In this document: in pieces, positions 1 to 64,000 of the stretch | Layout of the letters: each line of letters starts with the position of its first letter | Position numbering within the stretch: position 1 is the stretch's first letter | Source: an uncultured bacterium | Lineage (GTDB): Bacteria; Bacillota; Clostridia; Christensenellales; HGM11417 | Direction: 5' to 3' | Length of the DNA stretch: 64,000 nt | Assembly (NCBI GenBank): GCA_905215695.1 | Contig: CAJMQN010000002.1 | Coordinates: 134,610 to 198,609, forward strand | The notes under the pieces: generated by a model | What the model was told of the DNA's origin: nothing | The model's database searches: none | Seen by the model: the letters and a program-made list of their open reading frames with translations, nothing else | Position numbers and translations under genes: made by a program

Positions 1-8367: not shown

Positions 8368-9807
8368 TTATTTCTTCTTGGGGGGCTCGGGCTTTTCCGG
8401 AGGTTCCGGGGTTTTGCCCTTCTCCGTGCCGAGGTACTCGGGGAGTTTCATTCCCGCCATGTCGAACATCTCGTTCAAGGGCGGTATCGACTTTAAGAGC
8501 GAGGACACGAAGTTGCTCGTCGCAGAGCCGCCCTCCTTGCCGTTCGCGCCGCCGTCCCAAACCGTAATCTTGTCGATCTTCAGGTTCTTGATTGCCTCGA
8601 CCTGCGTCTTGACGAGATTCTCGATCTTGTCCGAAATCATCATCTTGACCGCCGCGTCTGCGTTGCCGCCCGCCGCTTCCACGATGTTACGGAAACCTTC
8701 CGCCTGCTTGTTCAGCATCTCCTCGATACCGCGAGCCTCAGCCTCCATCTTCGCAAAGATAGCGTCCGCCTCGCCTCGCGCCGTGCGCCGAAGCATCTCC
8801 GCTTCCGCCTCCGCGGCAATCTCCTTCTGACGCTTGTCGATGTCCGCTTTGACGATAACGTCCGCCTCCAAGGTCGCCTTCTGTTTCTCCGCACGCGCCT
8901 GCTCTGCGAGCTGTTCCGCCGCGTAGGATTCCTCGAGCGCCTTTGCCGCGGCAATCTTTTCCGCCGCGGTCGCGCGGCGCATGGATTCCGCTTCGACTTC
9001 CCGCCTGTCCGCGTTTGACTGTGAAATCTTTGCGAGCGCTTCGTTTTCGCCCGCGACGGCGTTCTGGTTCGCGTCCGCGACGTTGATACGCTGGTCCTTC
9101 ATGGCGTTCGCCTCGCCGATAGAGCCGTCCCTGTTCTTCTCCGCGACGGACTTCTTCGCGTCGTTGATTGCCTTTGCCGCCGCCTCTTTTCCGAGCGCGT
9201 CGATGTAACCCGATTCGTCGTTGATGTCCGTCACGTTGACGTTGATGAGACGAAGTCCGATCTTCTTGAGTTCGGTCTCCACGTTGTTGGAGACAGCCGC
9301 GAGGAATTTATCCCTGTCGGTGTTGATCTCCTCGATGTCCATGGTCGCGATGATGAGACGGAGCTGACCGAAAATGATGTCCTTGGCGAGCTCCTGCACT
9401 TCCGCGAGTTTCAGCCCGAGAAGGCGCTCCGCCGCGTTCTGCATAATCGCAGGTTCCGTCGAGATACCCACCGTAAACCGCGAGGGCACATCGATACGGA
9501 TATTCTGCCGGGACAGCGCGTTCTTTAAATCCACGCTGATCGAGAGCGGCGTCAAGTCCATGTACTGATACCCTTGAAAGAAGGGCCAAACCATCTTCGC
9601 GCCGCCGTGAATGCAGATAGACGACTTTTTGGAGCCGTCCGCATTCCGCTTGTGAATGTGTCCGTAGATGACCATAATCTTGTCGGACGGGCACTTCTTG
9701 TACCGCGTCGCGACGATCATGACCATCGTGATGATGAGAATGACGGCAACTACGATGATAATCGCAATCACGCCGCCGGGTGCCATACCCGCAAGCAAAT
9801 TTGTCAT
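8368..9807 (-). CDS. Flotillin-family SPFH-domain membrane scaffold protein (FloT/YuaG-like)
   Basis: N-terminal TM segment, SPFH-like region (NIRIDVPSRFTVGIS...DIEEINTDRDKF) and a long Ala/Glu-rich coiled-coil. It lies immediately downstream of an NfeD-like gene. Confidence 0.85.
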   Translation of the reverse strand: MTNLLAGMAPGGVIAIIIVVAVILIITMVMIVATRYKKCPSDKIMVIYGHIHKRNADGSKKSSICIHGGAKMVWPFFQGYQYMDLTPLSISVDLKNALSRQNIRIDVPSRFTVGISTEPAIMQNAAERLLGLKLAEVQELAKDIIFGQLRLIIATMDIEEINTDRDKFLAAVSNNVETELKKIGLRLINVNVTDINDESGYIDALGKEAAAKAINDAKKSVAEKNRDGSIGEANAMKDQRINVADANQNAVAGENEALAKISQSNADRREVEAESMRRATAAEKIAAAKALEESYAAEQLAEQARAEKQKATLEADVIVKADIDKRQKEIAAEAEAEMLRRTARGEADAIFAKMEAEARGIEEMLNKQAEGFRNIVEAAGGNADAAVKMMISDKIENLVKTQVEAIKNLKIDKITVWDGGANGKEGGSATSNFVSSLLKSIPPLNEMFDMAGMKLPEYLGTEKGKTPEPPEKPEPPKKK

Positions 9808-9843
9808 TTCTGTTTCCTTTCTCCTATTTCCCTAAAATTATCG

Positions 9844-10422
9844 TCAAATCTTCTTGACGATGATGGTCGTTTCGTCCATGACCCCCGCCACCTCGACGGC
9901 GGCGTTGGTCGGAATCGGCGATTCCTCTTCGGTGATCGCATCGTACTCTACCAAGCGGTCCTCCATGGTCACGTTTACCTTGCCCCTTCCGTTGCCCTTG
10001 CCGGGAATCGGAATATAGACGGTGCCGCGCTTTCCGACCGCGTTTCCGATGTTAATGTTGCCGTCGCTCTCGATTTTTTCAAACCATTTATAAACGAGCG
10101 CGATTAAGACAGCAACGATTGCGCCCGCAACAAAAGCGATGATGCCCGCAAGCCAGGTCGCAAGGCCGATTTCGGACATCAGCAGTCCGACCCAGCCCCC
10201 GATGGACAGGAACGCCATGATTCCCCGAAGGGAAAACAGCTTTAAGTTGAAGAGCGTCGTGCCGTCGGTCTCCACGTCCGAATCCATATCCACGTCCGCG
10301 TCGCTCGCACCCATTCCCACAAACAGCAAAATGAGCTGTATGATAAGGACGATGGTTGCGGGAATCGCGATCGAGATCATGATCTGTTCGAACAGGATCA
10401 TGCCGTTCCACCACTCTGCCAT
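9844..10422 (-). CDS. NfeD-family membrane protein (YuaF-like partner of flotillin)
   Basis: Several TM helices and a C-terminal OB-like soluble domain (GKRGTVYIPIPGKGNGRGKVNVTMEDRLVEYDAIT). GGGAGG RBS 6 nt upstream. Conserved pairing with flotillin. Confidence 0.8.
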   Translation of the reverse strand: MAEWWNGMILFEQIMISIAIPATIVLIIQLILLFVGMGASDADVDMDSDVETDGTTLFNLKLFSLRGIMAFLSIGGWVGLLMSEIGLATWLAGIIAFVAGAIVAVLIALVYKWFEKIESDGNINIGNAVGKRGTVYIPIPGKGNGRGKVNVTMEDRLVEYDAITEEESPIPTNAAVEVAGVMDETTIIVKKI

Positions 10423-10513
10423 AATGTACCTCCCATTGAAACTTTGGAAACATGTTTCGCATTATTTATAAACGGGTACAGGCTTGCGCAAACAGATTCC
10501 CGTCCGATACCAC

Positions 10514-10542
10514 ATTGTACCATATCCCCGAGGGTTTGTAAA
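10514..10542 (-). promoter_or_regulatory. Candidate sigma-A promoter for nfeD-flotillin operon
   Basis: Minus strand TTTACA-17 nt-TACAAT with extended -10 (TGgTACAAT). Confidence 0.5.
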
Positions 10543-10600
10543 TACCTCGTACATATTTTATGCGCCGACCGCGCACACTATCCACTACGGAGGTATTTCC

Positions 10601-10753
10601 ATGAAAGATTATGAAAAACGATTCGTCAACAAGTACTCCCCCGCCATGGAGGACGATGAGGAAGAGGAACCCCTCTACTGTATGATCTCCCCCACCGACG
10701 AGGACGCAAGAGAGGGCAGGGACGACCACACCGTCTGCTCCAATCGCTCATAG
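10601..10753 (+). CDS. Hypothetical small acidic protein (50 aa)
   Basis: ATG preceded by ACGGAGG at 7-nt spacing. MKDYEKRFVNKYSPAMEDDEEEEPLYCMISPTDEDAREGRDDHTVCSNRS. No recognisable family. Confidence 0.35.
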   Translation: MKDYEKRFVNKYSPAMEDDEEEEPLYCMISPTDEDAREGRDDHTVCSNRS

Positions 10754-10786
10754 TACGTTTATTTTTGCTTTTTTTTGCCTGAACGG

Positions 10787-10814
10787 TTGATTTTTTCCAA
10801 AACGATGCTATAAT
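10787..10814 (+). promoter_or_regulatory. Candidate sigma-A promoter for small membrane protein gene
   Basis: TTGATT-16 nt-TATAAT with extended -10 (TGcTATAAT). Confidence 0.5.
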
Positions 10815-10846
10815 AGTAATAACGAATTTTTAGGGAGGCATCGGCT

Positions 10847-11068
10847 ATGGCAAAGAAAGGCGATTACTTCGGTCTGAGCTATCTCGTCAGCGTAATTCTC
10901 GCAATTATTCCGATTACTTCGGCAGTTTGCGGTATCGTTACGAGATTCTCGGAAGGTAAAATTCTCGCCGGAATTCTCCGCATTATCCTTGGCTGGAATA
11001 TCATCTGGATTGCAGATTTGGTCCTCATGATTGTCAGCAAACATATCCTGCGGATTATTCCCCTCTAA
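10847..11068 (+). CDS. Hypothetical small two-TM membrane protein (73 aa)
   Basis: AGGGAGG RBS and two hydrophobic helices (LSYLVSVILAIIPITSAVCGIV, ILRIILGWNIIWIADLVLMIV). It is bracketed by its own promoter and terminator. Confidence 0.55.
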   Translation: MAKKGDYFGLSYLVSVILAIIPITSAVCGIVTRFSEGKILAGILRIILGWNIIWIADLVLMIVSKHILRIIPL

Positions 11069-11076
11069 AGAAAAAT

Positions 11077-11103
11077 CGGCTTTCTTTCGAAAGCCGTTTT
11101 TTT
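11077..11103. terminator. Intrinsic terminator between convergent genes
   Basis: cggctttc-tttc-gaaagccg (8-bp stem) followed by T7. Confidence 0.7.
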
Positions 11104-11611
11104 ATAGCGTTTTCAAAAAAAGTTTCCCGTTGTCCGCGAGCGCGTAGCCGCGGGACGTTCCGCCTTTGGGCAGGGAGACCGAACCCGGATTTAAGAGCGT
11201 TATCCCCTCCCGTTCGCCCAGAAAGGATACATGCGTATGCCCTTGGCAAAACACGCTGTTTTCGGGCAGAGGCGGGAGCGCGTCGAAACTCTCTGCGTCG
11301 CCGTGGCAGAAATAGAAGTGCCGACCGTCCGCAAAAATTCGCGCGTTTTTCACGACGGGAAACTGCGAAACCATGAGGTCAACGTCGCTGTCGCAGTTGC
11401 CGCGCAGGACGAGCAACCGCTCCCGACGCGCGTTTAGAAGTTCCGCAACTTCAAGGGAGGCATAACCCTCCGGAAGCGGGTTGCGCACGCCGTGATAGTA
11501 GAGGTCGCCGAGGAGCACCAAAAGCTCCGCTTGCTCCCGGTCGAAGGCGGCGAGCAATTCTCTTGTAAACTTTGCCGAACCGTGCAGGTCGGACGCAATC
11601 AGAAATTTCAT
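11102..11611 (-). CDS. YfcE/MJ0936-type metallophosphoesterase (169 aa)
   Basis: MKFLIASDLHGS..., LGDLYYHG, GNCD and GHTH metallophosphoesterase motifs. The start is moved to ATG 11611 because the track extension (to 11794) runs through the fucI terminator. Confidence 0.8.
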   Translation of the reverse strand: MKFLIASDLHGSAKFTRELLAAFDREQAELLVLLGDLYYHGVRNPLPEGYASLEVAELLNARRERLLVLRGNCDSDVDLMVSQFPVVKNARIFADGRHFYFCHGDAESFDALPPLPENSVFCQGHTHVSFLGEREGITLLNPGSVSLPKGGTSRGYALADNGKLFLKTL

Positions 11612-11651
11612 GTTTTTATTATACCCCAATCGCCGCTTTTTGGCAAATAAA

Positions 11652-11677
11652 AGACCGGTTTCCGAAGAAACCGGTCT
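11652..11677 (-). terminator. Intrinsic terminator downstream of fucI
   Basis: agaccggtttc-cgaa-gaaaccggtct (11-bp stem), flanked by A/T runs on both sides. It starts 5 nt after the fucI stop. Confidence 0.75.
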
Positions 11678-11681
11678 TTTT

Positions 11682-13454
11682 TTACTTGTACAGCGGACCG
11701 TAGGCGGCGCAGGCGCGGTAGTCCGCTCCCTCCGCGTCCTTCGTACCGAATGCGCAGAAGGCGTGCGGACGATAGATGTCTTTGTCCGCCACATTGTGCA
11801 AAGAGACCGGAATCCGGAACATGCTCGCGAGAGTCAAAAGGTCTTTGCCCACGTGACCGTACACGAACGCGCCGTGGTTCGCGCCCCAGTTCGCCATGAC
11901 ATTATATACGCTCGAGAACGCGTTGGTCTCGTTCAGACGCGGGACGAACCAAGTCGAGGGCCAAGTACGGTCGGTGCGGTCCAAAAGAGTCTTGTTTACC
12001 TTTTCGGGGAGATCGACCGTCCACCCCTCCGCAACCTGCATGGTGTAGCCGATTCCGTCAACCATGTTCACGCGAATGAGCGTGACGGGCATTTCGCCCT
12101 CCGTCGAGAAGGTGCTCGAGAATCCGCCGCCCCGGAAGTATCCGCGGTTCGCCGGCGAAAATTCGGTCGCCTTGAGCATAGCGGAGATGTCCTTATCCGT
12201 GACTTCCCACCATTTTTTCATGACCGAATTGCCCTTTTCGTCCTTGCTCGCGCCCGTGCCGTCCAACGCCGCCGCGCCCGAGTTGATCAGGTGCATAAAT
12301 CCGTCTTTTGCCTTGCCGTCCGCCTTCCAGCCCGTCACGCGCTCGACTGCCTTCGGACTCCAATAGGTGCGCACGTCCGCAAACACGCTTGCGCGCCCCG
12401 TCAAAAGCGTCGCGAACAGCATCGCAAGCCCGTTGCAGTTGTCGCTCTCCGTCGCCAAAATGATGGGCTGTTTCTTGCCGTTCCAGTCGAAGGTGCTATT
12501 TAAAATCGCCTCGGTGTAGTCGCCGTTCGGCTTATAGTCCGTCCACATGCGCTGTCCTTGGAAGCCCGCAAAGATTGCGTTTCTGCCGAGTGCCTCCTCG
12601 TGCCGCCCGATGTCGTTCAGCTTGTCGTTGCCGAGCATGATGTCTTTGATGATGAGGGTCATCTTTGCGACAAATTCCCACTGCGCGTCCAATTCCTCGC
12701 GGGTAAAGTCCTTCTGCTCCCAGATGCCGCCGTTGTGGTCTTTGCCTTCCTTGCAGTTCTTTTTGATCCAGGCGAGTTCCTTTTCGTACTCCGCCTTGTC
12801 GTAGATTTCGAGGTCTATCCGGCGCAGAATTTCGGTCATGTCCACCCATTCGGCACGGATTCCGAAGTACTTTTGCATGAGGTTCGCGTCGAGGAAGGAG
12901 CCGCCGATGCCCATCGCCACCGAGCCGATTGAGACATACGCTTTGTTGCGCATCTGCCCCACAGCGAGCGCGCACCGCGCAAAGCGCAAAATCTTTTCCT
13001 CCACATCCGGCGTGATGCCCGAATCCCCGACGTCCTGCACGTCCTCGCCGTAGATCGCAAACGCCGGAAGCCCTCTCTGCGCGTGCGCCGCCATGCACGC
13101 CGCGAGATACACCGCGCCCGGGCGCTCCGTGCCGTTAAAGCCCCATACCGCTTTCGTGGTGAGAGGATTTAAGTCCATTGTCTCCGAGCCGTAGCACCAG
13201 CAGGGCGTCACGGACAGCGTCGCCGTCACGTTCTGCGTCGCGAAATACTGCTCGCACTCGTACGCTTCCTTTCCTCCGCCTATGGTGCAGGGGGATACCA
13301 CGACCTCTGCGGGCGTGCCGTCCGCGTAAAATACGTTCTCTTCAATGAGCTTCTTGGCGTCCGCCGCCATCTTCATGGTCTGCGCCTCGAGCCCCTCGCG
13401 GATTCCGCCCCAACGACCGTCAATGCACGGTCTGATTCCGATTCTCGGTTTCAT
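11682..13454 (-). CDS. fucI: L-fucose isomerase (590 aa)
   Basis: MKPRIGIRPCIDGRWGGIREGLEAQTMKMA... and a length of about 590 aa match FucI. The start at ATG 13454 forms an ATGA overlap with the fucU stop. Confidence 0.9.
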   Translation of the reverse strand: MKPRIGIRPCIDGRWGGIREGLEAQTMKMAADAKKLIEENVFYADGTPAEVVVSPCTIGGGKEAYECEQYFATQNVTATLSVTPCWCYGSETMDLNPLTTKAVWGFNGTERPGAVYLAACMAAHAQRGLPAFAIYGEDVQDVGDSGITPDVEEKILRFARCALAVGQMRNKAYVSIGSVAMGIGGSFLDANLMQKYFGIRAEWVDMTEILRRIDLEIYDKAEYEKELAWIKKNCKEGKDHNGGIWEQKDFTREELDAQWEFVAKMTLIIKDIMLGNDKLNDIGRHEEALGRNAIFAGFQGQRMWTDYKPNGDYTEAILNSTFDWNGKKQPIILATESDNCNGLAMLFATLLTGRASVFADVRTYWSPKAVERVTGWKADGKAKDGFMHLINSGAAALDGTGASKDEKGNSVMKKWWEVTDKDISAMLKATEFSPANRGYFRGGGFSSTFSTEGEMPVTLIRVNMVDGIGYTMQVAEGWTVDLPEKVNKTLLDRTDRTWPSTWFVPRLNETNAFSSVYNVMANWGANHGAFVYGHVGKDLLTLASMFRIPVSLHNVADKDIYRPHAFCAFGTKDAEGADYRACAAYGPLYK

Positions 13455-13873
13455 ACGATTACTCCTTTCTTTAAAATAATATTTGCATAGAGCGCGCCTT
13501 CCCCGGTCGCCACGACCGCGTATGCGCTCTTCGCCCTCTCGTAAAATGCGAAACGCTCCTCCTGCCCGAGCCGGAAGTTCGGATCCGCGGAGGCGATTCG
13601 CTTGTAGTCCTCCCAAATGACGGGTTTCACGTTATCCCCCGGCACCACCTGCATGAGAATAAAATTTTCCTTGGAGTAGCTATCCAACGGAAACAGCTCT
13701 AAAATCGCGGAGAGCAGTTCGCAGACTGCGTGACCGTCCGCCCGCACCACGCGCTTTCCGTAATTCTCGCTCGGAAAATTGCCGTCCGCCAGCACCAATT
13801 CGTCCCCGTGCCCCATCTCGCTTAAGATCTTCAGAAGCTCGGGAGATATGATCTTGGGTATCCCTTTGAGCAT
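13451..13873 (-). CDS. fucU: L-fucose mutarotase (RbsD/FucU family)
   Basis: MLKGIPKIISPELLKILSEMGHGDELVLADGNFP is a typical FucU N-terminus. 140 aa, and translationally coupled to fucI. Confidence 0.85.
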   Translation of the reverse strand: MLKGIPKIISPELLKILSEMGHGDELVLADGNFPSENYGKRVVRADGHAVCELLSAILELFPLDSYSKENFILMQVVPGDNVKPVIWEDYKRIASADPNFRLGQEERFAFYERAKSAYAVVATGEGALYANIILKKGVIV

Positions 13874-13899
13874 ATGCCTTTCCTCCTTTTTCCAATGCT

Positions 13900-13928
13900 A
13901 TCATACCGCCTTTTGAATTGGATTACAA
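13900..13928 (-). promoter_or_regulatory. Candidate sigma-A promoter for fucU-fucI
   Basis: Minus strand TTGTAA-17 nt-TATGAT, followed by AAAGGAGGAAAGG RBS. Confidence 0.5.
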
Positions 13929-14047
13929 TACAATTTTTTGTACATTATTTTGTGCAAGATTCTGCAATTTACTTGCGGTGGACAAAAATCTGTGCTACAC
14001 TGAAGAAAAAGGGAGGGAGGCAGACCGTTTTGAGAGAAAAACACCGC

Positions 14048-14881
14048 ATGGATACCGAGGAACTCCGGCACTTCACCTTTTCCAAAAAATTCGCAAGGTC
14101 TTTAAAACCGAAATTCGTGTACAGCGGCGTGCTCAAAAAACAGCCGGGTTGGGAGGCGGCGGAACACCGGCACGGGGCTTGCGAAATACTCTATATCCGT
14201 TCGGGTTCGGGGCGGGTGCGCGCGGCGGGGACGGAATTTGCCGTCCGGAGCGGCGACCTCGTTGTCTATGACCCCGGGGTCGTCCACAGCGAATACTCCG
14301 CGCCCGACGACCCCATCGAAACCCTGTTCGTTGCCGCTGCGGGCATTCGGCTGCACGGACTCGAACCCGGGAGACTGCTCTCACCGGGCGCGTCCCCCGT
14401 GATTCCCGCGGGAGAATACCGGGAATTCTTCGGTGAACTCTTTTCCCGTCTTGTCGAGGAGACCGAAAAAAAATCCCTCTTTTTTAAGGAGATTGCGGAA
14501 AACCTGCTATCCTCTATCATTCATCTTCTGCTTCGCATTTCCGTGCAGAATACGGACTTTGAGGAAATCAACGACGTCTATTATCGGGTAAAAAACTTTC
14601 TTGACGAAAATTTCGCCGAAAAATTGACCCTCGACGGACTATGCGAGACTTTTTTTGTCTCAAAATCCTACCTCTCGCACATCTTTAAGGAGCTGAACGG
14701 GGATTCCCCCATGCACTACCTCGCCGCCGTCCGGCTGAAAGCGGCGAAACATCTTTTGCGGGAGACGGAACTCCCGGTTCGGGAGATCGCGGAACGCGCG
14801 GGCTATCCCGACGCATGTTACTTCTGTCGGGTCTTTCGACAGACAGAAGGGTGCACGCCCGGGGAATTCCGCAAGCAATAG
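14048..14881 (+). CDS. AraC-family transcriptional regulator (cupin sensor + HTH), probable fucose-operon regulator
   Basis: C-terminal AraC HTH (SKSYLSHIFKELNGDSPMHYLAAVRLKAAKHLLRETELPVREIAERAGYPDACYFCRVFRQ) and an N-terminal cupin-like region. The start is uncertain: ATG 14048, or TTG 14030 which sits 9 nt after GGGAGGGAGG. Confidence 0.8.
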   Translation: MDTEELRHFTFSKKFARSLKPKFVYSGVLKKQPGWEAAEHRHGACEILYIRSGSGRVRAAGTEFAVRSGDLVVYDPGVVHSEYSAPDDPIETLFVAAAGIRLHGLEPGRLLSPGASPVIPAGEYREFFGELFSRLVEETEKKSLFFKEIAENLLSSIIHLLLRISVQNTDFEEINDVYYRVKNFLDENFAEKLTLDGLCETFFVSKSYLSHIFKELNGDSPMHYLAAVRLKAAKHLLRETELPVREIAERAGYPDACYFCRVFRQTEGCTPGEFRKQ

Positions 14882-14992
14882 GAAAGAGATTCCAAAATCA
14901 TACCGTTCGCGCAGAAAAAGAAAAAATACGGTGTTTCAGCCCGCGTCAAAAGGTTTATAATCAATTTAGTAAAAACAGGAGGTAACGGCTCT

Positions 14993-15148
14993 ATGAAATA
15001 CGTTTGCGAAGTCTGCGGCTATGTTTACGACGAGGCCGCGGGAGACCCCGACAATGGGATTGCGCCCGGCACCAAGTGGGAAAATCTCCCCGAGGATTGG
15101 GTTTGCCCGCTCTGCGGCGTCGGAAAAGATCAGTTCAGCCAAGAATAA
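14993..15148 (+). CDS. Rubredoxin (51 aa; below ORF-track size cutoff)
   Basis: Hand translation gives [51 protein letters not shown], with the two CxxCG knuckles. AGGAGG RBS at 14977-14982. A terminator follows. Confidence 0.9.
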
Positions 15149-15152
15149 CAAA

Positions 15153-15178
15153 ACGCTCCCTAAACGGGAGCGTTTTTC
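15153..15178 (+). terminator. Intrinsic terminator after rubredoxin
   Basis: acgctccc-taaac-gggagcgt (8-bp stem) followed by T5. Confidence 0.7.
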
Positions 15179-15223
15179 TTATTTCAATGCGAAATATTTT
15201 TTACAACGTACTACATTTCGTAT

Positions 15224-15262
15224 AAAAAAACTGAAACGGAGGATTACTCCGTTTCAGTTTTT
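15224..15262. terminator. Bidirectional intrinsic terminator (ends the tuf-tRNA transcript on the minus strand)
   Basis: ctgaaacgga-ggattac-tccgtttcag (10-bp stem) with A7 on one side and a T-run on the other. Confidence 0.75.
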
Positions 15263-15338
15263 TGGTGGAGATAGTCGGCCTCGAACCGGCGACCTCATGA
15301 ATGCCATTCATGCGCTCTACCAACTGAGCTATACCCCC
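15263..15338 (-). tRNA. tRNA-Ala (anticodon GGC), CCA encoded
   Basis: The reverse complement reads GGGGGTA TA GCTC AGTTGGTA GAGC G CATGA AT-GGC-AT TCATG AGGTC GCCGG TTCGAGG CCGAC TATCTCC A CCA. The acceptor stem has the G3:U70 Ala identity pair. The T stem has one C:A mismatch. Confidence 0.85.
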
Positions 15339-15388
15339 ATGACGCTCCGGTTTCCCGGAGCGCAGACGCTTTGCGTCAAATTTTAAAT

Positions 15389-16603
15389 TTACGCCTTGAT
15401 CTTCGAGACAACGCCGGAGCCAACCGTACGACCGCCCTCGCGGATAGCGAAACGGAGTCCCTCTTCGATAGCGATAGGCGTGATGAGCTTCACGTCGATG
15501 TTCGTGTTGTCTCCGGGCATGATCATCTCAACTCCAGGAGCCAACGTGATCGCACCGGTAACGTCCGTCGTTCTGAAGTAGAACTGGGGACGGTAGTTGT
15601 TGAAGAACGGAGTATGACGACCGCCCTCTTCCTTGGTCAGAACGTAAACCTGCGCCGTGAACTCGGTATGAGGATGGATACTTCCGGGTTTCGCAAGAAC
15701 CTGTCCTCTCTCGATTTCGTCACGGTTGACGCCACGGAGAAGAGCTCCTACGTTGTCGCCCGCAACAGCCTGATCCAAAAGCTTACGGAACATCTCAAGT
15801 CCGGTAACGACGACCGCGCGCGCCTTGTCCGTCAGACCGACGATTTCAACGGTATCGTTGACCTTCGCCGTTCCTCTCTCGACACGGCCCGTCGCAACAG
15901 TGCCACGTCCGGAAATCGTGAAGACGTCCTCAACAGGCATCAGGAAGGGCTTGTCCGCGTCACGCTGCGGGTCGGGAATATAGCTGTCGATCGCGTCCAA
16001 CAGTTCGCGGATGCAGTCCAGCTTCGGGTCAACCTTGAGCTCGTCCGCGCTCTCCTTCTGGCAAGCCTCGAGAGCCTGGAACGCCGAACCCTTGATGATC
16101 GGGGTCGTGTCGCCCGGGAAGTTGTACTGGGTCAGCAGTTCGCGGATTTCCATCTCAACCAGCTCGGCGAGCTCCGGATCCGCCTGATCCATCTTGTTCA
16201 TGAATACGATGATATACGGAACGCCGACCTGACGCGCGAGCAGAATGTGCTCTCTCGTCTGGGGCATCGGTCCGTCCGTCGCCGCAACGACCAAAATCGC
16301 GCCGTCCATCTGCGCCGCACCCGTGATCATGTTCTTGACATAGTCCGCGTGCCCGGGGCAGTCAACGTGAGCGTAGTGACGCTTCTCGGTCTGATACTCG
16401 ACGTGCGCAGTGTTGATCGTGATTCCGCGTGCCTTCTCCTCCGGCGCGCTGTCGATCTGATCGTATTTCTTCGCCTCGGCGAGTCCCTGCGCTGCGCAGT
16501 ACATCGTGATTGCCGCCGTCAACGTGGTCTTGCCGTGGTCAACGTGGCCGATCGTGCCGATGTTCACGTGCGGCTTGCTTCTGTCAAATTTTGCCTTTGC
16601 CAT
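15389..16603 (-). CDS. tuf: Translation elongation factor Tu
   Basis: [33 protein letters not shown], plus DCPGH and NKMD G-domain motifs. Confidence 0.98.
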
Positions 16604-16655
16604 GTTTCTGTTCCTCCGTTTCTTTTTAGGTGGTTTTTATTTGTATTACAATGCT

Positions 16656-16684
16656 ATTCTATCAATTTTAAGCGGCTTTGTCAA
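16656..16684 (-). promoter_or_regulatory. Candidate internal sigma-A promoter for tuf
   Basis: Minus strand TTGACA-17 nt-TAGAAT with extended -10 (TGaTAGAAT), in the 85-nt fusA-tuf spacer. Confidence 0.55.
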
Positions 16685-16688
16685 CTGC

Positions 16689-18794
16689 TTAATCTTCTTT
16701 CTTTCCGCGCGTCGAGATGATTTTTTCTGCAACCGACTTCGGAACCTCGGAATAGTGCGAGAACTGCATGGAGAACGAGCCTCTGCCCGACGTCCGCGAA
16801 CGCAGATCCGTCGCGTAACCGAACATCTCCGAAAGCGGGATGATCGCGTCGATGACCTTGACGCCGTTGCGGTCCTCTGTGCCCTGAATCGTGCCGCGGC
16901 GGGAGCTGACGTTGCCCATCAGGTCGCCGAAGTAGTCCTCGGGGGTCACGATCTCTACCTTCATCATCGGTTCAAGCAGAACCGGGCGCGCCTTTCTCAT
17001 GCCATCTTTAAATGCCATGGAGCCGGCGATCTTGAACGCCATTTCGGAGGAGTCAACCTCGTGATAGGAGCCGTCGAATACCGTGACCTTGAAGTCCACG
17101 ACCTCGTAGCCCGCGACGACGCCGCTCTGGCTCGCCTCCTGAATTCCCTTGTTGATCGGCTGGATATATTCCTTCGGAATCGAGCCGCCCACGGTCTCGT
17201 CCACGAACTCGTAGCCCGTGCCGGGTTCCTTGGGTTCCAAGCGAATCTTACAGTGACCGTACTGACCTTTACCGCCGGACTGCCGGATAAACTTGCCTTC
17301 CGCCTCCACGCTGTCGCGGATGGTTTCGCGGTACGCAACCTGCGGCTGACCGACGTTCGCCTCAACCTTGAACTCGCGCAGAAGTCTGTCAACGATAATT
17401 TCAAGGTGAAGCTCGCCCATGCCGGCGATGATGGTCTGCCCCGTCTCCGTATCCGTGTAGGTCTTGAAGGTCGGGTCCTCTTCCGCCAGCTTGACCAGCG
17501 CGAGAACCATCTTCTCCTGTCCCTGTTTGGTCTTGGGCTCGATGGCGACCTTGATGACCGGATCCGGGAATTCCATGCTCTCGAGCACGATCGGGTGTTT
17601 CTCGTCGCAGAGAGTATCTCCCGTCGTGGTGTCCTTTAAACCTACGATCGCCGCGATGTCGCCCGCGTACATCTCTTCGATGTCCTGACGGTGGTTCGCG
17701 TGCATAAGAACGAGACGCCCGATGCGCTCCTTCTTCTGCTTGGTCGAGTTATAGACATAGGAACCTGCCTGAAGTACGCCGCTGTAGTCGCGGAAGTACG
17801 CAAGTTTTCCGACGAAGGGATCCGCAACAATTTTGAACGCGAGACCCGCAAAGGGTGCGTTGTCGTCGGAGGGACGCTCCTCCTCTTCTCCCGTGTCAGG
17901 ATTGGTTCCCTTGATGTGGGGAACGTCAATCGGGGAAGGCATATACTCGATAACGCTGTCCAGAAGTTTCTGTACGCCCTTATTTCTGTAGGATGTGCCG
18001 CAGATGACCGGGGTCATCTTCAGCCCGATGGTTGCGGTACGAATCGCCTTCTTGAGCTCTTCGATACTCGGCTCCTCGCCCTCGAGGAATTTTTCCATGA
18101 GAACGTCGTCCTCGCCGGACAGGAACTCGACAAGTTCCGCACGCGCGGTTTCGCACTTGTCCTTCATGTCCTCGGGAATCTCTTGCTCCCGCATCGCGGT
18201 GCCGAGGTCGTCCGTGTAGATGGTCGCCTTCATGGTCAGAAGATCGACATAGCCCTGGAAGGTGTCCTCCTTCCCGATGGGAAGGCAGATGGGCAGAGCG
18301 TTCGCCTTCAGACGCTCGCGCATCATGTGCACGCAGTTGTCGAAGTTCGCTCCGTTGATATCCATCTTATTGACGTACGCCATACGCGGTACGCCGTACT
18401 TGTCCGCCTGATGCCAGACGGTCTCGGACTGCGGCTCAACGCCGCCCTTCGCGCAGAATACCGAAACGGCTCCGTCCAAAACGCGTAGGGAACGCTCCAC
18501 CTCGACGGTGAAGTCCACGTGTCCGGGGGTGTCGATGATGTTGATCTTGTGCTCGGGGAATTGCTGGCGGGATCCCATCCACTTGCAAGTCGTCGCAGCG
18601 GACTGAATCGTGATGCCGCGCTCCTGCTCCTGCACCATGAAATCCATCGTCGCCGCGCCGTCGTGTACCTCGCCGAGCTTGTGCGTCTTGCCCGTGTAGA
18701 ACAGGATACGCTCGGTCGTCGTAGTCTTGCCCGCGTCGATGTGAGCCATGATGCCGATGTTTCTCACGCGTGAGATTTCGATTTCTCTTGCCAT
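16689..18794 (-). CDS. fusA: Translation elongation factor G
   Basis: [32 protein letters not shown] and NKMD motifs. 701 aa. Confidence 0.98.
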
Positions 18795-18806
18795 ACGCTT
18801 CTCCTA

Positions 18807-19498
<692 letters not shown>

Positions 19499-19870
19499 TT
19501 ACTTAGGCCGCTTGGTACCGTACAGCGATCTCGACTGCCTGCGCTTGGCGATGCCGGCGGTATCCAGCGCGCCGCGGATAATGTGATAGCGCACGCCGGG
19601 GAGATCCTTCACTCTGCCGCCGCGAACGAGGACAGAGCTGTGCTCCTGCAGATTGTGACCTTCGCCGGGAATGTACACCGTACCTTCCTGACCGTTGGTC
19701 AGTCTGACCCTCGCGATCTTGCGGAGCGCGGAGTTCGGCTTTTTGGGGGAAGTCGTCGTGACCGAAAGGCAAACGCCCCTCTTCTGCGGACACTTGTCCA
19801 GAATCGGGGAATTGGACTTTACGACCAATTTCTCTCTTCCCTGCCTAATTAACTGATTGATGGTTGGCAT
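19499..19870 (-). CDS. rpsL: 30S ribosomal protein S12
   Basis: [14 protein letters not shown]...[18 protein letters not shown]. Confidence 0.97.
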
Positions 19871-19904
19871 TCTTTAACCTCCTTGTAGATTTTGTAATAT
19901 ATCC

Positions 19905-20168
19905 TCATTCTGTCTCCAGAATGGCGATAACGGATGCGCCGACGTCAATATCACAGCATTCCCCGAGTTCACGCATGGTGAACGCGGAGACGTGCGAGAC
20001 GCCCTGCTTTGCACACGCCGCGCACAGTTCTGCCCGAAGAGGCTCGTCTGCGTCCGACGCGATAATGACCATTTTTGCACGCTTCCCCTCGAGACTCCGC
20101 CGGGTCTGTTTCAGCCCCGCAACGAACGTCTTTTTCCGGAGAAGCGACTGCAATTCGTCGATTCCCAT
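19905..20168 (-). CDS. L7Ae/L30e-family ribosome-associated protein (YbxF-like)
   Basis: MGIDELQSLLRKKTFVAGLKQTRRSLEGKRAKMVIIASDADEPL... resembles B. subtilis YbxF, and the gene holds the same rpoC-to-rpsL position. The start is ATG 20168, or GTG 20177 as in the track. The RBS is weak. Confidence 0.75.
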   Translation of the reverse strand: MGIDELQSLLRKKTFVAGLKQTRRSLEGKRAKMVIIASDADEPLRAELCAACAKQGVSHVSAFTMRELGECCDIDVGASVIAILETE

Positions 20169-20185
20169 TTTTTGCACCGAAATTT

Positions 20186-20215
20186 ATTTTATCATACTTT
20201 GCCCCCGCCCGTCAA
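20186..20215 (-). promoter_or_regulatory. Candidate sigma-A promoter for the L7Ae-rpsL-rpsG-fusA-tuf (str) operon
   Basis: Minus strand TTGACG-18 nt-TAAAAT with extended -10 (TGaTAAAAT). It overlaps a 7-bp GC hairpin (gcccccg/cgggggc) that follows the rpoC stop. Confidence 0.4.
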
Positions 20216-20244
20216 ACGTTCGGGGGCATTTTCAAAGCAGATTT

Positions 20245-23200
20245 TCAGTTTTCGGCGATATCCTTGCCCGAAACGACCACCGGCGTGATGTTTTTGTAGT
20301 CCTTCATGCCTGTGCCCGCGGGAATGAGCTTGCCGATGATGACGTTTTCCTTCAAGCCGATCAGCGGGTCAATCTTGTTCTTGATTGCCGCCTCGGTCAG
20401 CACCCTCGCCGTCTCCTGGAAGGATGCCGCCGCGAGAAAGGAATCCGTCGCAAGGGACGCCTTGGTTACGCCGAGCAGAACGCGTTTCGCGACCGCCGGA
20501 CGCCCGCCGTCCATGAGAGCCTTCTCGTTCTCTTCCTCGAAGTGGAAGATATCGACGAGTTCGCCCGGGAGAATATTCGTGTCTCCGACGTCCTCGACCT
20601 TGACCTTTTTGAGCATCTGCCGGACAATGATTTCGATATGCTTGTCATTGATCTCAACGCCCTGATTGCGGTAGGTGGACTGCACCTGATTGAGAAGGTA
20701 CTCCTGTACACCCTTGACGCCCTTGGTCTTGAGAATGTCGTGCGGGTTGACCGAGCCCTTGGTGAGCACGGTACCCGGTTCGAGACGGTCCCCCGTCTTG
20801 ACCTTGAGATGCGCGCCGTAGGGAATCGAATACTCTTTGTCATCCCCGTCTTCGACGCGGACGATGACCTTCTTCAAACCGTTGTGGTCCTCGGCAATTT
20901 CGCACACGCCGCTGTATTCGCAGACAATCGCGACGCCCTTCGGCTTGCGTGCCTCGAAGAGCTCTTCGATTCTCGGAAGACCCTGCGTGATGTCGTCGCC
21001 GGACGCGACGCCGCCGGTGTGGAAGGTTCTCATCGTGAGCTGGGTGCCCGGCTCGCCGATGGACTGCGCCGCGATGATGCCCACCGCCTCGCCAATCTTA
21101 ACCGGGTTGCCGTCCGCAAGGTTCATGCCGTAGCACTTCGCGCAGACGCCGTTTCTCGATTTACAGGTCAGAATACTGCGGATATTCACCGCCGTGACCC
21201 CTGCCGCGACAATCTTCTTGCCCAACGCCTCGGTAATCATCTCGCCCTCGGGCACAATGACTTCGCCGGTCTTGGGGTCGAGAACATCCGCCGCCGTAAA
21301 TCTGCCCAGAATGCGGTCGTACAGCGATTCGATGACCTCAGTTTCCTTGTCGCCCGTGATAGCGGTGACCAAAACGCCCTTCGGCTTTTCGCCGCTTGCC
21401 GCAAAGCAGTCGTCCTCGCGGATAATGACCTCCTGCGAGACGTCCACGAGACGCCGGGTCAGATACCCCGAGTCCGCGGTCTTGAGCGCGGTATCCGCAA
21501 GACCCTTTCTGCCGCCGTGAGAGGAGATGAAGTATTCGAGAATGGTCAAGCCCTCGCGGAAGTTCGCGCGGACGGGCACTTCGATGATTTTACCCGAAGG
21601 ATCGCTCATGAGTCCGCGCATGCCGGCAAGCTGACGAATCTGATTCATGTTGCCGCGCGCGCCGGAGTTCGCCATCATCCAAATGGGGTTGAAGTCGTCG
21701 AGTCCGTCCTTCAGCGCCTGCGTGACCTTATCCGTCACGTCGTTCCAAACTTCCACGACGCCTTTGTACCGCTCGTCTTTCGTGATGAAACCGCGGCGGT
21801 AACGCTTTTCGATGTCAAGTACCTTCTTGTCCGCCTCGGCGAGGTATTCCTTCTTCTTGGCGGGAATGTGCATGTCGAACACTGAGGTCGTGATCGCGCC
21901 AAGCGTGGAGTACTTGTAACCCATTGACTTGATTTTGTCCAACATTTCCGCGGTCGCAGAGGAGCCGTTGACCTTGAAACACTTCTCGACAATCTGCTGA
22001 AGTTGTTTCTTGCCGACAAGCATGTCGATTTCGAGGTCGAGCTGGTCCTCGGGCGTCTCGCGCTTTGCAAAGCCGAGATTCTGCGGAATGCTCTCATTGA
22101 AGAGAATCTTGCCGACGGTGGTCTTGATATTCTTCTGATAGACCTTGCCGTCGATCTCGCGGGTCACGCGGACAAAGATTTCCGCTTGGAGTTCAATCTC
22201 CTTGGTCTGGTATGCCATGACGGCTTCATCCTTGTCGATGAAGTGCCTGCCCTCTCCCTTGCCCCCTTTTCTGACGATGGTCAGATAGTAGGAGCCGAGA
22301 ACCATGTCCTGCGTCGGGCTCATGACCGGCTTGCCGTCCGAAAGTTTCAGAATGTTGTTGGAGGCGAGCATCAGGAAACGCGCCTCGGTCTGCGCCTCGA
22401 TGGAGAGCGGAACGTGCACCGCCATTTGGTCGCCGTCGAAGTCGGCGTTGAACGCCGAACAGACGAGCGGGTGCAGTTTGAGCGCGCGCCCCTCGATGAG
22501 CACGGGCTCGAACGCCTGAATGGACAGTCTGTGCAGGGTCGGCGCGCGGTTTAAGAGCACCGGATGGTCCTTGATGACCTCTTCGAGAATGTCCCAAACC
22601 GCGGGTTTTGCGCGCTCGACCGCGCGCTTTGCGCTCTTGATGTTGTGCGCCTGATTGGTCTCGACAAGTTTCTTCATGACAAAGGGCTTGAAGAGCTCGA
22701 GCGCCATTTCCTTCGGGAGACCGCACTGATAGAGTTTCAGCTCGGGACCTACGACGATAACCGAACGTCCGGAGTAGTCCACGCGCTTGCCGAGGAGGTT
22801 CTGACGGAACCGCCCCTGCTTGCCGCGGAGCATTCCCGAAAGGGATTTGAGCTCGCGGTTGCCGGGTCCGGAAATCGCCTTGCCCCTGCGACCGTTGTCG
22901 ATGAGCGCGTCCACGGCTTCCTGAAGCATACGCTTCTCGTTGCGGACGATGATGTCCGGCGCGCCCAGCTCCATGAGACGCTTTAACCGGTTGTTCCGGT
23001 TGATGACGCGGCGGTAAAGGTCGTTTAAATCCGAGGTTGCAAACCGTCCGCCGTCCAACTGCACCATCGGGCGGAGTTCGGGCGGAATGACCGGCAGAAC
23101 GTCCAAAATCATCCATTCGGGGCGGTTGCCGCTCTTGCGGAAGGACTCGATAATCTCAATCCGCTTGATGGCGCGCACGCGTTTCTGACCCGTTGCGTTC

Positions 23201-23790
23201 GCGATGATGTTCTTCATCTCCTCGGCGTCCTTGTCGAGGTCGATCGCCATCAGGAGTTCCTTGATGACTTCCGCACCCATGCCGGCTTTGAAACCGTTGG
23301 GTCCGAACTTCTCCACCGCCTCGCGGTACTCACGGTCGGAGATAATCTGCTTATAGGCGAATCCCGAATCGCCGGGATCGATGACGATATAGCTCGCAAA
23401 GTACAGCACCTGCTCGAGGGCTTTCGGGGAAAGGTCGAGAAGAAGCCCGATACGGGAGGGCACGCCTCTGAAATACCAAATGTGCGAGACCGGCGCGGCG
23501 AGTTCGATGTGCCCCATGCGCTCCCGGCGAACCTTCGCGCGGGTGACTTCGACGCCGCACTTGTCGCAGATAACGCCCTTATAGCGAATCCGCTTGTATT
23601 TTCCGCAGTGGCACTCCCAGTCCTTCATTGGCCCGAAGATGCGCTCGCAGAACAGTCCGTCTCTCTCCGGCTTCTGCGTGCGGTAGTTGATGGTCTCCGG
23701 CTTTGTGACTTCGCCGTAGGACCACTCTCTGATCTTCTCCGGGGAAGCGACGCCGATCTGTATGGAATCAAAATTATTCAACTCAAACAT
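20245..23790 (-). CDS. rpoC: DNA-directed RNA polymerase subunit beta'
   Basis: Zinc-binding [23 protein letters not shown] and catalytic [16 protein letters not shown]. 1181 aa. Confidence 0.98.
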
Positions 23791-23847
23791 ATTCTATCTA
23801 ATCTCCTAATCCAAGGTTAAAGGCAAACGACCGACAAAACGAAAAAA

Positions 23848-26800
23848 TTAAATTTCCTCGTCGTCGTCAAATTCGAACAGATCGGAAGCGTCGAAACTGA
23901 GTTCGTCGCTCTCGGAGGCGAAGTTGTCTTCAAAAATGTCCTTCTTGTCCTCCTCTTCCTTGTCGAGGGAGAGTTCGACCTCCTTGAGATCCTCGGCATC
24001 GTCCGCCAGATTGAGGTCGAAGATGTCGCGGTCGTCGTCGATGAGGTCTTTGATTCCCACCTCTTCCTTGTCTTCGGTGAGAACTTTGACGTCAAGCGCA
24101 AGGGATTGGAATTCCTTGATCAGAACCTTAAAGGATTCCGGAATTCCCGGCTCGGAGATGTTGTCGCCCTTGACGATGCTCTCATAGGTCTTGACACGAC
24201 CCACGACGTCGTCGGACTTGACGGTCAGAATCTCCTGCAAGATATTCGCCGCGCCGTACGCCTCGAGCGCCCAGACTTCCATTTCGCCGAAACGCTGACC
24301 GCCGAACTGCGCCTTGCCGCCCAAGGGCTGCTGCGTGACGAGGGAATAGGGTCCCGTGGAACGCGCGTGCATCTTGTCATCGACGAGGTGGCAGAGCTTG
24401 AGGTAGTACATATACCCCACCGTGACGGTGTTCTCGAAGGGCTCGCCCGTTCTGCCGTCGTAGAGCTGAATCTTTCCGTCAACCTTGCCGGAGGCGTTCA
24501 CAAAGCCGTTCTCCGCGAGAAGTTCCTTGATGTCCGCCTCGTGCGCGCCGTCGAACACCGGCGTGGAGATGTGCCAGCCGAGCGCCTTTGCGACGAGTCC
24601 GAGGTGAACCTCGAGCACCTGCCCGATGTTCATACGCGAGGGAACGCCCAAGGGGTTTAAGACGATCTGAAGGGGCGTACCGTCCGCGAGGAAAGGCATA
24701 TCCTCGGGGTCGAGAATGCGGGAAATAACACCCTTGTTGCCGTGGCGTCCCGCCATCTTGTCGCCGACGGAAATCTTACGCTTCTGCGCGATATACACGC
24801 GAACGAGCTTGTTGACGCCGGGCGAAAGTTCGTCCTTGTTTTCGCGGGTGAAGATCTTGACGTCCACGACAACGCCCCACTCGCCGTGGGGAACGCGCAG
24901 AGAGGTGTCGCGCACCTCGCGCGCCTTCTCGCCGAAGATCGCGCGGAGCAGTCTCTCCTCCGGGGTCAGTTCGGTCTCGCCCTTCGGGGTGACTTTGCCG
25001 ACGAGAATGTCTCCGGAACGCACCTCCGCGCCCACGCGGATGATGCCGTCCTCGTCCAAATCCTTCAGCGCGTCATCGCCGACATTGGGAATGTCCCGGG
25101 TGATTTCTTCCTCGCCGAGCTTTGTGTCACGGGACTCGAGTTCATGCTCCTCAATGTGAATCGAAGTGAACCAATCGTCCTGCACGAGCTGGCGGGAGAT
25201 GAGAACCGCGTCCTCGTAGTTGTAGCCCTCCCAGGTCATAAACCCGATCAGAACATTTCTGCCGAGCGCGAGCTCGCCCCCCTCTGTCGAGGGTCCGTCC
25301 GCGATGACCTGACCCTTTGCGACAGCCTCGCCCTTGCGGACGATGGGGCGCTGGTTCATACAGGTCGCCTGATTGGAACGCTCGTATTTCTTTAGAATAT
25401 AGGTATCGACGTCACCGTCCTCTCTGCGCACGCGAATCTGCGCCGCATCGACAAAGTCCACGACGCCCGCGTTTCTCGCGATGACCATGACGCCAGAGTC
25501 GTAGGCAATCTTGCCCTCGATTCCCGTCGCCACGATGGGCGCCTCGGGACGAAGGAGCGGAACAGCCTGCCGCTGCATGTTCGAGCCCATGAGCGCGCGG
25601 TTGGTATCGTCGTTCTCAAGGAAGGGAATCAGCGCGGTTGCGACCGAAATCAGCATCTTCGGGCTGACGTCCATATAGTCGATCTCCATCTTGGAGACCT
25701 CGATGATGTCCTCTTTTCTGCGGCAGGTCACGCGGTCGTGCACGAAACGTCCAGTTTCGTCCAATTCCTCGTTCGCCTGCGCGACGGTATATTTGTCCTC
25801 CTCGTCGGCGGGCATGTAGCGCACCTCGTCGGTGACGACGGGCTCGCCGTTTTCGTCCCTGATAACCTTGCGGTAGGGCGCCTCGATAAAGCCGTATTCG
25901 TTGATCTTCGCGAAGGTCGAAAGCGAGGAAATCAGACCGATGTTCTGACCTTCCGGCGTCTCGATCGGGCACATTCTGCCGTAGTGCGAGTGGTGAACGT
26001 CGCGGACGTCGAATGTCGCGCGGTCGCGGTTCAAGCCGCCGGGACCGAGCGCGGAGAGCTTTCTCTTGTGGGTCAGCTCCGCAATTGGGTTTGTTTGGTC
26101 CATGAACTGCGAGAGCTGGGAACTTCCGAAGAACTCCTTGATCGCGCTCGTCACGGGACGGATATTGATGAGGGTCTGCGGGGTGACTTCCGCCTGATCC
26201 TGCGTCGCCATGCGCTCCTTAATGACGCGCTCGAGACGCGCGACGCCGATGCGGAACTGATTTTGGAGCAGCTCCCCGACCGAACGCACACGGCGGTTGC
26301 CGAGGTGGTCGATGTTGTCCGTCTGCCCGATTCCGCAGTTGAGGTCGAGATTGTTGGAAACCGTCGCGATAATGTCGTCGATGGTGATATGTTTGTGATT
26401 GAGAACGTCGGTCAGCGCCTTGATCGCGTTGCGGCTCTCAAAGCTGTCGTCATAATTCGCCTTGCCCTCAATACGCGCGTTGAATTCCACCGAGGCGAGA
26501 ATGAACCGCTCGCGGTGCTTGCGGTACTCGTCCGCGTCCGAATCCGTCGCCTTCTCGTTGATGTACAGAATGGCGTTGATCTCCTGCTTGAGATTCTCGG
26601 AGATGGTCTCGATCGAACTGCCGCCGTTGAAGAGGTCCGCAATGTTCTTGGAGAACTGCATGGTCGGGTAGTGCACGAACTCGAGGAGACCGAACGCCTT
26701 GGGGTCGAGTCCCGTCACCGCTTTAAAACTCACGGTGTTGTTGCCGATAATCTTGTGCTTTCTGCCCTTGAAGTCCACGTAAATCTCGTTGATTCCCGCG

Positions 26801-27765
26801 TTCTGAATTTCCTTTGCGACTTCCTCGGGAATGACGTCCCCCGCCCGAACAAAGAGTTCGCCGGTCTCGGGGTTGACGATGTCCTCCGCCGCCTGCTGAC
26901 CCGCCGCGCGGGAAGCAAGGTTGAGCTTTTTATTGAATTTGTATCTGCCGACCCGCGCGAGGTCGTACCGTCTGTAGTCGAACAGAAGGTTGTTGAGCTG
27001 TGTCTTGACCGCGTCCTCGGTCGGGACTTCGCCCGGACGCAGACGCTTGTAGAGCTCGACAAGCGCTTCCCCTTCGGTCTTGGCGGTGTCCTTCTCGAGG
27101 GTCGCCTTGATGATGGGGTCGTTGTCAAAGATTTCGAGGAGCGTGCTGTCCGTCGAAAAGCCGAGAGAGCGCAGGAGCACGGTCGCGGTGACCTTTCTCG
27201 TGCGGTCCACGTGCACCCACAAAACGTCGTTGCCGTCCTGCTCGAATTCGAGCCAAGCGCCGCGGTTCGGAATGACGGTGGTGTCGAAGAGATCCTTTCC
27301 GGTCTTGTCCAGACGCTTGCCGTTATAGACGCCCGGCGAGCGGACGAGCTGAGAGACGATGACGCGCTCCGCGCCGTTGATGATGAAGGAGCCGTTGTCC
27401 GTCATGAGCGGGAAATCGCCCATGAACACCTCTTGGTCAATGACGGAGCCGGTGTCCTTGCAGACAAGCCGGACCTTGACCTTTAAGGGACGGGCAAAGG
27501 TCGCGTCGCGGTCGCGGCACTCCTTCTCCGAATATTTGGGTTCGCCCTCGAGGGTATGGTCGAGGAAGTAGAGTTCGTAGTGCTTGGAGAAGTCCTTGAT
27601 CGGCGAAAAGTCCTGAAAGACCTCGCGGATTCCCTCCTTGATGAAGTTCTGGTAAGAATCCTTTTGTACCTCGATCAGGTAGGGAATCTCCAAGGGTTCC
27701 TTGATCTTGGAAAAGCAAATTCTCTCTCTTGTTCCGCATTTCACCTTGTGAATGTTTCGCGTCAT
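23848..27765 (-). CDS. rpoB: DNA-directed RNA polymerase subunit beta (1305 aa, long acidic C-terminal tail)
   Basis: [28 protein letters not shown] and [26 protein letters not shown]. Confidence 0.98.
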
Positions 27766-27798
27766 GAAAAAACACTCCTTAAAAATTTGAATAAGTTA

Positions 27799-27827
27799 TT
27801 GAAACTTTTGCACTTTTGGTGTATAAT
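27799..27827 (+). promoter_or_regulatory. Near-consensus sigma-A promoter directed toward rqcP-ispDF-radA
   Basis: TTGAAA-17 nt-TATAAT. Predicted TSS near 27834, about 170 nt upstream of ATG 28008. Confidence 0.55.
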
Positions 27828-27940
27828 GCAGTCAGATGAATGCATTACCATCAACAACCAATCCAATATTATACCTGCGTTCCAAGCTTTTGAACCTCAC
27901 ATAAAACGGGAAAAAGCGGTACTCCCAGCCATAATAGTGC

Positions 27941-27977
27941 ATTTTAATATATTAGTACTTTTTCGTCAATACGTCAA
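27941..27977 (-). promoter_or_regulatory. Tandem candidate sigma-A promoters for rpoB
   Basis: On the minus strand, TTGACG-17 nt-TAATAT has -35 at 27972-27977 and -10 at 27949-27954. An overlapping TTGACG-17 nt-TAAAAT has -35 at 27964-27969 and -10 at 27941-27946. Confidence 0.5.
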
Positions 27978-28007
27978 GCATTTTTAATAAGGATATAACG
28001 AAATCTT

Positions 28008-28250
28008 ATGCGTTTGGACAAATTTTTGAAGGTTTCGCGCCTCCTGAAACGGCGCACTGTAGCAAACGAGGCGTGCGGCAAGGACCGCGTGCTCGTCAAC
28101 GGCAAGGAAGCAAAGCCCGCCAAGGAAGTCAAGTCCGGGGATACCGTGACCATTCGGTTCGGGGACAGGGAATTTTCGGTGCGCGTGCTCTCCGTGGAAA
28201 ACGCGGTAAAAAAAGAGGACGCCGCCGCCATGTACGAGGTGCTTTCGTGA
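28008..28250 (+). CDS. rqcP: S4-domain RNA-binding protein, RqcP/YabO-like (ribosome quality control)
   Basis: MRLDKFLKVSRLLKRRTVANEACGKDRVLVNGKEAKPAKEVKSGDTVTIRFGDREFSVRVL closely parallels B. subtilis YabO as I recall it. 80 aa. Confidence 0.7.
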   Translation: MRLDKFLKVSRLLKRRTVANEACGKDRVLVNGKEAKPAKEVKSGDTVTIRFGDREFSVRVLSVENAVKKEDAAAMYEVLS

Positions 28251-29404
28251 AGACCAATGTCGTTTTGACCTGCGCCGGTTCCGGCAGCAGGTTTTCTCAT
28301 GCGCAAAACAAACTTTTTTTAGAGGTGGGCGGAAAGTCCGTTCTTCAGCACACCCTCGACGCTCTGAACCGCTGTCGGGGCATCGACCGCATCGTCCTCG
28401 TCTATGCCGAGGAGAACGCCGACCGTCTCCCCTCCCTGCGCTCGGAGATTCCGCTCGAGTTCGTGCTCGGCGGCGAATCCCGCACCCGCTCGGTCAAGAA
28501 CGGGCTTGCGGCGTGCGACTGCGACATCGTGCTCATTCACGACGGCGCGCGACCCTTCGTCACCCCCAAGACCGTCGAGGACTGTATCTCGAGCGTGTAC
28601 GAATTCGGGAGCGGAATTGCCGCCAACCGAATCACGGACACCGTCAAGGCGTGCGAGGGGGATTTCATCGACCGCACGGTCAACCGCGAAAAACTGCGCA
28701 CCGTGCAGACTCCGCAGGGGTTCTACTTAAAGGATATCCGGGACGCCTACGCACAGGTCTCGGACGAGAGTTTATTTGACGACAGCGAGGTCTATGAGCG
28801 GGCGGGCAAACGCCCCCACCTCTTTTATGCCGACCGCGCCAATCTCAAAATCACCTATCCCGAGGATCTCAAGGCGTTCGAGCGCACCCTGCGCTCCTCC
28901 GAGGAGCTCCGGGCGGACGACAGCATACGCACCGGGTTCGGGCACGACATTCACGCCTTCGCGCGAGGACGAAAGCTCATGCTCGCGGGCGTCGAAATCC
29001 CCTATTCCATGGGGCTCGAGGGGCACAGCGACGCGGACGTGCTCGTGCACAGCGTCATGGACGCACTCCTCTCGGCGGCGGGTCTCCGGGACATCGGCTG
29101 CTATTTCCCGAACACCGACCTGAGGTACAAAAATATTTCGAGCATGAAACTTCTCGACAAGGTGCTCTTCCTCATCTTCGAACGGGGATACGCGCCCGTC
29201 AACGTCGCGGTTTCCGTCATCTGCGAACAGCCGAAACTCGCCGATCACATTCCGGACATGCGCAGAAATCTTGCCGCCGCCCTCGGGCTCCCCGAGGACA
29301 GCGTGGGAATCAGCGCGGGCACCAACGAAAAGCTCGGATTCCTCGGCGAGGGCAAGGGAATCTGCGCGCTCTGTCAGTGTTTGATTAAAAAGTGCATTTT
29401 TTAG
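28247..29404 (+). CDS. ispDF: Bifunctional IspD/IspF (MEP cytidylyltransferase / MEcPP synthase), 385 aa
   Basis: N-terminal IspD region (VVLTCAGSGSRF, IHDGARPF, VQTPQGF). C-terminal IspF region (IRTGFGHDIHAF...GHSDADVLVHSVMDALLSAAGLRDIG). The GTG start at 28247 overlaps the rqcP stop (GTGA). The track start 28073 is rejected. Confidence 0.9.
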   Translation: MKTNVVLTCAGSGSRFSHAQNKLFLEVGGKSVLQHTLDALNRCRGIDRIVLVYAEENADRLPSLRSEIPLEFVLGGESRTRSVKNGLAACDCDIVLIHDGARPFVTPKTVEDCISSVYEFGSGIAANRITDTVKACEGDFIDRTVNREKLRTVQTPQGFYLKDIRDAYAQVSDESLFDDSEVYERAGKRPHLFYADRANLKITYPEDLKAFERTLRSSEELRADDSIRTGFGHDIHAFARGRKLMLAGVEIPYSMGLEGHSDADVLVHSVMDALLSAAGLRDIGCYFPNTDLRYKNISSMKLLDKVLFLIFERGYAPVNVAVSVICEQPKLADHIPDMRRNLAAALGLPEDSVGISAGTNEKLGFLGEGKGICALCQCLIKKCIF

Positions 29405-29408
29405 GATT

Positions 29409-30779
29409 ATGAAGAATACAACCCAATTCATCTGCAATCAATGCGGATATGTCAGCACAAAATGGATGGGTCGATGCCCGAATTGCAACGAGTGGAACAC
29501 CTTGACCGAGCAGGCGGTCGCGCCCGAATCTGCGCATCGGAGCGCGAAAGCGCCCGTCCGCGCGCCCGTCGCCAAGCCCTTGCCTCTCTCCGAAATTTCC
29601 TATGAGGAATTCAGCCGTTTTTCAAGCGGGCTCGGCGAACTCGACAATGTATTGGGCGGGGGCATCGTGCCCGCCTCCCTCGTCCTCTTGGGCGGGGACC
29701 CGGGAATCGGAAAATCCACAATCCTGACGCAGGTCGCGGGCGTCGTCGCCAAGGACAAAAAAGTTTTGTACGTCTCCGCGGAGGAGAGTGCGTTTCAGGT
29801 CAAAATGCGGTGCAGGCGGTTAGGGGTGGACGGCTCTTCGCTGTACGTCGTCACCGAAAACAATCTCGAGGAAATCTGCGCGCTCATCTCTTCGGATAAC
29901 TACGCGCTCGCCGTCGTGGACTCCATTCAGGCGGTCTATCTCCCCTCTCTTTCGCAGAGCGCGGGCTCTATCAGTCAGGTGCGGGAGTGCGCCGCCGCAC
30001 TCATGCGCGCCTGCAAGAGCTCAGGCACGGCGACCTTTATCGTCGGGCACGTCAACAAGGACGGCGCCATCGCAGGTCCCAAAGTGCTCGAGCACGTCAT
30101 GGACACCGTGCTCTACTTCGAGGGCGAACACACCAACAATTTTAAAATTCTGCGCGCGGTCAAAAACCGTTTCGGCTCCACCAACGAGGTCGGAATCGTC
30201 GAAATGCGGGAGGACGGCATTCACGGGGTGGAAAACCCGAGCGGGATTTTACTCTCCGAAAACCGAGGCAAGAGCGCGGGCGCGGTTGCCGGGTGTCTTT
30301 TGGAGGGCAGCCGTTCGCTCATGATCGAAATACAGGCGCTCGTCGCGAAAACCGTCTTTCAGATGCCCCGCCGCATCATCAGCGGCGCGGACTACAACAA
30401 ACTCGTCCTTCTCATCGCGGTGCTCGAAAAGAAGGCGGGCGTGCTCCTCTACGACCAAGATGTCTATGTCAATATCATGGGCGGACTCCGCATCGACGAG
30501 CCGTCCGCGGATCTTCCCATTCTCGCGGCAATCGTGTCGAGCGCGAAAAACATTCCCGTCCCGAAGGACACCGCCATCTTCGGCGAGGTCGGACTGACCG
30601 GGGAAATCCGCGCCGTTCAGCAGGCCGAAAAACGCTTGAACGAGTGTATCAAACTCGGGTTCCGCCGAGCCGTCCTGCCCAAGGCGAACGCGAAATACGC
30701 GGACAAATTCAAGGACAAGATCGAACTTCTCTATGCCGGTCACATCTATACCGCCGTCAAAGAGCTGTTCGGATTGTAA
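29409..30779 (+). CDS. radA: DNA repair protein RadA/Sms
   Basis: Zinc finger CNQCGYVSTKWMGRCPNCNEWNT, Walker A GGDPGIGKST, KNRFG motif and a Lon-like C-terminal domain. Confidence 0.95.
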   Translation: MKNTTQFICNQCGYVSTKWMGRCPNCNEWNTLTEQAVAPESAHRSAKAPVRAPVAKPLPLSEISYEEFSRFSSGLGELDNVLGGGIVPASLVLLGGDPGIGKSTILTQVAGVVAKDKKVLYVSAEESAFQVKMRCRRLGVDGSSLYVVTENNLEEICALISSDNYALAVVDSIQAVYLPSLSQSAGSISQVRECAAALMRACKSSGTATFIVGHVNKDGAIAGPKVLEHVMDTVLYFEGEHTNNFKILRAVKNRFGSTNEVGIVEMREDGIHGVENPSGILLSENRGKSAGAVAGCLLEGSRSLMIEIQALVAKTVFQMPRRIISGADYNKLVLLIAVLEKKAGVLLYDQDVYVNIMGGLRIDEPSADLPILAAIVSSAKNIPVPKDTAIFGEVGLTGEIRAVQQAEKRLNECIKLGFRRAVLPKANAKYADKFKDKIELLYAGHIYTAVKELFGL

Positions 30780-30802
30780 ATATTTTTTTATCGGAGGTAC
30801 TT

Positions 30803-31102
30803 ATGAAGGCATTGGAAAAGGTATTTGACATTCTCGGCGAGATCATCGCCGTCGTACTTGTCATCACGTTCGCGCTCCTCATCATCGACGCAAACTTCAA
30901 GTTTCTGCCCGACGTTCTCTACAATATCCTGAACGTCATCCGCAACTACGGCGCGCTCGTGTTGATTGCGGTCGTGGGGCTTGAGGCGATCTCCAAACGG
31001 AACATTATCTTCAAAATTCTGTTCCTTGCGATGCTTGCGCTCATCGTCATCTTCCTCTTCTTCCCCGGCACATACGAAAATCTCATCAATCTCGTCAAGT
31101 AA
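30803..31102 (+). CDS. Hypothetical small membrane protein (99 aa, about 3 TM)
   Basis: CGGAGG RBS 6 nt upstream of ATG 30803. MKALEKVFDILGEIIAVVLVITFALLIID... The longer track ORF from 30293 lies inside radA and is rejected. Confidence 0.5.
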   Translation: MKALEKVFDILGEIIAVVLVITFALLIIDANFKFLPDVLYNILNVIRNYGALVLIAVVGLEAISKRNIIFKILFLAMLALIVIFLFFPGTYENLINLVK

Positions 31103-31109
31103 AAAAGAA

Positions 31110-31138
31110 ACGCCTTCGATTTTTCGGGGGCGTTTTTT
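31110..31138 (+). terminator. Intrinsic terminator after radA-membrane protein genes
   Basis: acgccttcg-attttt-cgggggcgt (9-bp stem including two G:U pairs) followed by T6. Confidence 0.6.
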
Positions 31139-31197
31139 CACGCATTTTTCTTCTCTCGCATAGCATAAAACAATCCAAATTCCAAAGAGGAGAAAGT

Positions 31198-32727
31198 ATG
31201 CAGAACCAAAGTTTTCCCACGCTCCGGCGCGTCTTCGGGCTCCGGGAAACCGTCACCATCACCGTGGGCACCGTCATCGGCGTGGGGCTCTTCACGGTGG
31301 GCGCGTCCGTGGTAGGCACGCTCGGGGCGGCGGTACTTCTCGCGACCCTCGTCGCCTGCCTGATCAGTATCTATCCCTCCCTCATGTATGCGGAGATGAG
31401 CGCCGCGCTTCCACTCTCAGGAGGCACCTATCAGTACGCAAAATACGGTCTCGGCAAGCCCTTCGGCATGCTTGCGGGCTGGAACTTCATCATCTCCATG
31501 GTCTCGGTCGCGAGCGGAGAGGCGCTCGCATTCAGCTTTTACATACGAACCCTGTTCGAGGCGCTCGGAGTCGGTCTGCCCGTCCCGGACGCGGTGATTG
31601 CGGGTATAGCGGTGCTTCTCTTTCTCGTCCTCGGCGTATTCGGCGTGGAGATGACGGGAAAGATGCAGAACGCCTTTCTGTTCTTCTTCTGGGGCGTCGC
31701 GGTGGTCTGGGTCTTCTCCATGATTCCGCACCTGCAATTCGGCAACTTTGATACGCCCTTCGCGGGCTTGACGGGAATCAACTTTTTTCAGGGCGTCGCG
31801 ATGATATGGTGGTGCTTTGCGGGTTTTGAGACCTGCTGTTCCTTGGGCGAAGAAATCCGGCACCCGCAGATCAATCTCCCCCGCGCGCTCTTTCTCGCGC
31901 CCTTCATCGTCTTTGCGGTCAACGGACTCTTCCAATGGGTGCTCGTCTGCATCGTGCCGCCCTCCGGACTTGCCGCAATCGCCACCGCGGCGGCACCCTA
32001 CGCCGAGGGCATGAAAACGGCAGGGATTGTGGGCTTTCCACTCATTCTGCTCTGTCTCGGCATCGCCTTCGGCGGGGACTTTTCCACCCTCAACGCGAGC
32101 ATCGTCGCCCCCGCGCGCTACCTCGCCGCCATGTCACGGGACGGGGTCTTGCCTCGGTTCTTCTCCTATATCCACCCGAAATTCCGCACGCCCATGGTTG
32201 CGGTCATCGTGCCCGGGCTCATCACTTTCGCGCTCGTCCTCACGAACAGCGTCACCTTCATCGCGTCCCTCTCCCTGTTCGCGACCCTTCTCTACTACGT
32301 CATCGGCATGTGCGCCGCCTGCGGGCTACGCAAGCGGCACCCGGAACTGATACGCCCCTACCGCGTCAAGGGAATTTGGGTCTTCGCTCCGGTCAGCATC
32401 GCAATCTATCTGCTCCTTATGACCCAGCTCGAGACCGAAGCCGTCCTTTTGGGGGTCGCTTGGTGCGCGCTCGGACTCGTTCTCTACACCGTCAGCGTGC
32501 TCGTCGGTCGGCGGCGCAGACAAACCGAATCCGTCCAAAACGCTCCCCCGACCGCGAGCGCTGCTCCCCCGCCCACGCTCGCGGAGCTTCAAAAAAAGAT
32601 GTATCCGCCCCCGCCCACAGTCGAGGGCAAAAGAAAAATGGACCGCGAGTACCGCGTTTGGAAAGCAGTTGTCTTTTCCGCCTGCGGAATCGTAATTCTA
32701 TTAAATCTGTTGTCCTTCCTGCTATAA
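31198..32727 (+). CDS. APC-superfamily amino acid/polyamine permease with Pro-rich C-terminal extension
   Basis: ITVGTVIGVGLFTVGASVVG...MYAEMSAALPLSGGTYQYA is a typical APC N-terminal region, with about 12 TM. There is an extra tail (PPTASAAPPPTLAELQKKMYPPPP) plus a final TM. GAGGAG RBS. Confidence 0.8.
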   Translation: MQNQSFPTLRRVFGLRETVTITVGTVIGVGLFTVGASVVGTLGAAVLLATLVACLISIYPSLMYAEMSAALPLSGGTYQYAKYGLGKPFGMLAGWNFIISMVSVASGEALAFSFYIRTLFEALGVGLPVPDAVIAGIAVLLFLVLGVFGVEMTGKMQNAFLFFFWGVAVVWVFSMIPHLQFGNFDTPFAGLTGINFFQGVAMIWWCFAGFETCCSLGEEIRHPQINLPRALFLAPFIVFAVNGLFQWVLVCIVPPSGLAAIATAAAPYAEGMKTAGIVGFPLILLCLGIAFGGDFSTLNASIVAPARYLAAMSRDGVLPRFFSYIHPKFRTPMVAVIVPGLITFALVLTNSVTFIASLSLFATLLYYVIGMCAACGLRKRHPELIRPYRVKGIWVFAPVSIAIYLLLMTQLETEAVLLGVAWCALGLVLYTVSVLVGRRRRQTESVQNAPPTASAAPPPTLAELQKKMYPPPPTVEGKRKMDREYRVWKAVVFSACGIVILLNLLSFLL

Positions 32728-32730
32728 AAA

Positions 32731-32755
32731 AACGGTCGGTTTTCCCGACCGTTTT
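32731..32755. terminator. Bidirectional intrinsic terminator between convergent permease and ATPase genes
   Basis: aacggtcgg-ttttc-ccgaccgtt (9-bp stem), flanked by A7 and a T-run. Confidence 0.75.
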
Positions 32756-32757
32756 CT

Positions 32758-34809
32758 CTATCCTCTTTTCTTTTTCACCCGAAGCGCGCGCAACGCATTT
32801 AGAATTGCGAGGAAGGAAACGCCCACGTCCGCGAACACCGCGAGCCACATGGACGCAAACCCGAGCGCGCCCAGCACAAGAATGACAGCCTTTACGCCGA
32901 GCGCAAACACGATATTCTCCTTGACGATGCGCATGGTCCGGCGGCTTTGCCGGATTCCCTTTGCAAGTTTGGAAGGCTCGTCGGTCATCAATACGACGTC
33001 CGCAACCTCGATTGCCGCGTCGCTCCCCATGCCGCCCATCGCGATTCCGACGTCCGCGCGCGCAATGACGGGCGCGTCGTTGATGCCGTCTCCCGCAAAG
33101 AGGAGTTTGCCCTTTTCGCTCTTTTCCGCAAGCAGGGCTTCCACCCGCGCCACCTTGTCCTGCGGGAGCAGTCCCGCATAGACCTCGTTGATTCCGAGCG
33201 TCCGTCCGACCGCCTCTGCGACCTCGGGCGCATCTCCGGTCAGCATAACCGTCTTTTTGACTCCCGCCACGCGCAGTTCGGCAACTGCCTCCCGGCTGTC
33301 CGGCTTGATTTCGTCCGCAATGAGAATACTTCCGAGGAATTTTCCGCCCCGCGCGACATACACCGCCGTTCCGGGTTCTGCGCAGGCGGAAAAGGCAATT
33401 TTCTCCCGCTCGAGCAGTTTCGCGTTGCCGCAGAGCACCCGCTCGCCCTCGAATATCGCGGAGATTCCGTATCCCGAAAGCTCCTGCGCGTCCGAGACGT
33501 CCGAAAGGGGTGCGACACCCGACGCTTTCACAATTGATTTTGCGATGGGGTGATTGGAAACGCTCTCCGCCGCCGCCGCGACACGGAGTAGTTCGGCTTC
33601 CTCCGTGCCCGGTGCGGGAGAAACTTTCGCCACGGCAAAGTTGCCCTTTGTGAGCGTGCCGGTCTTATCGAACACGACAATCTCCGCCCGCGCAAGTTCC
33701 TCGACGTTGTGGCTCCCTTTAATGAGCACGCCCATGCGGGACGCGCCGCCGATACCGCCGAAAAAGGAGAGGGGCACAGATATAACAAGCGCGCAGGGAC
33801 AGGAGATGACGAGGAAGGTCAGCGCGCGGTATCCCCATTCCGCAAAGTGCGAAAACCCGACAAAGAGACAGGGTACTACCGCCAAGAGCACCGCGCCCGC
33901 CACCACGGCGGGGGTATAGTATTTGGCGAATTTTGTGATAAAGTTCTCTGAACGGGACTTTTTGGCGGAGGCGTTCTCCACCATATCGAGAATTTTCGCA
34001 ACCGTCGATTCGGCAAAGACGCGGGTCACGCGGATTTCCACCGTACCCGAGAGATTGATGCTGCCCGAGAGCACCTCCTCCCCTTGCGCGAGTTCACGGG
34101 GCAGGGATTCCCCTGTCAGCGCGGAATGATCGACTGTCGTATGCCCGGAGACGAGTACGCCGTCGAGGGGCACCCGCTCCCCCGCCTTGACAAGAATGAT
34201 TTCGCCGGGCGCAACCTCTTCGGGACTCACCCGCACCGCGCCGCCCTCCCGCAGGACGTTGGCAAAGTCCGGGCGCAGGTCGAGAAGGCTCTTGATGTTC
34301 TTTCTCGACCGCTCGACCGCCATGTCCTGAAAGAGTTCGCCGATTCGGTAAAATAACATGACGCCCACCGCCTCGGGGAAGTCGCCGATCGCAAACGCGC
34401 CGACCGAGGCGACCGCCATGAGAAAGTTCTCGTCGAAAATCTTTCCGTGCCCGATAGACCGCGCGGAATTCCAGAGAATTTCCGCGCCGATAACGAGGTA
34501 CGCCGCAAGACAGAGCCAGAGTTTGGCATTGTTCGCCGCAAACACCCGCTCCTCCCCGAAGAAGAAGGACAGCGCAAGCAAAACCGCCGAGAGAGCAATC
34601 TGCGCGTAAATCAGCCGGAATTTTCCGATTTTCAAATCGGCGTGTTCGTGGTTGTCACAGTGTCCACAACCGCAGGCGTGCCTGTGCCCGCACTCCTCGT
34701 GCCCGTGTTCATGCTCGTGTTCGTGGCAATGCGCATGCCCGTGACAGGATTCATGTTCCCGTTCTTTTTCCTGTTGCCCGCAACCGCAGGCGATATGTTT
34801 GTTTTCCAT
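32758..34809 (-). CDS. Heavy-metal-translocating P1B-type ATPase (Cd/Zn/Co-type, CadA/ZntA-like) with His/Cys-rich N-terminus
   Basis: CPC transmembrane motif (ISCPCALVISVP), DKTGTLT and GDGINDAP. N-terminus HESCHGHAHCHEHEHEHGHEECGHRHACGCGHCDNHEH. Confidence 0.9.
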   Translation of the reverse strand: MENKHIACGCGQQEKEREHESCHGHAHCHEHEHEHGHEECGHRHACGCGHCDNHEHADLKIGKFRLIYAQIALSAVLLALSFFFGEERVFAANNAKLWLCLAAYLVIGAEILWNSARSIGHGKIFDENFLMAVASVGAFAIGDFPEAVGVMLFYRIGELFQDMAVERSRKNIKSLLDLRPDFANVLREGGAVRVSPEEVAPGEIILVKAGERVPLDGVLVSGHTTVDHSALTGESLPRELAQGEEVLSGSINLSGTVEIRVTRVFAESTVAKILDMVENASAKKSRSENFITKFAKYYTPAVVAGAVLLAVVPCLFVGFSHFAEWGYRALTFLVISCPCALVISVPLSFFGGIGGASRMGVLIKGSHNVEELARAEIVVFDKTGTLTKGNFAVAKVSPAPGTEEAELLRVAAAAESVSNHPIAKSIVKASGVAPLSDVSDAQELSGYGISAIFEGERVLCGNAKLLEREKIAFSACAEPGTAVYVARGGKFLGSILIADEIKPDSREAVAELRVAGVKKTVMLTGDAPEVAEAVGRTLGINEVYAGLLPQDKVARVEALLAEKSEKGKLLFAGDGINDAPVIARADVGIAMGGMGSDAAIEVADVVLMTDEPSKLAKGIRQSRRTMRIVKENIVFALGVKAVILVLGALGFASMWLAVFADVGVSFLAILNALRALRVKKKRG

Positions 34810-34812
34810 ATT

Positions 34813-35169
34813 TTATTCCATGATGTGGTCGAACCCATCCGCCATAATGTGCTTGACATGGTCGTCCGCCAAAAAATAAATGACAGACTTCCCCTCCCGC
34901 CTGCACCGCACCAGCCGCGCCTGTTTCAATACCCGTAACTGATGCGATATCGCGGACTGCGTCATGCCGAGGAGCTCGCAGATATCGCAGACGCACATCT
35001 CCGCCTCGAAGAGCGCATAGAGAATCTTCACCCGCGTGGTATCCCCGAAAATTTTAAACAAATCCGCGAGGTCGTACAGAAGGCTCTCTTCGGGCATATC
35101 CCGTTTTGCGCTCTCCACCACTTCCTCGTGCACAATCTTCTCCTCACAGCATTCGCATTTGCTTTCCAT
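34813..35169 (-). CDS. ArsR/SmtB-family metalloregulator, CadC-like (118 aa)
   Basis: HTH LLGMTQSAISHQLRVLKQARLV, alpha3 CVCDIC site and N-terminal Cys cluster MESKCECCEEK. The start is moved to ATG 35169 (AAGGAG 6 nt upstream). The track start 35205 lies only about 6 nt after the -10 box. Confidence 0.85.
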   Translation of the reverse strand: MESKCECCEEKIVHEEVVESAKRDMPEESLLYDLADLFKIFGDTTRVKILYALFEAEMCVCDICELLGMTQSAISHQLRVLKQARLVRCRREGKSVIYFLADDHVKHIMADGFDHIME

Positions 35170-35186
35170 TTCATTCTCCTTAAAAA

Positions 35187-35208
35187 CACATGAACAATTA
35201 TTCATATG
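35187..35208 (-). promoter_or_regulatory. Candidate ArsR-family operator (imperfect inverted repeat)
   Basis: The minus strand reads CATATGAA-taattg-TTCATGTG (7 of 8 complementary). It lies between the -10 box and the RBS of the regulator gene. Confidence 0.45.
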
Positions 35209-35211
35209 TTT

Positions 35212-35240
35212 ATTATATGCGGAAGTATGGGAATTGTCAA
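35212..35240 (-). promoter_or_regulatory. Consensus sigma-A promoter for the metalloregulator-ATPase operon
   Basis: Minus strand TTGACA-17 nt-TATAAT, a perfect match to both hexamers. Confidence 0.65.
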
Positions 35241-35250
35241 CTGTTTTTTC

Positions 35251-35288
35251 AAAAAAAATAAAAAAATCCGACTGTCCGAAAACAGCCG
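35251..35288 (-). terminator. Intrinsic terminator downstream of the 777-aa glycoside hydrolase gene
   Basis: The minus-strand hairpin is ttcggctgt-tttc-ggacagtcgga, with one mismatch in the stem. A long U-rich run follows it (A-run at 35251-35266 on the plus strand). Confidence 0.55.
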
Positions 35289-35308
35289 AATTTTCAAACG
35301 TTCGATAT

Positions 35309-37642
35309 TTATTTTTTTCTGCGCAAGACGCAGTTTAAAAGTCTCGCGGGGCGCAAAACCGAATATTTTGACAAATCGTCCCGAAGGATTTCCGCCGGAT
35401 TTTTTCCGATTTCCGCCGTCGCAAGAAACCGCCCCCGCCGTCCCGGACGGACGCGGAAGGGAGAACAGATTCCCTCAAAACGTTCCTCCCCCAAACGCAA
35501 AGAGAGCATTTCTCCCTCAAATCGGAATTCAATTTCATCCTCACTCTCAAGCGTCAAGGTTCCCGAAAACCGCAGAGAGTGTTCGTCTTCCCCCGATAGA
35601 TTCCACAGGACGGGTATCTCCTCAAAATCCGACCGCACCGGAGCGGGCGTACTGCCCGGTTGAAGAAGGAGCGCCTTTCCCGGCTCAAGGGAAATACGGC
35701 ATTTTCCCGAAACGACCGGGAGCAAATCCCGCTCGTTGTTCAGCCAATCGACCGCAAGACAGGAAACATACGCCCCGACAGTTACCTCTGTTTCTATCTT
35801 ATTCCCGCCCTCATTGTGCAAAAAATACAGATTTTCCTCTTTGTCCGCCAATCCGAGAACACGCAGTCCGGGTTCTTGGGTGGAAAGCGTCAGTGTTCGG
35901 CACCCCAGTTCGGTCAATGTCCGCAAGAGTCCTTCCCAGTCCGGGGATTTAGAGAGCCGCAGGACAGAACAGGACGCATCGGAAAGTTTTCGCTCAACGG
36001 ACCCCGGCAAAAATTCCGCCCAAGGAACAATCAAGCAAGTATATTTGTCCGCGCAATTCAACGCATCGGAAGGCAGAATATCGAAATCAATCTGATTCTC
36101 CATCAGTGTCCGCGCAACGCCGTCCACCGGCGCAAAATCTCTGCCGCTCCAATCAGCCTCCGCATGATAGAGCACTGCGGTGCGGATCATCGGCTGCCCC
36201 TCGCTCAATCGTTGGGACATTCGTTTGAGATATCTGCTCACAATACAGTAACCTGCAAATCCAAAATTTCTTCCGCCGCAGTAGAAGTGCGGCGGACAAT
36301 CGACGTTTGGATAGACGGAGGAAAACGCGTGCGGTATAAAGCGATTGATTCCCCGCACCAGCATGTGATTGGCGAGATATGCCATTTCCGAAAGACTCTC
36401 CCCCCAGCCGTACGCACCGAAAATTTCGCAGAGCGCGCGCCCCTGTTTTTCGGGGTCGATATGCGCGCAGGAAGAGGCAAGTTTTGCGAGCGTACCGTCG
36501 AAAAAGAGCGGATCGGCATACCCGCCCGCAATGGGCGCAAGGTGTCTCCCGCGATATAAAGGTTTTATCTGATGCAGAACAACATCTACAGATGCGCAGT
36601 CTGCCCCGCGTTGACTCCGAAAATAGTGTCCCGCCGAACAGCCGAGATGGGCGTGCGCTCCCATATCCTCTATGATATGTCCGCAGTACGTAAGTCCGCG
36701 CTCATGACACCAACTTGCAAGTCTGCCCGAAAAATTTTCGGCATACGCACGAGTAACGAGATCCATATATCTGCAACGGATTTCGGAAGTTCTTTCCCCG
36801 AGGTCAAACCACAGCGAAAGAATTTCTCCCCGCGCCGCGCCCGGAACGCCCTTAAAGATTTCTTCCTCAAGCCCCTTCCGATAGGGATACGCCATACCCG
36901 GAATACCGATACGGGTATTGTACTCGTCATAGCCGTGGCGCAGATCGATGTTGGCAAACCCGTTTGCAAATCGGGGTTCGTCCGAAAAGAAACCGACAAA
37001 AGTGTCCCGATATTTCTCGCCGTAGCGTTCGTAATGGGAGCGGTAAACGGTGTCGATCAGCACATCGACGGAGGCAGGTTCGAGCATGTCGATATAACGC
37101 TCCCGTCCGGCGCCCTCCGCCCCGCCTCTCGTCTGCTTTACACAGCACACCCGGAGGGGCGTTCCGTCATAATCCAGTTCCAGAAAGTTCCCTTTTACGC
37201 AGTCGGACACCTCTCCGAGCAATTCTCCGTGTGCGCCGTCCCGCATCCGCAGCAGCCAGACGCCGAGGATTTGGTCCTCGTTCGCCTCGTCCCCGACAGA
37301 ATTTAAAATCAATCTGATTTTTCCGGGCAATCCCTCGAGGTCTATACAGTCCGCTTTGATTCTCCAAGGGCGCAGCGGAGAATCCGCGGCAATCGCGTCT
37401 GCGGCGCTCCCCGTCGGATAGTGCTTGTCGTCAAGCAGCCAGACGCGCATGTCCCGCTCCTTCGCCGCGGCAAGAATGCCGTCCATCATCCGCCACCAAC
37501 GCGAACCGCAGAAGTCCGGGTGAATGCGCGATTCCACGCAAAAAGCCGTCGCACCGCTCTTCCCGATTCCCTCGATTTCCGCGCAAACCGCGCCGAGGTC
37601 GTCATCCGTCACCCATAAAAAGGGGTATAAAAAGTCCTTCAT
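35309..37642 (-). CDS. Putative cytoplasmic glycoside hydrolase (TIM-barrel plus beta-sandwich architecture; family not assignable by eye)
   Basis: 777 aa with no signal peptide. The N-terminus is MKDFLYPFLWVTDDDLGAVCAEIEGIGKSGATAFCVESRIHPDFCGSRWWRMMDGILAAAKERDMRVWLLDDKHYPTGSA. This resembles uncharacterised GH-like proteins (GH106/GH2-like) from memory only. Confidence 0.5.
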   Translation of the reverse strand: MKDFLYPFLWVTDDDLGAVCAEIEGIGKSGATAFCVESRIHPDFCGSRWWRMMDGILAAAKERDMRVWLLDDKHYPTGSAADAIAADSPLRPWRIKADCIDLEGLPGKIRLILNSVGDEANEDQILGVWLLRMRDGAHGELLGEVSDCVKGNFLELDYDGTPLRVCCVKQTRGGAEGAGRERYIDMLEPASVDVLIDTVYRSHYERYGEKYRDTFVGFFSDEPRFANGFANIDLRHGYDEYNTRIGIPGMAYPYRKGLEEEIFKGVPGAARGEILSLWFDLGERTSEIRCRYMDLVTRAYAENFSGRLASWCHERGLTYCGHIIEDMGAHAHLGCSAGHYFRSQRGADCASVDVVLHQIKPLYRGRHLAPIAGGYADPLFFDGTLAKLASSCAHIDPEKQGRALCEIFGAYGWGESLSEMAYLANHMLVRGINRFIPHAFSSVYPNVDCPPHFYCGGRNFGFAGYCIVSRYLKRMSQRLSEGQPMIRTAVLYHAEADWSGRDFAPVDGVARTLMENQIDFDILPSDALNCADKYTCLIVPWAEFLPGSVERKLSDASCSVLRLSKSPDWEGLLRTLTELGCRTLTLSTQEPGLRVLGLADKEENLYFLHNEGGNKIETEVTVGAYVSCLAVDWLNNERDLLPVVSGKCRISLEPGKALLLQPGSTPAPVRSDFEEIPVLWNLSGEDEHSLRFSGTLTLESEDEIEFRFEGEMLSLRLGEERFEGICSPFRVRPGRRGRFLATAEIGKNPAEILRDDLSKYSVLRPARLLNCVLRRKK

Positions 37643-37817
37643 GACTGTCTCCTTAAAATCGGAAAGCGGACCATTCCTTGGAACGGTCCGTTCTTTCCTG
37701 TTCGCCTAATTGAGCTGTAAAATGTCCAAATAAATCCAAAGTCCGGATTCACCCCGAAGCGTCTCTATCCCGCAAGCACGCGGGACGAACTCTTGAAAAA
37801 TTACCCCGACAAATAGG

Positions 37818-37847
37818 AAAAGGGACTGCAAACGCAGTCCCTTTTTT
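37818..37847 (-). terminator. Intrinsic terminator downstream of icd
   Basis: aaaagggactgc-aaac-gcagtccctttt, with T-rich flanks on both strands. Confidence 0.7.
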
Positions 37848-37860
37848 CTATCTCATGTTT

Positions 37861-39066
37861 TTATTCCATTCTGTCCCGCACGGCGAGCAAAAATTCCTTG
37901 GTATTGACCGCGCGGACGGTCACTTCGGGATTGTGAAAGAGTCCCACGAGGTCCTTGGTCATGACCCCTTCCTCTATGGTACGCACCGTTGCGGATTCCA
38001 GCCGCTCGGCAAACGTGCAGAGCTCGGCATTGCCGTCCATCTCGCCGCGCTTATGCAGAGCGCCCGTCCAGGCGAAGATGGTCGCGACCGAATTTGTGGA
38101 GGTCTCCTCCCCTGCGCGGTGCTTATAGTAATGGCGTGTCACCGTGCCGTGCGCCGCCTCGAATTCGTACTTGCCGTCCGGCGAGACGAGAACGCTCGTC
38201 ATCATCGCAAGAGACCCGAACGCCGTTGCGACCATATCGCTCATGACGTCGCCGTCATAGTTCTTGCACGCCCAGATAAAGCCGCCCGAACTCCGCACAA
38301 CCCGCGCAACCGCATCGTCAATGAGGGTGTACATGTATTCGATTCCCGCCGCCGAAAATTTTTCTGCGTACTCCGCGTCGAAGATTTCCCGAAAGATATC
38401 CTTGAACCGATGGTCGTAGGTCTTGGAAATGGTGTCCTTGGTCGCAAACCAAAGGTCCTGTTTGGTGTCCAGCGCGTAATTGAAACAGCTCCGCGCAAAG
38501 CTCGAAATACTCGCGTCGGTGTTGTGCATGGTCTGCACGATTCCGTCCGATTTCGAGAAGTCGAAGACCGTCTTTCTGCTCTCGCCGTCCGCGCCCGTTA
38601 CGACGAGTTCCGCCTTTTCTCCCTTCTTTACACGGGATTCCACACCCGAATAGACATCGCCGTAGGCGTGGCGGGCGATGGTAATGGGCTTTTTCCAGCC
38701 CGGAATAAAGGGAACAACGCCCTTCGCCATGACCGGCGCGCGGAAGACCGTTCCGTCCATGATCGCGCGGATCGTGCCGTTGGGGCTCTTCCACATCTGC
38801 TTTAAGCCGTACTCCTTCACGCGGTCGGCGTTCGGGGTAATCGTCGCGCACTTGACCGCAACGCCGTACTTTAGGGCGGCGCGCGCGCTCTCGCGGGTAA
38901 TCTCGTCGTCGGTCTCGTCCCGCTTTTGGAGTCCGAGGTCGTAGTATTCGGTCTTTAAATCCACATAGGGAGTGATGAGAATGTCCTTGATCCACTGCCA
39001 GATGACCCTCGTCATCTCGTCCCCATCCATTTCGACGAGTGGGGTCGTCATCTTGATCTTCGCCAT
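37861..39066 (-). CDS. icd: NADP-dependent isocitrate dehydrogenase, eukaryote-like type II homodimeric class (401 aa)
   Basis: [57 protein letters not shown]... and [29 protein letters not shown]. The start is ATG 39066, with GGGAGG upstream. Confidence 0.92.
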
Positions 39067-39081
39067 AAAAAAATACCTCCC

Positions 39082-39129
39082 GTAACGCGTTACAGGAGAT
39101 ATTTTACCAAAAAAACCGAAGTTTAGCAA
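39082..39129 (-). promoter_or_regulatory. Candidate icd promoter plus perfect 12-bp palindrome in the leader
   Basis: The minus strand reads TTGCTA-17 nt-TAAAAT, with -35 at 39124-39129 and -10 at 39101-39106 (extended TGg). GTAACGCGTTAC follows at 39082-39093, between the -10 box and the RBS. Confidence 0.45.
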
Positions 39130-41399
39130 ATGTTTTCGCGGGCATCCTCCGCATACCCGTAATCGCCCTCGATGTGCCGCACGCCGTTCTCGACACGGAC
39201 TTTAACAAAGCCCCCGCGGTGCGGAAGCTCAAACTCGCAGTCAATTCCCGCAAACCGCTCCGAAAAGCGCGCAAGCCCGTCCGATTCCCCGAGATACCCC
39301 GTCAAAGCGTTGACGAGCCAGACCGCACAATAGGCGGAGATTCCGTGGTTGCAGCTCGCCTCAACGTCGGTATGCTCCCAGAGCGTGCCCGTACGCCTCG
39401 CCATGCCGAGGAAAATATCCTTGCACTCCCGCAGGAGCCGTTCGGTCTGCCCCGTCCGCATGAGAAGGTCCTCCCGCATACACAGACCGATAATCACGTT
39501 GGAGCGGTCGATATCCGGCCAGTCCGTTCCGCTCCGCTCGGGTCCGAAGCGTTCGGTAAGCAGGCGGTAGAGCGCGCTGTGGGATTCGGGGGTGACGATG
39601 TTGAAAAAGAAGGCATAGTATTGACAGGTTTCGGAGATATGTCCCTTTCGGACGAGCTTGCCCTCCTCCCGCACGCAGTTGTCCTCGAAGAACAGACCGT
39701 TAAAGGACTGTTCCAGAATTTTACGCCGGATCCGTTCCGCCTTTTCCGCAAGGGCGGGGCGCTGTAATATCGTCGCCGCCGCGCGAAGGGTCTCGGCGTA
39801 CATCATATTCGAGGGATAGTTGACCCCGCAGATGTAATCGCTGTGATTCGCCATGCTCCATTCCACGAAAATCCAGCCGTCCAGATTTTCGAGAAGTTCG
39901 TCCTCATTTTCAAATCCTTTGAAGAAGTTGACAAGCCCCTCCACCACGGGCACGCACTCCGCGCGGAACCCTTCGTCCCCCGTACTGCGGTAGTATTGGC
40001 AGAGATTGAGCGCGAGCCACATGCCGCAATTCGGGACATATACGCCGTCCCGATGGTCGCAGGGGTAGCACATCGGCGTCATTCCCGCGGGCAGTTCGGA
40101 GAGTCGGGGCGCAAGCACGAGATTTTGCAAAAAACTGTACTCTACCCGCCGTTCCCCCGAAAAGAGCTGATCCGCCTCCGAGGAAAAATATCCGTCGTTT
40201 GTCCAGCCTGCCCGCTCCCGAGAGGGGCAGTCCATGAGAAGGTCCACCGAATTCTGCGCGTATGTATTCCGCGCCGCGTCCAGAATGTCCGAAAGTTCCG
40301 CATCCGCGACCCGAAATCGGAACCGATACGCAGTCGGATTTTCATAGACCACGATGCGCGCGGTGCCGAGTTTCGCTCTGCCCTCCGCGAGCACAAGTTT
40401 CGCATAGCGCATGGAATAGGCTTCAAAGGCGAGCAGGTCATAGCTCCCCTTTTTGAGCCGCCACTTGACAATATTGACGCATTCGTTGCGGTAAAAACTG
40501 ATATTTTTTGCCCGCACGTAGTCGGGATTCCTCTCTTCCTGCCAGTCGATTTCGTCGAACACGAGATAGAGAACGCAGTCCTCTTCCGCCTCAACGCGCA
40601 CACGAAAGAATCCGGAGAGTTCCCTCCCGAAGTCGAACAGCGAATATTCCCCCGCCCGAAGCGAAAATTCGTTTCCCGCCGCGGGTTCATAGATAAATCT
40701 TGACACCTCGTCGGAGACACATTCCTCGAGATCGCCGTAGGCATAGCCGCCGAGGGTTTGCCCGATGTCCGTAATCGAACGGTTGACCCAGCGCGCGTGT
40801 CCTTCGTCGACACGGAATTTTCCGTGCTCGCAGGGCACAGCGGAACGCTCCTCAAGAGTGGGATACGCCGTCTCCCGCGCGATGAGCCGATTGCAGGGCA
40901 CGGGCTCGGTCTCCGCCGCGGGAAAGACAATTCTTTCCCGGCGGTAGAGCGCAGTACGGCAGACCTCCATGCGATAATCCTCCACAAAGGGGCGCTGAAA
41001 ACTGTACCGCTGAACCTTTTGCACCCGGTCGGTCAGAATCACGCAGTCGAAGTCTCTCGAGGTCGCGAGCTCCCTCCCGCCGCTGAAGATTCTGCATGCA
41101 AAGAAGGGGTCCTCCTCAACGAGATAATAGCTGTTGACCTGATAGGAGACGACCTCCACCGTGATCGGAAGAGGGGTCTCGGAGGAAGGAAGGCTCCACT
41201 CGTCGATACGCGCGTACCCGTGCGCCGCGCGCGCGGGACCGTAGCCGATGAGCTTTTCCCCCGCAAAAATCCGATAGAGATTGCTCGCGGCAATCAGAAT
41301 TTTCGCGTCAGCGTCCGTACGTTCCGCTGTCCAGAGAAACGCGCAGGTCAAATTTTTTTGTTTCAGAGCTTCCTTTGCCCATACCGCCAAGCTTTCCAT
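39123..41399 (-). CDS. GH78-like six-hairpin glycosidase (alpha-L-rhamnosidase family-like), cytoplasmic, 758 aa
   Basis: [16 protein letters not shown] corresponds to the GH78 DCPQRDERxGWxGD signature. No signal peptide. The start is ATG 41399, with GGAG 5 nt upstream. Confidence 0.7.
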
Positions 41400-41412
41400 T
41401 CGGTCTCCAATG

Positions 41413-42627
41413 TTAATTCGTAATCTCGTCACAGTATTCCCCGCCGAGCATGGTCTTTAAGATGACCTGCGCATACAACCGCGCCACAAAATCGTTGGGG
41501 TGGTTGATGTTGTTTACGGTCACGTCGCGGTACCGCTTGCCCGCAGAAAAGAGCGCCTTGTGCATCTCGGTCACATTCGCGACCGCCACGAAATCATACG
41601 ACTCTTCAAGACCGAGAAGTTCCGCCGCAAAGAGTTCCTGATTGCCGTACCAGGTCGATTCATAGTTCGGAACCATGCTCCCGAGAAGCAAAATTTCCGT
41701 GTCGGGGAGTTCGGTGTGAATGCGCTCTATCATGTCCTGAATCATGAGCGAATAGGCGCCGGGGGTGGTCAGCATGTCGTTCATGCCGAAACCGATGACC
41801 ACAAGGTCGGGCGCGTAGCCGATGACGTTGCCCTCGAGCGCGTCCTGCCCCTGCTCGGTCGTCCAGCCGCCCACCGCGGTGTTGTAGTAATCAATATTTG
41901 CGGCATATTTTTCTTCGAAATAACCGCATACCATTTTCGGGAAGGACTCCGCATGCGGCGATACGTTTCCGCCCTGCGAAGTGCCGCTCGAATTGCACCC
42001 CGTTGTAATCGAATCCCCATAGAAGAGCACCGTCGTCTCCTCCCCCGATTTCAGCTTTTCGAGGGATTTTGCCAGCTTTTCGGACTTGCCCGCGGGTATC
42101 GGACCCTCCCAGGGAGAGCTGTGCCGATAGGTCACCGCTATCTGTTTTTTCGTAAAGGTATCCCCCTCGCCGTATTTCAGGTAGCGGTCTCCCTCGAGCT
42201 CGAGCGAAACCTTGCTCTTGTCAACCGCAATTCCCACGCTGTCCGGCGAAGTGCGATAATAGTCGTCAATTTCAAAATAGGGAATGGAAGAATCCGCCGT
42301 ACGCTTCAGCACGCCGTTCTCATAGATATAATCCACCCCTTCCTCGTACTCCACGTCCAGCCCGTAATTGCGGACGGACAGAATCTCCGTCGCGTCATAC
42401 AGGAGAGGCGCGGTATCGTCTGCGCCCACAAACATTACCGTCTCGTTGTAGATTTCCCGCGTGTGCCAGTAGGGGCGGACATAGGTATCGAGATTGTATT
42501 CGGTATAGGTCATGAGCTCTCCCTCGGGCGCAAGTCCGCTTCCTGTATTTCCATCGCCGCCGCACCCCGCGGCGACCATCACGCCGGCAAGCGCGCAAGC
42601 CGCCGCCGCTCTCCAACTCTTTTTCAT
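41413..42627 (-). CDS. SGNH/GDSL-family hydrolase lipoprotein (probable carbohydrate esterase)
   Basis: Lipobox MKKSWRAAAACALAGVMVAAGC. Block I is FYGDSITTG, followed by GFGMNDM, and block V-like is NHPND. Confidence 0.75.
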   Translation of the reverse strand: MKKSWRAAAACALAGVMVAAGCGGDGNTGSGLAPEGELMTYTEYNLDTYVRPYWHTREIYNETVMFVGADDTAPLLYDATEILSVRNYGLDVEYEEGVDYIYENGVLKRTADSSIPYFEIDDYYRTSPDSVGIAVDKSKVSLELEGDRYLKYGEGDTFTKKQIAVTYRHSSPWEGPIPAGKSEKLAKSLEKLKSGEETTVLFYGDSITTGCNSSGTSQGGNVSPHAESFPKMVCGYFEEKYAANIDYYNTAVGGWTTEQGQDALEGNVIGYAPDLVVIGFGMNDMLTTPGAYSLMIQDMIERIHTELPDTEILLLGSMVPNYESTWYGNQELFAAELLGLEESYDFVAVANVTEMHKALFSAGKRYRDVTVNNINHPNDFVARLYAQVILKTMLGGEYCDEITN

Positions 42628-42637
42628 CGCTCTCTCC

Positions 42638-45091
42638 TTATTTTATCGGGAATACAAAGAAAAACTTCCCGTTCTTGTTCTCCGCCTTGACGGGGAGCCG
42701 GAACTCTGCGCGGGTGTTTGCGGGAATTTCCGCAGTCAAAGTCACCTCGTCGCCCTTCCTTCGCCACTCGACAGCCGCCCTGCCGCGGACGGTCTCGACA
42801 GAGGCGCGCGCACTTGCGATTCCGGCGGGGAATTTCGGCGCAATCACGAATCTGTCCGCGCCCCGCGCGTCCGACGAAACGATGAGTCCCGCCACATGCC
42901 GATAGAGGAAGGAATCGTAGCTCGCGAACATGGGGTGGTCGTAGGAGTGCATGAGGTTTTTCATATCCTCTTCCCAGCGTTCCCATACCGTCGTCGCTCC
43001 GCAGGCAAGCATGTAGCCCCAGCCCGGATACTCGGGGTTTTTTAAAAGTGCAATCGCCGTTTCCGCCTGTCCGCAGGCGCCCAGCCATTCCAAAAGATGC
43101 CGATAGCCCTGATTTCCGCAGGTCGTATGATAACCGTGCACTGCGACGTCCTCCGCCAGCTCCTTTGCCGCGGTTTCAGCGTCCGTGCGCGCGCCCGCCG
43201 TGAGCATGACCGAGGTCTGCGTCTGTCCCCTTGCATCGCCGTACTTTCGCCTGAACGCGGCAAGCAGTTGCTCCCGTTTTTCGGCGTAGTCCTTCGCGTC
43301 CTGCTCCCTTCCGATTGCGCGTGCGATTCTCTCCATCATGCCGTGATACCAGACAAAGTACGCCGCCGAGAGGAATTCCGGTTCCGCTGCCGCGCTGAAG
43401 GGACATTCCCCGCCCTCCTTCGTGAAGGGTGCGGCGGGTACCCAGTCCCCGTAAACGCCGCTGTTCAGCGTGCCCTCCTCTCCCACATGGGTGGAAAGGC
43501 ACCCGAGCCAGCTCTGAAACGCCTCGTAATTTTCCCGCAGACAATCCTCGTCCCCGTACATTGCGTAGCAGGCGAGCGCGAGAATAAGGTAACCGCTCAC
43601 GGGATCCGCGGGACGTCCGCCCACAAAGTGCGGTGCGGTATCCGGGATACTCCCGTCGGACTTCTGCGCGTCCGTGATGTCCCGCACGAATTCGGGCAGA
43701 AACCGCGCATAATCGAAATTGTTTGCCATCTGCCAGATCCGAGCGGTCAGGTCGTTGAGCCAGCCGAACCGCTCATCTCTCTGCGGACAGTCTGTCAAAA
43801 CACCGAGAATATTGTTGGATTCCGTGCGCCATGCCAGCTCGTGCAGGCGGTTGAGCGTCTCGTCCGAACAGGTAAAATCCCCGATTTTCCCGACCCCGCT
43901 CCGCACGTGCTCGCCCTCGAGGGAGAGAAGCTCGGCTTTTCCCTCAATCTTCGCTTCGACGTACTGAAAGCCGTGCCAGGTAAAGGACGGCGCCCACTCC
44001 TCTTCCCCGTCGCCCTTCAAGATATATTCGTCCTCGTTCGCCGCGCTCCGCAGATTCAGGCGGTTGAGCCTTCCCGATTCGTCCAATCGTTCCGCAAAGC
44101 GCAGGCGCACCTTCGCGCCGCGCTCGCCGCGCACGCGGATTCTCGCCCAGCCGGAAATATTCTGCCCGATGTCAAAGACGTCCCCGCCAAGCGACCGCCC
44201 GGGAAAGCGGGAGACAACCGTCATGCCCTCGGACTGCTGTGCGCAGAGCTTGCCCGAAAGCGGCGGAACGCCCACCGAATACATCCAGCCGCGGTCCCAG
44301 CCCGGCGCATAGCCGGGCGTGCACCAACCTGCGCGCTCCAGCCGGGCGTCATAGCGTTCCCCGCCGTAAATGCTGTTCGATGTGACCGCGCCGCACCCCG
44401 CCCACCAGTTTTCGCCGGACTCCGTGCAGAGATGCAGAACGCTCCCGTCCGCGAAATCGACGAAAATCTGCGCAAGCGCCATGCGGTTTCCGAGCCAACC
44501 GTAGCCGAGTTCCAGCCCGAACACGTTGGTCCCCGGACGGACGTCGAGAGCATAGGTATTGTAATACACCCGCTTATCGTAACTGCTGACCTTGGGTCCG
44601 AGCACCTCCGCACCCGCCCGCGCGCCGTTTAAATACGCAACATGGCACCCGAGTCCCGCAACATAGGCGCGGGCACGCAGTACATTTTTGCCGACGGGAA
44701 TTTCAAAGGCGGTGCGCAGGAGCAGGGTGTGCCCCGCAAAATTCATGGGCATACCGATCCACCGTCCCAACCAGAGCGAAGACTCCCAGAGCGCCGTCTC
44801 GAAGGCGGCGACAGGGCTTTCGATTCCGTGTGAAATCACCCGCCAATAGTACCGCGTGCGGGGCTTCAGCGGTACTCCCGCATAGCGAATCCCGACGCTT
44901 TCGCCGCTCATCGTCTCGCCGCTGTCCCAGCAATCCCCGATTTGGACCGTGGGGTTCTCGGAGACGAGCACGCGATAAGATTCCTGAAAGAACTCCCCTT
45001 TCGCTCTCCACTTCCAGCCAAAACGGGGCGCACGGCTCTCCACCGCAAGGGGTTCCGCCGCATATTCTGTTGTCAATCCGTAAATTTCCAT
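42638..45091 (-). CDS. Alpha-L-rhamnosidase (GH78), cytoplasmic, 817 aa
   Basis: N-terminus YGLTTEYAAEPLAVESRAPRFGWKW and LTDCPQRDERFGWLNDL signature. The start is ATG 45091, 2 nt after the upstream stop. Confidence 0.85.
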   Translation of the reverse strand: MEIYGLTTEYAAEPLAVESRAPRFGWKWRAKGEFFQESYRVLVSENPTVQIGDCWDSGETMSGESVGIRYAGVPLKPRTRYYWRVISHGIESPVAAFETALWESSLWLGRWIGMPMNFAGHTLLLRTAFEIPVGKNVLRARAYVAGLGCHVAYLNGARAGAEVLGPKVSSYDKRVYYNTYALDVRPGTNVFGLELGYGWLGNRMALAQIFVDFADGSVLHLCTESGENWWAGCGAVTSNSIYGGERYDARLERAGWCTPGYAPGWDRGWMYSVGVPPLSGKLCAQQSEGMTVVSRFPGRSLGGDVFDIGQNISGWARIRVRGERGAKVRLRFAERLDESGRLNRLNLRSAANEDEYILKGDGEEEWAPSFTWHGFQYVEAKIEGKAELLSLEGEHVRSGVGKIGDFTCSDETLNRLHELAWRTESNNILGVLTDCPQRDERFGWLNDLTARIWQMANNFDYARFLPEFVRDITDAQKSDGSIPDTAPHFVGGRPADPVSGYLILALACYAMYGDEDCLRENYEAFQSWLGCLSTHVGEEGTLNSGVYGDWVPAAPFTKEGGECPFSAAAEPEFLSAAYFVWYHGMMERIARAIGREQDAKDYAEKREQLLAAFRRKYGDARGQTQTSVMLTAGARTDAETAAKELAEDVAVHGYHTTCGNQGYRHLLEWLGACGQAETAIALLKNPEYPGWGYMLACGATTVWERWEEDMKNLMHSYDHPMFASYDSFLYRHVAGLIVSSDARGADRFVIAPKFPAGIASARASVETVRGRAAVEWRRKGDEVTLTAEIPANTRAEFRLPVKAENKNGKFFFVFPIK

Positions 45092-45093
45092 TT

Positions 45094-46965
45094 TCAGTCC
45101 GTCCATGTAAAGCCGCAAGGCGAAAGGATAAATTCCCCGCCCCCTCTTCGCGTCACCTTCTTCGGTTCCGTCGAGAGATTCACAAAACAATGATAGTTCT
45201 TCTTTCCGTCCGTGCGCCGATAGTAGCACACGCCCTCCCCGAATCCGAATTCGGGTTCTCCCGCATAGTGCGCGAGCATTGTCCTCTCGAACTTGGACTC
45301 CATTTTAAAGAGCGCAAACACGAATTTACCCTTGCCGCATGCAACTTCCTCAATGCCCGGAAATTCCTTTCCCTCGAACACGGCGGCGTGCCCGCAGAGC
45401 GCGGTCTCCTCGCCGAACGCGGAGACCTTTCCGCGCCCCTTGTACTGTGCAAACCAGCGAATCTTGGTTCCTGTAAGCCGCTCGAGGGCGCCGAGCGCGC
45501 AGTCCGTATAGAGGGTATGCTCTTCCGTCCGCCAGCCCGTATAGGGTCCGACCACCACCGTCGCGCCCTCGCTCGCCGCCGCGCAGAGCTTTCCGGCGAG
45601 CGCGTCGGAGACGTGCAGACAGTACGGAATATAGATGAGTTTGCGCCCCGAGAAATCGTCTTTTTCGGTGAGCGCGTCCCGGTACAGGCAGGTCGAGACC
45701 AGCGAGGCGTAGGACGCTCGCGTATCCGCAAGATAGTCGAACTCCTTGAGATTCTCCCCCTGCGAAAGCATGCGGGAAAAGTCCGAAAACACAAACGCCG
45801 TCTCCGCTTTCGCGGGTTTCGTAGCGAGCACAAACGCCTGTAGCTCCTCAATCGCCGCGGACACCTCCCGCACGTTCCCAAAGGCGGGCGTCTCTCCGCC
45901 GAAGACGGAAAGAATGTGTCCGTGCGGCATTTCGCTCCCCGAGCGGCTCTGCCGGAACTGCCAGTACAGAAATCCGTTCCCCCCTCCGAGAAAGGCGGAC
46001 GCCGCAAGCGCGCGGACGTATCCGTCATGGTGGAAGGGCAAGACTTCCACAATGTTTCCCCCGCTCGTGGGCGGAGTTTCCATGACGAAATAGGGCAGCT
46101 TGCAGGTATTGCGGAATCGGTCGAAGTTTAAAAGGCTCTCCGGGAACGCGTCATAGGTCGAATACTCGTCGATGCCCACGAAATCGAGGTTTCGGAAGGC
46201 GCGGTCAAAGTCGAGCTCGAACGTGCGGCACACGTTGGTGCAGACGGGCGCGTCCGAATACCGACGTATGATTTCCGCCTGCTCGTCCAGAAATTCCCCC
46301 ACGCTCTCCCGGTTAAAAGCACGGTATGCCGCGAGTTGAGAGGTCGAATGCAGATAGGGCGTGGGCACGGGCGGGAGTACGGAGACAAAATCCGGGTATT
46401 CAAAACTCCACACCCGATTGCCCCAAGCCTCGTTGAGCGCCTCGATACTCCCGTACCGTGCGGCAAGATACTCCGACCATTTTGCGCGGCATGTCGGGCA
46501 AAAACACTCGTGTACCGGGCAGTTGGGTTCGTTGTGCACCTGCCAGGCAATGAGCGCGGGGTGCCTGCCGTACCGCTCGGCGAGCCGCCGGACAATCTCC
46601 GCCGCGGCGCGGCGGAAATCGGAATTGTTCACGCACACATGTTCCCGGGAACCGTGGTCGAGTTTTTTCAGGTTTTCGTCCACATACAGACTATCGGGGT
46701 ATTTCAGGGTAAACCAACGCGGAGGCGTCGCCGTGGGCGTGCCCAGAATCACCGAAATGCCCGCCTCATAAAATCTCTCTATCGCCGCATCGAAGAGAGA
46801 AAAGTCGTATTTTCCCTCCTCCGGTTCCAGAACGGACCAGGCAAATTCCGCCATGCGCACGGTGTTCAGCCCCAATTCTTTCATGACGGCGATGTCCCGG
46901 TCGAGGTCGCCTGCCCCCCATTGCTCGGGATAGTACGCGCTTCCGTGCCAAAGTTTTTGTTTCAT
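45094..46965 (-). CDS. Beta-galactosidase (GH42), cytoplasmic, 623 aa
   Basis: MKQKLWHGSAYYPEQWGAGDLDRDIAVMKELGLNTVRMAEFAWSVLEPEEGKYDF, WQVHNEP and Cys cluster CPVHECFCPTC. ATGA overlap with the upstream stop. Confidence 0.88.
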   Translation of the reverse strand: MKQKLWHGSAYYPEQWGAGDLDRDIAVMKELGLNTVRMAEFAWSVLEPEEGKYDFSLFDAAIERFYEAGISVILGTPTATPPRWFTLKYPDSLYVDENLKKLDHGSREHVCVNNSDFRRAAAEIVRRLAERYGRHPALIAWQVHNEPNCPVHECFCPTCRAKWSEYLAARYGSIEALNEAWGNRVWSFEYPDFVSVLPPVPTPYLHSTSQLAAYRAFNRESVGEFLDEQAEIIRRYSDAPVCTNVCRTFELDFDRAFRNLDFVGIDEYSTYDAFPESLLNFDRFRNTCKLPYFVMETPPTSGGNIVEVLPFHHDGYVRALAASAFLGGGNGFLYWQFRQSRSGSEMPHGHILSVFGGETPAFGNVREVSAAIEELQAFVLATKPAKAETAFVFSDFSRMLSQGENLKEFDYLADTRASYASLVSTCLYRDALTEKDDFSGRKLIYIPYCLHVSDALAGKLCAAASEGATVVVGPYTGWRTEEHTLYTDCALGALERLTGTKIRWFAQYKGRGKVSAFGEETALCGHAAVFEGKEFPGIEEVACGKGKFVFALFKMESKFERTMLAHYAGEPEFGFGEGVCYYRRTDGKKNYHCFVNLSTEPKKVTRRGGGEFILSPCGFTWTD

Positions 46966-48257
46966 TCTACAAGAAACACGGGCGAACCCATGCGGAAATT
47001 CATATCGACAGTGAAGTTCGCGCACTCGAAGGCGAACGCCGTCGTCCCCTCGGGCAAATCGATTTCCACCCGACCCGAAACCTCCAGAGACATGCTCTCA
47101 AACCGCCAGGAATGGCTGTCCGACCCGCTGTCCGTCGTATAGAGGAAATTGATTTGTTCCACGTAATCGGGATTTTCAATCTCTATGTAAGCCTTTCCCT
47201 CCCGCACGCCGCTGTCGGTGACGAGAATCGCGGTGTCTTTTCCCCGCAAAACGTGTTCCATGAAAGCGTACACCTCATAGGTTTGGTTCCAATAATAGCC
47301 GTGCTGAAGGTCGGAACGCTGAGAGGCAAACACCTTGCCGGGCACAAGCGCAATGGACTTTGCGCGGCTGACGACGTCGAAACAGTTGTCGTCGATGCCG
47401 GATACGAAGAGCATCGGCTTTGTCGCATAGGGCAGATACGCGCTCGGGTCGTAGGCGGAAATCCAGGCTTCCCGTCCCGCGCTCCCTTCGCTTCCGCCGA
47501 AGATACCGCCCGCCCCAAAGCTGTCCTCATAGAGGTAACCCGCGCCGTAAATGGGCGCAAACGCCGCAAAACGCTTATCCACACCCGAGGCAATGCAGGT
47601 CAGCACGCCGCCCCAGGAAATTCCGGTACAGCCGATTTGGTTGGGGTTGACGTCCTCCCGCGCGCGCAGAATGTCGTTCGCGAGAATGATGTCCGCCACG
47701 CAGTGGTACACCCAGGAATCCTCCCACTCCTCCGCAGTCTGATTCTTGGAACCCGAGTACCCCTCCGTGGGTCCGCCCTCGGGATTGGTCTTCTTGTTCA
47801 GGGACGCGTCCAACTCGTTGCCGAAAATATCAATCGCAATGGCGACGTATCCTTTCTCGTTCCAGAGTTTGACCCATTCGGGATAGACCTGCCCCGCGCC
47901 GCCGTGCACAAGGACGATTCCCGGATACCCGCCCTCGGGCATGGGAAATTCCGTCTCGTCCGGCACCCCGACCACCGCGAAGGTGCGTTTATGGTCAAGG
48001 TCCTTCAAGGGATAGGCGACGGACTCAAATTTGATTGCCGTCATATTCTTGCCCGGATTGACCTCCGATAGCGTCTCGATTTCGGGCTCCGCCGCAAACA
48101 GCGTCTCCGTATCCCACATAAGATCCTCCCGCACAATGTCCTCTATCGCATAGGGTCCCTCCGCGGGATTGTAGGGCGTATTGGGTTCTCCGCCCCCGCA
48201 CGCCGCGGAAAACAACAGAATCGCACCCACAGCACAGGCGACAGCGCACTTTTTCAT
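46962..48257 (-). CDS. Alpha/beta-hydrolase esterase lipoprotein (acetyl-xylan-esterase/dienelactone-hydrolase-like)
   Basis: Lipobox MKKCAVACAVGAILLFSAAC. GIVLVHGGAG and nucleophile elbow GISWGG. Confidence 0.7.
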   Translation of the reverse strand: MKKCAVACAVGAILLFSAACGGGEPNTPYNPAEGPYAIEDIVREDLMWDTETLFAAEPEIETLSEVNPGKNMTAIKFESVAYPLKDLDHKRTFAVVGVPDETEFPMPEGGYPGIVLVHGGAGQVYPEWVKLWNEKGYVAIAIDIFGNELDASLNKKTNPEGGPTEGYSGSKNQTAEEWEDSWVYHCVADIILANDILRAREDVNPNQIGCTGISWGGVLTCIASGVDKRFAAFAPIYGAGYLYEDSFGAGGIFGGSEGSAGREAWISAYDPSAYLPYATKPMLFVSGIDDNCFDVVSRAKSIALVPGKVFASQRSDLQHGYYWNQTYEVYAFMEHVLRGKDTAILVTDSGVREGKAYIEIENPDYVEQINFLYTTDSGSDSHSWRFESMSLEVSGRVEIDLPEGTTAFAFECANFTVDMNFRMGSPVFLVE

Positions 48258-49349
48258 CAGCTCGTCTCTCCTTCCAGATATTTGGCGGCAAAAATAATAT
48301 TTTTTACAAAGTCCCGCTTCTCCGACGCCATCTGCTCGAAGAGCATTTCGACGGACTTCAACCCGAGTTCGTACTTGGGAATCTCCATGACCGAAAGCTT
48401 CTTATCCAAAAACGGATATTCCTGTTCCGGTCCGTAACCGATGACGGCGACGTCCTCCCGCAGACGTTTGCCCGCGTTCCCGATGAGGTCGAATATGGGG
48501 GCGGATTGCGTTGCCGTTGAAGAAGATAAACCCCACCTTCTCCCCGGAATCCCGCAAGAATGTTTCCGCCTCCGCCGTCCAGCCCTCCCGATCGATGTCG
48601 ATGACGACAGGCTTTCGGGTGGGATAGTAACGCGCCATCGCGATATAATACGCCCGCAGGCGGTTGGAAAACGCGAGTTCTCCCTCCGAGGATTCATAGA
48701 AGATAACGCAGTTTTTGCAGTCCTTTCGGTGACACTCCTCGATCATGGAATATACCGTGATAGAATCGTCCACAAGCACCGAGGGCGCAAGCATGCCGTG
48801 CGGCGGCTTTCCGATGACGACAATGGGAATATTTCGGTGCGAAACCGCAGAATAGAAGTCCACCCGCCGCTCGTCCTTGACCCGCACGGGCAGAATGAGC
48901 ATGCCGTCGATGTCCTTGCGCTTTAAAATATTTCGAATACATTCCCGCTCTTCGTCAAGGGTTCGGTTATACATGACGACGAGTTCCCAGCGGTTCTTGC
49001 GGATATTCTCCGAGACCCCCTCGTAGATAGGGGTATAGAACCCCTCCTTACCCGAAATGACCAACGCAATCTTACGCGCGGTCACATCCTTGAGTTTCTC
49101 CTCCCTCCGCCCTGCGAGAGCCTCCAGCACATTGTCCGCAACATAGGTCCCCTTGCCGCGGACTGTGCGGGCATAACCGTTGTTGACGAGATAGGAATAC
49201 GCCTTGCGCACCGTTCCCCGCGAAACGTCGAAACGGCGCATACATTCGGCTTCGCTTGGCAGAAGCTCCCCGCCTTTGAGTTCGTTGGACTCCATCTGTT
49301 GTAAAAACCAGGCAGTGATCTGCTCATAGACCAGCAAGACGTGTTCCAT
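48257..49349 (-). pseudogene. GntR-type HTH + LacI/PBP1-type sugar-binding regulator, split by a +1 frameshift in a G5/C5 tract
   Basis: The N-terminal frame (MEHVLLVYEQITAWFLQQ...GELLPSEAECMRRFDVSRGTVRKAYSYLVNNGYARTVRGKGTYV...GFIFFNGNA) runs into the C5 run at 48497-48501. The homologous sequence then continues in another frame (PIFDLIGNAGKRLREDVAVIGYG...AAKYLEGETS). The span is 1093 nt, which is 364 codons plus 1 nt. Only the downstream frame gives the ATGA coupling to the next gene. Confidence 0.8.
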
Positions 49350-49357
49350 TCGTTCTC

Positions 49358-50632
49358 CTAAATTTCTAACGGTTTTGTTCCGCCGAAAATTTCTTGCAGA
49401 ACTACCGCTTTCTGTTTGGGCGCAAACGCTCCGCCTTCCTCTTCCGGCTCCGTAAAGAGTCCGAAACTCCGTTCCGCGCCGCTCCCCCATTGGGAAGCGT
49501 ACGCACAGTCATACAGTCGGAAATAGCAGACAGTCTCCACCTGCGGCATCGCGGCGCAGCGCTCGTACAGTTCCGCGATCCAAATCTCCTGCTTTGTCAT
49601 CTCCTCGGGGTCGCCGTAATCCGGCCAGCCCATTTCGGTCAACAGCACTTTGCGCGCCACCGTATCGTACTTGTCGATGACCTCGAATACGCGCTCGTTG
49701 CCCTCGACCCAACCGCTCCAGTCCCGGTACTCATAGGGATGGTAGCCGATACATTGAAAGTAGTCCTCAATTTCGGTGCTTTTGGTTTCGCCGTAGGGAA
49801 ATTCTCCGCTTGCGATATTCTTATAAATCTGTTCCAAAAAGAGCGGAATGCTATAGCCGACGTCGGTGAGCGAATCTGCGTATTCGGTCATGGTTCCGAG
49901 CGAAGTCCAGCCGGGCGTGACCGTATAGGCGTTCGGATTTCCCGCGCGGATTCCCTTGGAGGCGTAGTACATGAGGTCGGTGTTGACTGCCGCCTGCTCC
50001 TCGAAGGAAAACCGCCCCGAGACCGGGCTCATATAGGAATAGCAATTCGTCTCGTTGCCCATCTCCCAGTAGGTGATTTCCGGGAAGGACGCGGCGAGCG
50101 TCTTCCAAAGCTCCGATAGGAGCGCACACCAGTCCGCGTAGCACTCCTCCTCCCGCGACGGCACGGTCAGGCTCAGATACCCGCCCGCAAAGCCTTGCGG
50201 CTTGGGATAGATCGCCGCTTCTCCGATGATGTGTTTGACGCCGGCATCCGAGAGAAGAGCAAGGCACTCTTTTAAGTATGCCTCGATTTCAGAATCCAAT
50301 TCGATTTCAAAATCGTTTTCGCCGTACATGGCGTACTTTTTAAAGATTTTTTGGGGAAACATAAAACGCACCGACGTCGTGCCGAGCGCCTCAAGGTGCC
50401 CCGTCATCACTTCTTTATCGAATCCCTTGACCTGAAACTCTTCCGAGTTCTCCTTCTTTTCCCAAAACGGCTCCGCTATCCCATACAGACGGGATTTATC
50501 CACGGTCAAATGGTCGTTTTCCGCATAATAGGGCGGGGATTCTTCGCCCGGATTCGTTCCGGGGTCCTCTCCGCCCGTACAGCCGAGCGCAAGGAGCAGG
50601 AAGGAGAGAAACAGACACGCAAATTTCTTCAT
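49358..50632 (-). CDS. TIM-barrel (clan GH-A-like) glycoside hydrolase lipoprotein, paralog A
   Basis: Lipobox MKKFACLFLSFLLLALGC. Candidate acid/base is ITYWEMGNE and candidate nucleophile is LLTEMGW. Confidence 0.6.
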   Translation of the reverse strand: MKKFACLFLSFLLLALGCTGGEDPGTNPGEESPPYYAENDHLTVDKSRLYGIAEPFWEKKENSEEFQVKGFDKEVMTGHLEALGTTSVRFMFPQKIFKKYAMYGENDFEIELDSEIEAYLKECLALLSDAGVKHIIGEAAIYPKPQGFAGGYLSLTVPSREEECYADWCALLSELWKTLAASFPEITYWEMGNETNCYSYMSPVSGRFSFEEQAAVNTDLMYYASKGIRAGNPNAYTVTPGWTSLGTMTEYADSLTDVGYSIPLFLEQIYKNIASGEFPYGETKSTEIEDYFQCIGYHPYEYRDWSGWVEGNERVFEVIDKYDTVARKVLLTEMGWPDYGDPEEMTKQEIWIAELYERCAAMPQVETVCYFRLYDCAYASQWGSGAERSFGLFTEPEEEGGAFAPKQKAVVLQEIFGGTKPLEI

Positions 50633-51921
50633 CTGTCCTCCGCAAGTTTTTCGTTCAGTTTCTCGAGGTCAGACCACATTTCGAGGTCTCCCGTACCGCC
50701 GAAGATTTCCTGCATCACAACCGCCTTCTGTTTGGGCATGAATCCTTGCGTTTTCGTCGGCTCATAAAAGACTCCGTAGGTCTTTTCGGGCGAATTCGCG
50801 CCGAGACCCGCCCAGTCGTACTCGCAGTTGTAGAGCCGGAACCAAAGACAACTCTCTACGTACCGCATTTCTTCCATGCAATACCGATAGACGAGCTTTG
50901 CCGCCTCGCTTTGAGAGGCGATGAGGTCGGGAGAATTGGAGTCGAACCAACCCATTTCCGTGAAAATGACAGGCTTTCCGTCATCTCCGTTGTCAATCGC
51001 GAGCTGATAGATGTCGCCATTGTACCCAATCCAATCTTCGTCCATGGGCATACCGTCATAGGGGTGCCAGGAGAAACCGCCGAAATAGTCGTCAGAATCC
51101 GTGCTCTTCTCCCCGATCCGCGGAAACTCCCCGCTGTTGATATTGTCATAGACGTAGCCGAGAAAATACTCGATTTCCCGGGACGCCATGTTTCCGAGAG
51201 AAGTCCAGCCCGGTGTGAGCGTGACCGCTTCGGAATTTGCGGCAAGAATTCCGCGATTTGCGAAGTACATATAGTCGGTATTCGCCGCGGCGGACTCATC
51301 GATGGCAAATCCGCCCTGTTTGGTGTCCGGGTTGTAGGTCGCCGGGTGGAAGAAGGTGTCCGCGTTGTACTCGTTGCCCATCTCCCAATAGGTGATTTCG
51401 TCAAACTCTCCGACGAGCACAGTCCAGGCTTGCGAGACCGCCTCCGCCCAGGTTTCATAGCAGGAATCCACTCCATAGACGGGCACGCCCAGCGAACCCG
51501 CGGGCACGCTCTGCCCCGCGTCCGTCACGAAGGGCGGCAGAACGATTCCCTCTCCCACGATGAAACCGATTCCCGCGTCGTGGAGTTTCTGGATAGATTC
51601 GTGAAAATAAGGGACCATTTCCTCGTCCAGTTCGATCTCTATGGTGCCGTCGTCATAGTCCACAATGAATTTTGAGAAGATGCTCGCCGGAAACATCATG
51701 CGGAAGGAGTTGCACCCCATCGCGCCCATGAGATAGACGGTGACGTCGCGGTTGAATCCGATGACCTGATCTTCGTTTGAGTTCGCGCGCTTTTCCCAAA
51801 GCGGCTCGAAAAAGCCGTACATGTGCGTTTTGTCCGCAGTCGGCGGGGTCTCTTCTCCGCCGCAGGCAGTGCATCCGAGAATGCACAGGACGGAGAGAAA
51901 GAGACAGAACAGTTTTTTCAT
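50629..51921 (-). CDS. TIM-barrel (clan GH-A-like) glycoside hydrolase lipoprotein, paralog B
   Basis: Lipobox MKKLFCLFLSVLCILGC. ITYWEMGNE and VIFTEMGW. Collinear similarity to paralog A along its full length. ATGA overlap with paralog A. Confidence 0.6.
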   Translation of the reverse strand: MKKLFCLFLSVLCILGCTACGGEETPPTADKTHMYGFFEPLWEKRANSNEDQVIGFNRDVTVYLMGAMGCNSFRMMFPASIFSKFIVDYDDGTIEIELDEEMVPYFHESIQKLHDAGIGFIVGEGIVLPPFVTDAGQSVPAGSLGVPVYGVDSCYETWAEAVSQAWTVLVGEFDEITYWEMGNEYNADTFFHPATYNPDTKQGGFAIDESAAANTDYMYFANRGILAANSEAVTLTPGWTSLGNMASREIEYFLGYVYDNINSGEFPRIGEKSTDSDDYFGGFSWHPYDGMPMDEDWIGYNGDIYQLAIDNGDDGKPVIFTEMGWFDSNSPDLIASQSEAAKLVYRYCMEEMRYVESCLWFRLYNCEYDWAGLGANSPEKTYGVFYEPTKTQGFMPKQKAVVMQEIFGGTGDLEMWSDLEKLNEKLAEDR

Positions 51922-51930
51922 GATTCCTCC

Positions 51931-52809
51931 TTAACCTTTGAGCCCGCCTGCGACGGTATTCGCGATAATCGTCTTTTGGAAGACCGCGAAGATGACGATG
52001 ACGGGGACCGAAGAGAGCACCATCGCCGAAAAGACGACAGGCCAGTTGGAGCCTCGGGAGCTCATCTCCTGCTGTAACTGATAGATTCCGACCGCAAGCG
52101 TCGGGAATTCGCGCAGATACATGTAGGGCGTAAAGTAATCGTTCCAGAACCCGATAAAGCTGATGATTCCCACCGCGAACAGCGAAGGCTTCGCCTGCGG
52201 GAGCATAATCCGTACGAAAATCTGAAAGTTTCCCGCGCCGTCAATTTGCGCCGCCTCCGCATAGGTCCAGGATAGACTTTTAAAGAACCCGTACAGCAGA
52301 AAGAAGTTAAATCCGAACCCGCCCGAATACATGAGAACAATGCCGAGATGGTTGTTCGCAAGTCCGCTCTCGAACATAAATTTGTACTGCGCCGCAAGGG
52401 AGCCGGATGTCGGAATCAGCATAATCGTGATAGCGAGTCCGTAGATAAAATTCCTGCCCTTAAAATCGAATTTGGAAACCACGTAGGCGGACATCGCGCA
52501 GGCGATTGTCGAACCCGCCGTGCCCCCGACGGCAAGGATGAATGAGTTTAAAAACATCGAGAAGAGGTTGTACTCGCTGAACGCTTTTGCGTAATTGTCC
52601 AGCGTCCATTTCCCGAAGTTAAACCAGTCCATTGGGTATTTTGCAAAGTCGAGCCTCGTGCGGAAGGAATTGATTGCCGCCCACAGCAGAGGGAAGACGA
52701 GAGAGATGCCGTAGAGGATAAAGACAATCAGGACAATGATCATCGTGACCTTGGGCAGAGAACATTTGTCCTCGCTCGCCTTCCGCGCTCTTTGTGCGTG
52801 AAATGCCAT
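51931..52809 (-). CDS. Carbohydrate ABC transporter permease (MalG/LplC-like)
   Basis: Six TM segments and EAA loop EAAQIDGAGNFQIFVRIMLPQAKP. The start ATG shares one nt with the upstream stop (TAATG). Confidence 0.88.
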   Translation of the reverse strand: MAFHAQRARKASEDKCSLPKVTMIIVLIVFILYGISLVFPLLWAAINSFRTRLDFAKYPMDWFNFGKWTLDNYAKAFSEYNLFSMFLNSFILAVGGTAGSTIACAMSAYVVSKFDFKGRNFIYGLAITIMLIPTSGSLAAQYKFMFESGLANNHLGIVLMYSGGFGFNFFLLYGFFKSLSWTYAEAAQIDGAGNFQIFVRIMLPQAKPSLFAVGIISFIGFWNDYFTPYMYLREFPTLAVGIYQLQQEMSSRGSNWPVVFSAMVLSSVPVIVIFAVFQKTIIANTVAGGLKG

Positions 52810-55800
52810 TATTTGATCCTTTTTCTCGTATAGAAGAGTCCGAATGCGGCAAGTGCAATCACCGCAAGTCCGCCGCCCAGCATTCCGCCGATGCCGCCCG
52901 TCGAGCCGCAGCCTCCGCAGCCGCCCTTTTCGGGTTCTTCGGGTTTGTTGGGATCATCGGGCTCCTCGGGCTCTTCGGGGTCCGGCGGAACAACGTCGTC
53001 GGGAATTTCCGAATAGTCCGAGAGGTTGACGAACACAAAGCGGTCCAGCGCAATTCCGCCAGAAACCGTCGCGACACCCACCCGTCCGGGTACGGCGCAA
53101 TCCACGTCGAATTCCGCAACAGGTTCATTGAGTACGTCATAGGGAAGGTCTCCGTACATGAGCGCGATTTGGAGCTTTCCGCCCATCACCGTCGTCTGTA
53201 CGACAAAGGAGCCCTCTCCGATCGCCGCAAAGACATCAACGCCGAGTTCAATGGTACGTTCCTCTGCACCGTCTTTGACTGTCGCCTTCGTGGAACCCTT
53301 CGTAAATGTCACCGTGCAGGCATCCGCAAGCGTATCCTCGGAATCCAGCCGTCCGAAGTACAGCGAAATATCCGTACACGTTTCGGAAATTGAGGTAATC
53401 CGCACCATCTGCGCGTAGTTGCGCGCCCAGCCTGCGGTTCCGAACATTCCGTTCGCACCGAGCGTAAGTTTTCCGTCCGCAACGGTGCCCGCAACGCTCT
53501 CGAATTTGTCCGAGCCGTCGAATGCCGCCGAAGCGTCAGCCATCTGCGGAAGATCGATGACGCGGAAGGTCTTTTGCGCGGTCGCGGTCAAGTCGTGTGT
53601 GTTCTTGACCGAAAATTTCACCGTATAGAAACCCGTCGCAGTCGGTGTAAAGGTCAGTCCCTCGGAGTGAAGAGGCGTACCCGTCGCCTCCTTTCCCGCG
53701 AAGACCTCCATTGTAATCGTGAGCGAGTCCGCGTCGTCGAGCGGGTCATCCGCTTCGGGCGCAAACGTAATCGGATTCAGACCGTTGTACCAGTCTTTCG
53801 TGTCCCCGACGGTGAGCGTGGGCGCGCCGTAAATAACTTCGAAGTCGAAGGGCACGTTTGCGGTCTGTCCCGCGGGATTGGAAACGGTAAAGAGGAAATG
53901 ATAGTTTCCGATTTCCGTCGGTTTAAATTCCGCAATATTCGGTACCGCATAGGGCTCCCCGTCCTTGGTCACGGTATAGTTGAAAGTTTTCACGATTTCC
54001 GCAACGCTGAAACTCGGGTCGGAGAGTGTAGGCATGAGATTGAAGGTCTCCCCGAGACTCCCCTGTGTCATTTCAGGCACCGTCACCGTGGGCGCCGCAG
54101 CGGGATTGGATTTCAACGAGAGGTAGTTAAGTCTCGCGGAAATTGTCTCCCCCTCTCCGAAGAACCCAACAAAGCCGTCGGTATTCTCGAGCGTAAAGAT
54201 TTCGGTTTTTCCTCCGACCGATACCTCGAGCGCACCCGTGGCGCCGATGAGCCGGAAGGTTACGAGCGTGGGATTGGTCAAATCAAGCCCCGCGATTGCA
54301 CGCTCGTCGGGTTCTTCCTCGCCCTTGCGCAGTCCGAGAACCGCGCCGTTCGTGTCCCGTTTCAAATAGAGATAGCTGCTGTTCTCGCCGAAAGCATAGT
54401 TCGTACCAAGCCCGAACGCCGCGCCGAACGAGCCGGAGTTCAGCTTGAAATTGAACGCGCCGCTCACGACGTCCGTGTCGAGGTTTTCGAGCTTTGTTTT
54501 GACGCCGAGCGTCCCTTCGCCGGAGAACGAAACCTCCGAAACCGCCGGAAGGGTCAGGGTCGTCGAGGAAGAAGCGGTCCAGAGCGCAAGCCCGTTGCCG
54601 TTGATATTGTTGTAGGAGAAATCATCCGAGAGCAGGACTCCCTCCGCCGAAGTGGAGACCTGTGCCGAATGTAGCGTTGTTCCTCCGCCCCAAGTATTAT
54701 GAGGAACTGAAATAAAGAATCGTCCGCCGTCACGCACCATATCCGCAAACAATCCCGTTTCGGTAAAGAGGACGTAATCTTTTTCGGTACTGAGTCCGCT
54801 CTCTCCGCCCATCGTTATTTGCTCAAGGATTCGCAGGGAAAGCGTTGCGGAACCGTCCGCGGAAACGTCCAGAATAAACTTCACTTTTCCGTCGAAGATA
54901 CGCAAATTTCCGGACGCGTAAAATTTAGACTCGTCTTCCTTCAGAATTTCGTCCCATCTGCCGTCAACCTTCACATTGCTTCCCGCGTTGCCGTCCTTTG
55001 TCACGCTGTAGCCGTTGAAGTTCAGGGAAATATAGTCCGTAGGCGCGGTCTCGTTCGCTCCGACAAATCCCACTGCGGTCGTCGGTCCTCTCGAAGTCAC
55101 GACATACTCGACATGCGTCGCGCCTTTGAAGGACTGTGTGCTGACAAGCATATTGTTTCCATTCACCGACGTACCGCCGCTCGCGACCCCCTTGTCGTTG
55201 GGCAAGGATTCAACAAAGGAAACCGCGCCTGCGCTCGGCTTTGAAGCAGTTCCCTCGGCGACAGCAGTGTCAAAGGCGTCGTTTGTAACCCAGTTGGTAT
55301 CAAAAGTGGAAGGGGTTGCAAAGTTTTCAGTATAGTTTTCAAAGACCGAAATCGGGGGTTGCGATGAAATGCTCGCACGGAGCAATTTAAAATTGCTTGA
55401 CGCAAAGAAGGGATAACCGACTTCTTTCAATGCACTTGGATTATCCACATTGGCAAAGGACAAAAACGGATAGCTTGTATCAATGTTTTTATACATTTCG
55501 AGCCAACTGTCGCGTTCGAACTTACTGTCCATTACCGTATTAGAGGCAGGAATTTTTACGGAAAGCGTCACGTTACCGTAGGCGGAAATCTCAAGTTTCA
55601 GCGAAACTTCCCCCTTCAAAGGCGCAATGTCCGTTGTTGCGTCATGATTCCAAGCTCCTTTTACCATGGAGGTCGGCTTTTGTGCACTGCCGTCATTATA
55701 ATAGAAGATATAGTTAGATGCTGCATCCGCAATTTCCGACTTGACATTTTTGCGGCTCAATCCTATTTTGAATTGATAGGTTTCCTGTACAAATTCCACG

Positions 55801-56063
55801 TCAAAAGTGAGAGTGGACTGCAAACCTGTTTCTCCACCGACAGGTTTATTTAAGAGGAACAGTGCGTCTGTGACAGAGGATGCGTCAGCATAAGCCTGTA
55901 CCGGCGTCGTGCTCTCCACCTCGGAGGCGTGGAACCCGCCTCCCGCAACATAGGTTTTGGCGGAGCTGCCCGTCCCGGTCTCCGCAAACGCCGCCCCGGC
56001 AAAACCGCAGAGGCTGATTACCATGACACAAAGAATGGCGAAAATCGCTCTTTTTCTTTTCAT
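52809..56063 (-). CDS. Large secreted, C-terminally anchored multi-module protein (lectin/LamG-like beta-sandwich and Ig-like modules), 1084 aa
   Basis: Signal peptide MKRKRAIFAILCVMVISLCGFAGAAFA. Recurrent beta-sandwich signatures (GFVGFFGEGETISARLNYLSLKS; GRVGVATVSGGIALDRFVFVNLSD). Two Ig-like repeats (EFKPTEIGNYHFLFTVSN / TFTPTATGFYTVKFSVKN). No catalytic motif recognised. Confidence 0.6.
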   Translation of the reverse strand: MKRKRAIFAILCVMVISLCGFAGAAFAETGTGSSAKTYVAGGGFHASEVESTTPVQAYADASSVTDALFLLNKPVGGETGLQSTLTFDVEFVQETYQFKIGLSRKNVKSEIADAASNYIFYYNDGSAQKPTSMVKGAWNHDATTDIAPLKGEVSLKLEISAYGNVTLSVKIPASNTVMDSKFERDSWLEMYKNIDTSYPFLSFANVDNPSALKEVGYPFFASSNFKLLRASISSQPPISVFENYTENFATPSTFDTNWVTNDAFDTAVAEGTASKPSAGAVSFVESLPNDKGVASGGTSVNGNNMLVSTQSFKGATHVEYVVTSRGPTTAVGFVGANETAPTDYISLNFNGYSVTKDGNAGSNVKVDGRWDEILKEDESKFYASGNLRIFDGKVKFILDVSADGSATLSLRILEQITMGGESGLSTEKDYVLFTETGLFADMVRDGGRFFISVPHNTWGGGTTLHSAQVSTSAEGVLLSDDFSYNNINGNGLALWTASSSTTLTLPAVSEVSFSGEGTLGVKTKLENLDTDVVSGAFNFKLNSGSFGAAFGLGTNYAFGENSSYLYLKRDTNGAVLGLRKGEEEPDERAIAGLDLTNPTLVTFRLIGATGALEVSVGGKTEIFTLENTDGFVGFFGEGETISARLNYLSLKSNPAAAPTVTVPEMTQGSLGETFNLMPTLSDPSFSVAEIVKTFNYTVTKDGEPYAVPNIAEFKPTEIGNYHFLFTVSNPAGQTANVPFDFEVIYGAPTLTVGDTKDWYNGLNPITFAPEADDPLDDADSLTITMEVFAGKEATGTPLHSEGLTFTPTATGFYTVKFSVKNTHDLTATAQKTFRVIDLPQMADASAAFDGSDKFESVAGTVADGKLTLGANGMFGTAGWARNYAQMVRITSISETCTDISLYFGRLDSEDTLADACTVTFTKGSTKATVKDGAEERTIELGVDVFAAIGEGSFVVQTTVMGGKLQIALMYGDLPYDVLNEPVAEFDVDCAVPGRVGVATVSGGIALDRFVFVNLSDYSEIPDDVVPPDPEEPEEPDDPNKPEEPEKGGCGGCGSTGGIGGMLGGGLAVIALAAFGLFYTRKRIK
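52812..52988 (-). other. C-terminal tripartite tail of the 1084-aa protein: KPEEPEK-G-GCGGCG, Gly-rich spacer, TM helix, RKRIK
   Basis: PPDPEEPEEPDDPNKPEEPEKGGCGGCGSTGGIGGMLGGGLAVIALAAFGLFYTRKRIK. Confidence 0.6.
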
Positions 56064-56075
56064 CTTTTCTCTCCC

Positions 56076-58085
56076 TTAAGCGTAATTTTCGAAAGACAGC
56101 GGCGTGATACTTAAGTTGTCGATGTCAAAAGTGCTGTTGTATCCGCAGCTGATTCCCACGTAGCCGTAGGTGTTCACATTTGTGAAAACGGCTTTGGGTT
56201 GGTCGAGATAGCTTGCGTCTTGATTCGAATATTTATAGTAAATCGAAATCGTGCGGTTCTTGACGATGACGACGACGTTGACTTTCAAACCGTCGGTTCC
56301 GGTCACAACCTTGCCGTCGCTTCCGTCATGCCACCAGCACTCCGAGGGCCACTCCGCCTCTCCTCCGCTTGCGGTCGTCGCGCCGTATCCCCATATAATC
56401 ATGCTCGGTGTAATCTTCCCTTCCGTATTCTTGTTCCAATATTTGGTGCAGAACTGTACCGAAGGATGTGTTCCGCCGATACTGCTCTCGTCATAATTCT
56501 GTTTTCCGACCGAAATACCGATGCTCATGTCCGCGTAATAGCCGGGTGTGGCATACAGCCCGTCCTCGTCCCGGTAAAAACTTCCCACAATGCGCGTCAC
56601 GTCAAAGCGCAGAATAAAGTCCTGATATTTTTCCTTTGTATTGAAGGAAGTATTGACATCGCCGGAAGAGAATTTTAAAACCCCGTTCCGAACGCTACAG
56701 TTGCCTTCGGCGACCCACTTTTTGGAATCCACGTAGCCCGCCGTCGTCGAACCGTTTTTCATCGCGTCGAAATTGTTTCCGATTGCGCCCGCCGTCGGTC
56801 TTTGGAAGGTATAGAGCGTCAGTTCCGCCGAATACAGGAACGCGCTCACCGAACCGGTCGCAGTCTCCTCCAATTTTTCGGCGGCGAATCCGAGATAGCC
56901 GGACAGAGCCGCATTTCGCGCCGTTCCCGCGAGAACGCCGTCCACATAGACCTGCAAATCGCTGTTATACCTGCCGATGAGCCGCACGACCGCGCCGTCA
57001 GAAACGGAAAGCCCTTCCTTCACGATCGCCGCGTCCTCTCCCTCGCGCGCAATCACGAGGTCAAATCCCTCTTCCGCAGGGGTAAACGCGAGAAAATCTC
57101 CGCCCGCGCCGCTGCCGTCCATGCCGGTGCGCACTCCGAATCCATAGCCCTCGGGAATATTCGAAAGCCCGACGCCGAAGGAGAAATCAAAGAGATTGAG
57201 ACTACCCTGTCCCTCCTGCACCTCAAACTTCGCCGCCATGACCGCAGAGGAAATCTCCGCAAACTTTGCGGCATATCCCATACCCGAAGAATACTGTTCA
57301 TTCTGCGCGATCCAGGGCAGAATGCGCTCATCGGTCATGCCGATCAGTTCCTCTGTGGGTTTTTCGAACTTTTCGGTCGCAACGACTTTGTCCGCCGCCG
57401 TATCTCGAATGGAAAGATTCATAAACTTGACCGTCGAACCGTCGCCGTTCGCCTGAATGCAGAGATGACCTGCCACGCCAAACACCGAGAGATCGCAGAC
57501 CTTTTCGAGCGTTTCGCCTGCGTAAATCGCGCCCTTATATTCCTCGTTCTCATAGGTCACGGAAATCTTGAAGGGCATCGCGACTCCATTCGAAACAAGT
57601 CCCGGGACGTTTCCCGTCTCGCCGTCGATGATCTGACCGAGGCGGTAGTTGTTGACCCAACCCTTTTGTCCGTTGGCGCTGATGATGATTCCGCTTTGGC
57701 TGCGCTTTGCATAAGTCGAACCGACTTCTTCGCCGCCGAGAATGATGCCGCACCACGCCTCGCCCGAGGTCTTCATCGAAACCTCGAAGCTGATATCATA
57801 GCTCTTTCCCGCCTCGAATGTAAAACCGTTGTGATAAATGGAATGACTATAGCCCTGCACGGGTTTCATTACCAGCGCGCCCGAAGTTTCAACAGCATTC
57901 ACCTTCTGCGCGTCCGCGCCTGCGAGCAGCCACTTTGACGAATCGATGGTGCTTCCGCTGAAGTCGTCGGCGAGCGCAACCGTCGCCACACTGCCGGCAT
58001 TCGCCGCGCCGAGGGGCAGCGCGCAAGCCGCGATGAGCAGGGCAAGCCCGACAGCCGTCGCAATCCTTGCAAATTTTCTCTTCAT
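56076..58085 (-). CDS. Secreted (possibly lipoprotein) protein built of concanavalin-A-like/LamG (DUF1080-type) modules, 669 aa
   Basis: The start is ATG 58085, with GGAGAGGAAGG upstream. Signal peptide MKRKFARIATAVGLALLIAACALPLGAANA (IAAC lipobox-like). Module signatures are DDFSGSTIDSSKWLL...STVKFMNLSIRD and VRNGVLKFSS...YVGISCGYNSTFDIDNLSITPL. Confidence 0.55.
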   Translation of the reverse strand: MKRKFARIATAVGLALLIAACALPLGAANAGSVATVALADDFSGSTIDSSKWLLAGADAQKVNAVETSGALVMKPVQGYSHSIYHNGFTFEAGKSYDISFEVSMKTSGEAWCGIILGGEEVGSTYAKRSQSGIIISANGQKGWVNNYRLGQIIDGETGNVPGLVSNGVAMPFKISVTYENEEYKGAIYAGETLEKVCDLSVFGVAGHLCIQANGDGSTVKFMNLSIRDTAADKVVATEKFEKPTEELIGMTDERILPWIAQNEQYSSGMGYAAKFAEISSAVMAAKFEVQEGQGSLNLFDFSFGVGLSNIPEGYGFGVRTGMDGSGAGGDFLAFTPAEEGFDLVIAREGEDAAIVKEGLSVSDGAVVRLIGRYNSDLQVYVDGVLAGTARNAALSGYLGFAAEKLEETATGSVSAFLYSAELTLYTFQRPTAGAIGNNFDAMKNGSTTAGYVDSKKWVAEGNCSVRNGVLKFSSGDVNTSFNTKEKYQDFILRFDVTRIVGSFYRDEDGLYATPGYYADMSIGISVGKQNYDESSIGGTHPSVQFCTKYWNKNTEGKITPSMIIWGYGATTASGGEAEWPSECWWHDGSDGKVVTGTDGLKVNVVVIVKNRTISIYYKYSNQDASYLDQPKAVFTNVNTYGYVGISCGYNSTFDIDNLSITPLSFENYA

Positions 58086-58110
58086 ACCTTCCTCTCCTTC
58101 CTTTTTTATT

Positions 58111-59043
58111 TTAAAATTCAATATCCGGTGTGACCTTTCCCATCAGCCATTTGACGAAGAACACGAAGGGAATGCCGACCACCGAGAACATGAGCCCGAG
58201 AGCGGCGGCTTTTTCTCCCTCCTCCTGATTCACAAGCTGATAGATGTACAGTGCGACCGTCGAAGTCTTTCCGTTTGCGCCCCCGCTGTCCGAGATGATA
58301 AGCATGGGCGGCAAAAACCAGCCGAAGATTGCCAAAGAATTTAAGATAAACAGCGTGGACATGGTCGGCCATACAAGGGGCAGAACAATCTGAAACATCT
58401 CCCTCACGGTCGTCACGCCGTCCAGCCTGCTGTACTCGAGAATCTCCTGCGGAATGCGGGAAATGCCTCCGTTTAGCAGCACCACATTGTACCCGAGTCC
58501 GGACCACACCGCGAAGAAAAACACAGTCGGCATCGCCCAGCTCCCGTTGCTGTCCAAAAAGAATGGCGTCTTTTCCCCGAAAATGAGCTCGCAGAGCTTG
58601 TAAAAAAGACCGTAATCGGAGTTAAACATGGAGCGGTACGCGAGTGCGAGCACGGTAATCGAGATGATCGAGGGCAGAAAGAACACCACCCGGAAGAGGT
58701 TCGCGCAGGGAATCTTCTTGAACAGAAAGAACGCGCAGACAAAGGACAGCGGCAGAATGATAAAGTTATTGACCGGGAAGATCCACAGCGAGTTGAGCAT
58801 AGAGTTGAAGGTGCGTTCGTTGTGTCCGAGGAACATGTCCCCGAAGAGTTCCCAGAAGTTATTGAGTCCGTACCAGACGTACTCCTGCGTGTTGGGGCTG
58901 TATCGAAAGAAAGTCATGAAGATGGTATTCGCGTTGATGTACAGCCAAAACACGAGGAAGTGCGCGATCGGGTATGCCAGCATGAGCCATACAAAGACCG
59001 TGGTCTTCCGCTTCCCCGAACGAAGCCGTTTTGTCTTTTCCAT
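58111..59043 (-). CDS. Carbohydrate ABC transporter permease (MalF/LplB-like), 310 aa
   Basis: EAA loop LEYSRLDGVTTVREMFQIVLP and six TM segments. The start ATG 59043 forms an ATGA overlap with the SBP stop. The track start 59067 is rejected. Confidence 0.88.
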   Translation of the reverse strand: MEKTKRLRSGKRKTTVFVWLMLAYPIAHFLVFWLYINANTIFMTFFRYSPNTQEYVWYGLNNFWELFGDMFLGHNERTFNSMLNSLWIFPVNNFIILPLSFVCAFFLFKKIPCANLFRVVFFLPSIISITVLALAYRSMFNSDYGLFYKLCELIFGEKTPFFLDSNGSWAMPTVFFFAVWSGLGYNVVLLNGGISRIPQEILEYSRLDGVTTVREMFQIVLPLVWPTMSTLFILNSLAIFGWFLPPMLIISDSGGANGKTSTVALYIYQLVNQEEGEKAAALGLMFSVVGIPFVFFVKWLMGKVTPDIEF

Positions 59044-60653
59044 CAGACCTCGGCGAGCTCCTTCCACTTATCGAAGTTATCCATCGCATTGTTATAGACG
59101 GTTGTCACGAGCTCGTTTGCGGTCTTTCCGTAGAGTTGAAGAAGGATATCCGCCTCGTTGTTCTCCGCCCATTCCTTGATGCCCGCGTACATAAAGATGT
59201 TGCTTGTTGAGCTACGCACAATCTGCAGAGCGTCCGGGTTCTCATAGACCGAGAAAACGCTCTTCGTGAAGTCCGTGAGTCCCTCCGCCTCGCTCGGGCT
59301 GTAGTCAAAGGGACGTGCGATAGACATGGATTCGGTCGCCTTCATGACGTTTTCCTGTTTGTTGAGGTAGATAAGGAACTTTTTGGCGTTCTCCTTGTGT
59401 ACCGCATTCTCGGGGATAAACATGAGGTCGCCGATCTCGGTATTGTTGACGACGGCGTATTCGGGAGACTGCGTTGACGCGGTCTCAAACCCTCCGTCCT
59501 TCAAGAGTCCGCCGTGAATCTCTTTGGATTCGAGTCCGAGCTTGGACGCAACCGAGGAGACATAGGCATAATCGACCGCCGGCACGGGCATCATTGCGTA
59601 GTGGAAATTCTCGTCGATCAGTTCGTCGATTTCGTTCTGAATCCAGGAACCATTGGGCATCATCGCCGCTTCCCCGAACGCGAACTTTTCCTGTGCCTCA
59701 TAGACGGTCTTTGAGACCGGGTCCTTGATGCTGTTCGTCCAAGTGCTGTTCGCCTCATCGACGATGAGGTCGCGAAGAACCTGAAGCGCAATCTTGCGCC
59801 CCGCCTGATTAAAGGATTCGTATCCGCTGTCCGGATTTCCGGCGTTGTCCACAAAGTTGTAAAAATCCTTCAGGTCGCCGTATTTTGCCACGCCGTCCTC
59901 GAAAGATTCGTCATAGCCTTGATAGGAGCACCACAGACTCATAAAGAGGAAGTTCCAATACCCCATATTCGTGCCGTCGCCGCCCCAGGCAAAAGCGGTC
60001 TTTCCCGCAGCTTTCAGGTCCGCGACGAGCTCGAGAAGCTCGGTGACGGTCTTGGGCGTATAGCCGTCCGCCCACTTGCCGCCGAGACTCTTGAGCATAT
60101 CCACGTTATAGACGATTCCGGTGAGCGGCGAAGTCCAGGGCACCACCCAATAGTGCTTATCGGCACTGCTCGGGGTCTGTCCCATGTATCCGAACTGCGC
60201 GGCTTCGTCGATCAGCTTATCGGAAAGCGTTTTGTCGTCTTCATCCTCATAGACATACGAATAGACGTCGTCGATTTCGGAGATATAGCCCTTGTTGACG
60301 TAGCCCTGCCACTTGAGGGTCTGCGTCATCACGACGTCGGGAAGTTTATTGAGAATGGTCGCGCTCGGCTTTCCATTCGAGGGATGCGCATTCTTCAAGA
60401 GCGTGGGAATCTCGCTCGTGACGCTGTTGTCAGACTCGAGATAGACGCCGATGCCCGTCTCTTGCACGAAATTGTGCGTAATCTCGTACAGCCATTCGGC
60501 GCCGTTGCCTCCCTCGAAATAGCGGACATACAGATCGCCCTCGTCCCGCTCGAAGAGGTAATCGTAGTCGGAATTTGTCTTTCCCCGGCCGCAGCCGGCA
60601 AAACCGAACACGAGAACAAGCGCAAGTACTGCCGTCAACACACGTTTCATCAT
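59043..60653 (-). CDS. Large extracellular solute-binding lipoprotein of a CUT1-type sugar ABC transporter (LplA-like), 536 aa
   Basis: Lipobox MMKRVLTAVLALVLVFGFAGC. AAGGAG RBS 8 nt upstream. The size and composition are typical of polysaccharide-oligomer SBPs. Confidence 0.85.
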   Translation of the reverse strand: MMKRVLTAVLALVLVFGFAGCGRGKTNSDYDYLFERDEGDLYVRYFEGGNGAEWLYEITHNFVQETGIGVYLESDNSVTSEIPTLLKNAHPSNGKPSATILNKLPDVVMTQTLKWQGYVNKGYISEIDDVYSYVYEDEDDKTLSDKLIDEAAQFGYMGQTPSSADKHYWVVPWTSPLTGIVYNVDMLKSLGGKWADGYTPKTVTELLELVADLKAAGKTAFAWGGDGTNMGYWNFLFMSLWCSYQGYDESFEDGVAKYGDLKDFYNFVDNAGNPDSGYESFNQAGRKIALQVLRDLIVDEANSTWTNSIKDPVSKTVYEAQEKFAFGEAAMMPNGSWIQNEIDELIDENFHYAMMPVPAVDYAYVSSVASKLGLESKEIHGGLLKDGGFETASTQSPEYAVVNNTEIGDLMFIPENAVHKENAKKFLIYLNKQENVMKATESMSIARPFDYSPSEAEGLTDFTKSVFSVYENPDALQIVRSSTSNIFMYAGIKEWAENNEADILLQLYGKTANELVTTVYNNAMDNFDKWKELAEV

Positions 60654-60691
60654 ATCCTGAACTCCTTTTTTTCTTCCAAAAGTACTCTGTC

Positions 60692-60813
60692 AGACTCGAG
60701 TGGCCGCTCAAAGCGCGTCCACTCTCCTCTCAAGAAAGGATACCTTCGGTGAACTTTTCCTTCGAGACTCGAATGTCCGCGCAAAGCGCGTCCGCTCTCC
60801 TCTCAGGAAAAGT
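60692..60813 (-). repeat. Two imperfect 49-bp direct repeats (73-bp period) in the promoter/leader region of the glycan operon
   Basis: R1 (60692-60740) is agactcgagtggccgctcaaagcgcgtccactctcctctcaagaaagga. R2 (60765-60813) is agactcgaatgtccgcgcaaagcgcgtccgctctcctctcaggaaaagt. About 42 of 49 positions are identical. Each copy contains a short GC hairpin (cgcgc-aaa-gcgcg in R2). Confidence 0.7.
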
Positions 60814-60857
60814 ATATCATATTTCAAAAACCGCGCATAGACGCTCCGGCGGGCTGA

Positions 60858-60885
60858 CTTGTACATAAAAAGTACAAGTTGTACA
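60858..60885. promoter_or_regulatory. Inverted repeat with three TTGTACA/TGTACAA half-sites (candidate operator)
   Basis: cttgtac-ataaaaa-gtacaag is a perfect 7-bp inverted repeat. It is immediately followed by a third ttgtaca. Confidence 0.35.
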
Positions 60886-60913
60886 AAAAAAGAGACCCCG
60901 CGCAAACGGGGTC
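60885..60913 (-). terminator. Intrinsic terminator downstream of ddl
   Basis: Minus-strand gaccccg-tttgcg-cggggtc followed by tcttttttt. Confidence 0.7.
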
Positions 60914-60932
60914 CCCCCATAGGACTGATTGA

Positions 60933-62006
60933 CTATTTTCGGGCGGTTTTCACGCCCGCGGCGCTCGCCGCAAGAAGTTCGGAGGAGAAACTTCGGATAA
61001 GCGTCTCGCGCTCCCGGAATTCCGCCACCGCCTGCGCGATGACCTCGGACAACACCTCCGAAAAATCTCTCTCGAAGAGATAGAAGGCAAGCGAGCCGGG
61101 CACGCTGTTGATTTCGTTAAAATATACACCCTCCTCCGAGACCATGTAATCCATGCGCACGATACCGGACATTCCGAGGAATTCATACACCCACGCGGTG
61201 GTCTCGAGAATCTCCCTCTCCGTCTCGGGGGGCAGAACCGCGGGAAATTCCCTGTCCCCGGATTGTTTGGAGAAATTCAGATATTTTTCGTCAAAGGAGA
61301 GAATATCCGACCGCCGCCCCGGACTCTCGAGCTTGGAGAGGACGAGTCCCTTGGGACCGCGGTAGATTGCGCAGTTGACTTCCTTAAAATCGGGAACGTA
61401 CCTCTCAAGGAGCACCTCCTCGTCCAGCGAAAACGCGAGCGCGAGTGCGTCCGCGAGCTCTCCCTCCTCCCTGCACACCGAAATGCCGATGGACGAGCCC
61501 CCGCTCGCGGGCTTGACAACAAGCGGCAGTCCGAACTTCGCCGCCGCAAACGAAGTCTCCCGCGCGCCCTTTTTGAGCGCGGCGTATTCGGCGGTCCGCA
61601 CGCCCTCGGGCAGACACCGTTTGGTCAGAATCTTGTTCATCGCGACGCGGGAGGAAAAGGGCTCCGAGGAGGTCACGGGCACGCCGAAGAGGGCAAGCGT
61701 TCCGGCAAGGTCGCCGTTCTCCCCCGAACCGCCGTGACAGCAGTTGACCGCGCAGTCGATTCTTGCGAGCGGACGACAGCGATTTCCCCTCTTTTTGGCG
61801 AGGACGCCGCCCGGAAGAAGCACGCATTCCTTCATGTCCGCAAGGTCGGAAATTTTCGAAAAAGCCCCGGTGCGCCAGCGGTTTTCCCTGTCGATGTGGA
61901 CGGGATAGACCGCGCACCCTTTAAGCGCGTTGGTCACAAAGAGCGCGGTCAGCACCGAGACGTCGTGCTCGGTTGACTTCCCGCCGAAGATGACGGCGAT
62001 ATTCAT
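60933..62006 (-). CDS. ddl: D-alanine--D-alanine ligase (ATP-grasp), 357 aa
   Basis: MNIAVIFGGKSTEHDVSVLTA and HGGSGENGDLAGTLALFGVPVTSS...SRVAMNK. The start is ATG 62006, with GGAGG 8 nt upstream. Confidence 0.88.
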   Translation of the reverse strand: MNIAVIFGGKSTEHDVSVLTALFVTNALKGCAVYPVHIDRENRWRTGAFSKISDLADMKECVLLPGGVLAKKRGNRCRPLARIDCAVNCCHGGSGENGDLAGTLALFGVPVTSSEPFSSRVAMNKILTKRCLPEGVRTAEYAALKKGARETSFAAAKFGLPLVVKPASGGSSIGISVCREEGELADALALAFSLDEEVLLERYVPDFKEVNCAIYRGPKGLVLSKLESPGRRSDILSFDEKYLNFSKQSGDREFPAVLPPETEREILETTAWVYEFLGMSGIVRMDYMVSEEGVYFNEINSVPGSLAFYLFERDFSEVLSEVIAQAVAEFRERETLIRSFSSELLAASAAGVKTARK

Positions 62007-62022
62007 GTTTTCAACCTCCATT

Positions 62023-63477
62023 CTACAAGTAATTGTCGGGCAGGTCGTTCTCGAATACAATGAGGTCGCTGCCCCGCATGAACCCCTTTAAAAACTCCTG
62101 AAGTTGGGATAGATTTCGGAAATATACCACTCTGTCCTTCGGGTAACCGATCTCCGCGAGTCCGTCCTCAAAGGCTTTTCGGTTGGTGCGGGAGATGATG
62201 AACAGAAAGTCGAACACCCCGCACAGCCTCGCAAATTCCACGTTCTGTCTGTATTGAAGTTTTCCGAGTTCCACCATACCGCAGGTGACGAGAATTTTGC
62301 GTCCCGAAAAGCTCCTCACGACCTCAATCATCCCCCGCACCCCCGAAAGGTTGCTGTTGTAGCTGTCGTCGAGTATGGTTACGCCGCCGTTCTTGATAAT
62401 TTGGAGCCGGTGCGGGGTCTGCTCCAAGTGCAGACATCGCTCCTTTAAAGTCTCCACATCTACCCCGAGCCGATGCGCGAGGAGCAGGGCGAGCACAAGG
62501 TTCTTTTGGTGCACCGTGCCCACGAGATTGGTGCGGAAAAAATGCGTTTCACCGCCGATTTCGAGGTTGAAGGAATTGATGCCCACGCTCTCGAAGGTTC
62601 CGAGCAATTTTTCGCAGGTCGCCCTCTCATAGAGCTCCCGGGTCTCGGGGGTGTCCGCAAACACACAGCACCCGCGCGTGTGTTCGCAGAGCTCGAATTT
62701 GGTCGCCTTGATTGCGTCAAGACTCCCGAAGGTCTTATAGTGACAGTACCCGATACTCGTGAGAATGGAGTCTTCTACACCCGTGATTTCGCAGAGCGCG
62801 GCGATGTCCCCCCTTTTTCGCGCGCCCATCTCGCAGATGAGAATCTCCGTATCCTCTCTGACCTCGTTTAAGACGGTCATCGCCACCCCCATCTCGGTGT
62901 TGTAGCTCGCGGGGGTACGCACCACGCGAAAACTGTCCTTCAAGAGGTCATAGAGCATATTTTTGGTCGTGGTTTTGCCGAAACTCCCCGTAATTCCGAT
63001 GACCCGGCAGGACAGAGACTTCATTCGCTCCCGAGCCCGTTCCGCGTATTTCTTTCGGAATCTGTTTTCAAGGGGCAGGAGGGCGAGACTCGCGAGCAAG
63101 GTTATGAGTCCGGTGAACAGTCCGGACAGAAGAAGCCAATGTTCGGCGTGAAAAAATGCGGCATAGTTGCAGGCAAATATGAGCACTGCCGCCGCGATGT
63201 AGTTTCGAATCAGGCGCTTGGTGAACCGCACGGGCGTCTTTTTTCCGAGTGTAAGCACCGAAATCACCATGAGACAGATCGACAGACTGACGACGAGTTC
63301 GAGGTGGGTCTCGGGTACGAACACGTCCAACAGAAAGAGCAGACAGAGAAGGTCGCTGCACGCAAATTGCAGCGCGAGCCGTTTATCGAGAGCGAATCGG
63401 TAGCCGTTCATCTGATAGTGGTGCAGATATTTCAGCGCCAGAAAGACCTGTGCCGCCGAAAATAAAAAAATGAGCAT
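62023..63477 (-). CDS. MurF-type Mur ligase with an N-terminal polytopic membrane domain replacing the usual N-terminal domain (484 aa)
   Basis: Residues 1 to about 150 are hydrophobic helices (LIFLFSAAQVFLAL, LLCLLFLLDVFV, VVSLSICLMVISVLTL, YIAAAVLIFACNYAAFF, LLLSGLFTGLITLLASLALL). The Mur-ligase P-loop VIGITGSFGKTTTKNM follows. The central and C-terminal domains are MurF-like (YNTEMGV, ICEMGARKRGDI, DDSYNSN). Confidence 0.75.
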   Translation of the reverse strand: MLIFLFSAAQVFLALKYLHHYQMNGYRFALDKRLALQFACSDLLCLLFLLDVFVPETHLELVVSLSICLMVISVLTLGKKTPVRFTKRLIRNYIAAAVLIFACNYAAFFHAEHWLLLSGLFTGLITLLASLALLPLENRFRKKYAERARERMKSLSCRVIGITGSFGKTTTKNMLYDLLKDSFRVVRTPASYNTEMGVAMTVLNEVREDTEILICEMGARKRGDIAALCEITGVEDSILTSIGYCHYKTFGSLDAIKATKFELCEHTRGCCVFADTPETRELYERATCEKLLGTFESVGINSFNLEIGGETHFFRTNLVGTVHQKNLVLALLLAHRLGVDVETLKERCLHLEQTPHRLQIIKNGGVTILDDSYNSNLSGVRGMIEVVRSFSGRKILVTCGMVELGKLQYRQNVEFARLCGVFDFLFIISRTNRKAFEDGLAEIGYPKDRVVYFRNLSQLQEFLKGFMRGSDLIVFENDLPDNYL

Positions 63478-63486
63478 TTCGTCCCC

Positions 63487-64000
63487 CTATTTCAAGAATT
63501 CGTTGACCGTGACCGCAAAGTCCCAGGTTTTCTCCAAATAGGCAAAATGCCCGCAGTTTTCGTAGATGATCAGCCCGCAGTCCGCGAGACCTCTTTTTAG
63601 TTTTTTCGCCATATAGAGCGGCGTATCCGCGTCCTTTTCGCCCCAGACGAGGAGCACGGGACAGGAGATGTATTTGAGGGTGAACCCGAGGTCCTCGTTG
63701 ACCACATTGACGAAGGTCTTTCGCATCTCAGGCGGAAGGGACAGATAGTCTGCGCTCCCGTAGCGGTCGGGGTCAAAATTTTTCGCAAACCGCTTATAGC
63801 ACTTGTACCGAAATATTTTCCAGCGCGTCAACAGACTCCGCCGGGGCTTTAACCCCGCGCCGTCCGCGATGACGCACCGCCGCACGCGCTCCGGGTAGTA
63901 GCACATCAGAACGAGCGCGATGCGCGCCCCGAAGGAGTGCGCCACGAGATTGACCCGCTCGAGTTTGAGGATGTCCAAAAGGTCAGCGACCTTTTCGGCG
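63487..64000 (-). CDS. Alpha/beta-fold hydrolase, 5' end outside the window (partial)
   Basis: Nucleophile elbow VAHSFGARI. The reading frame stays open to the window edge (AEKVADLLDILKLERVNLVAHSFG). C-terminal CGHFAYLEK is His-loop-like. Confidence 0.7.
   Translation of the reverse strand, partial: AEKVADLLDILKLERVNLVAHSFGARIALVLMCYYPERVRRCVIADGAGLKPRRSLLTRWKIFRYKCYKRFAKNFDPDRYGSADYLSLPPEMRKTFVNVVNEDLGFTLKYISCPVLLVWGEKDADTPLYMAKKLKRGLADCGLIIYENCGHFAYLEKTWDFAVTVNEFLK

Follow-up and report, generated by a model that had tools for sequence, protein, structure and literature searches.

Organization of the locus

The window, i.e. the complete stretch of 64,000 nucleotides, carries on its minus strand the genes for a solute-binding protein (SBP), a MalF-like permease (perm1), two predicted secreted proteins of 669 and 1084 aa (X and Y), and a MalG-like permease (perm2), in this order. 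ORF calls and Pfam assignments bear out the originally predicted arrangement. SBP (59043..60653, minus strand, as are all features below; 536 aa) is a lipoprotein with the lipobox FAGC that matches SBP_bac_1 (Pfam, E 3.5e-18), and the families nearest to it are carbohydrate SBP families. Both permeases, perm1 (58111..59043, 310 aa) and perm2 (51931..52809, 292 aa), match BPD_transp_1 (Pfam). According to NCBIfam and PDB comparisons, perm1 is nearest to MalF/UgpA, with MalF, AlgM1, and SugA as best PDB matches, and perm2 is nearest to MalG/UgpE. The permease genes of gpPULs and CUT1 loci are normally adjacent; here, X (56076..58085) and Y (52809..56063) lie between them.

The junctions read from the sequence agree with those originally described for a 25-nt gap between perm1 and X, which contains GGAAGGAGAGGAAGG, a 12-nt gap between X and Y, and a 1-nt overlap of Y and perm2 at TAATG; SBP and perm1, however, share a 1-nt overlap at TGATG, not ATGA. 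Promoter-like and terminator-like matches within the block occur at chance level (9 versus 9.5 expected and 23 versus 22.6 expected, respectively). The sole convincing terminator, an intrinsic one, lies upstream of SBP (60889..60918; 13-bp stem with 7 GC pairs, T-run); it ends a preceding unit encoding Ddl and MurF and thereby delimits the operon on its upstream side. X and Y are probably co-transcribed with the transporter genes. Overall, the layout was confirmed, and the interpretation originally attached to it is, as a whole, partly supported.

Comparison of the leaders points to a palindrome, ACTTGTAC-N6-TGTACAAGT (60857..60879), as a putative operator for the GntR-type regulator of the operon. 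The half-site TGTACAAG is kept in all three leaders compared (window, L007, and L005); its partner CTTGTAC is degenerate in L007 but intact in the other two. The window lineage additionally carries a leader insert (60692..60810) in which a 46-nt unit is directly repeated at 60692-60737 and 60765-60810 (copies 89% identical, 73 nt apart); the insert is missing from the L007 and L005 leaders and has no Rfam match. The regulator itself (48260..49349) combines a GntR helix-turn-helix (Pfam) with a sugar-binding domain, for which the L008 orthologue carries Peripla_BP_3. The orthologue aligns to the window in two frames; the window gene is apparently frameshifted.

Downstream of perm2, two lipoproteins are encoded, GHa (50629..51921, 430 aa) and its paralogue by sequence comparison, GHb (49358..50632, 424 aa). 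The motifs WEMGNEYN and FTEMGW mark GHa as a clan GH-A-like TIM-barrel glycosidase, the GHa/GHb profile matches the GH1 nucleophile region (E 8e-5), and the L010 paralogue of GHa gives a weak GH5 match. GHa/GHb adjoin the module in six of eight distant loci. Pfam further identifies a lipoprotein alpha/beta-hydrolase esterase of the AXE1/DLH type (46962..48257, lipobox SAAC), as well as a GH42 beta-galactosidase, a GH78 alpha-L-rhamnosidase, a GDSL esterase, and a GH78-like six-hairpin protein (39123..47025). The two extracellular GH-A-like lipoproteins and the lipoprotein esterase had been overlooked in the earlier reading.

Conservation of the module

Low dN/dS values against the L008 orthologues (X 0.08, Y 0.23; transporter genes 0.01-0.04), which point to purifying selection, and orthologues traced down to ~23% identity show both X and Y to be genuine genes rather than ORFs that arose by chance. 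The order SBP-perm1-X-Y-perm2 is kept, as far as the contigs reach, in five of five diverged relatives of the window clade (L001-L009), in which identities drop in step, from 96 to 60% for SBP, 99 to 70% for perm1, 89 to 41% for X, and 79 to ~30% for Y. Because synteny is kept in every relative found and identities fall together, the arrangement is old, which settles against a recent insertion a question raised with the original prediction.

A profile search with X retrieved 122 representative clusters, which form an unannotated family; 83 of these matches have E<1e-10. Genomic contexts were read for 13 of the ~120 clusters, i.e. the five window-clade relatives and eight further loci, and in all 13 the family gene lies directly 3' of a perm1 orthologue; the two genes overlap by 4 nt in L010 and are 12-30 nt apart elsewhere. 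Among the distant loci, perm2 follows X/Y in L013, L014, and L018; in L010, L012, and L016 it lies upstream of SBP, and X/Y simply come after perm1 (the contexts of L015 and L017 are cut). Since perm2 is found in one of these two places, the permease genes are never adjacent in the contexts read. Hence, what appears to be invariant is the succession of perm1 and X; the insertion between the permeases that had been predicted holds for the window but not as a rule. The recurrence of this layout in distant relatives makes it probable that both proteins serve the importer as dedicated helpers, with a putative sugar-binding function and, as originally proposed, perhaps as its stoichiometric partners.

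In 41 of 120 representatives (855-990 aa), X-like domains and an extra domain are joined in a single fused protein. Forty of these 41 fused forms end in a transmembrane helix and a basic tail, whereas only one of 36 short forms does. Of all observations, these fusions speak most strongly for a joint action of X and Y, which would then be expected to contact each other. Such proteins were absent from the earlier reading.

Domain architecture of X and Y

X (669 aa from ATG) has a single N-terminal hydrophobic segment; a possible lipobox in its signal peptide, IAAC, is not conserved among orthologues. In the AF2 model (pLDDT 67 overall, mostly 75-93 in domains 1 and 2), and with support from Foldseek and the alignment, X is predicted to consist of three tandem concanavalin/LamG-like sandwiches. 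The best Foldseek match is the DUF1080 tandem protein 4jqt, and further matches comprise neurexin LNS, laminin LG, galectins, and clostridial toxin receptor-binding domains. Domain 1 (~aa 35-240; 57366..57983) is ConA/LamG-like, with most 10-residue blocks at pLDDT 75-93. Domain 2 (~aa 248-425; 56811..57344), LamG-like by model and Foldseek, is weakly homologous to residues 536-634 of the window Y (E 0.035) and more closely resembles an esterase-fusion protein of L001 (E 1.9e-5). Domain 3 (~aa 452-669; 56079..56732) is poorly modelled by AF2; a marginal PF06439 match (27.1 bits versus a cut-off of 26.8, spanning only aa 441-497) suggests that it is DUF1080-like. Judged by invariant alignment columns, it is the best-conserved part of X in the narrow clade (dN/dS 0.01-0.08), with, for example, ECWWHDGSDG and an invariant C-terminal tail. 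Its many invariant polar residues could equally represent an active site or a protein-protein interface.

Y is a predicted type I membrane protein in which the signal peptide is followed by stacked beta modules, an acidic/proline linker, the motif GCGGCGS, and a C-terminal transmembrane helix (residues 1058-1076) with RKRIK behind it. The concanavalin/LamG-type modules originally claimed for both proteins are supported for X; for Y, the model of which is unusable (pLDDT 42.6), the fold is weakly supported. The distal N-terminal domain (aa 61-257; 55293..55883) is only 32-42% identical to that of L008, with saturated dS, and is followed by a transition of 75% identity (aa 258-317) and by 85-98% identity beyond ~aa 318 (60-codon windows). 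The domain is thus exchanged like a cassette between close relatives, as expected of an exposed recognition tip. Central beta-sandwich modules (aa 281-655; 54099..55223), assigned by alignment and the weak match to X domain 2, are lacking in short Y orthologues. Alignment also delimits two Ig-like modules (aa 656-840; 53544..54098), the second of which is kept in all Y orthologues with the invariant pattern ITF.P...G...GL.F.P...G.Y; a weak PKD_4 match occurs in the L013 Y, and Big_9 and cadherin matches in the fused protein P0124. The membrane-proximal beta-sandwich domain (aa 841-1020; 53004..53543) has its homologue in domain four of the fused members (hhalign of the Y C-terminal region with their extra domain: probability 99.0, E 8e-18, 208 columns). 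The remainder (aa 1021-1084; 52812..53003) comprises the Pro/Glu-rich linker, the Cys motif, the anchor, and the basic tail, and scores 20.6 bits on MYXO-CTERM (cut-off 20). Residues 63-691 of Y best match the N-terminal part of secreted proteins of 1282-1288 aa in L001 and L006, the C-terminus of which is an orthologue of the window lipoprotein esterase. This joining of Y-type modules to an esterase suggests a behavior like that of carbohydrate-binding modules.

Possible function of X and Y

Taken together, we favor, with a probability of roughly 0.5, a reading in which X and Y are lectin-like surface proteins without catalytic activity that serve a distinct Clostridial subfamily of CUT1 sugar ABC importers as its extracellular accessory arm. 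Y would be anchored via its C-terminal helix, its linker and beta-sandwich/Ig-like stack would reach outward through the wall, and X, without an anchor of its own and part of one polypeptide with Y in many relatives, would be held on Y. Both might capture a plant-type, rhamnose/galactose-containing, acetylated polysaccharide and present it to the membrane-tethered GHa/GHb glycosidases and the lipoprotein esterase. Released oligosaccharides would be handed over to SBP and imported via perm1/perm2, energized by an ATPase encoded elsewhere, and GH42, GH78, and esterases would complete the breakdown inside the cell.

Alternatively, X/Y may be a structural extracytoplasmic transporter subunit that docks on the MalF-like permease or SBP, for instance to keep SBP close to the channel or a path through the wall open, with glycan binding of its own not being essential. 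The constant position directly after perm1 on whichever side perm2 lies, the coupled or overlapping junctions, the never adjacent permeases, and the stronger conservation of the membrane-proximal domain and X domain 3 compared to the variable distal parts are consistent with this role. However, the alignment of perm1 with MalF, AlgM1, and SugA revealed no large insertion that could serve as an extracellular docking site, gene adjacency speaks for co-expression and not for contact, and folds of this class typically serve to recognize carbohydrates; we therefore regard such a structural subunit as possible but unlikely.

Beta-jelly-roll folds also contain enzymes, such as GH16, PL7, and DUF1080 3-ketoglycoside hydrolases. 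X and/or Y might accordingly belong to an undescribed family of extracellular glycoside hydrolases, lyases, or DUF1080-type hydrolases that makes the oligosaccharides for SBP, and DUF1080 proteins acting as periplasmic 3-ketoglycoside hydrolases in some bacteria (PMC9007349) provide a precedent. The PF06439 (3-keto-disaccharide hydrolase) match of X, a weak one in the 371-aa Y of L014, the label "putative glycosyl hydrolase" of 4jqt, and the invariant polar residues and very low dN/dS of X domain 3 point in this direction. Yet only one of 47 family members matches PF06439 at E<=0.01, and columns and motif scan of a 98-member family alignment revealed no catalytic signature, in keeping with the original prediction: columns conserved to at least 70% consist, with few exceptions, of G, F, W, or Y, and a GH16-type/ExDxxE motif, a conserved acidic pair, or a conserved histidine was not found among these members. 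In addition, no glycoside 3-dehydrogenase was seen in the scanned 23-kb block (39123-62060), the operon already provides an esterase and, with GHa and GHb, two secreted glycosidases that resemble clan GH-A, and the Y-type modules are joined to an esterase in relatives as accessory modules would be, so that we consider catalysis by X or Y distinctly improbable. As to glycan binding by X and Y, which the fold and family features suggest, profile searches matched neither protein to a known CBM family.

Least plausible are general adhesins or a surface coat (attaching to other cells, plant particles, or host mucus, or acting as a surface antigen that varies or as a target of phages) that share the operon only through co-regulation: the exchanged distal domain, the long stalk and anchor of Y, and the LamG, galectin, and toxin-receptor-binding folds common in adhesins would fit, but mere co-regulation is unlikely because the position after perm1, beside GHa-like genes, is held across distant relatives at ~23% identity and in two operon layouts.

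Comparison with known systems

Several described systems share individual features with the lectin-like accessory arm proposed here. The P2 loop of E. coli MalF is an extracytoplasmic beta-rich element of a MalF-type permease that contacts the binding protein, and X is encoded immediately after a MalF-like gene; by this likeness, one may speculate that X/Y contact SBP. P2, however, is a loop inside MalF; perm1 lacks an insertion of this kind, and X and Y are multi-domain proteins in their own right. With DUF1080/PF06439 proteins such as 4jqt (BT3469), X shares tandem ConA-like beta-sandwiches and, in domain 3 as well as in the L014 Y, marginal sequence matches, but the X family as a whole falls outside the Pfam model, and the characterized enzymes work with a periplasmic glycoside 3-dehydrogenase, of which the scanned block holds none.

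In gpPULs of Roseburia, Eubacterium rectale, and Blautia, CBM-bearing wall-anchored enzymes are encoded beside CUT1 ABC importers (PMC5320581, PMC6385246, PMC10318527). The window follows the same logic, with regulator, SBP, two permeases, extracellular enzymes, and cytoplasmic glycosidases in one gut Firmicutes locus; in gpPULs, however, glycans are captured by CBMs on the enzymes themselves. In a limited literature search, no account came up of a dedicated pair of non-enzymatic proteins encoded directly after a MalF-like gene.

SusE/SusF and other SGBPs of Bacteroidota are outer-membrane lipoproteins of diderm bacteria and cooperate with a TonB-dependent transporter of the SusC/D type, in contrast to the ABC importer, the C-terminal transmembrane anchor, and the Clostridia-type host of X/Y, and the sequences are unrelated. 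Glycan binding has been demonstrated for SusE/F and is putative for X/Y. Like the proposed X/Y, SGBPs are non-catalytic, membrane-tethered proteins of tandem beta-sandwich modules, encoded within the transporter locus beside surface enzymes and diverging fast, and are thought to catch polysaccharide for their transporter.

Results

From the strong terminator at 60889-60918, which sits after ddl/murF, to at least position 39123, every large open reading frame (ORF) lies on the minus strand, with short or overlapping gaps. The block comprises the genes for a solute-binding lipoprotein (SBP, 59043-60653), a MalF/UgpA-like permease (perm1, 58111-59043), the secreted 669-aa protein X (56076-58085), the membrane-anchored, modular 1084-aa protein Y (52809-56063) and a MalG/UgpE-like permease (perm2, 51931-52809). 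These are followed by two paralogous lipoproteins, GHa (50629-51921) and GHb (49358-50632), a GntR-type regulator (48260-49349), a lipoprotein esterase (46962-48257) and GH42, GH78, GDSL esterase and GH78-like genes (39123-47025). The SBP matches PF01547 (SBP_bac_1, E 3.5e-18), with carbohydrate SBPs as its nearest families, and the two BPD_transp_1 permeases, one MalF/UgpA-like and one MalG/UgpE-like, are those of a CUT1 importer. Neither the operon genes nor the other large ORFs that were scanned include an ABC ATPase such as MsmK/MalK; CUT1 systems of Firmicutes often rely on a shared ATPase whose gene lies at another site. Outside the block, a 777-aa ORF without Pfam match (35309-37642, minus) is divided from the glycan-utilisation genes by an isocitrate/isopropylmalate dehydrogenase gene just upstream of it on the same strand. 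A 2388-aa ORF at 18-7184 (minus) combines eight regions of BspA-type leucine-rich repeats with subtilase S8, PA and Fn3-like domains; this giant surface protein, a predicted protease or adhesin, has no relation to X and Y.

To define the family of X, its HMM was searched against 1.84 billion representatives, which yielded 122 clusters at E<=0.001, 83 of them at E<1e-10 (about 120 clusters as defined at 50% identity). The carriers are gut Clostridia in sheep, human and other gut metagenomes. The family has no usable Pfam or NCBIfam model; PF06439 matches 1 of 47 members (E<=0.01). We read 13 gene neighbourhoods, including eight distant ones (L010 and L012-L018), of which L010 is the useful one of two loci obtained in a metagenome scan with a narrower X alignment. 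L013, in which X shares about 24% identity with that of the window, repeats the window layout (esterases, SBP, perm1, X, a 988-aa Y, perm2, GHa, GHb, GntR). L014 carries SBP, perm1, X, a minimal 371-aa Y, perm2 and a GHa-like gene, with GntR two genes beyond, and L018 carries SBP, an SBP-like gene, perm1, a fused X/Y gene (791 aa) and perm2. The second layout begins with perm2, SBP and perm1, and continues with X, Y (996 aa), GHa, GHb and GDSL in L010, where LacI precedes it, with a fused protein and GHa-like and GHb-like genes in L012, and with a fused protein and one GHa-like (GH5-like) gene in L016. In L015 (perm1, family gene) and L017 (SBP, perm1, family gene) the contig ends at that point. 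In every case, tblastn identified the gene upstream of the family gene as a perm1 orthologue (32-49% identity), so the invariant feature is perm1 followed directly by an X-family gene. The two permease genes are never adjacent, being separated by X/Y in one layout and by the SBP in the other. The split of the permease pair by X and Y, the starting point of the original prediction, is thus real in the window but holds for only one of two layouts. Gene order accordingly ties the X family to one sugar-importer subfamily of gut Clostridia.

The family further suggests that X and Y form a unit. Short forms of 600-720 aa account for 38 of 120 members and long forms of 851-1000 aa for 42 of 120. A transmembrane (TM) helix with a basic tail closes 40 of 41 long forms (855-990 aa), compared to 1 of 36 short forms, and a profile of the Y C-terminal region aligns with the final 270 residues of the long forms (hhalign probability 99.0, E 8e-18, 208 columns). 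Many relatives therefore have X and the membrane-proximal portion of Y as one polypeptide. As a separate protein, X has no conserved anchor, and the lipobox cysteine of the window protein is missing in the representatives P0006 and P0007. The simplest reading is that X would be held on Y, and the natural fusions supply the hypothesis of a contact between the two.

Both proteins have a signal peptide, and Y also has a C-terminal TM helix with a basic tail. The predicted structure of X (mean pLDDT 67; domains 1 and 2 mostly 75-93, domain 3 about 50) consists of three β-sandwiches, for which Foldseek returned probabilities of 1.00 to 4jqt, neurexin, laminin LG and galectins. The top structural relative is 4jqt (BT3469, a DUF1080 tandem protein; E 1.4e-10), and further matches comprise neurexin LNS, laminin LG, galectins and the receptor-binding domains of clostridial neurotoxins. 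The model thereby displays the curved two-sheet β-sandwich of the Concanavalin A-like/LamG fold, which had been proposed from the sequence and is borne out for X. A search of PDB sequences returned no match for X or GHa. For Y, a word-indexed orthologue profile returned just the same five close proteins, so that the alignment is shallow and the model of low confidence (pLDDT 42.6); its matches to neurexin and galectins are merely consistent with the fold of X. By sequence profile, X domain 2 is related to Y residues 536-634 (E 0.035 with the window protein, 1.9e-5 with the L001 fusion protein described below), and the third, DUF1080-like type of domain to the C-terminal domain of Y. The Ig-like modules are supported in relatives by clear matches to Big_9 and cadherin and by weak ones to PKD.

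Whether such domains bind or cleave glycans was assessed from conservation. Columns conserved at >=70% among 98 family members are almost all glycine or aromatic, the only polar exceptions being D40, D489, D495, K528 and K618; no conserved acidic pair or histidine occurs in this set. The GH16-type motif ExDxxE is absent from X and Y, and the pattern search was positive in 1 of the 98 members. The view that neither protein has a recognisable catalytic motif thus stands. Modules resembling Y also occur on an enzyme: the best match of Y residues 63-691 in the loci L001 and L006 of the window clade is a secreted protein of 1282-1288 aa (L001, 3127-6993; L006, 3254-7102) rather than the local Y. 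The C-terminal third of these fusion proteins is the orthologue of the AXE1/DLH-type window esterase, which, unlike them, is a separate lipoprotein (46962-48257). In these loci the modules therefore serve as attachments of a carbohydrate esterase, as CBMs do; the CAZy definition of a CBM, a discrete module on a carbohydrate-active enzyme, applies to these relatives and not to Y itself. The comparison of both loci with the window indicates domain shuffling between anchor protein and enzyme.

The locus also encodes extracellular hydrolases of its own. GHa and GHb (49358-51921) belong to no Pfam or NCBIfam family; each carries a lipobox, and their motifs WEMGNExN and (F/L)TEMGW are of clan GH-A-like type. 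Their profile matches the GH1 nucleophile region (E 8e-5, weak), and GH5 is also weak; they may form an unclassified glycoside hydrolase family. Six of the eight distant loci have GHa/GHb-type genes next to the module. One called ORF, the representative P0097 (1327 aa), carries a lipoprotein-like sequence similar to GHa/GHb directly after the TM anchor of the fused protein.

Taken together, the glycine and aromatic conservation, the lack of a catalytic motif, the esterase-attached modules and the hydrolases of the locus favour a non-catalytic role of X and Y. Against this stands X domain 3, which is strikingly invariant within the narrow clade and touches PF06439 (DUF1080, 3-keto-disaccharide hydrolase) with 27.1 bits at a cut-off of 26.8, across 57 residues only. 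This invariance and the PF06439 contact make an enzymatic or protein-docking role of the domain possible. X has no domain-wide PF06439 match above the gathering score, and no glycoside 3-dehydrogenase partner was seen in the scanned block 39123-62060.

At the C-terminus of Y (52812-52940), a Gly-Cys motif (GCGGCGS, GC[GSK]GS) directly precedes the TM helix and its basic tail. It is present in all Y orthologues and was also seen in L001, L003, L006 and L014, whose minimal Y consists of an Ig module, a sandwich, a linker, the motif and the TM helix; 26 of 41 fused forms have a cysteine immediately ahead of the helix. The MYXO-CTERM model scores the window Y tail at 20.6 bits (cut-off 20) and other family tails below the cut-off. 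The tail may be a clostridial signal for Cys-dependent sorting or lipidation. Y is no sortase substrate, as LPXTG is lacking and the LPXTG_anchor score is under the cut-off, and a signalling sensor was rejected because its cytoplasmic tail has only a few basic residues.

The distal part of Y has a distinct history. Compared to the orthologue in L008, the closest separate lineage, residues 61-257 (55293-55883) are only 32-42% identical with saturated dS, residues 258-317 form a transition at 75%, and from about residue 318 on identity reaches 85-98% (60-codon windows); the flanking genes are 93-99% identical. The distal domain looks like an allelic cassette swapped through recombination, which would fit an altered ligand, or phage or host pressure on an exposed tip.

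With L008 as reference, dN/dS was 0.04 for SBP, 0.02 for perm1, 0.08 for X, 0.23 for Y, 0.01 for perm2, 0.07 for GHa and 0.05 for GHb, values that identify X and Y as genuine genes rather than chance ORFs. The word-indexed search yielded seven X clusters, all contigs of which carry SBP-perm1-X-Y, and perm2 wherever the contig extends that far; the genome-collection scan contributed a sole genome, L006 (Clostridia MAG RGIG5244). Across lineages, identities drop in parallel for SBP (96/86/69/63/60%), perm1 (99/94/78/70/72%), X (89/66/51/42/41%) and Y (79/57/35/about 30%), indicating that X and Y have belonged to the operon across the whole clade and merely evolve faster. They are thus not a recent strain-specific insertion, the outcome named beforehand as speaking against a partnership with the importer. 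An insertion with its own promoter and terminator can be dismissed, since the gaps around X and Y measure 25, 12 and -1 nt, the consensus-scan matches are at chance level and the order is kept in distant relatives. Every other gap inside the block is likewise too small for a promoter or terminator. The junctions are as originally predicted, except that SBP/perm1 reads TGATG, not ATGA.

The enzymes near the module vary from locus to locus, with GH42, GH78 and esterases in the window, GH36 in L010, GH28, GH78-like, GH1 and SASA in L016, and GH43 and GH106-like in L014. From these neighbours we infer pectin- or arabinogalactan-type plant glycans, acetylated and containing rhamnose and galactose, as the predicted substrate. 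Upstream of the SBP gene, a TGTACA-type palindrome, ACTTGTAC-N6-TGTACAAGT, at 60857-60879 fits a putative operator of the GntR-type regulator. The half-site TGTACAAG is kept in the leaders of the window, L007 and L005, and its partner is intact in the window and L005 and degenerate in L007. The regulator itself (48260-49349, minus; GntR-HTH and sugar-binding domain) matches the intact 363-aa L008 orthologue in two frames (residues 1-308 and 262-363), which points to a frameshift and maybe a short duplication; the gene may be a pseudogene, in which case the operon would be de-repressed, or the assembly may be in error. In the SBP 5' leader, a stretch of about 130 nt (60692-60810) contains two 46-nt direct repeats, 89% identical and 73 nt apart, each with an internal GC-rich hairpin. 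The leaders of L007 and L005 lack this stretch, and an Rfam search of the region gave no match; candidate explanations are a small inserted repeat element and a leader RNA specific to this lineage.

Discussion

How polysaccharides are seized before ABC import is much less understood in Gram-positive gut bacteria than in the Bacteroides Sus system. The locus supplies a concrete set of proteins as glycan-capture candidates, and a MalF-like gene with an X-family gene directly next to it provides a genomic marker for such loci. The most far-reaching reading, to which we assign a probability of only about one in five, is that X/Y or their fusion would constitute a genuine additional subunit of Gram-positive ABC glycan importers, which would then form a new class. 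A wall-spanning lectin stalk on the MalF-like permease would gather the GH-A-like lipoproteins and the SBP at the channel and pass cut oligosaccharides straight in, as a monoderm counterpart of the Bacteroides SusCDEFG 'utilisome', and the C-terminal signal with its cysteine would represent a novel route of sorting or lipidation among Clostridia. If X and Y assemble with the transporter, the accepted subunit list of ABC importers changes; if they merely bind glycans, they are a fresh version of a familiar strategy.

Our limited literature search found no prior description of such an accessory following a MalF-like gene, and a recent review of glycoside transporters names no accessory proteins of ABC importers (PMC13543919). 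In function, the nearest analogues of X and Y would be the SusE/F-type surface glycan-binding proteins of Bacteroidota. These, however, are outer-membrane lipoproteins beside a SusC/SusD pair, whereas the present locus lacks SusC/D and encodes an ABC importer, and both the envelope and the anchor, here a C-terminal TM helix, are of another kind, so that X/Y are not members of that group. Among Gram-positive PULs, the locus is best described as a CUT1-type importer locus plus a position-fixed accessory, X/Y.

Follow-up and report, generated by a model that had tools for sequence, protein, structure and literature searches.

The DNA analysed here, a stretch of 64,000 nucleotides from a contig of an uncultured bacterium (hereafter the window), carries two large genes whose exported products end in the same kind of C-terminal tail. 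Both proteins, termed A and B, start with an N-terminal signal peptide. Protein A was defined by its Pfam matches, the gene call and an exact-sequence look-up. The length of 2365 aa given in the preliminary description of this DNA is that of the called gene, whereas the raw open reading frame comprises 2388 aa, counted from an upstream TTG. After the signal peptide, the Pfam matches outline an S8 subtilase that has a PA insert, then Fn3_5 and nine BspA-type LRR_5 stretches, and the tail comes last. Protein A is likely a cell-envelope proteinase; its peptidase region resembles the LPXTG-anchored SGO_0316/0317 family, and its gene lies in conserved synteny with those of LRR lipoproteins and of an ABC transporter of the Opp type. 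The C-terminus reads ...GSGDDNEKPEEPEKTGCGAVAGDASGGFGGMMLLLVLAAGGVYIARRRRV* with the stop codon at 18-20, and the tail divides into the following parts, all taken from the translation:

18..7115, minus strand: protein A, 2365 aa
129..149, minus strand: KPEEPEK, end of the acidic stalk, encoded by the 21-mer shared with B and providing the Lys at -3 from the Cys
117..125, minus strand: G-C-G signature, Cys codon at 120-122; G-C is invariant in 26/26 aligned tails
90..116, minus strand: spacer AVAGDASGG
36..89, minus strand: hydrophobic helix FGGMMLLLVLAAGGVYIA, 18 aa, free of charged residues and of Pro
21..35, minus strand: basic cluster RRRRV, then stop codon 18-20

A hydropathy scan of the helix gave a mean of 2.08 for a 17-residue window. 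The end of the spacer and the first residues of the helix together form a GGFGGM sub-motif, which is common to 6 of the 26 aligned tails.

Gene B is flanked by the two permease genes that belong to a sugar ABC transporter. Its product was previously called lectin-like, a designation that could not be confirmed: the whole 1084 aa gave no Pfam or NCBIfam match, no similarity to the neighboring 669-aa protein was detected, and the AlphaFold model, computed from the single sequence with no alignment, was unusable with a mean pLDDT of 36. The same model places a helix at residues 1065-1077, with low model confidence. The C-terminus of B reads ...PPDPEEPEEPDDPNKPEEPEKGGCGGCGSTGGIGGMLGGGLAVIALAAFGLFYTRKRIK* (stop codon 52809-52811), and its features, again from the translation, are:

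52809..56063, minus strand: protein B, 1084 aa, with signal peptide, mostly beta-strand body and the same tail as A
52947..52988, minus strand: Pro/Glu/Asp stalk PPDPEEPEEPDDPN
52926..52946, minus strand: KPEEPEK, with a 21-nt coding sequence identical to that in A
52905..52922, minus strand: G-C-G-G-C-G, a doubled signature with two Cys
52884..52904, minus strand: spacer STGGIGG, which with the next Met gives GGIGGM
52827..52883, minus strand: hydrophobic helix MLGGGLAVIALAAFGLFYT, 19 aa
52812..52826, minus strand: basic cluster RKRIK, then stop codon 52809-52811

A and B hence end alike in KPEEPEK-x-GCG, a Gly-rich spacer, a hydrophobic helix of 18-19 residues and RRRRV or RKRIK. The claim that one and the same tail is present on two unrelated proteins agrees with both translations and with BLASTP, in which the two bodies showed no significant similarity to each other and the tail was the sole recognisable common stretch. 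The tail is a tripartite module on unrelated exported proteins, with a conserved G-C signature. Of the ORFs with 120 aa or more, all of which were inspected in the window and in the flanking DNA, A and B are the only ones ending in a hydrophobic stretch with a basic cluster, and the ~84 kb read from this genome contain two tail carriers.

The similarity of the tails extends to the DNA level. The identical 21-nt string for KPEEPEK that had been noted before, CTTTTCGGGTTCTTCGGGTTT, was confirmed at 129-149 and 52926-52946, its only occurrences in the window, and the identity between A and B reaches AAACCCGAAGAACCCGAAAAG-NNN-GGCTGCGG, a 32-nt pattern. With up to 3 mismatches allowed, this pattern yielded 2 matches in the window versus 0 in 100 shuffles. 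Given the codon usage of the window, two independent encodings of KPEEPEK would show identical codons with a probability of ~0.007, a post hoc figure. We also screened genome contigs (596 Gb) and metagenome contigs for PEEPEKxGCG with a degenerate 29-nt DNA pattern. The genome contigs gave three matches, one true tail and two chance matches, and the metagenome contigs two true tails and three chance matches. All three true tails are in frame and have the same layout: L006 comes from an uncultured Clostridia genome of rabbit gut, L009 from the species of B in a human-gut metagenome, and L011 from another metagenome contig. Two low-complexity tails might look alike by chance, as Gly-rich and Pro/Glu-rich stretches are common and ends made of a helix plus basic residues are generic. 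The shuffles, the identical codons and the scarcity of matches in 596 Gb, one of the three being a Clostridia tail, effectively refute a chance resemblance, to which we assign next to no probability. The tails of A and B are homologous, as copies of one C-terminal module.

For an overview of the family around protein A, we examined 120 listed proteins, made up of A and its 119 best homologues. A helix followed by a basic cluster is found at the end of 107 of these, an LPXTG motif in none. A and 22 of the 119 best homologues have a Cys close to the membrane, embedded in [K/G/S/T]-G-C-[G/S/K/N/R/A]; in the homologues the GC motif, mostly as [K/G/S/T]-G-C-[G/S], stands 8-17 residues ahead of the C-terminal helix and its basic cluster. 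The expectation that carriers exist beyond the window was thus borne out, by these 22 homologues as well as by L006, L009 and L011. In an alignment of 26 tails, G at position -1 and C are invariant. Position +1 is occupied by G or S in 22/26 and position +2 by G, S, A or C in 26/26 tails, while K is most frequent at -3 (12 tails) and second most frequent at -2 (7 tails). An extended pattern, GCG-x(6-12)-[G/A/T][F/I]GG[I/L/M], occurs in 6/26 tails, including A, B and L006. KPEEPEK, initially proposed as the signature motif, has to be given up in this role, since only G-C is invariant across the 26 tails; PEEPEK is a local variant and not a family signature, as the PEEPEKxGCG pattern matches few sequences. 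The aligned sequences have the following layout: an acidic or low-complexity stalk, of which PEEPEK is the local form, then the signature K-x-G-C-[G/S]-[G/S], a Gly/Ser-rich spacer of 6-15 residues often ending in GG[F/I]GG[M/L], a charge-free helix of 17-20 residues, 3-5 Arg/Lys and the stop codon. Searches with the tails as query were less productive. A profile search with the tail alignment against 1.84 billion representatives returned B itself only and is uninformative, because a profile of 54 positions is too short to become significant against so large a library. A word-indexed protein search with the two-tail alignment or the last 133 aa of A gave no match at all; A and B themselves were missed, so short low-complexity queries are unsuited to this kind of search. 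Cluster look-ups yielded neither names nor taxonomic assignments.

We then compared the tails with the curated models of known sorting signals. For MYXO-CTERM (TIGR03901, curated cutoff 20 bits) the comparison proposed in the preliminary description had a divided outcome: when the tails are scored alone, A (24.7-25.1 bits), B (21.4) and the homologue P0069 (23.4) are above the cutoff, whereas with full-length proteins, as used in an annotation pipeline, A reaches 14.8 bits and B has no match. Matches to TIGR03901 at E <= 1 were found for only 6/26 family tails, and among the 12 tails whose scores were read the cutoff was passed by three, A, B and P0069. The tail of P0069 also passes the older model TIGR03382 'GC_trans_RRR'. 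Most family tails have no match to any Cys-CTERM model. JDVT-CTERM (NF033191) gave 11.6-13.5 bits, far below its cutoff of 27, and at A and B neither a DP motif nor an adjacent CPBP (MrtJ) gene is present. GVDTG_CTERM (NF058571) gave 25.6-25.9 bits for A (cutoff 29), covering profile positions 8-44 only, no match for B, and matches for 3/26 tails. With PEP-CTERM the A and B tails scored 12.6-13 bits (cutoff 16), with only the helix being matched, and with Firmicu-CTERM, GlyGly-CTERM, Synerg-CTERM or CGP-CTERM nothing was found for them at E <= 10. No current curated model explains the tail cleanly. The earlier term 'uncharacterised' holds in this respect and has to be qualified in another, as the design 'GC, transmembrane helix, RRR' is that of MYXO-CTERM.

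The LPXTG and NPXTG models deserve separate consideration, since the tail could be a cell-wall sorting signal for a sortase-like transpeptidase with K-x-G-C-G in the place of LPXTG. The cargo would be suitable: like the LPXTG-anchored peptidases of the SGO_0316/0317 family, A is a giant proteinase of S8, PA and Fn3 domains next to a peptide importer, and lactococcal PrtP is a further LPXTG-anchored cell-envelope proteinase of Gram-positive bacteria. The tripartite logic with a spacer between motif and helix, typical of LPXTG signals, is shared as well. However, the tails score 12.3-15.8 bits with the LPXTG model TIGR01167 (cutoff 15.9) and 11.2-14.4 bits with the NPXTG model NF033846 (cutoff 23.5), all below the cutoff, and these weak matches arise from the helix and basic region. 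The signature here is G-C-G; an LPXTG-like or NPXTG-like motif is present in 0/26 tails, and the sampled loci contain no sortase gene. A sortase substrate is accordingly very improbable, and a reading of the tail as LPXTG itself was rejected because the motif is absent.

Regarding the host, the window contains the cluster rpoB-rpoC-L7Ae-rpsL-rpsG-fusA-tuf in an arrangement of the Bacillota type, the solute-binding proteins of this genome are lipoproteins, and homologues bear the names Clostridiales, Roseburia or Anaeroplasma. In appearance the host is a member of the Bacillota with one membrane and not a myxobacterium; a single membrane and the lack of a type II secretion context follow from the type of the rpoB cluster and the lipoprotein nature of the solute-binding proteins. 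No sortase, exosortase, rhomboid or CPBP family appears in the Pfam lists of every called gene in the window, in line with the previous statement that no candidate processing enzyme is encoded there. The same holds for the called genes in ~240 kb in all, consisting of the ~84 kb of this genome and six other loci with GC-tail orthologues (CPBP searched as PF02517, together with sortase, rhomboid and exosortase), and at none of the seven loci does a processing enzyme adjoin the GC-tail gene. An M50B-like membrane protein is encoded upstream of the homologue P0008, at that locus only.

Among known systems MYXO-CTERM offers the closest comparison. MrtX, the myxosortase of the CPBP protease family, depends on the Cys for cleaving this signal, and the working model in print has an Lgt-like enzyme lipidate it beforehand (PMC11980579; Haft preprint). 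Carriers reported number 3-73 per genome. As in the tails described here, the signal lies at the extreme C-terminus (both tails run to the stop codon) and is carried by unrelated surface proteins of one genome. It has an invariant Cys after Gly that is frequently doubled (GCGC there (Haft preprint), GCG and GCGGCG here), a spacer of ~8-17 residues with a disordered stalk ahead, and a helix free of charge and Pro with an Arg-rich end, corresponding here to FGGMMLLLVLAAGGVYIA plus RRRRV and MLGGGLAVIALAAFGLFYT plus RKRIK. These features fit the published description, and with A, B and P0069 above the curated cutoff when scored as tails alone, one might regard the tails as true MYXO-CTERM members, which share the signal and myxosortase of Myxococcota, for instance by horizontal transfer. 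Published curation, however, limits true MYXO-CTERM to Myxococcota and Bradymonadales and judges matches elsewhere to be false positives (Haft preprint). In contrast to these taxa, the host here is a gut bacterium of Bacillota type with a single membrane, without outer membrane or type II secretion context; the full-length scores of A and B lie below the cutoff, most family tails are not recognised and only 6/26 match the model at all. Further differences are a Lys 2-3 residues before the Cys, the GG[F/I]GG sub-motif and the lack of a myxosortase in the ~240 kb of sampled DNA. We therefore consider true membership unlikely in the extreme, if marginally less so than a sortase substrate.

The invariant Cys, helix and basic cluster are also shared with JDVT-, Synerg- and CGP-CTERM. 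JDVT-CTERM differs by its DP motif, by having usually one target per strain and by an adjacent enzyme gene, and in Synerg-CTERM and CGP-CTERM there is no spacer between motif and helix. Signals containing Cys at the C-terminus have so far been described for myxobacteria, some proteobacteria, Synergistota and Thermococcales. The bacterial Cys-CTERM systems among them are all found in double-membrane bacteria and coupled to type II secretion, a setting that differs from the present one and speaks against a Cys-dependent pathway here. CGP-CTERM demonstrates that such signals exist in organisms lacking an outer membrane, in this instance archaea. For Clostridia or Bacillota the literature searched yielded nothing on a Cys-type C-terminal signal or a C-terminal lipobox beyond the myxosortase papers. 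The tail is a real, homologous and undescribed module, and it is probably a variant within the Cys-CTERM kind. A further parallel concerns the N-terminal lipobox recognised by Lgt: the N-terminal lipoproteins of this genome read ...[A/G]-C-G-G, to be compared with G-C-G-[G/A] in the tails. The topology is mirrored, however, with the Cys located before the helix in the tails and after it in the lipobox, and the tails have no Leu at -3 and place their Cys 8-17 residues from the helix.

The strongest competing explanation assumes a permanent stop-transfer anchor of helix and basic cluster, which is never cleaved and in which G-C-G is a lineage-specific feature near the membrane with no sorting role; the Cys could then, for example, be sensitive to redox state or metals, be lipidated occasionally, or be a neutral feature inherited with a tail cassette that was shuffled. 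Most orthologues of A have just this helix and basic cluster at the extreme C-terminus and no K-x-G-C-G signature: in 82/120 listed proteins no Cys precedes the helix, some of them with long cytoplasmic extensions. P0048 and P0050 carry the GC motif, whereas their close relative P0025 has no GC and keeps the same helix and post-helix tail, from which it follows that, at least in some lineages, anchoring does not need the Cys. The nearest neighbor of a GC tail is another GC tail in only 13/23 cases. As the Cys varies among close orthologues, 82 of the 120 proteins have none and no enzyme was found in the sampled neighborhoods, the plain anchor has to be taken seriously and the helix alone may suffice; most tails, moreover, fail every curated sorting-signal model. 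Against this stands the observation that 22/23 juxtamembrane Cys have neighbors of the G-C-[G/S] type and keep within a narrow range of distances to the helix, in linkers that cannot be aligned elsewhere, and that the unrelated proteins A and B both carry the GC motif and the GG[F/I]GG sub-motif. A conserved exposed Cys on the extracytoplasmic, low-complexity linkers of strict anaerobes would also be hard to explain if it were not modified. Overall, we judge the plain anchor a substantial possibility, somewhat short of even.

The reading we prefer sees in the tails of A and B a homologous C-terminal anchoring module of Clostridia-type gut bacteria, whose Cys would be lipidated and whose helix would be cleaved in analogy to MYXO-CTERM; taken as a whole, the balance for this reading is about even. 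Anchoring in the membrane through the tail is strongly predicted, whereas lipidation and cleavage are extrapolated from the MYXO-CTERM model. The proteins would be exported by Sec via the N-terminal signal peptide, and the C-terminal helix with its basic cluster would stop transfer and hold them on the outer face of the cytoplasmic membrane. The juxtamembrane Cys might then be S-lipidated, for which an Lgt-like transferase suggests itself first, since the G-C-G-G core is identical to the sequence that surrounds the lipidated Cys in the N-terminal lipoproteins of this genome. Finally, an intramembrane protease of CPBP/Rce1 type may cut off the helix, with a C-terminal lipid anchor remaining. 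A membrane-proximal location fits the cargo, A being encoded beside an oligopeptide ABC importer and B inside a sugar ABC importer operon. The more general proposal, that Clostridia-type Bacillota possess a Cys-dependent C-terminal lipid anchoring in which Lgt possibly acts on a mirrored lipobox and an intramembrane protease clips the helix, is offered tentatively, and we hold it to be less likely than not.

If this general proposal is true, it would be the first Cys-dependent C-terminal lipid anchoring in single-membrane bacteria, independent of type II secretion, by which giant proteinases and nutrient-binding proteins of abundant uncultured human-gut bacteria are tethered beside ABC importers. 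If the Cys is modified, the known range of C-terminal sorting signals with a Cys would come to include human-gut Bacillota, which have a single membrane. The lipidation step, still sought even for MYXO-CTERM, would be easier to look for in a system that has neither an outer membrane nor type II secretion. Most of the tails escape the current curated models; with a model of their own, the mode of anchoring would be annotated for many giant unnamed surface proteins in gut metagenomes, among them proteinases, adhesin-like LRR proteins and proteins connected with the uptake of sugars. Should the tail be a mere helix anchor, a large protease family would be anchored in the membrane and not in the wall, a useful though ordinary result.

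The length of the cytoplasmic tail beyond the helix showed no significant difference between GC and non-GC forms (p = 0.12). In place of the signature, some of the non-GC orthologues of A have aromatic residues at the interface or long extensions of acidic character in the cytoplasm.

Two unrelated secreted proteins of the window, referred to as A and B, share one C-terminal tail consisting of a Gly-Cys signature, a Gly-rich spacer, a hydrophobic helix and an Arg/Lys cluster (GC tail):

18-7115, minus strand: protein A, 2365 aa, ending ...NEKPEEPEKTGCGAVAGDASGGFGGMMLLLVLAAGGVYIARRRRV (stop)
52809-56063, minus strand: protein B, 1084 aa, ending ...PNKPEEPEKGGCGGCGSTGGIGGMLGGGLAVIALAAFGLFYTRKRIK (stop)

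Both carry an N-terminal signal peptide, and no other ORF of the window or its flanks terminates in a hydrophobic stretch followed by a basic cluster. Protein A combines an S8 peptidase with PA, Fn3_5 and nine LRR_5 stretches of BspA type; B matched no domain in Pfam or NCBIfam, and by BLASTP the bodies of A and B are not significantly similar. The 21-mer encoding KPEEPEK occurs in the window only at 129-149 and 52926-52946, and DNA identity extends beyond it (AAACCCGAAGAACCCGAAAAG-NNN-GGCTGCGG); with ≤3 mismatches the extended pattern yielded 2 matches in the window versus 0 in 100 shuffles. Because identical codons in two independent KPEEPEK encodings have p ~0.007 (window codon usage, post hoc test), the tails look homologous rather than convergent. 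The tail sequences, the bodies and the 21-mer confirm the preliminary description, which had reported a shared tail on unrelated proteins.

A degenerate DNA pattern for PEEPEKxGCG revealed three more in-frame tails:

L006, locus of a rabbit-gut genome titled 'uncultured Clostridia bacterium': tail ...PEQPEEPEKKGCGGSVGIAFGGITALVSLAAVALVRKKRTK (stop)
L011, locus from another contig: tail ...PPEEPEKAGCGGTLSGGALVLSVSALAAALVCTLQKKRGGRRG (stop)
L009, human-gut metagenome contig: copy of B with its tail

In L006 (98-8000) the tail gene is followed by genes for a GH2 enzyme and two ABC permeases; its product, the body of which extends beyond this locus, is possibly an orthologue of B. Searching with the whole of A returned 4475 homologues, and C-termini were read in the best 120, A included; those listed are 2230-2580 aa long with the same domains as A. 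A helix and basic cluster terminate 107 of these 120, LPXTG is found in none, and in A plus 22 others the linker has a Cys 8-17 residues upstream of the helix, in every case within [K/G/S/T]-G-C-[G/S/K/N/R/A]. Only one further linker Cys occurs among the 120, in P0080, 30 residues ahead of the helix and in another context. Besides A and B, the tail is present in relatives, namely in L006, L011 and these 22 homologues.

When 26 tails were aligned, G-C was invariant, position +1 was G or S in 22/26 and +2 was G, S, A or C in 26/26, and Lys was the most frequent residue at -3 (12/26) and the second most frequent at -2 (7/26). The family signature is therefore K-x-G-C-[G/S]-[G/S] and not KPEEPEK; of the motif first proposed, KPEEPEK-x-GCG, the GC core holds and PEEPEK is a local stalk form. 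Six tails (A, B, L006 and the homologues P0009, P0013 and P0118) have GCG-x(6-12)-[G/A/T][F/I]GG[I/L/M] at the helix start in common. The signal peptide of A (7046-7115), MKYKKIACLLISAILLCNTGCAEI, holds a non-canonical lipobox-like ...NTGC. A lenient N-terminal lipobox pattern accompanies the tail in 6/23 GC-tail homologues (P0009, P0012, P0013, P0021, P0106, P0118), so some A-family members may be tethered at both ends.

The window comes from a metagenome assembly in ENA, where its contig is 529 kb long, and it encodes rpoB-rpoC-L7Ae-rpsL-rpsG-fusA-tuf as well as a Mur ligase and Ddl. The solute-binding proteins encoded here, like many of the proteins around them, are N-terminal lipoproteins that read ...[A/G]-C-G-G. 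Where homologues have been given a name, it is Clostridiales, Roseburia or Anaeroplasma. We infer that the host is a single-membrane, wall-bearing member of the Bacillota.

Isolated tails were scanned against NCBIfam release 20. The MYXO-CTERM model TIGR03901 (cutoff 20), which describes a Cys-dependent sorting signal of myxobacteria, matched the tails of A (24.7-25.1 bits) and B (21.4 bits); with full-length proteins A reached only 14.8 bits and B gave no match. GVDTG_CTERM (cutoff 29) gave 25.6-25.9 bits for the A tail, the signature positions of the profile not being covered, and LPXTG, NPXTG, JDVT-CTERM, PEP-CTERM and the remaining models all scored under cutoff. In the family, 6/26 tails touch TIGR03901 at E ≤ 1 and 3/26 the older TIGR03382 'GC_trans_RRR'; of the 12 tails with scores read, the cutoff is passed by A, B and P0069 alone. 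The tails fit the published description of MYXO-CTERM well (C-terminal position, invariant Cys, often GCGC, helix without charged residues or Pro, Arg cluster). The same paper accepts as true members only those in Myxococcota and Bradymonadales, and judges matches elsewhere false positives. Known bacterial Cys-type signals belong to double-membrane bacteria with type II secretion, archaeal CGP-CTERM being the only Cys-type example without an outer membrane. MYXO-CTERM is the nearest known relative, but since our tail departs from it in taxonomy and envelope it is not filed as a member. We found no description of a Cys-type C-terminal signal in Clostridia in the literature. The tail is a real, homologous and currently unmodelled module; the earlier term 'uncharacterised' does not fully apply to its kind, given this relative.

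These results establish that unrelated exported proteins carry a homologous tail module, that its Cys motif is position-specific and that it recurs across gut Clostridia genomes. We see about an even chance that it is a variant of the Cys-containing tripartite sorting-signal class. In MYXO-CTERM, the CPBP protease MrtX cleaves Cys-dependently, and in the working model an Lgt-like enzyme lipidates the Cys before cleavage (PMC11980579). By analogy, the Cys of our tail would be lipidated, and a CPBP-type protease might cut off the helix. In the genome's own N-terminal lipoproteins the lipidated Cys is flanked by the same residues as in the G-C-G-G core, which makes Lgt a plausible modifier, though in mirrored topology.

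Export through Sec is halted by a C-terminal helix with Arg/Lys behind it, which leaves the protein anchored and its body on the outside of the cell. The main rival is a plain helix anchor, a serious possibility that we rate as somewhat less likely than not. It is favoured by Cys-less helix anchors in 82 of the 120 proteins whose C-termini were read, and by a tree built on peptidase-region similarity, where the nearest neighbour is another GC tail for only 13/23 GC tails; P0048 and P0050 have the GC motif, and P0025 shares their helix and ...KKKxGGNADA end but not the motif. All GC forms have short cytoplasmic tails (≤13 residues), but the difference from non-GC forms falls short of significance (p = 0.12). 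Within the A family, C-terminal anchors seem to change type rapidly. Other clades (P0019, P0026, P0028, P0032, P0040, P0060 and others) have different, clade-specific helix tails, with ends such as ...GKHWF(F), ...KKRWFI and ...FPHWATALISV...KAVRKGGKEQ, or a helix and long acidic cytoplasmic tail terminating in ...EDDHE or ...DSDEK.

A plain anchor also agrees with the called genes in ~240 kb of sampled loci, where no match to sortase, exosortase, rhomboid or CPBP was recorded. The preliminary description had likewise seen no candidate enzyme in the window; of its shared processing signal, the homologous Cys-motif tail on unrelated proteins is retained and the enzyme lacks a counterpart in these loci. 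In L018 (8680-9465), a 261-aa multi-pass membrane protein with a HEGAH motif and weak Peptidase_M50B match is encoded directly upstream of the GC-tail orthologue P0008; confined to this one locus, it is not a supported candidate. The tail would be noteworthy to specialists and is open to direct tests, but its hosts are uncultured.

The genes of A and B lie in different neighbourhoods:

18-7115 and downstream (L003 17118-27098), also L015, L016, L017, L018, L019 and L021: A-type gene order
51931-60653, minus strand: B locus, in the order solute-binding protein, permease, 669-aa protein, B, permease

In seven genomes the giant S8+PA+LRR_5 protease is accompanied, in conserved order, by 1-3 LRR_5/Flg_new N-terminal lipoproteins and then an SBP_bac_5/OppBCDF peptide ABC transporter, located 3' of the A gene and in one genome 5' instead. 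Such an arrangement makes sense for a cell-envelope proteinase that supplies a peptide importer, and the locus looks like such a proteinase and oligopeptide-uptake system of gut Clostridia; the peptidase region resembles the LPXTG-anchored SGO_0316/0317 family. The B gene sits between both permease genes of a sugar ABC transporter, its stop codon abutting the start of the second, and the 669-aa protein has a weak 3keto-disac_hyd (DUF1080-like) match. Next come genes for two lipoproteins of 430 and 424 aa, neither with a known domain, and GntR, GH42 and rhamnosidase genes. In the ENA contig (L003 17118-20337) the gene of one LRR lipoprotein is broken in two (635 + 456 aa), and it is intact (1074 aa) in the same-species Logan assembly (L004 11718-14942). 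A GntR-type regulator gene is similarly split (315 + 43 aa) in one assembly and intact (363 aa) in the other (L001 16715-17807 versus L002 16715-17806); both are frameshifts or assembly differences. A P-type ATPase (32758-34809, minus strand) with a His/Cys-rich N-terminal stretch, ...HACGCGHCDNHEH..., is encoded after an HTH_5 (ArsR-type) regulator and is probably a heavy-metal exporter.
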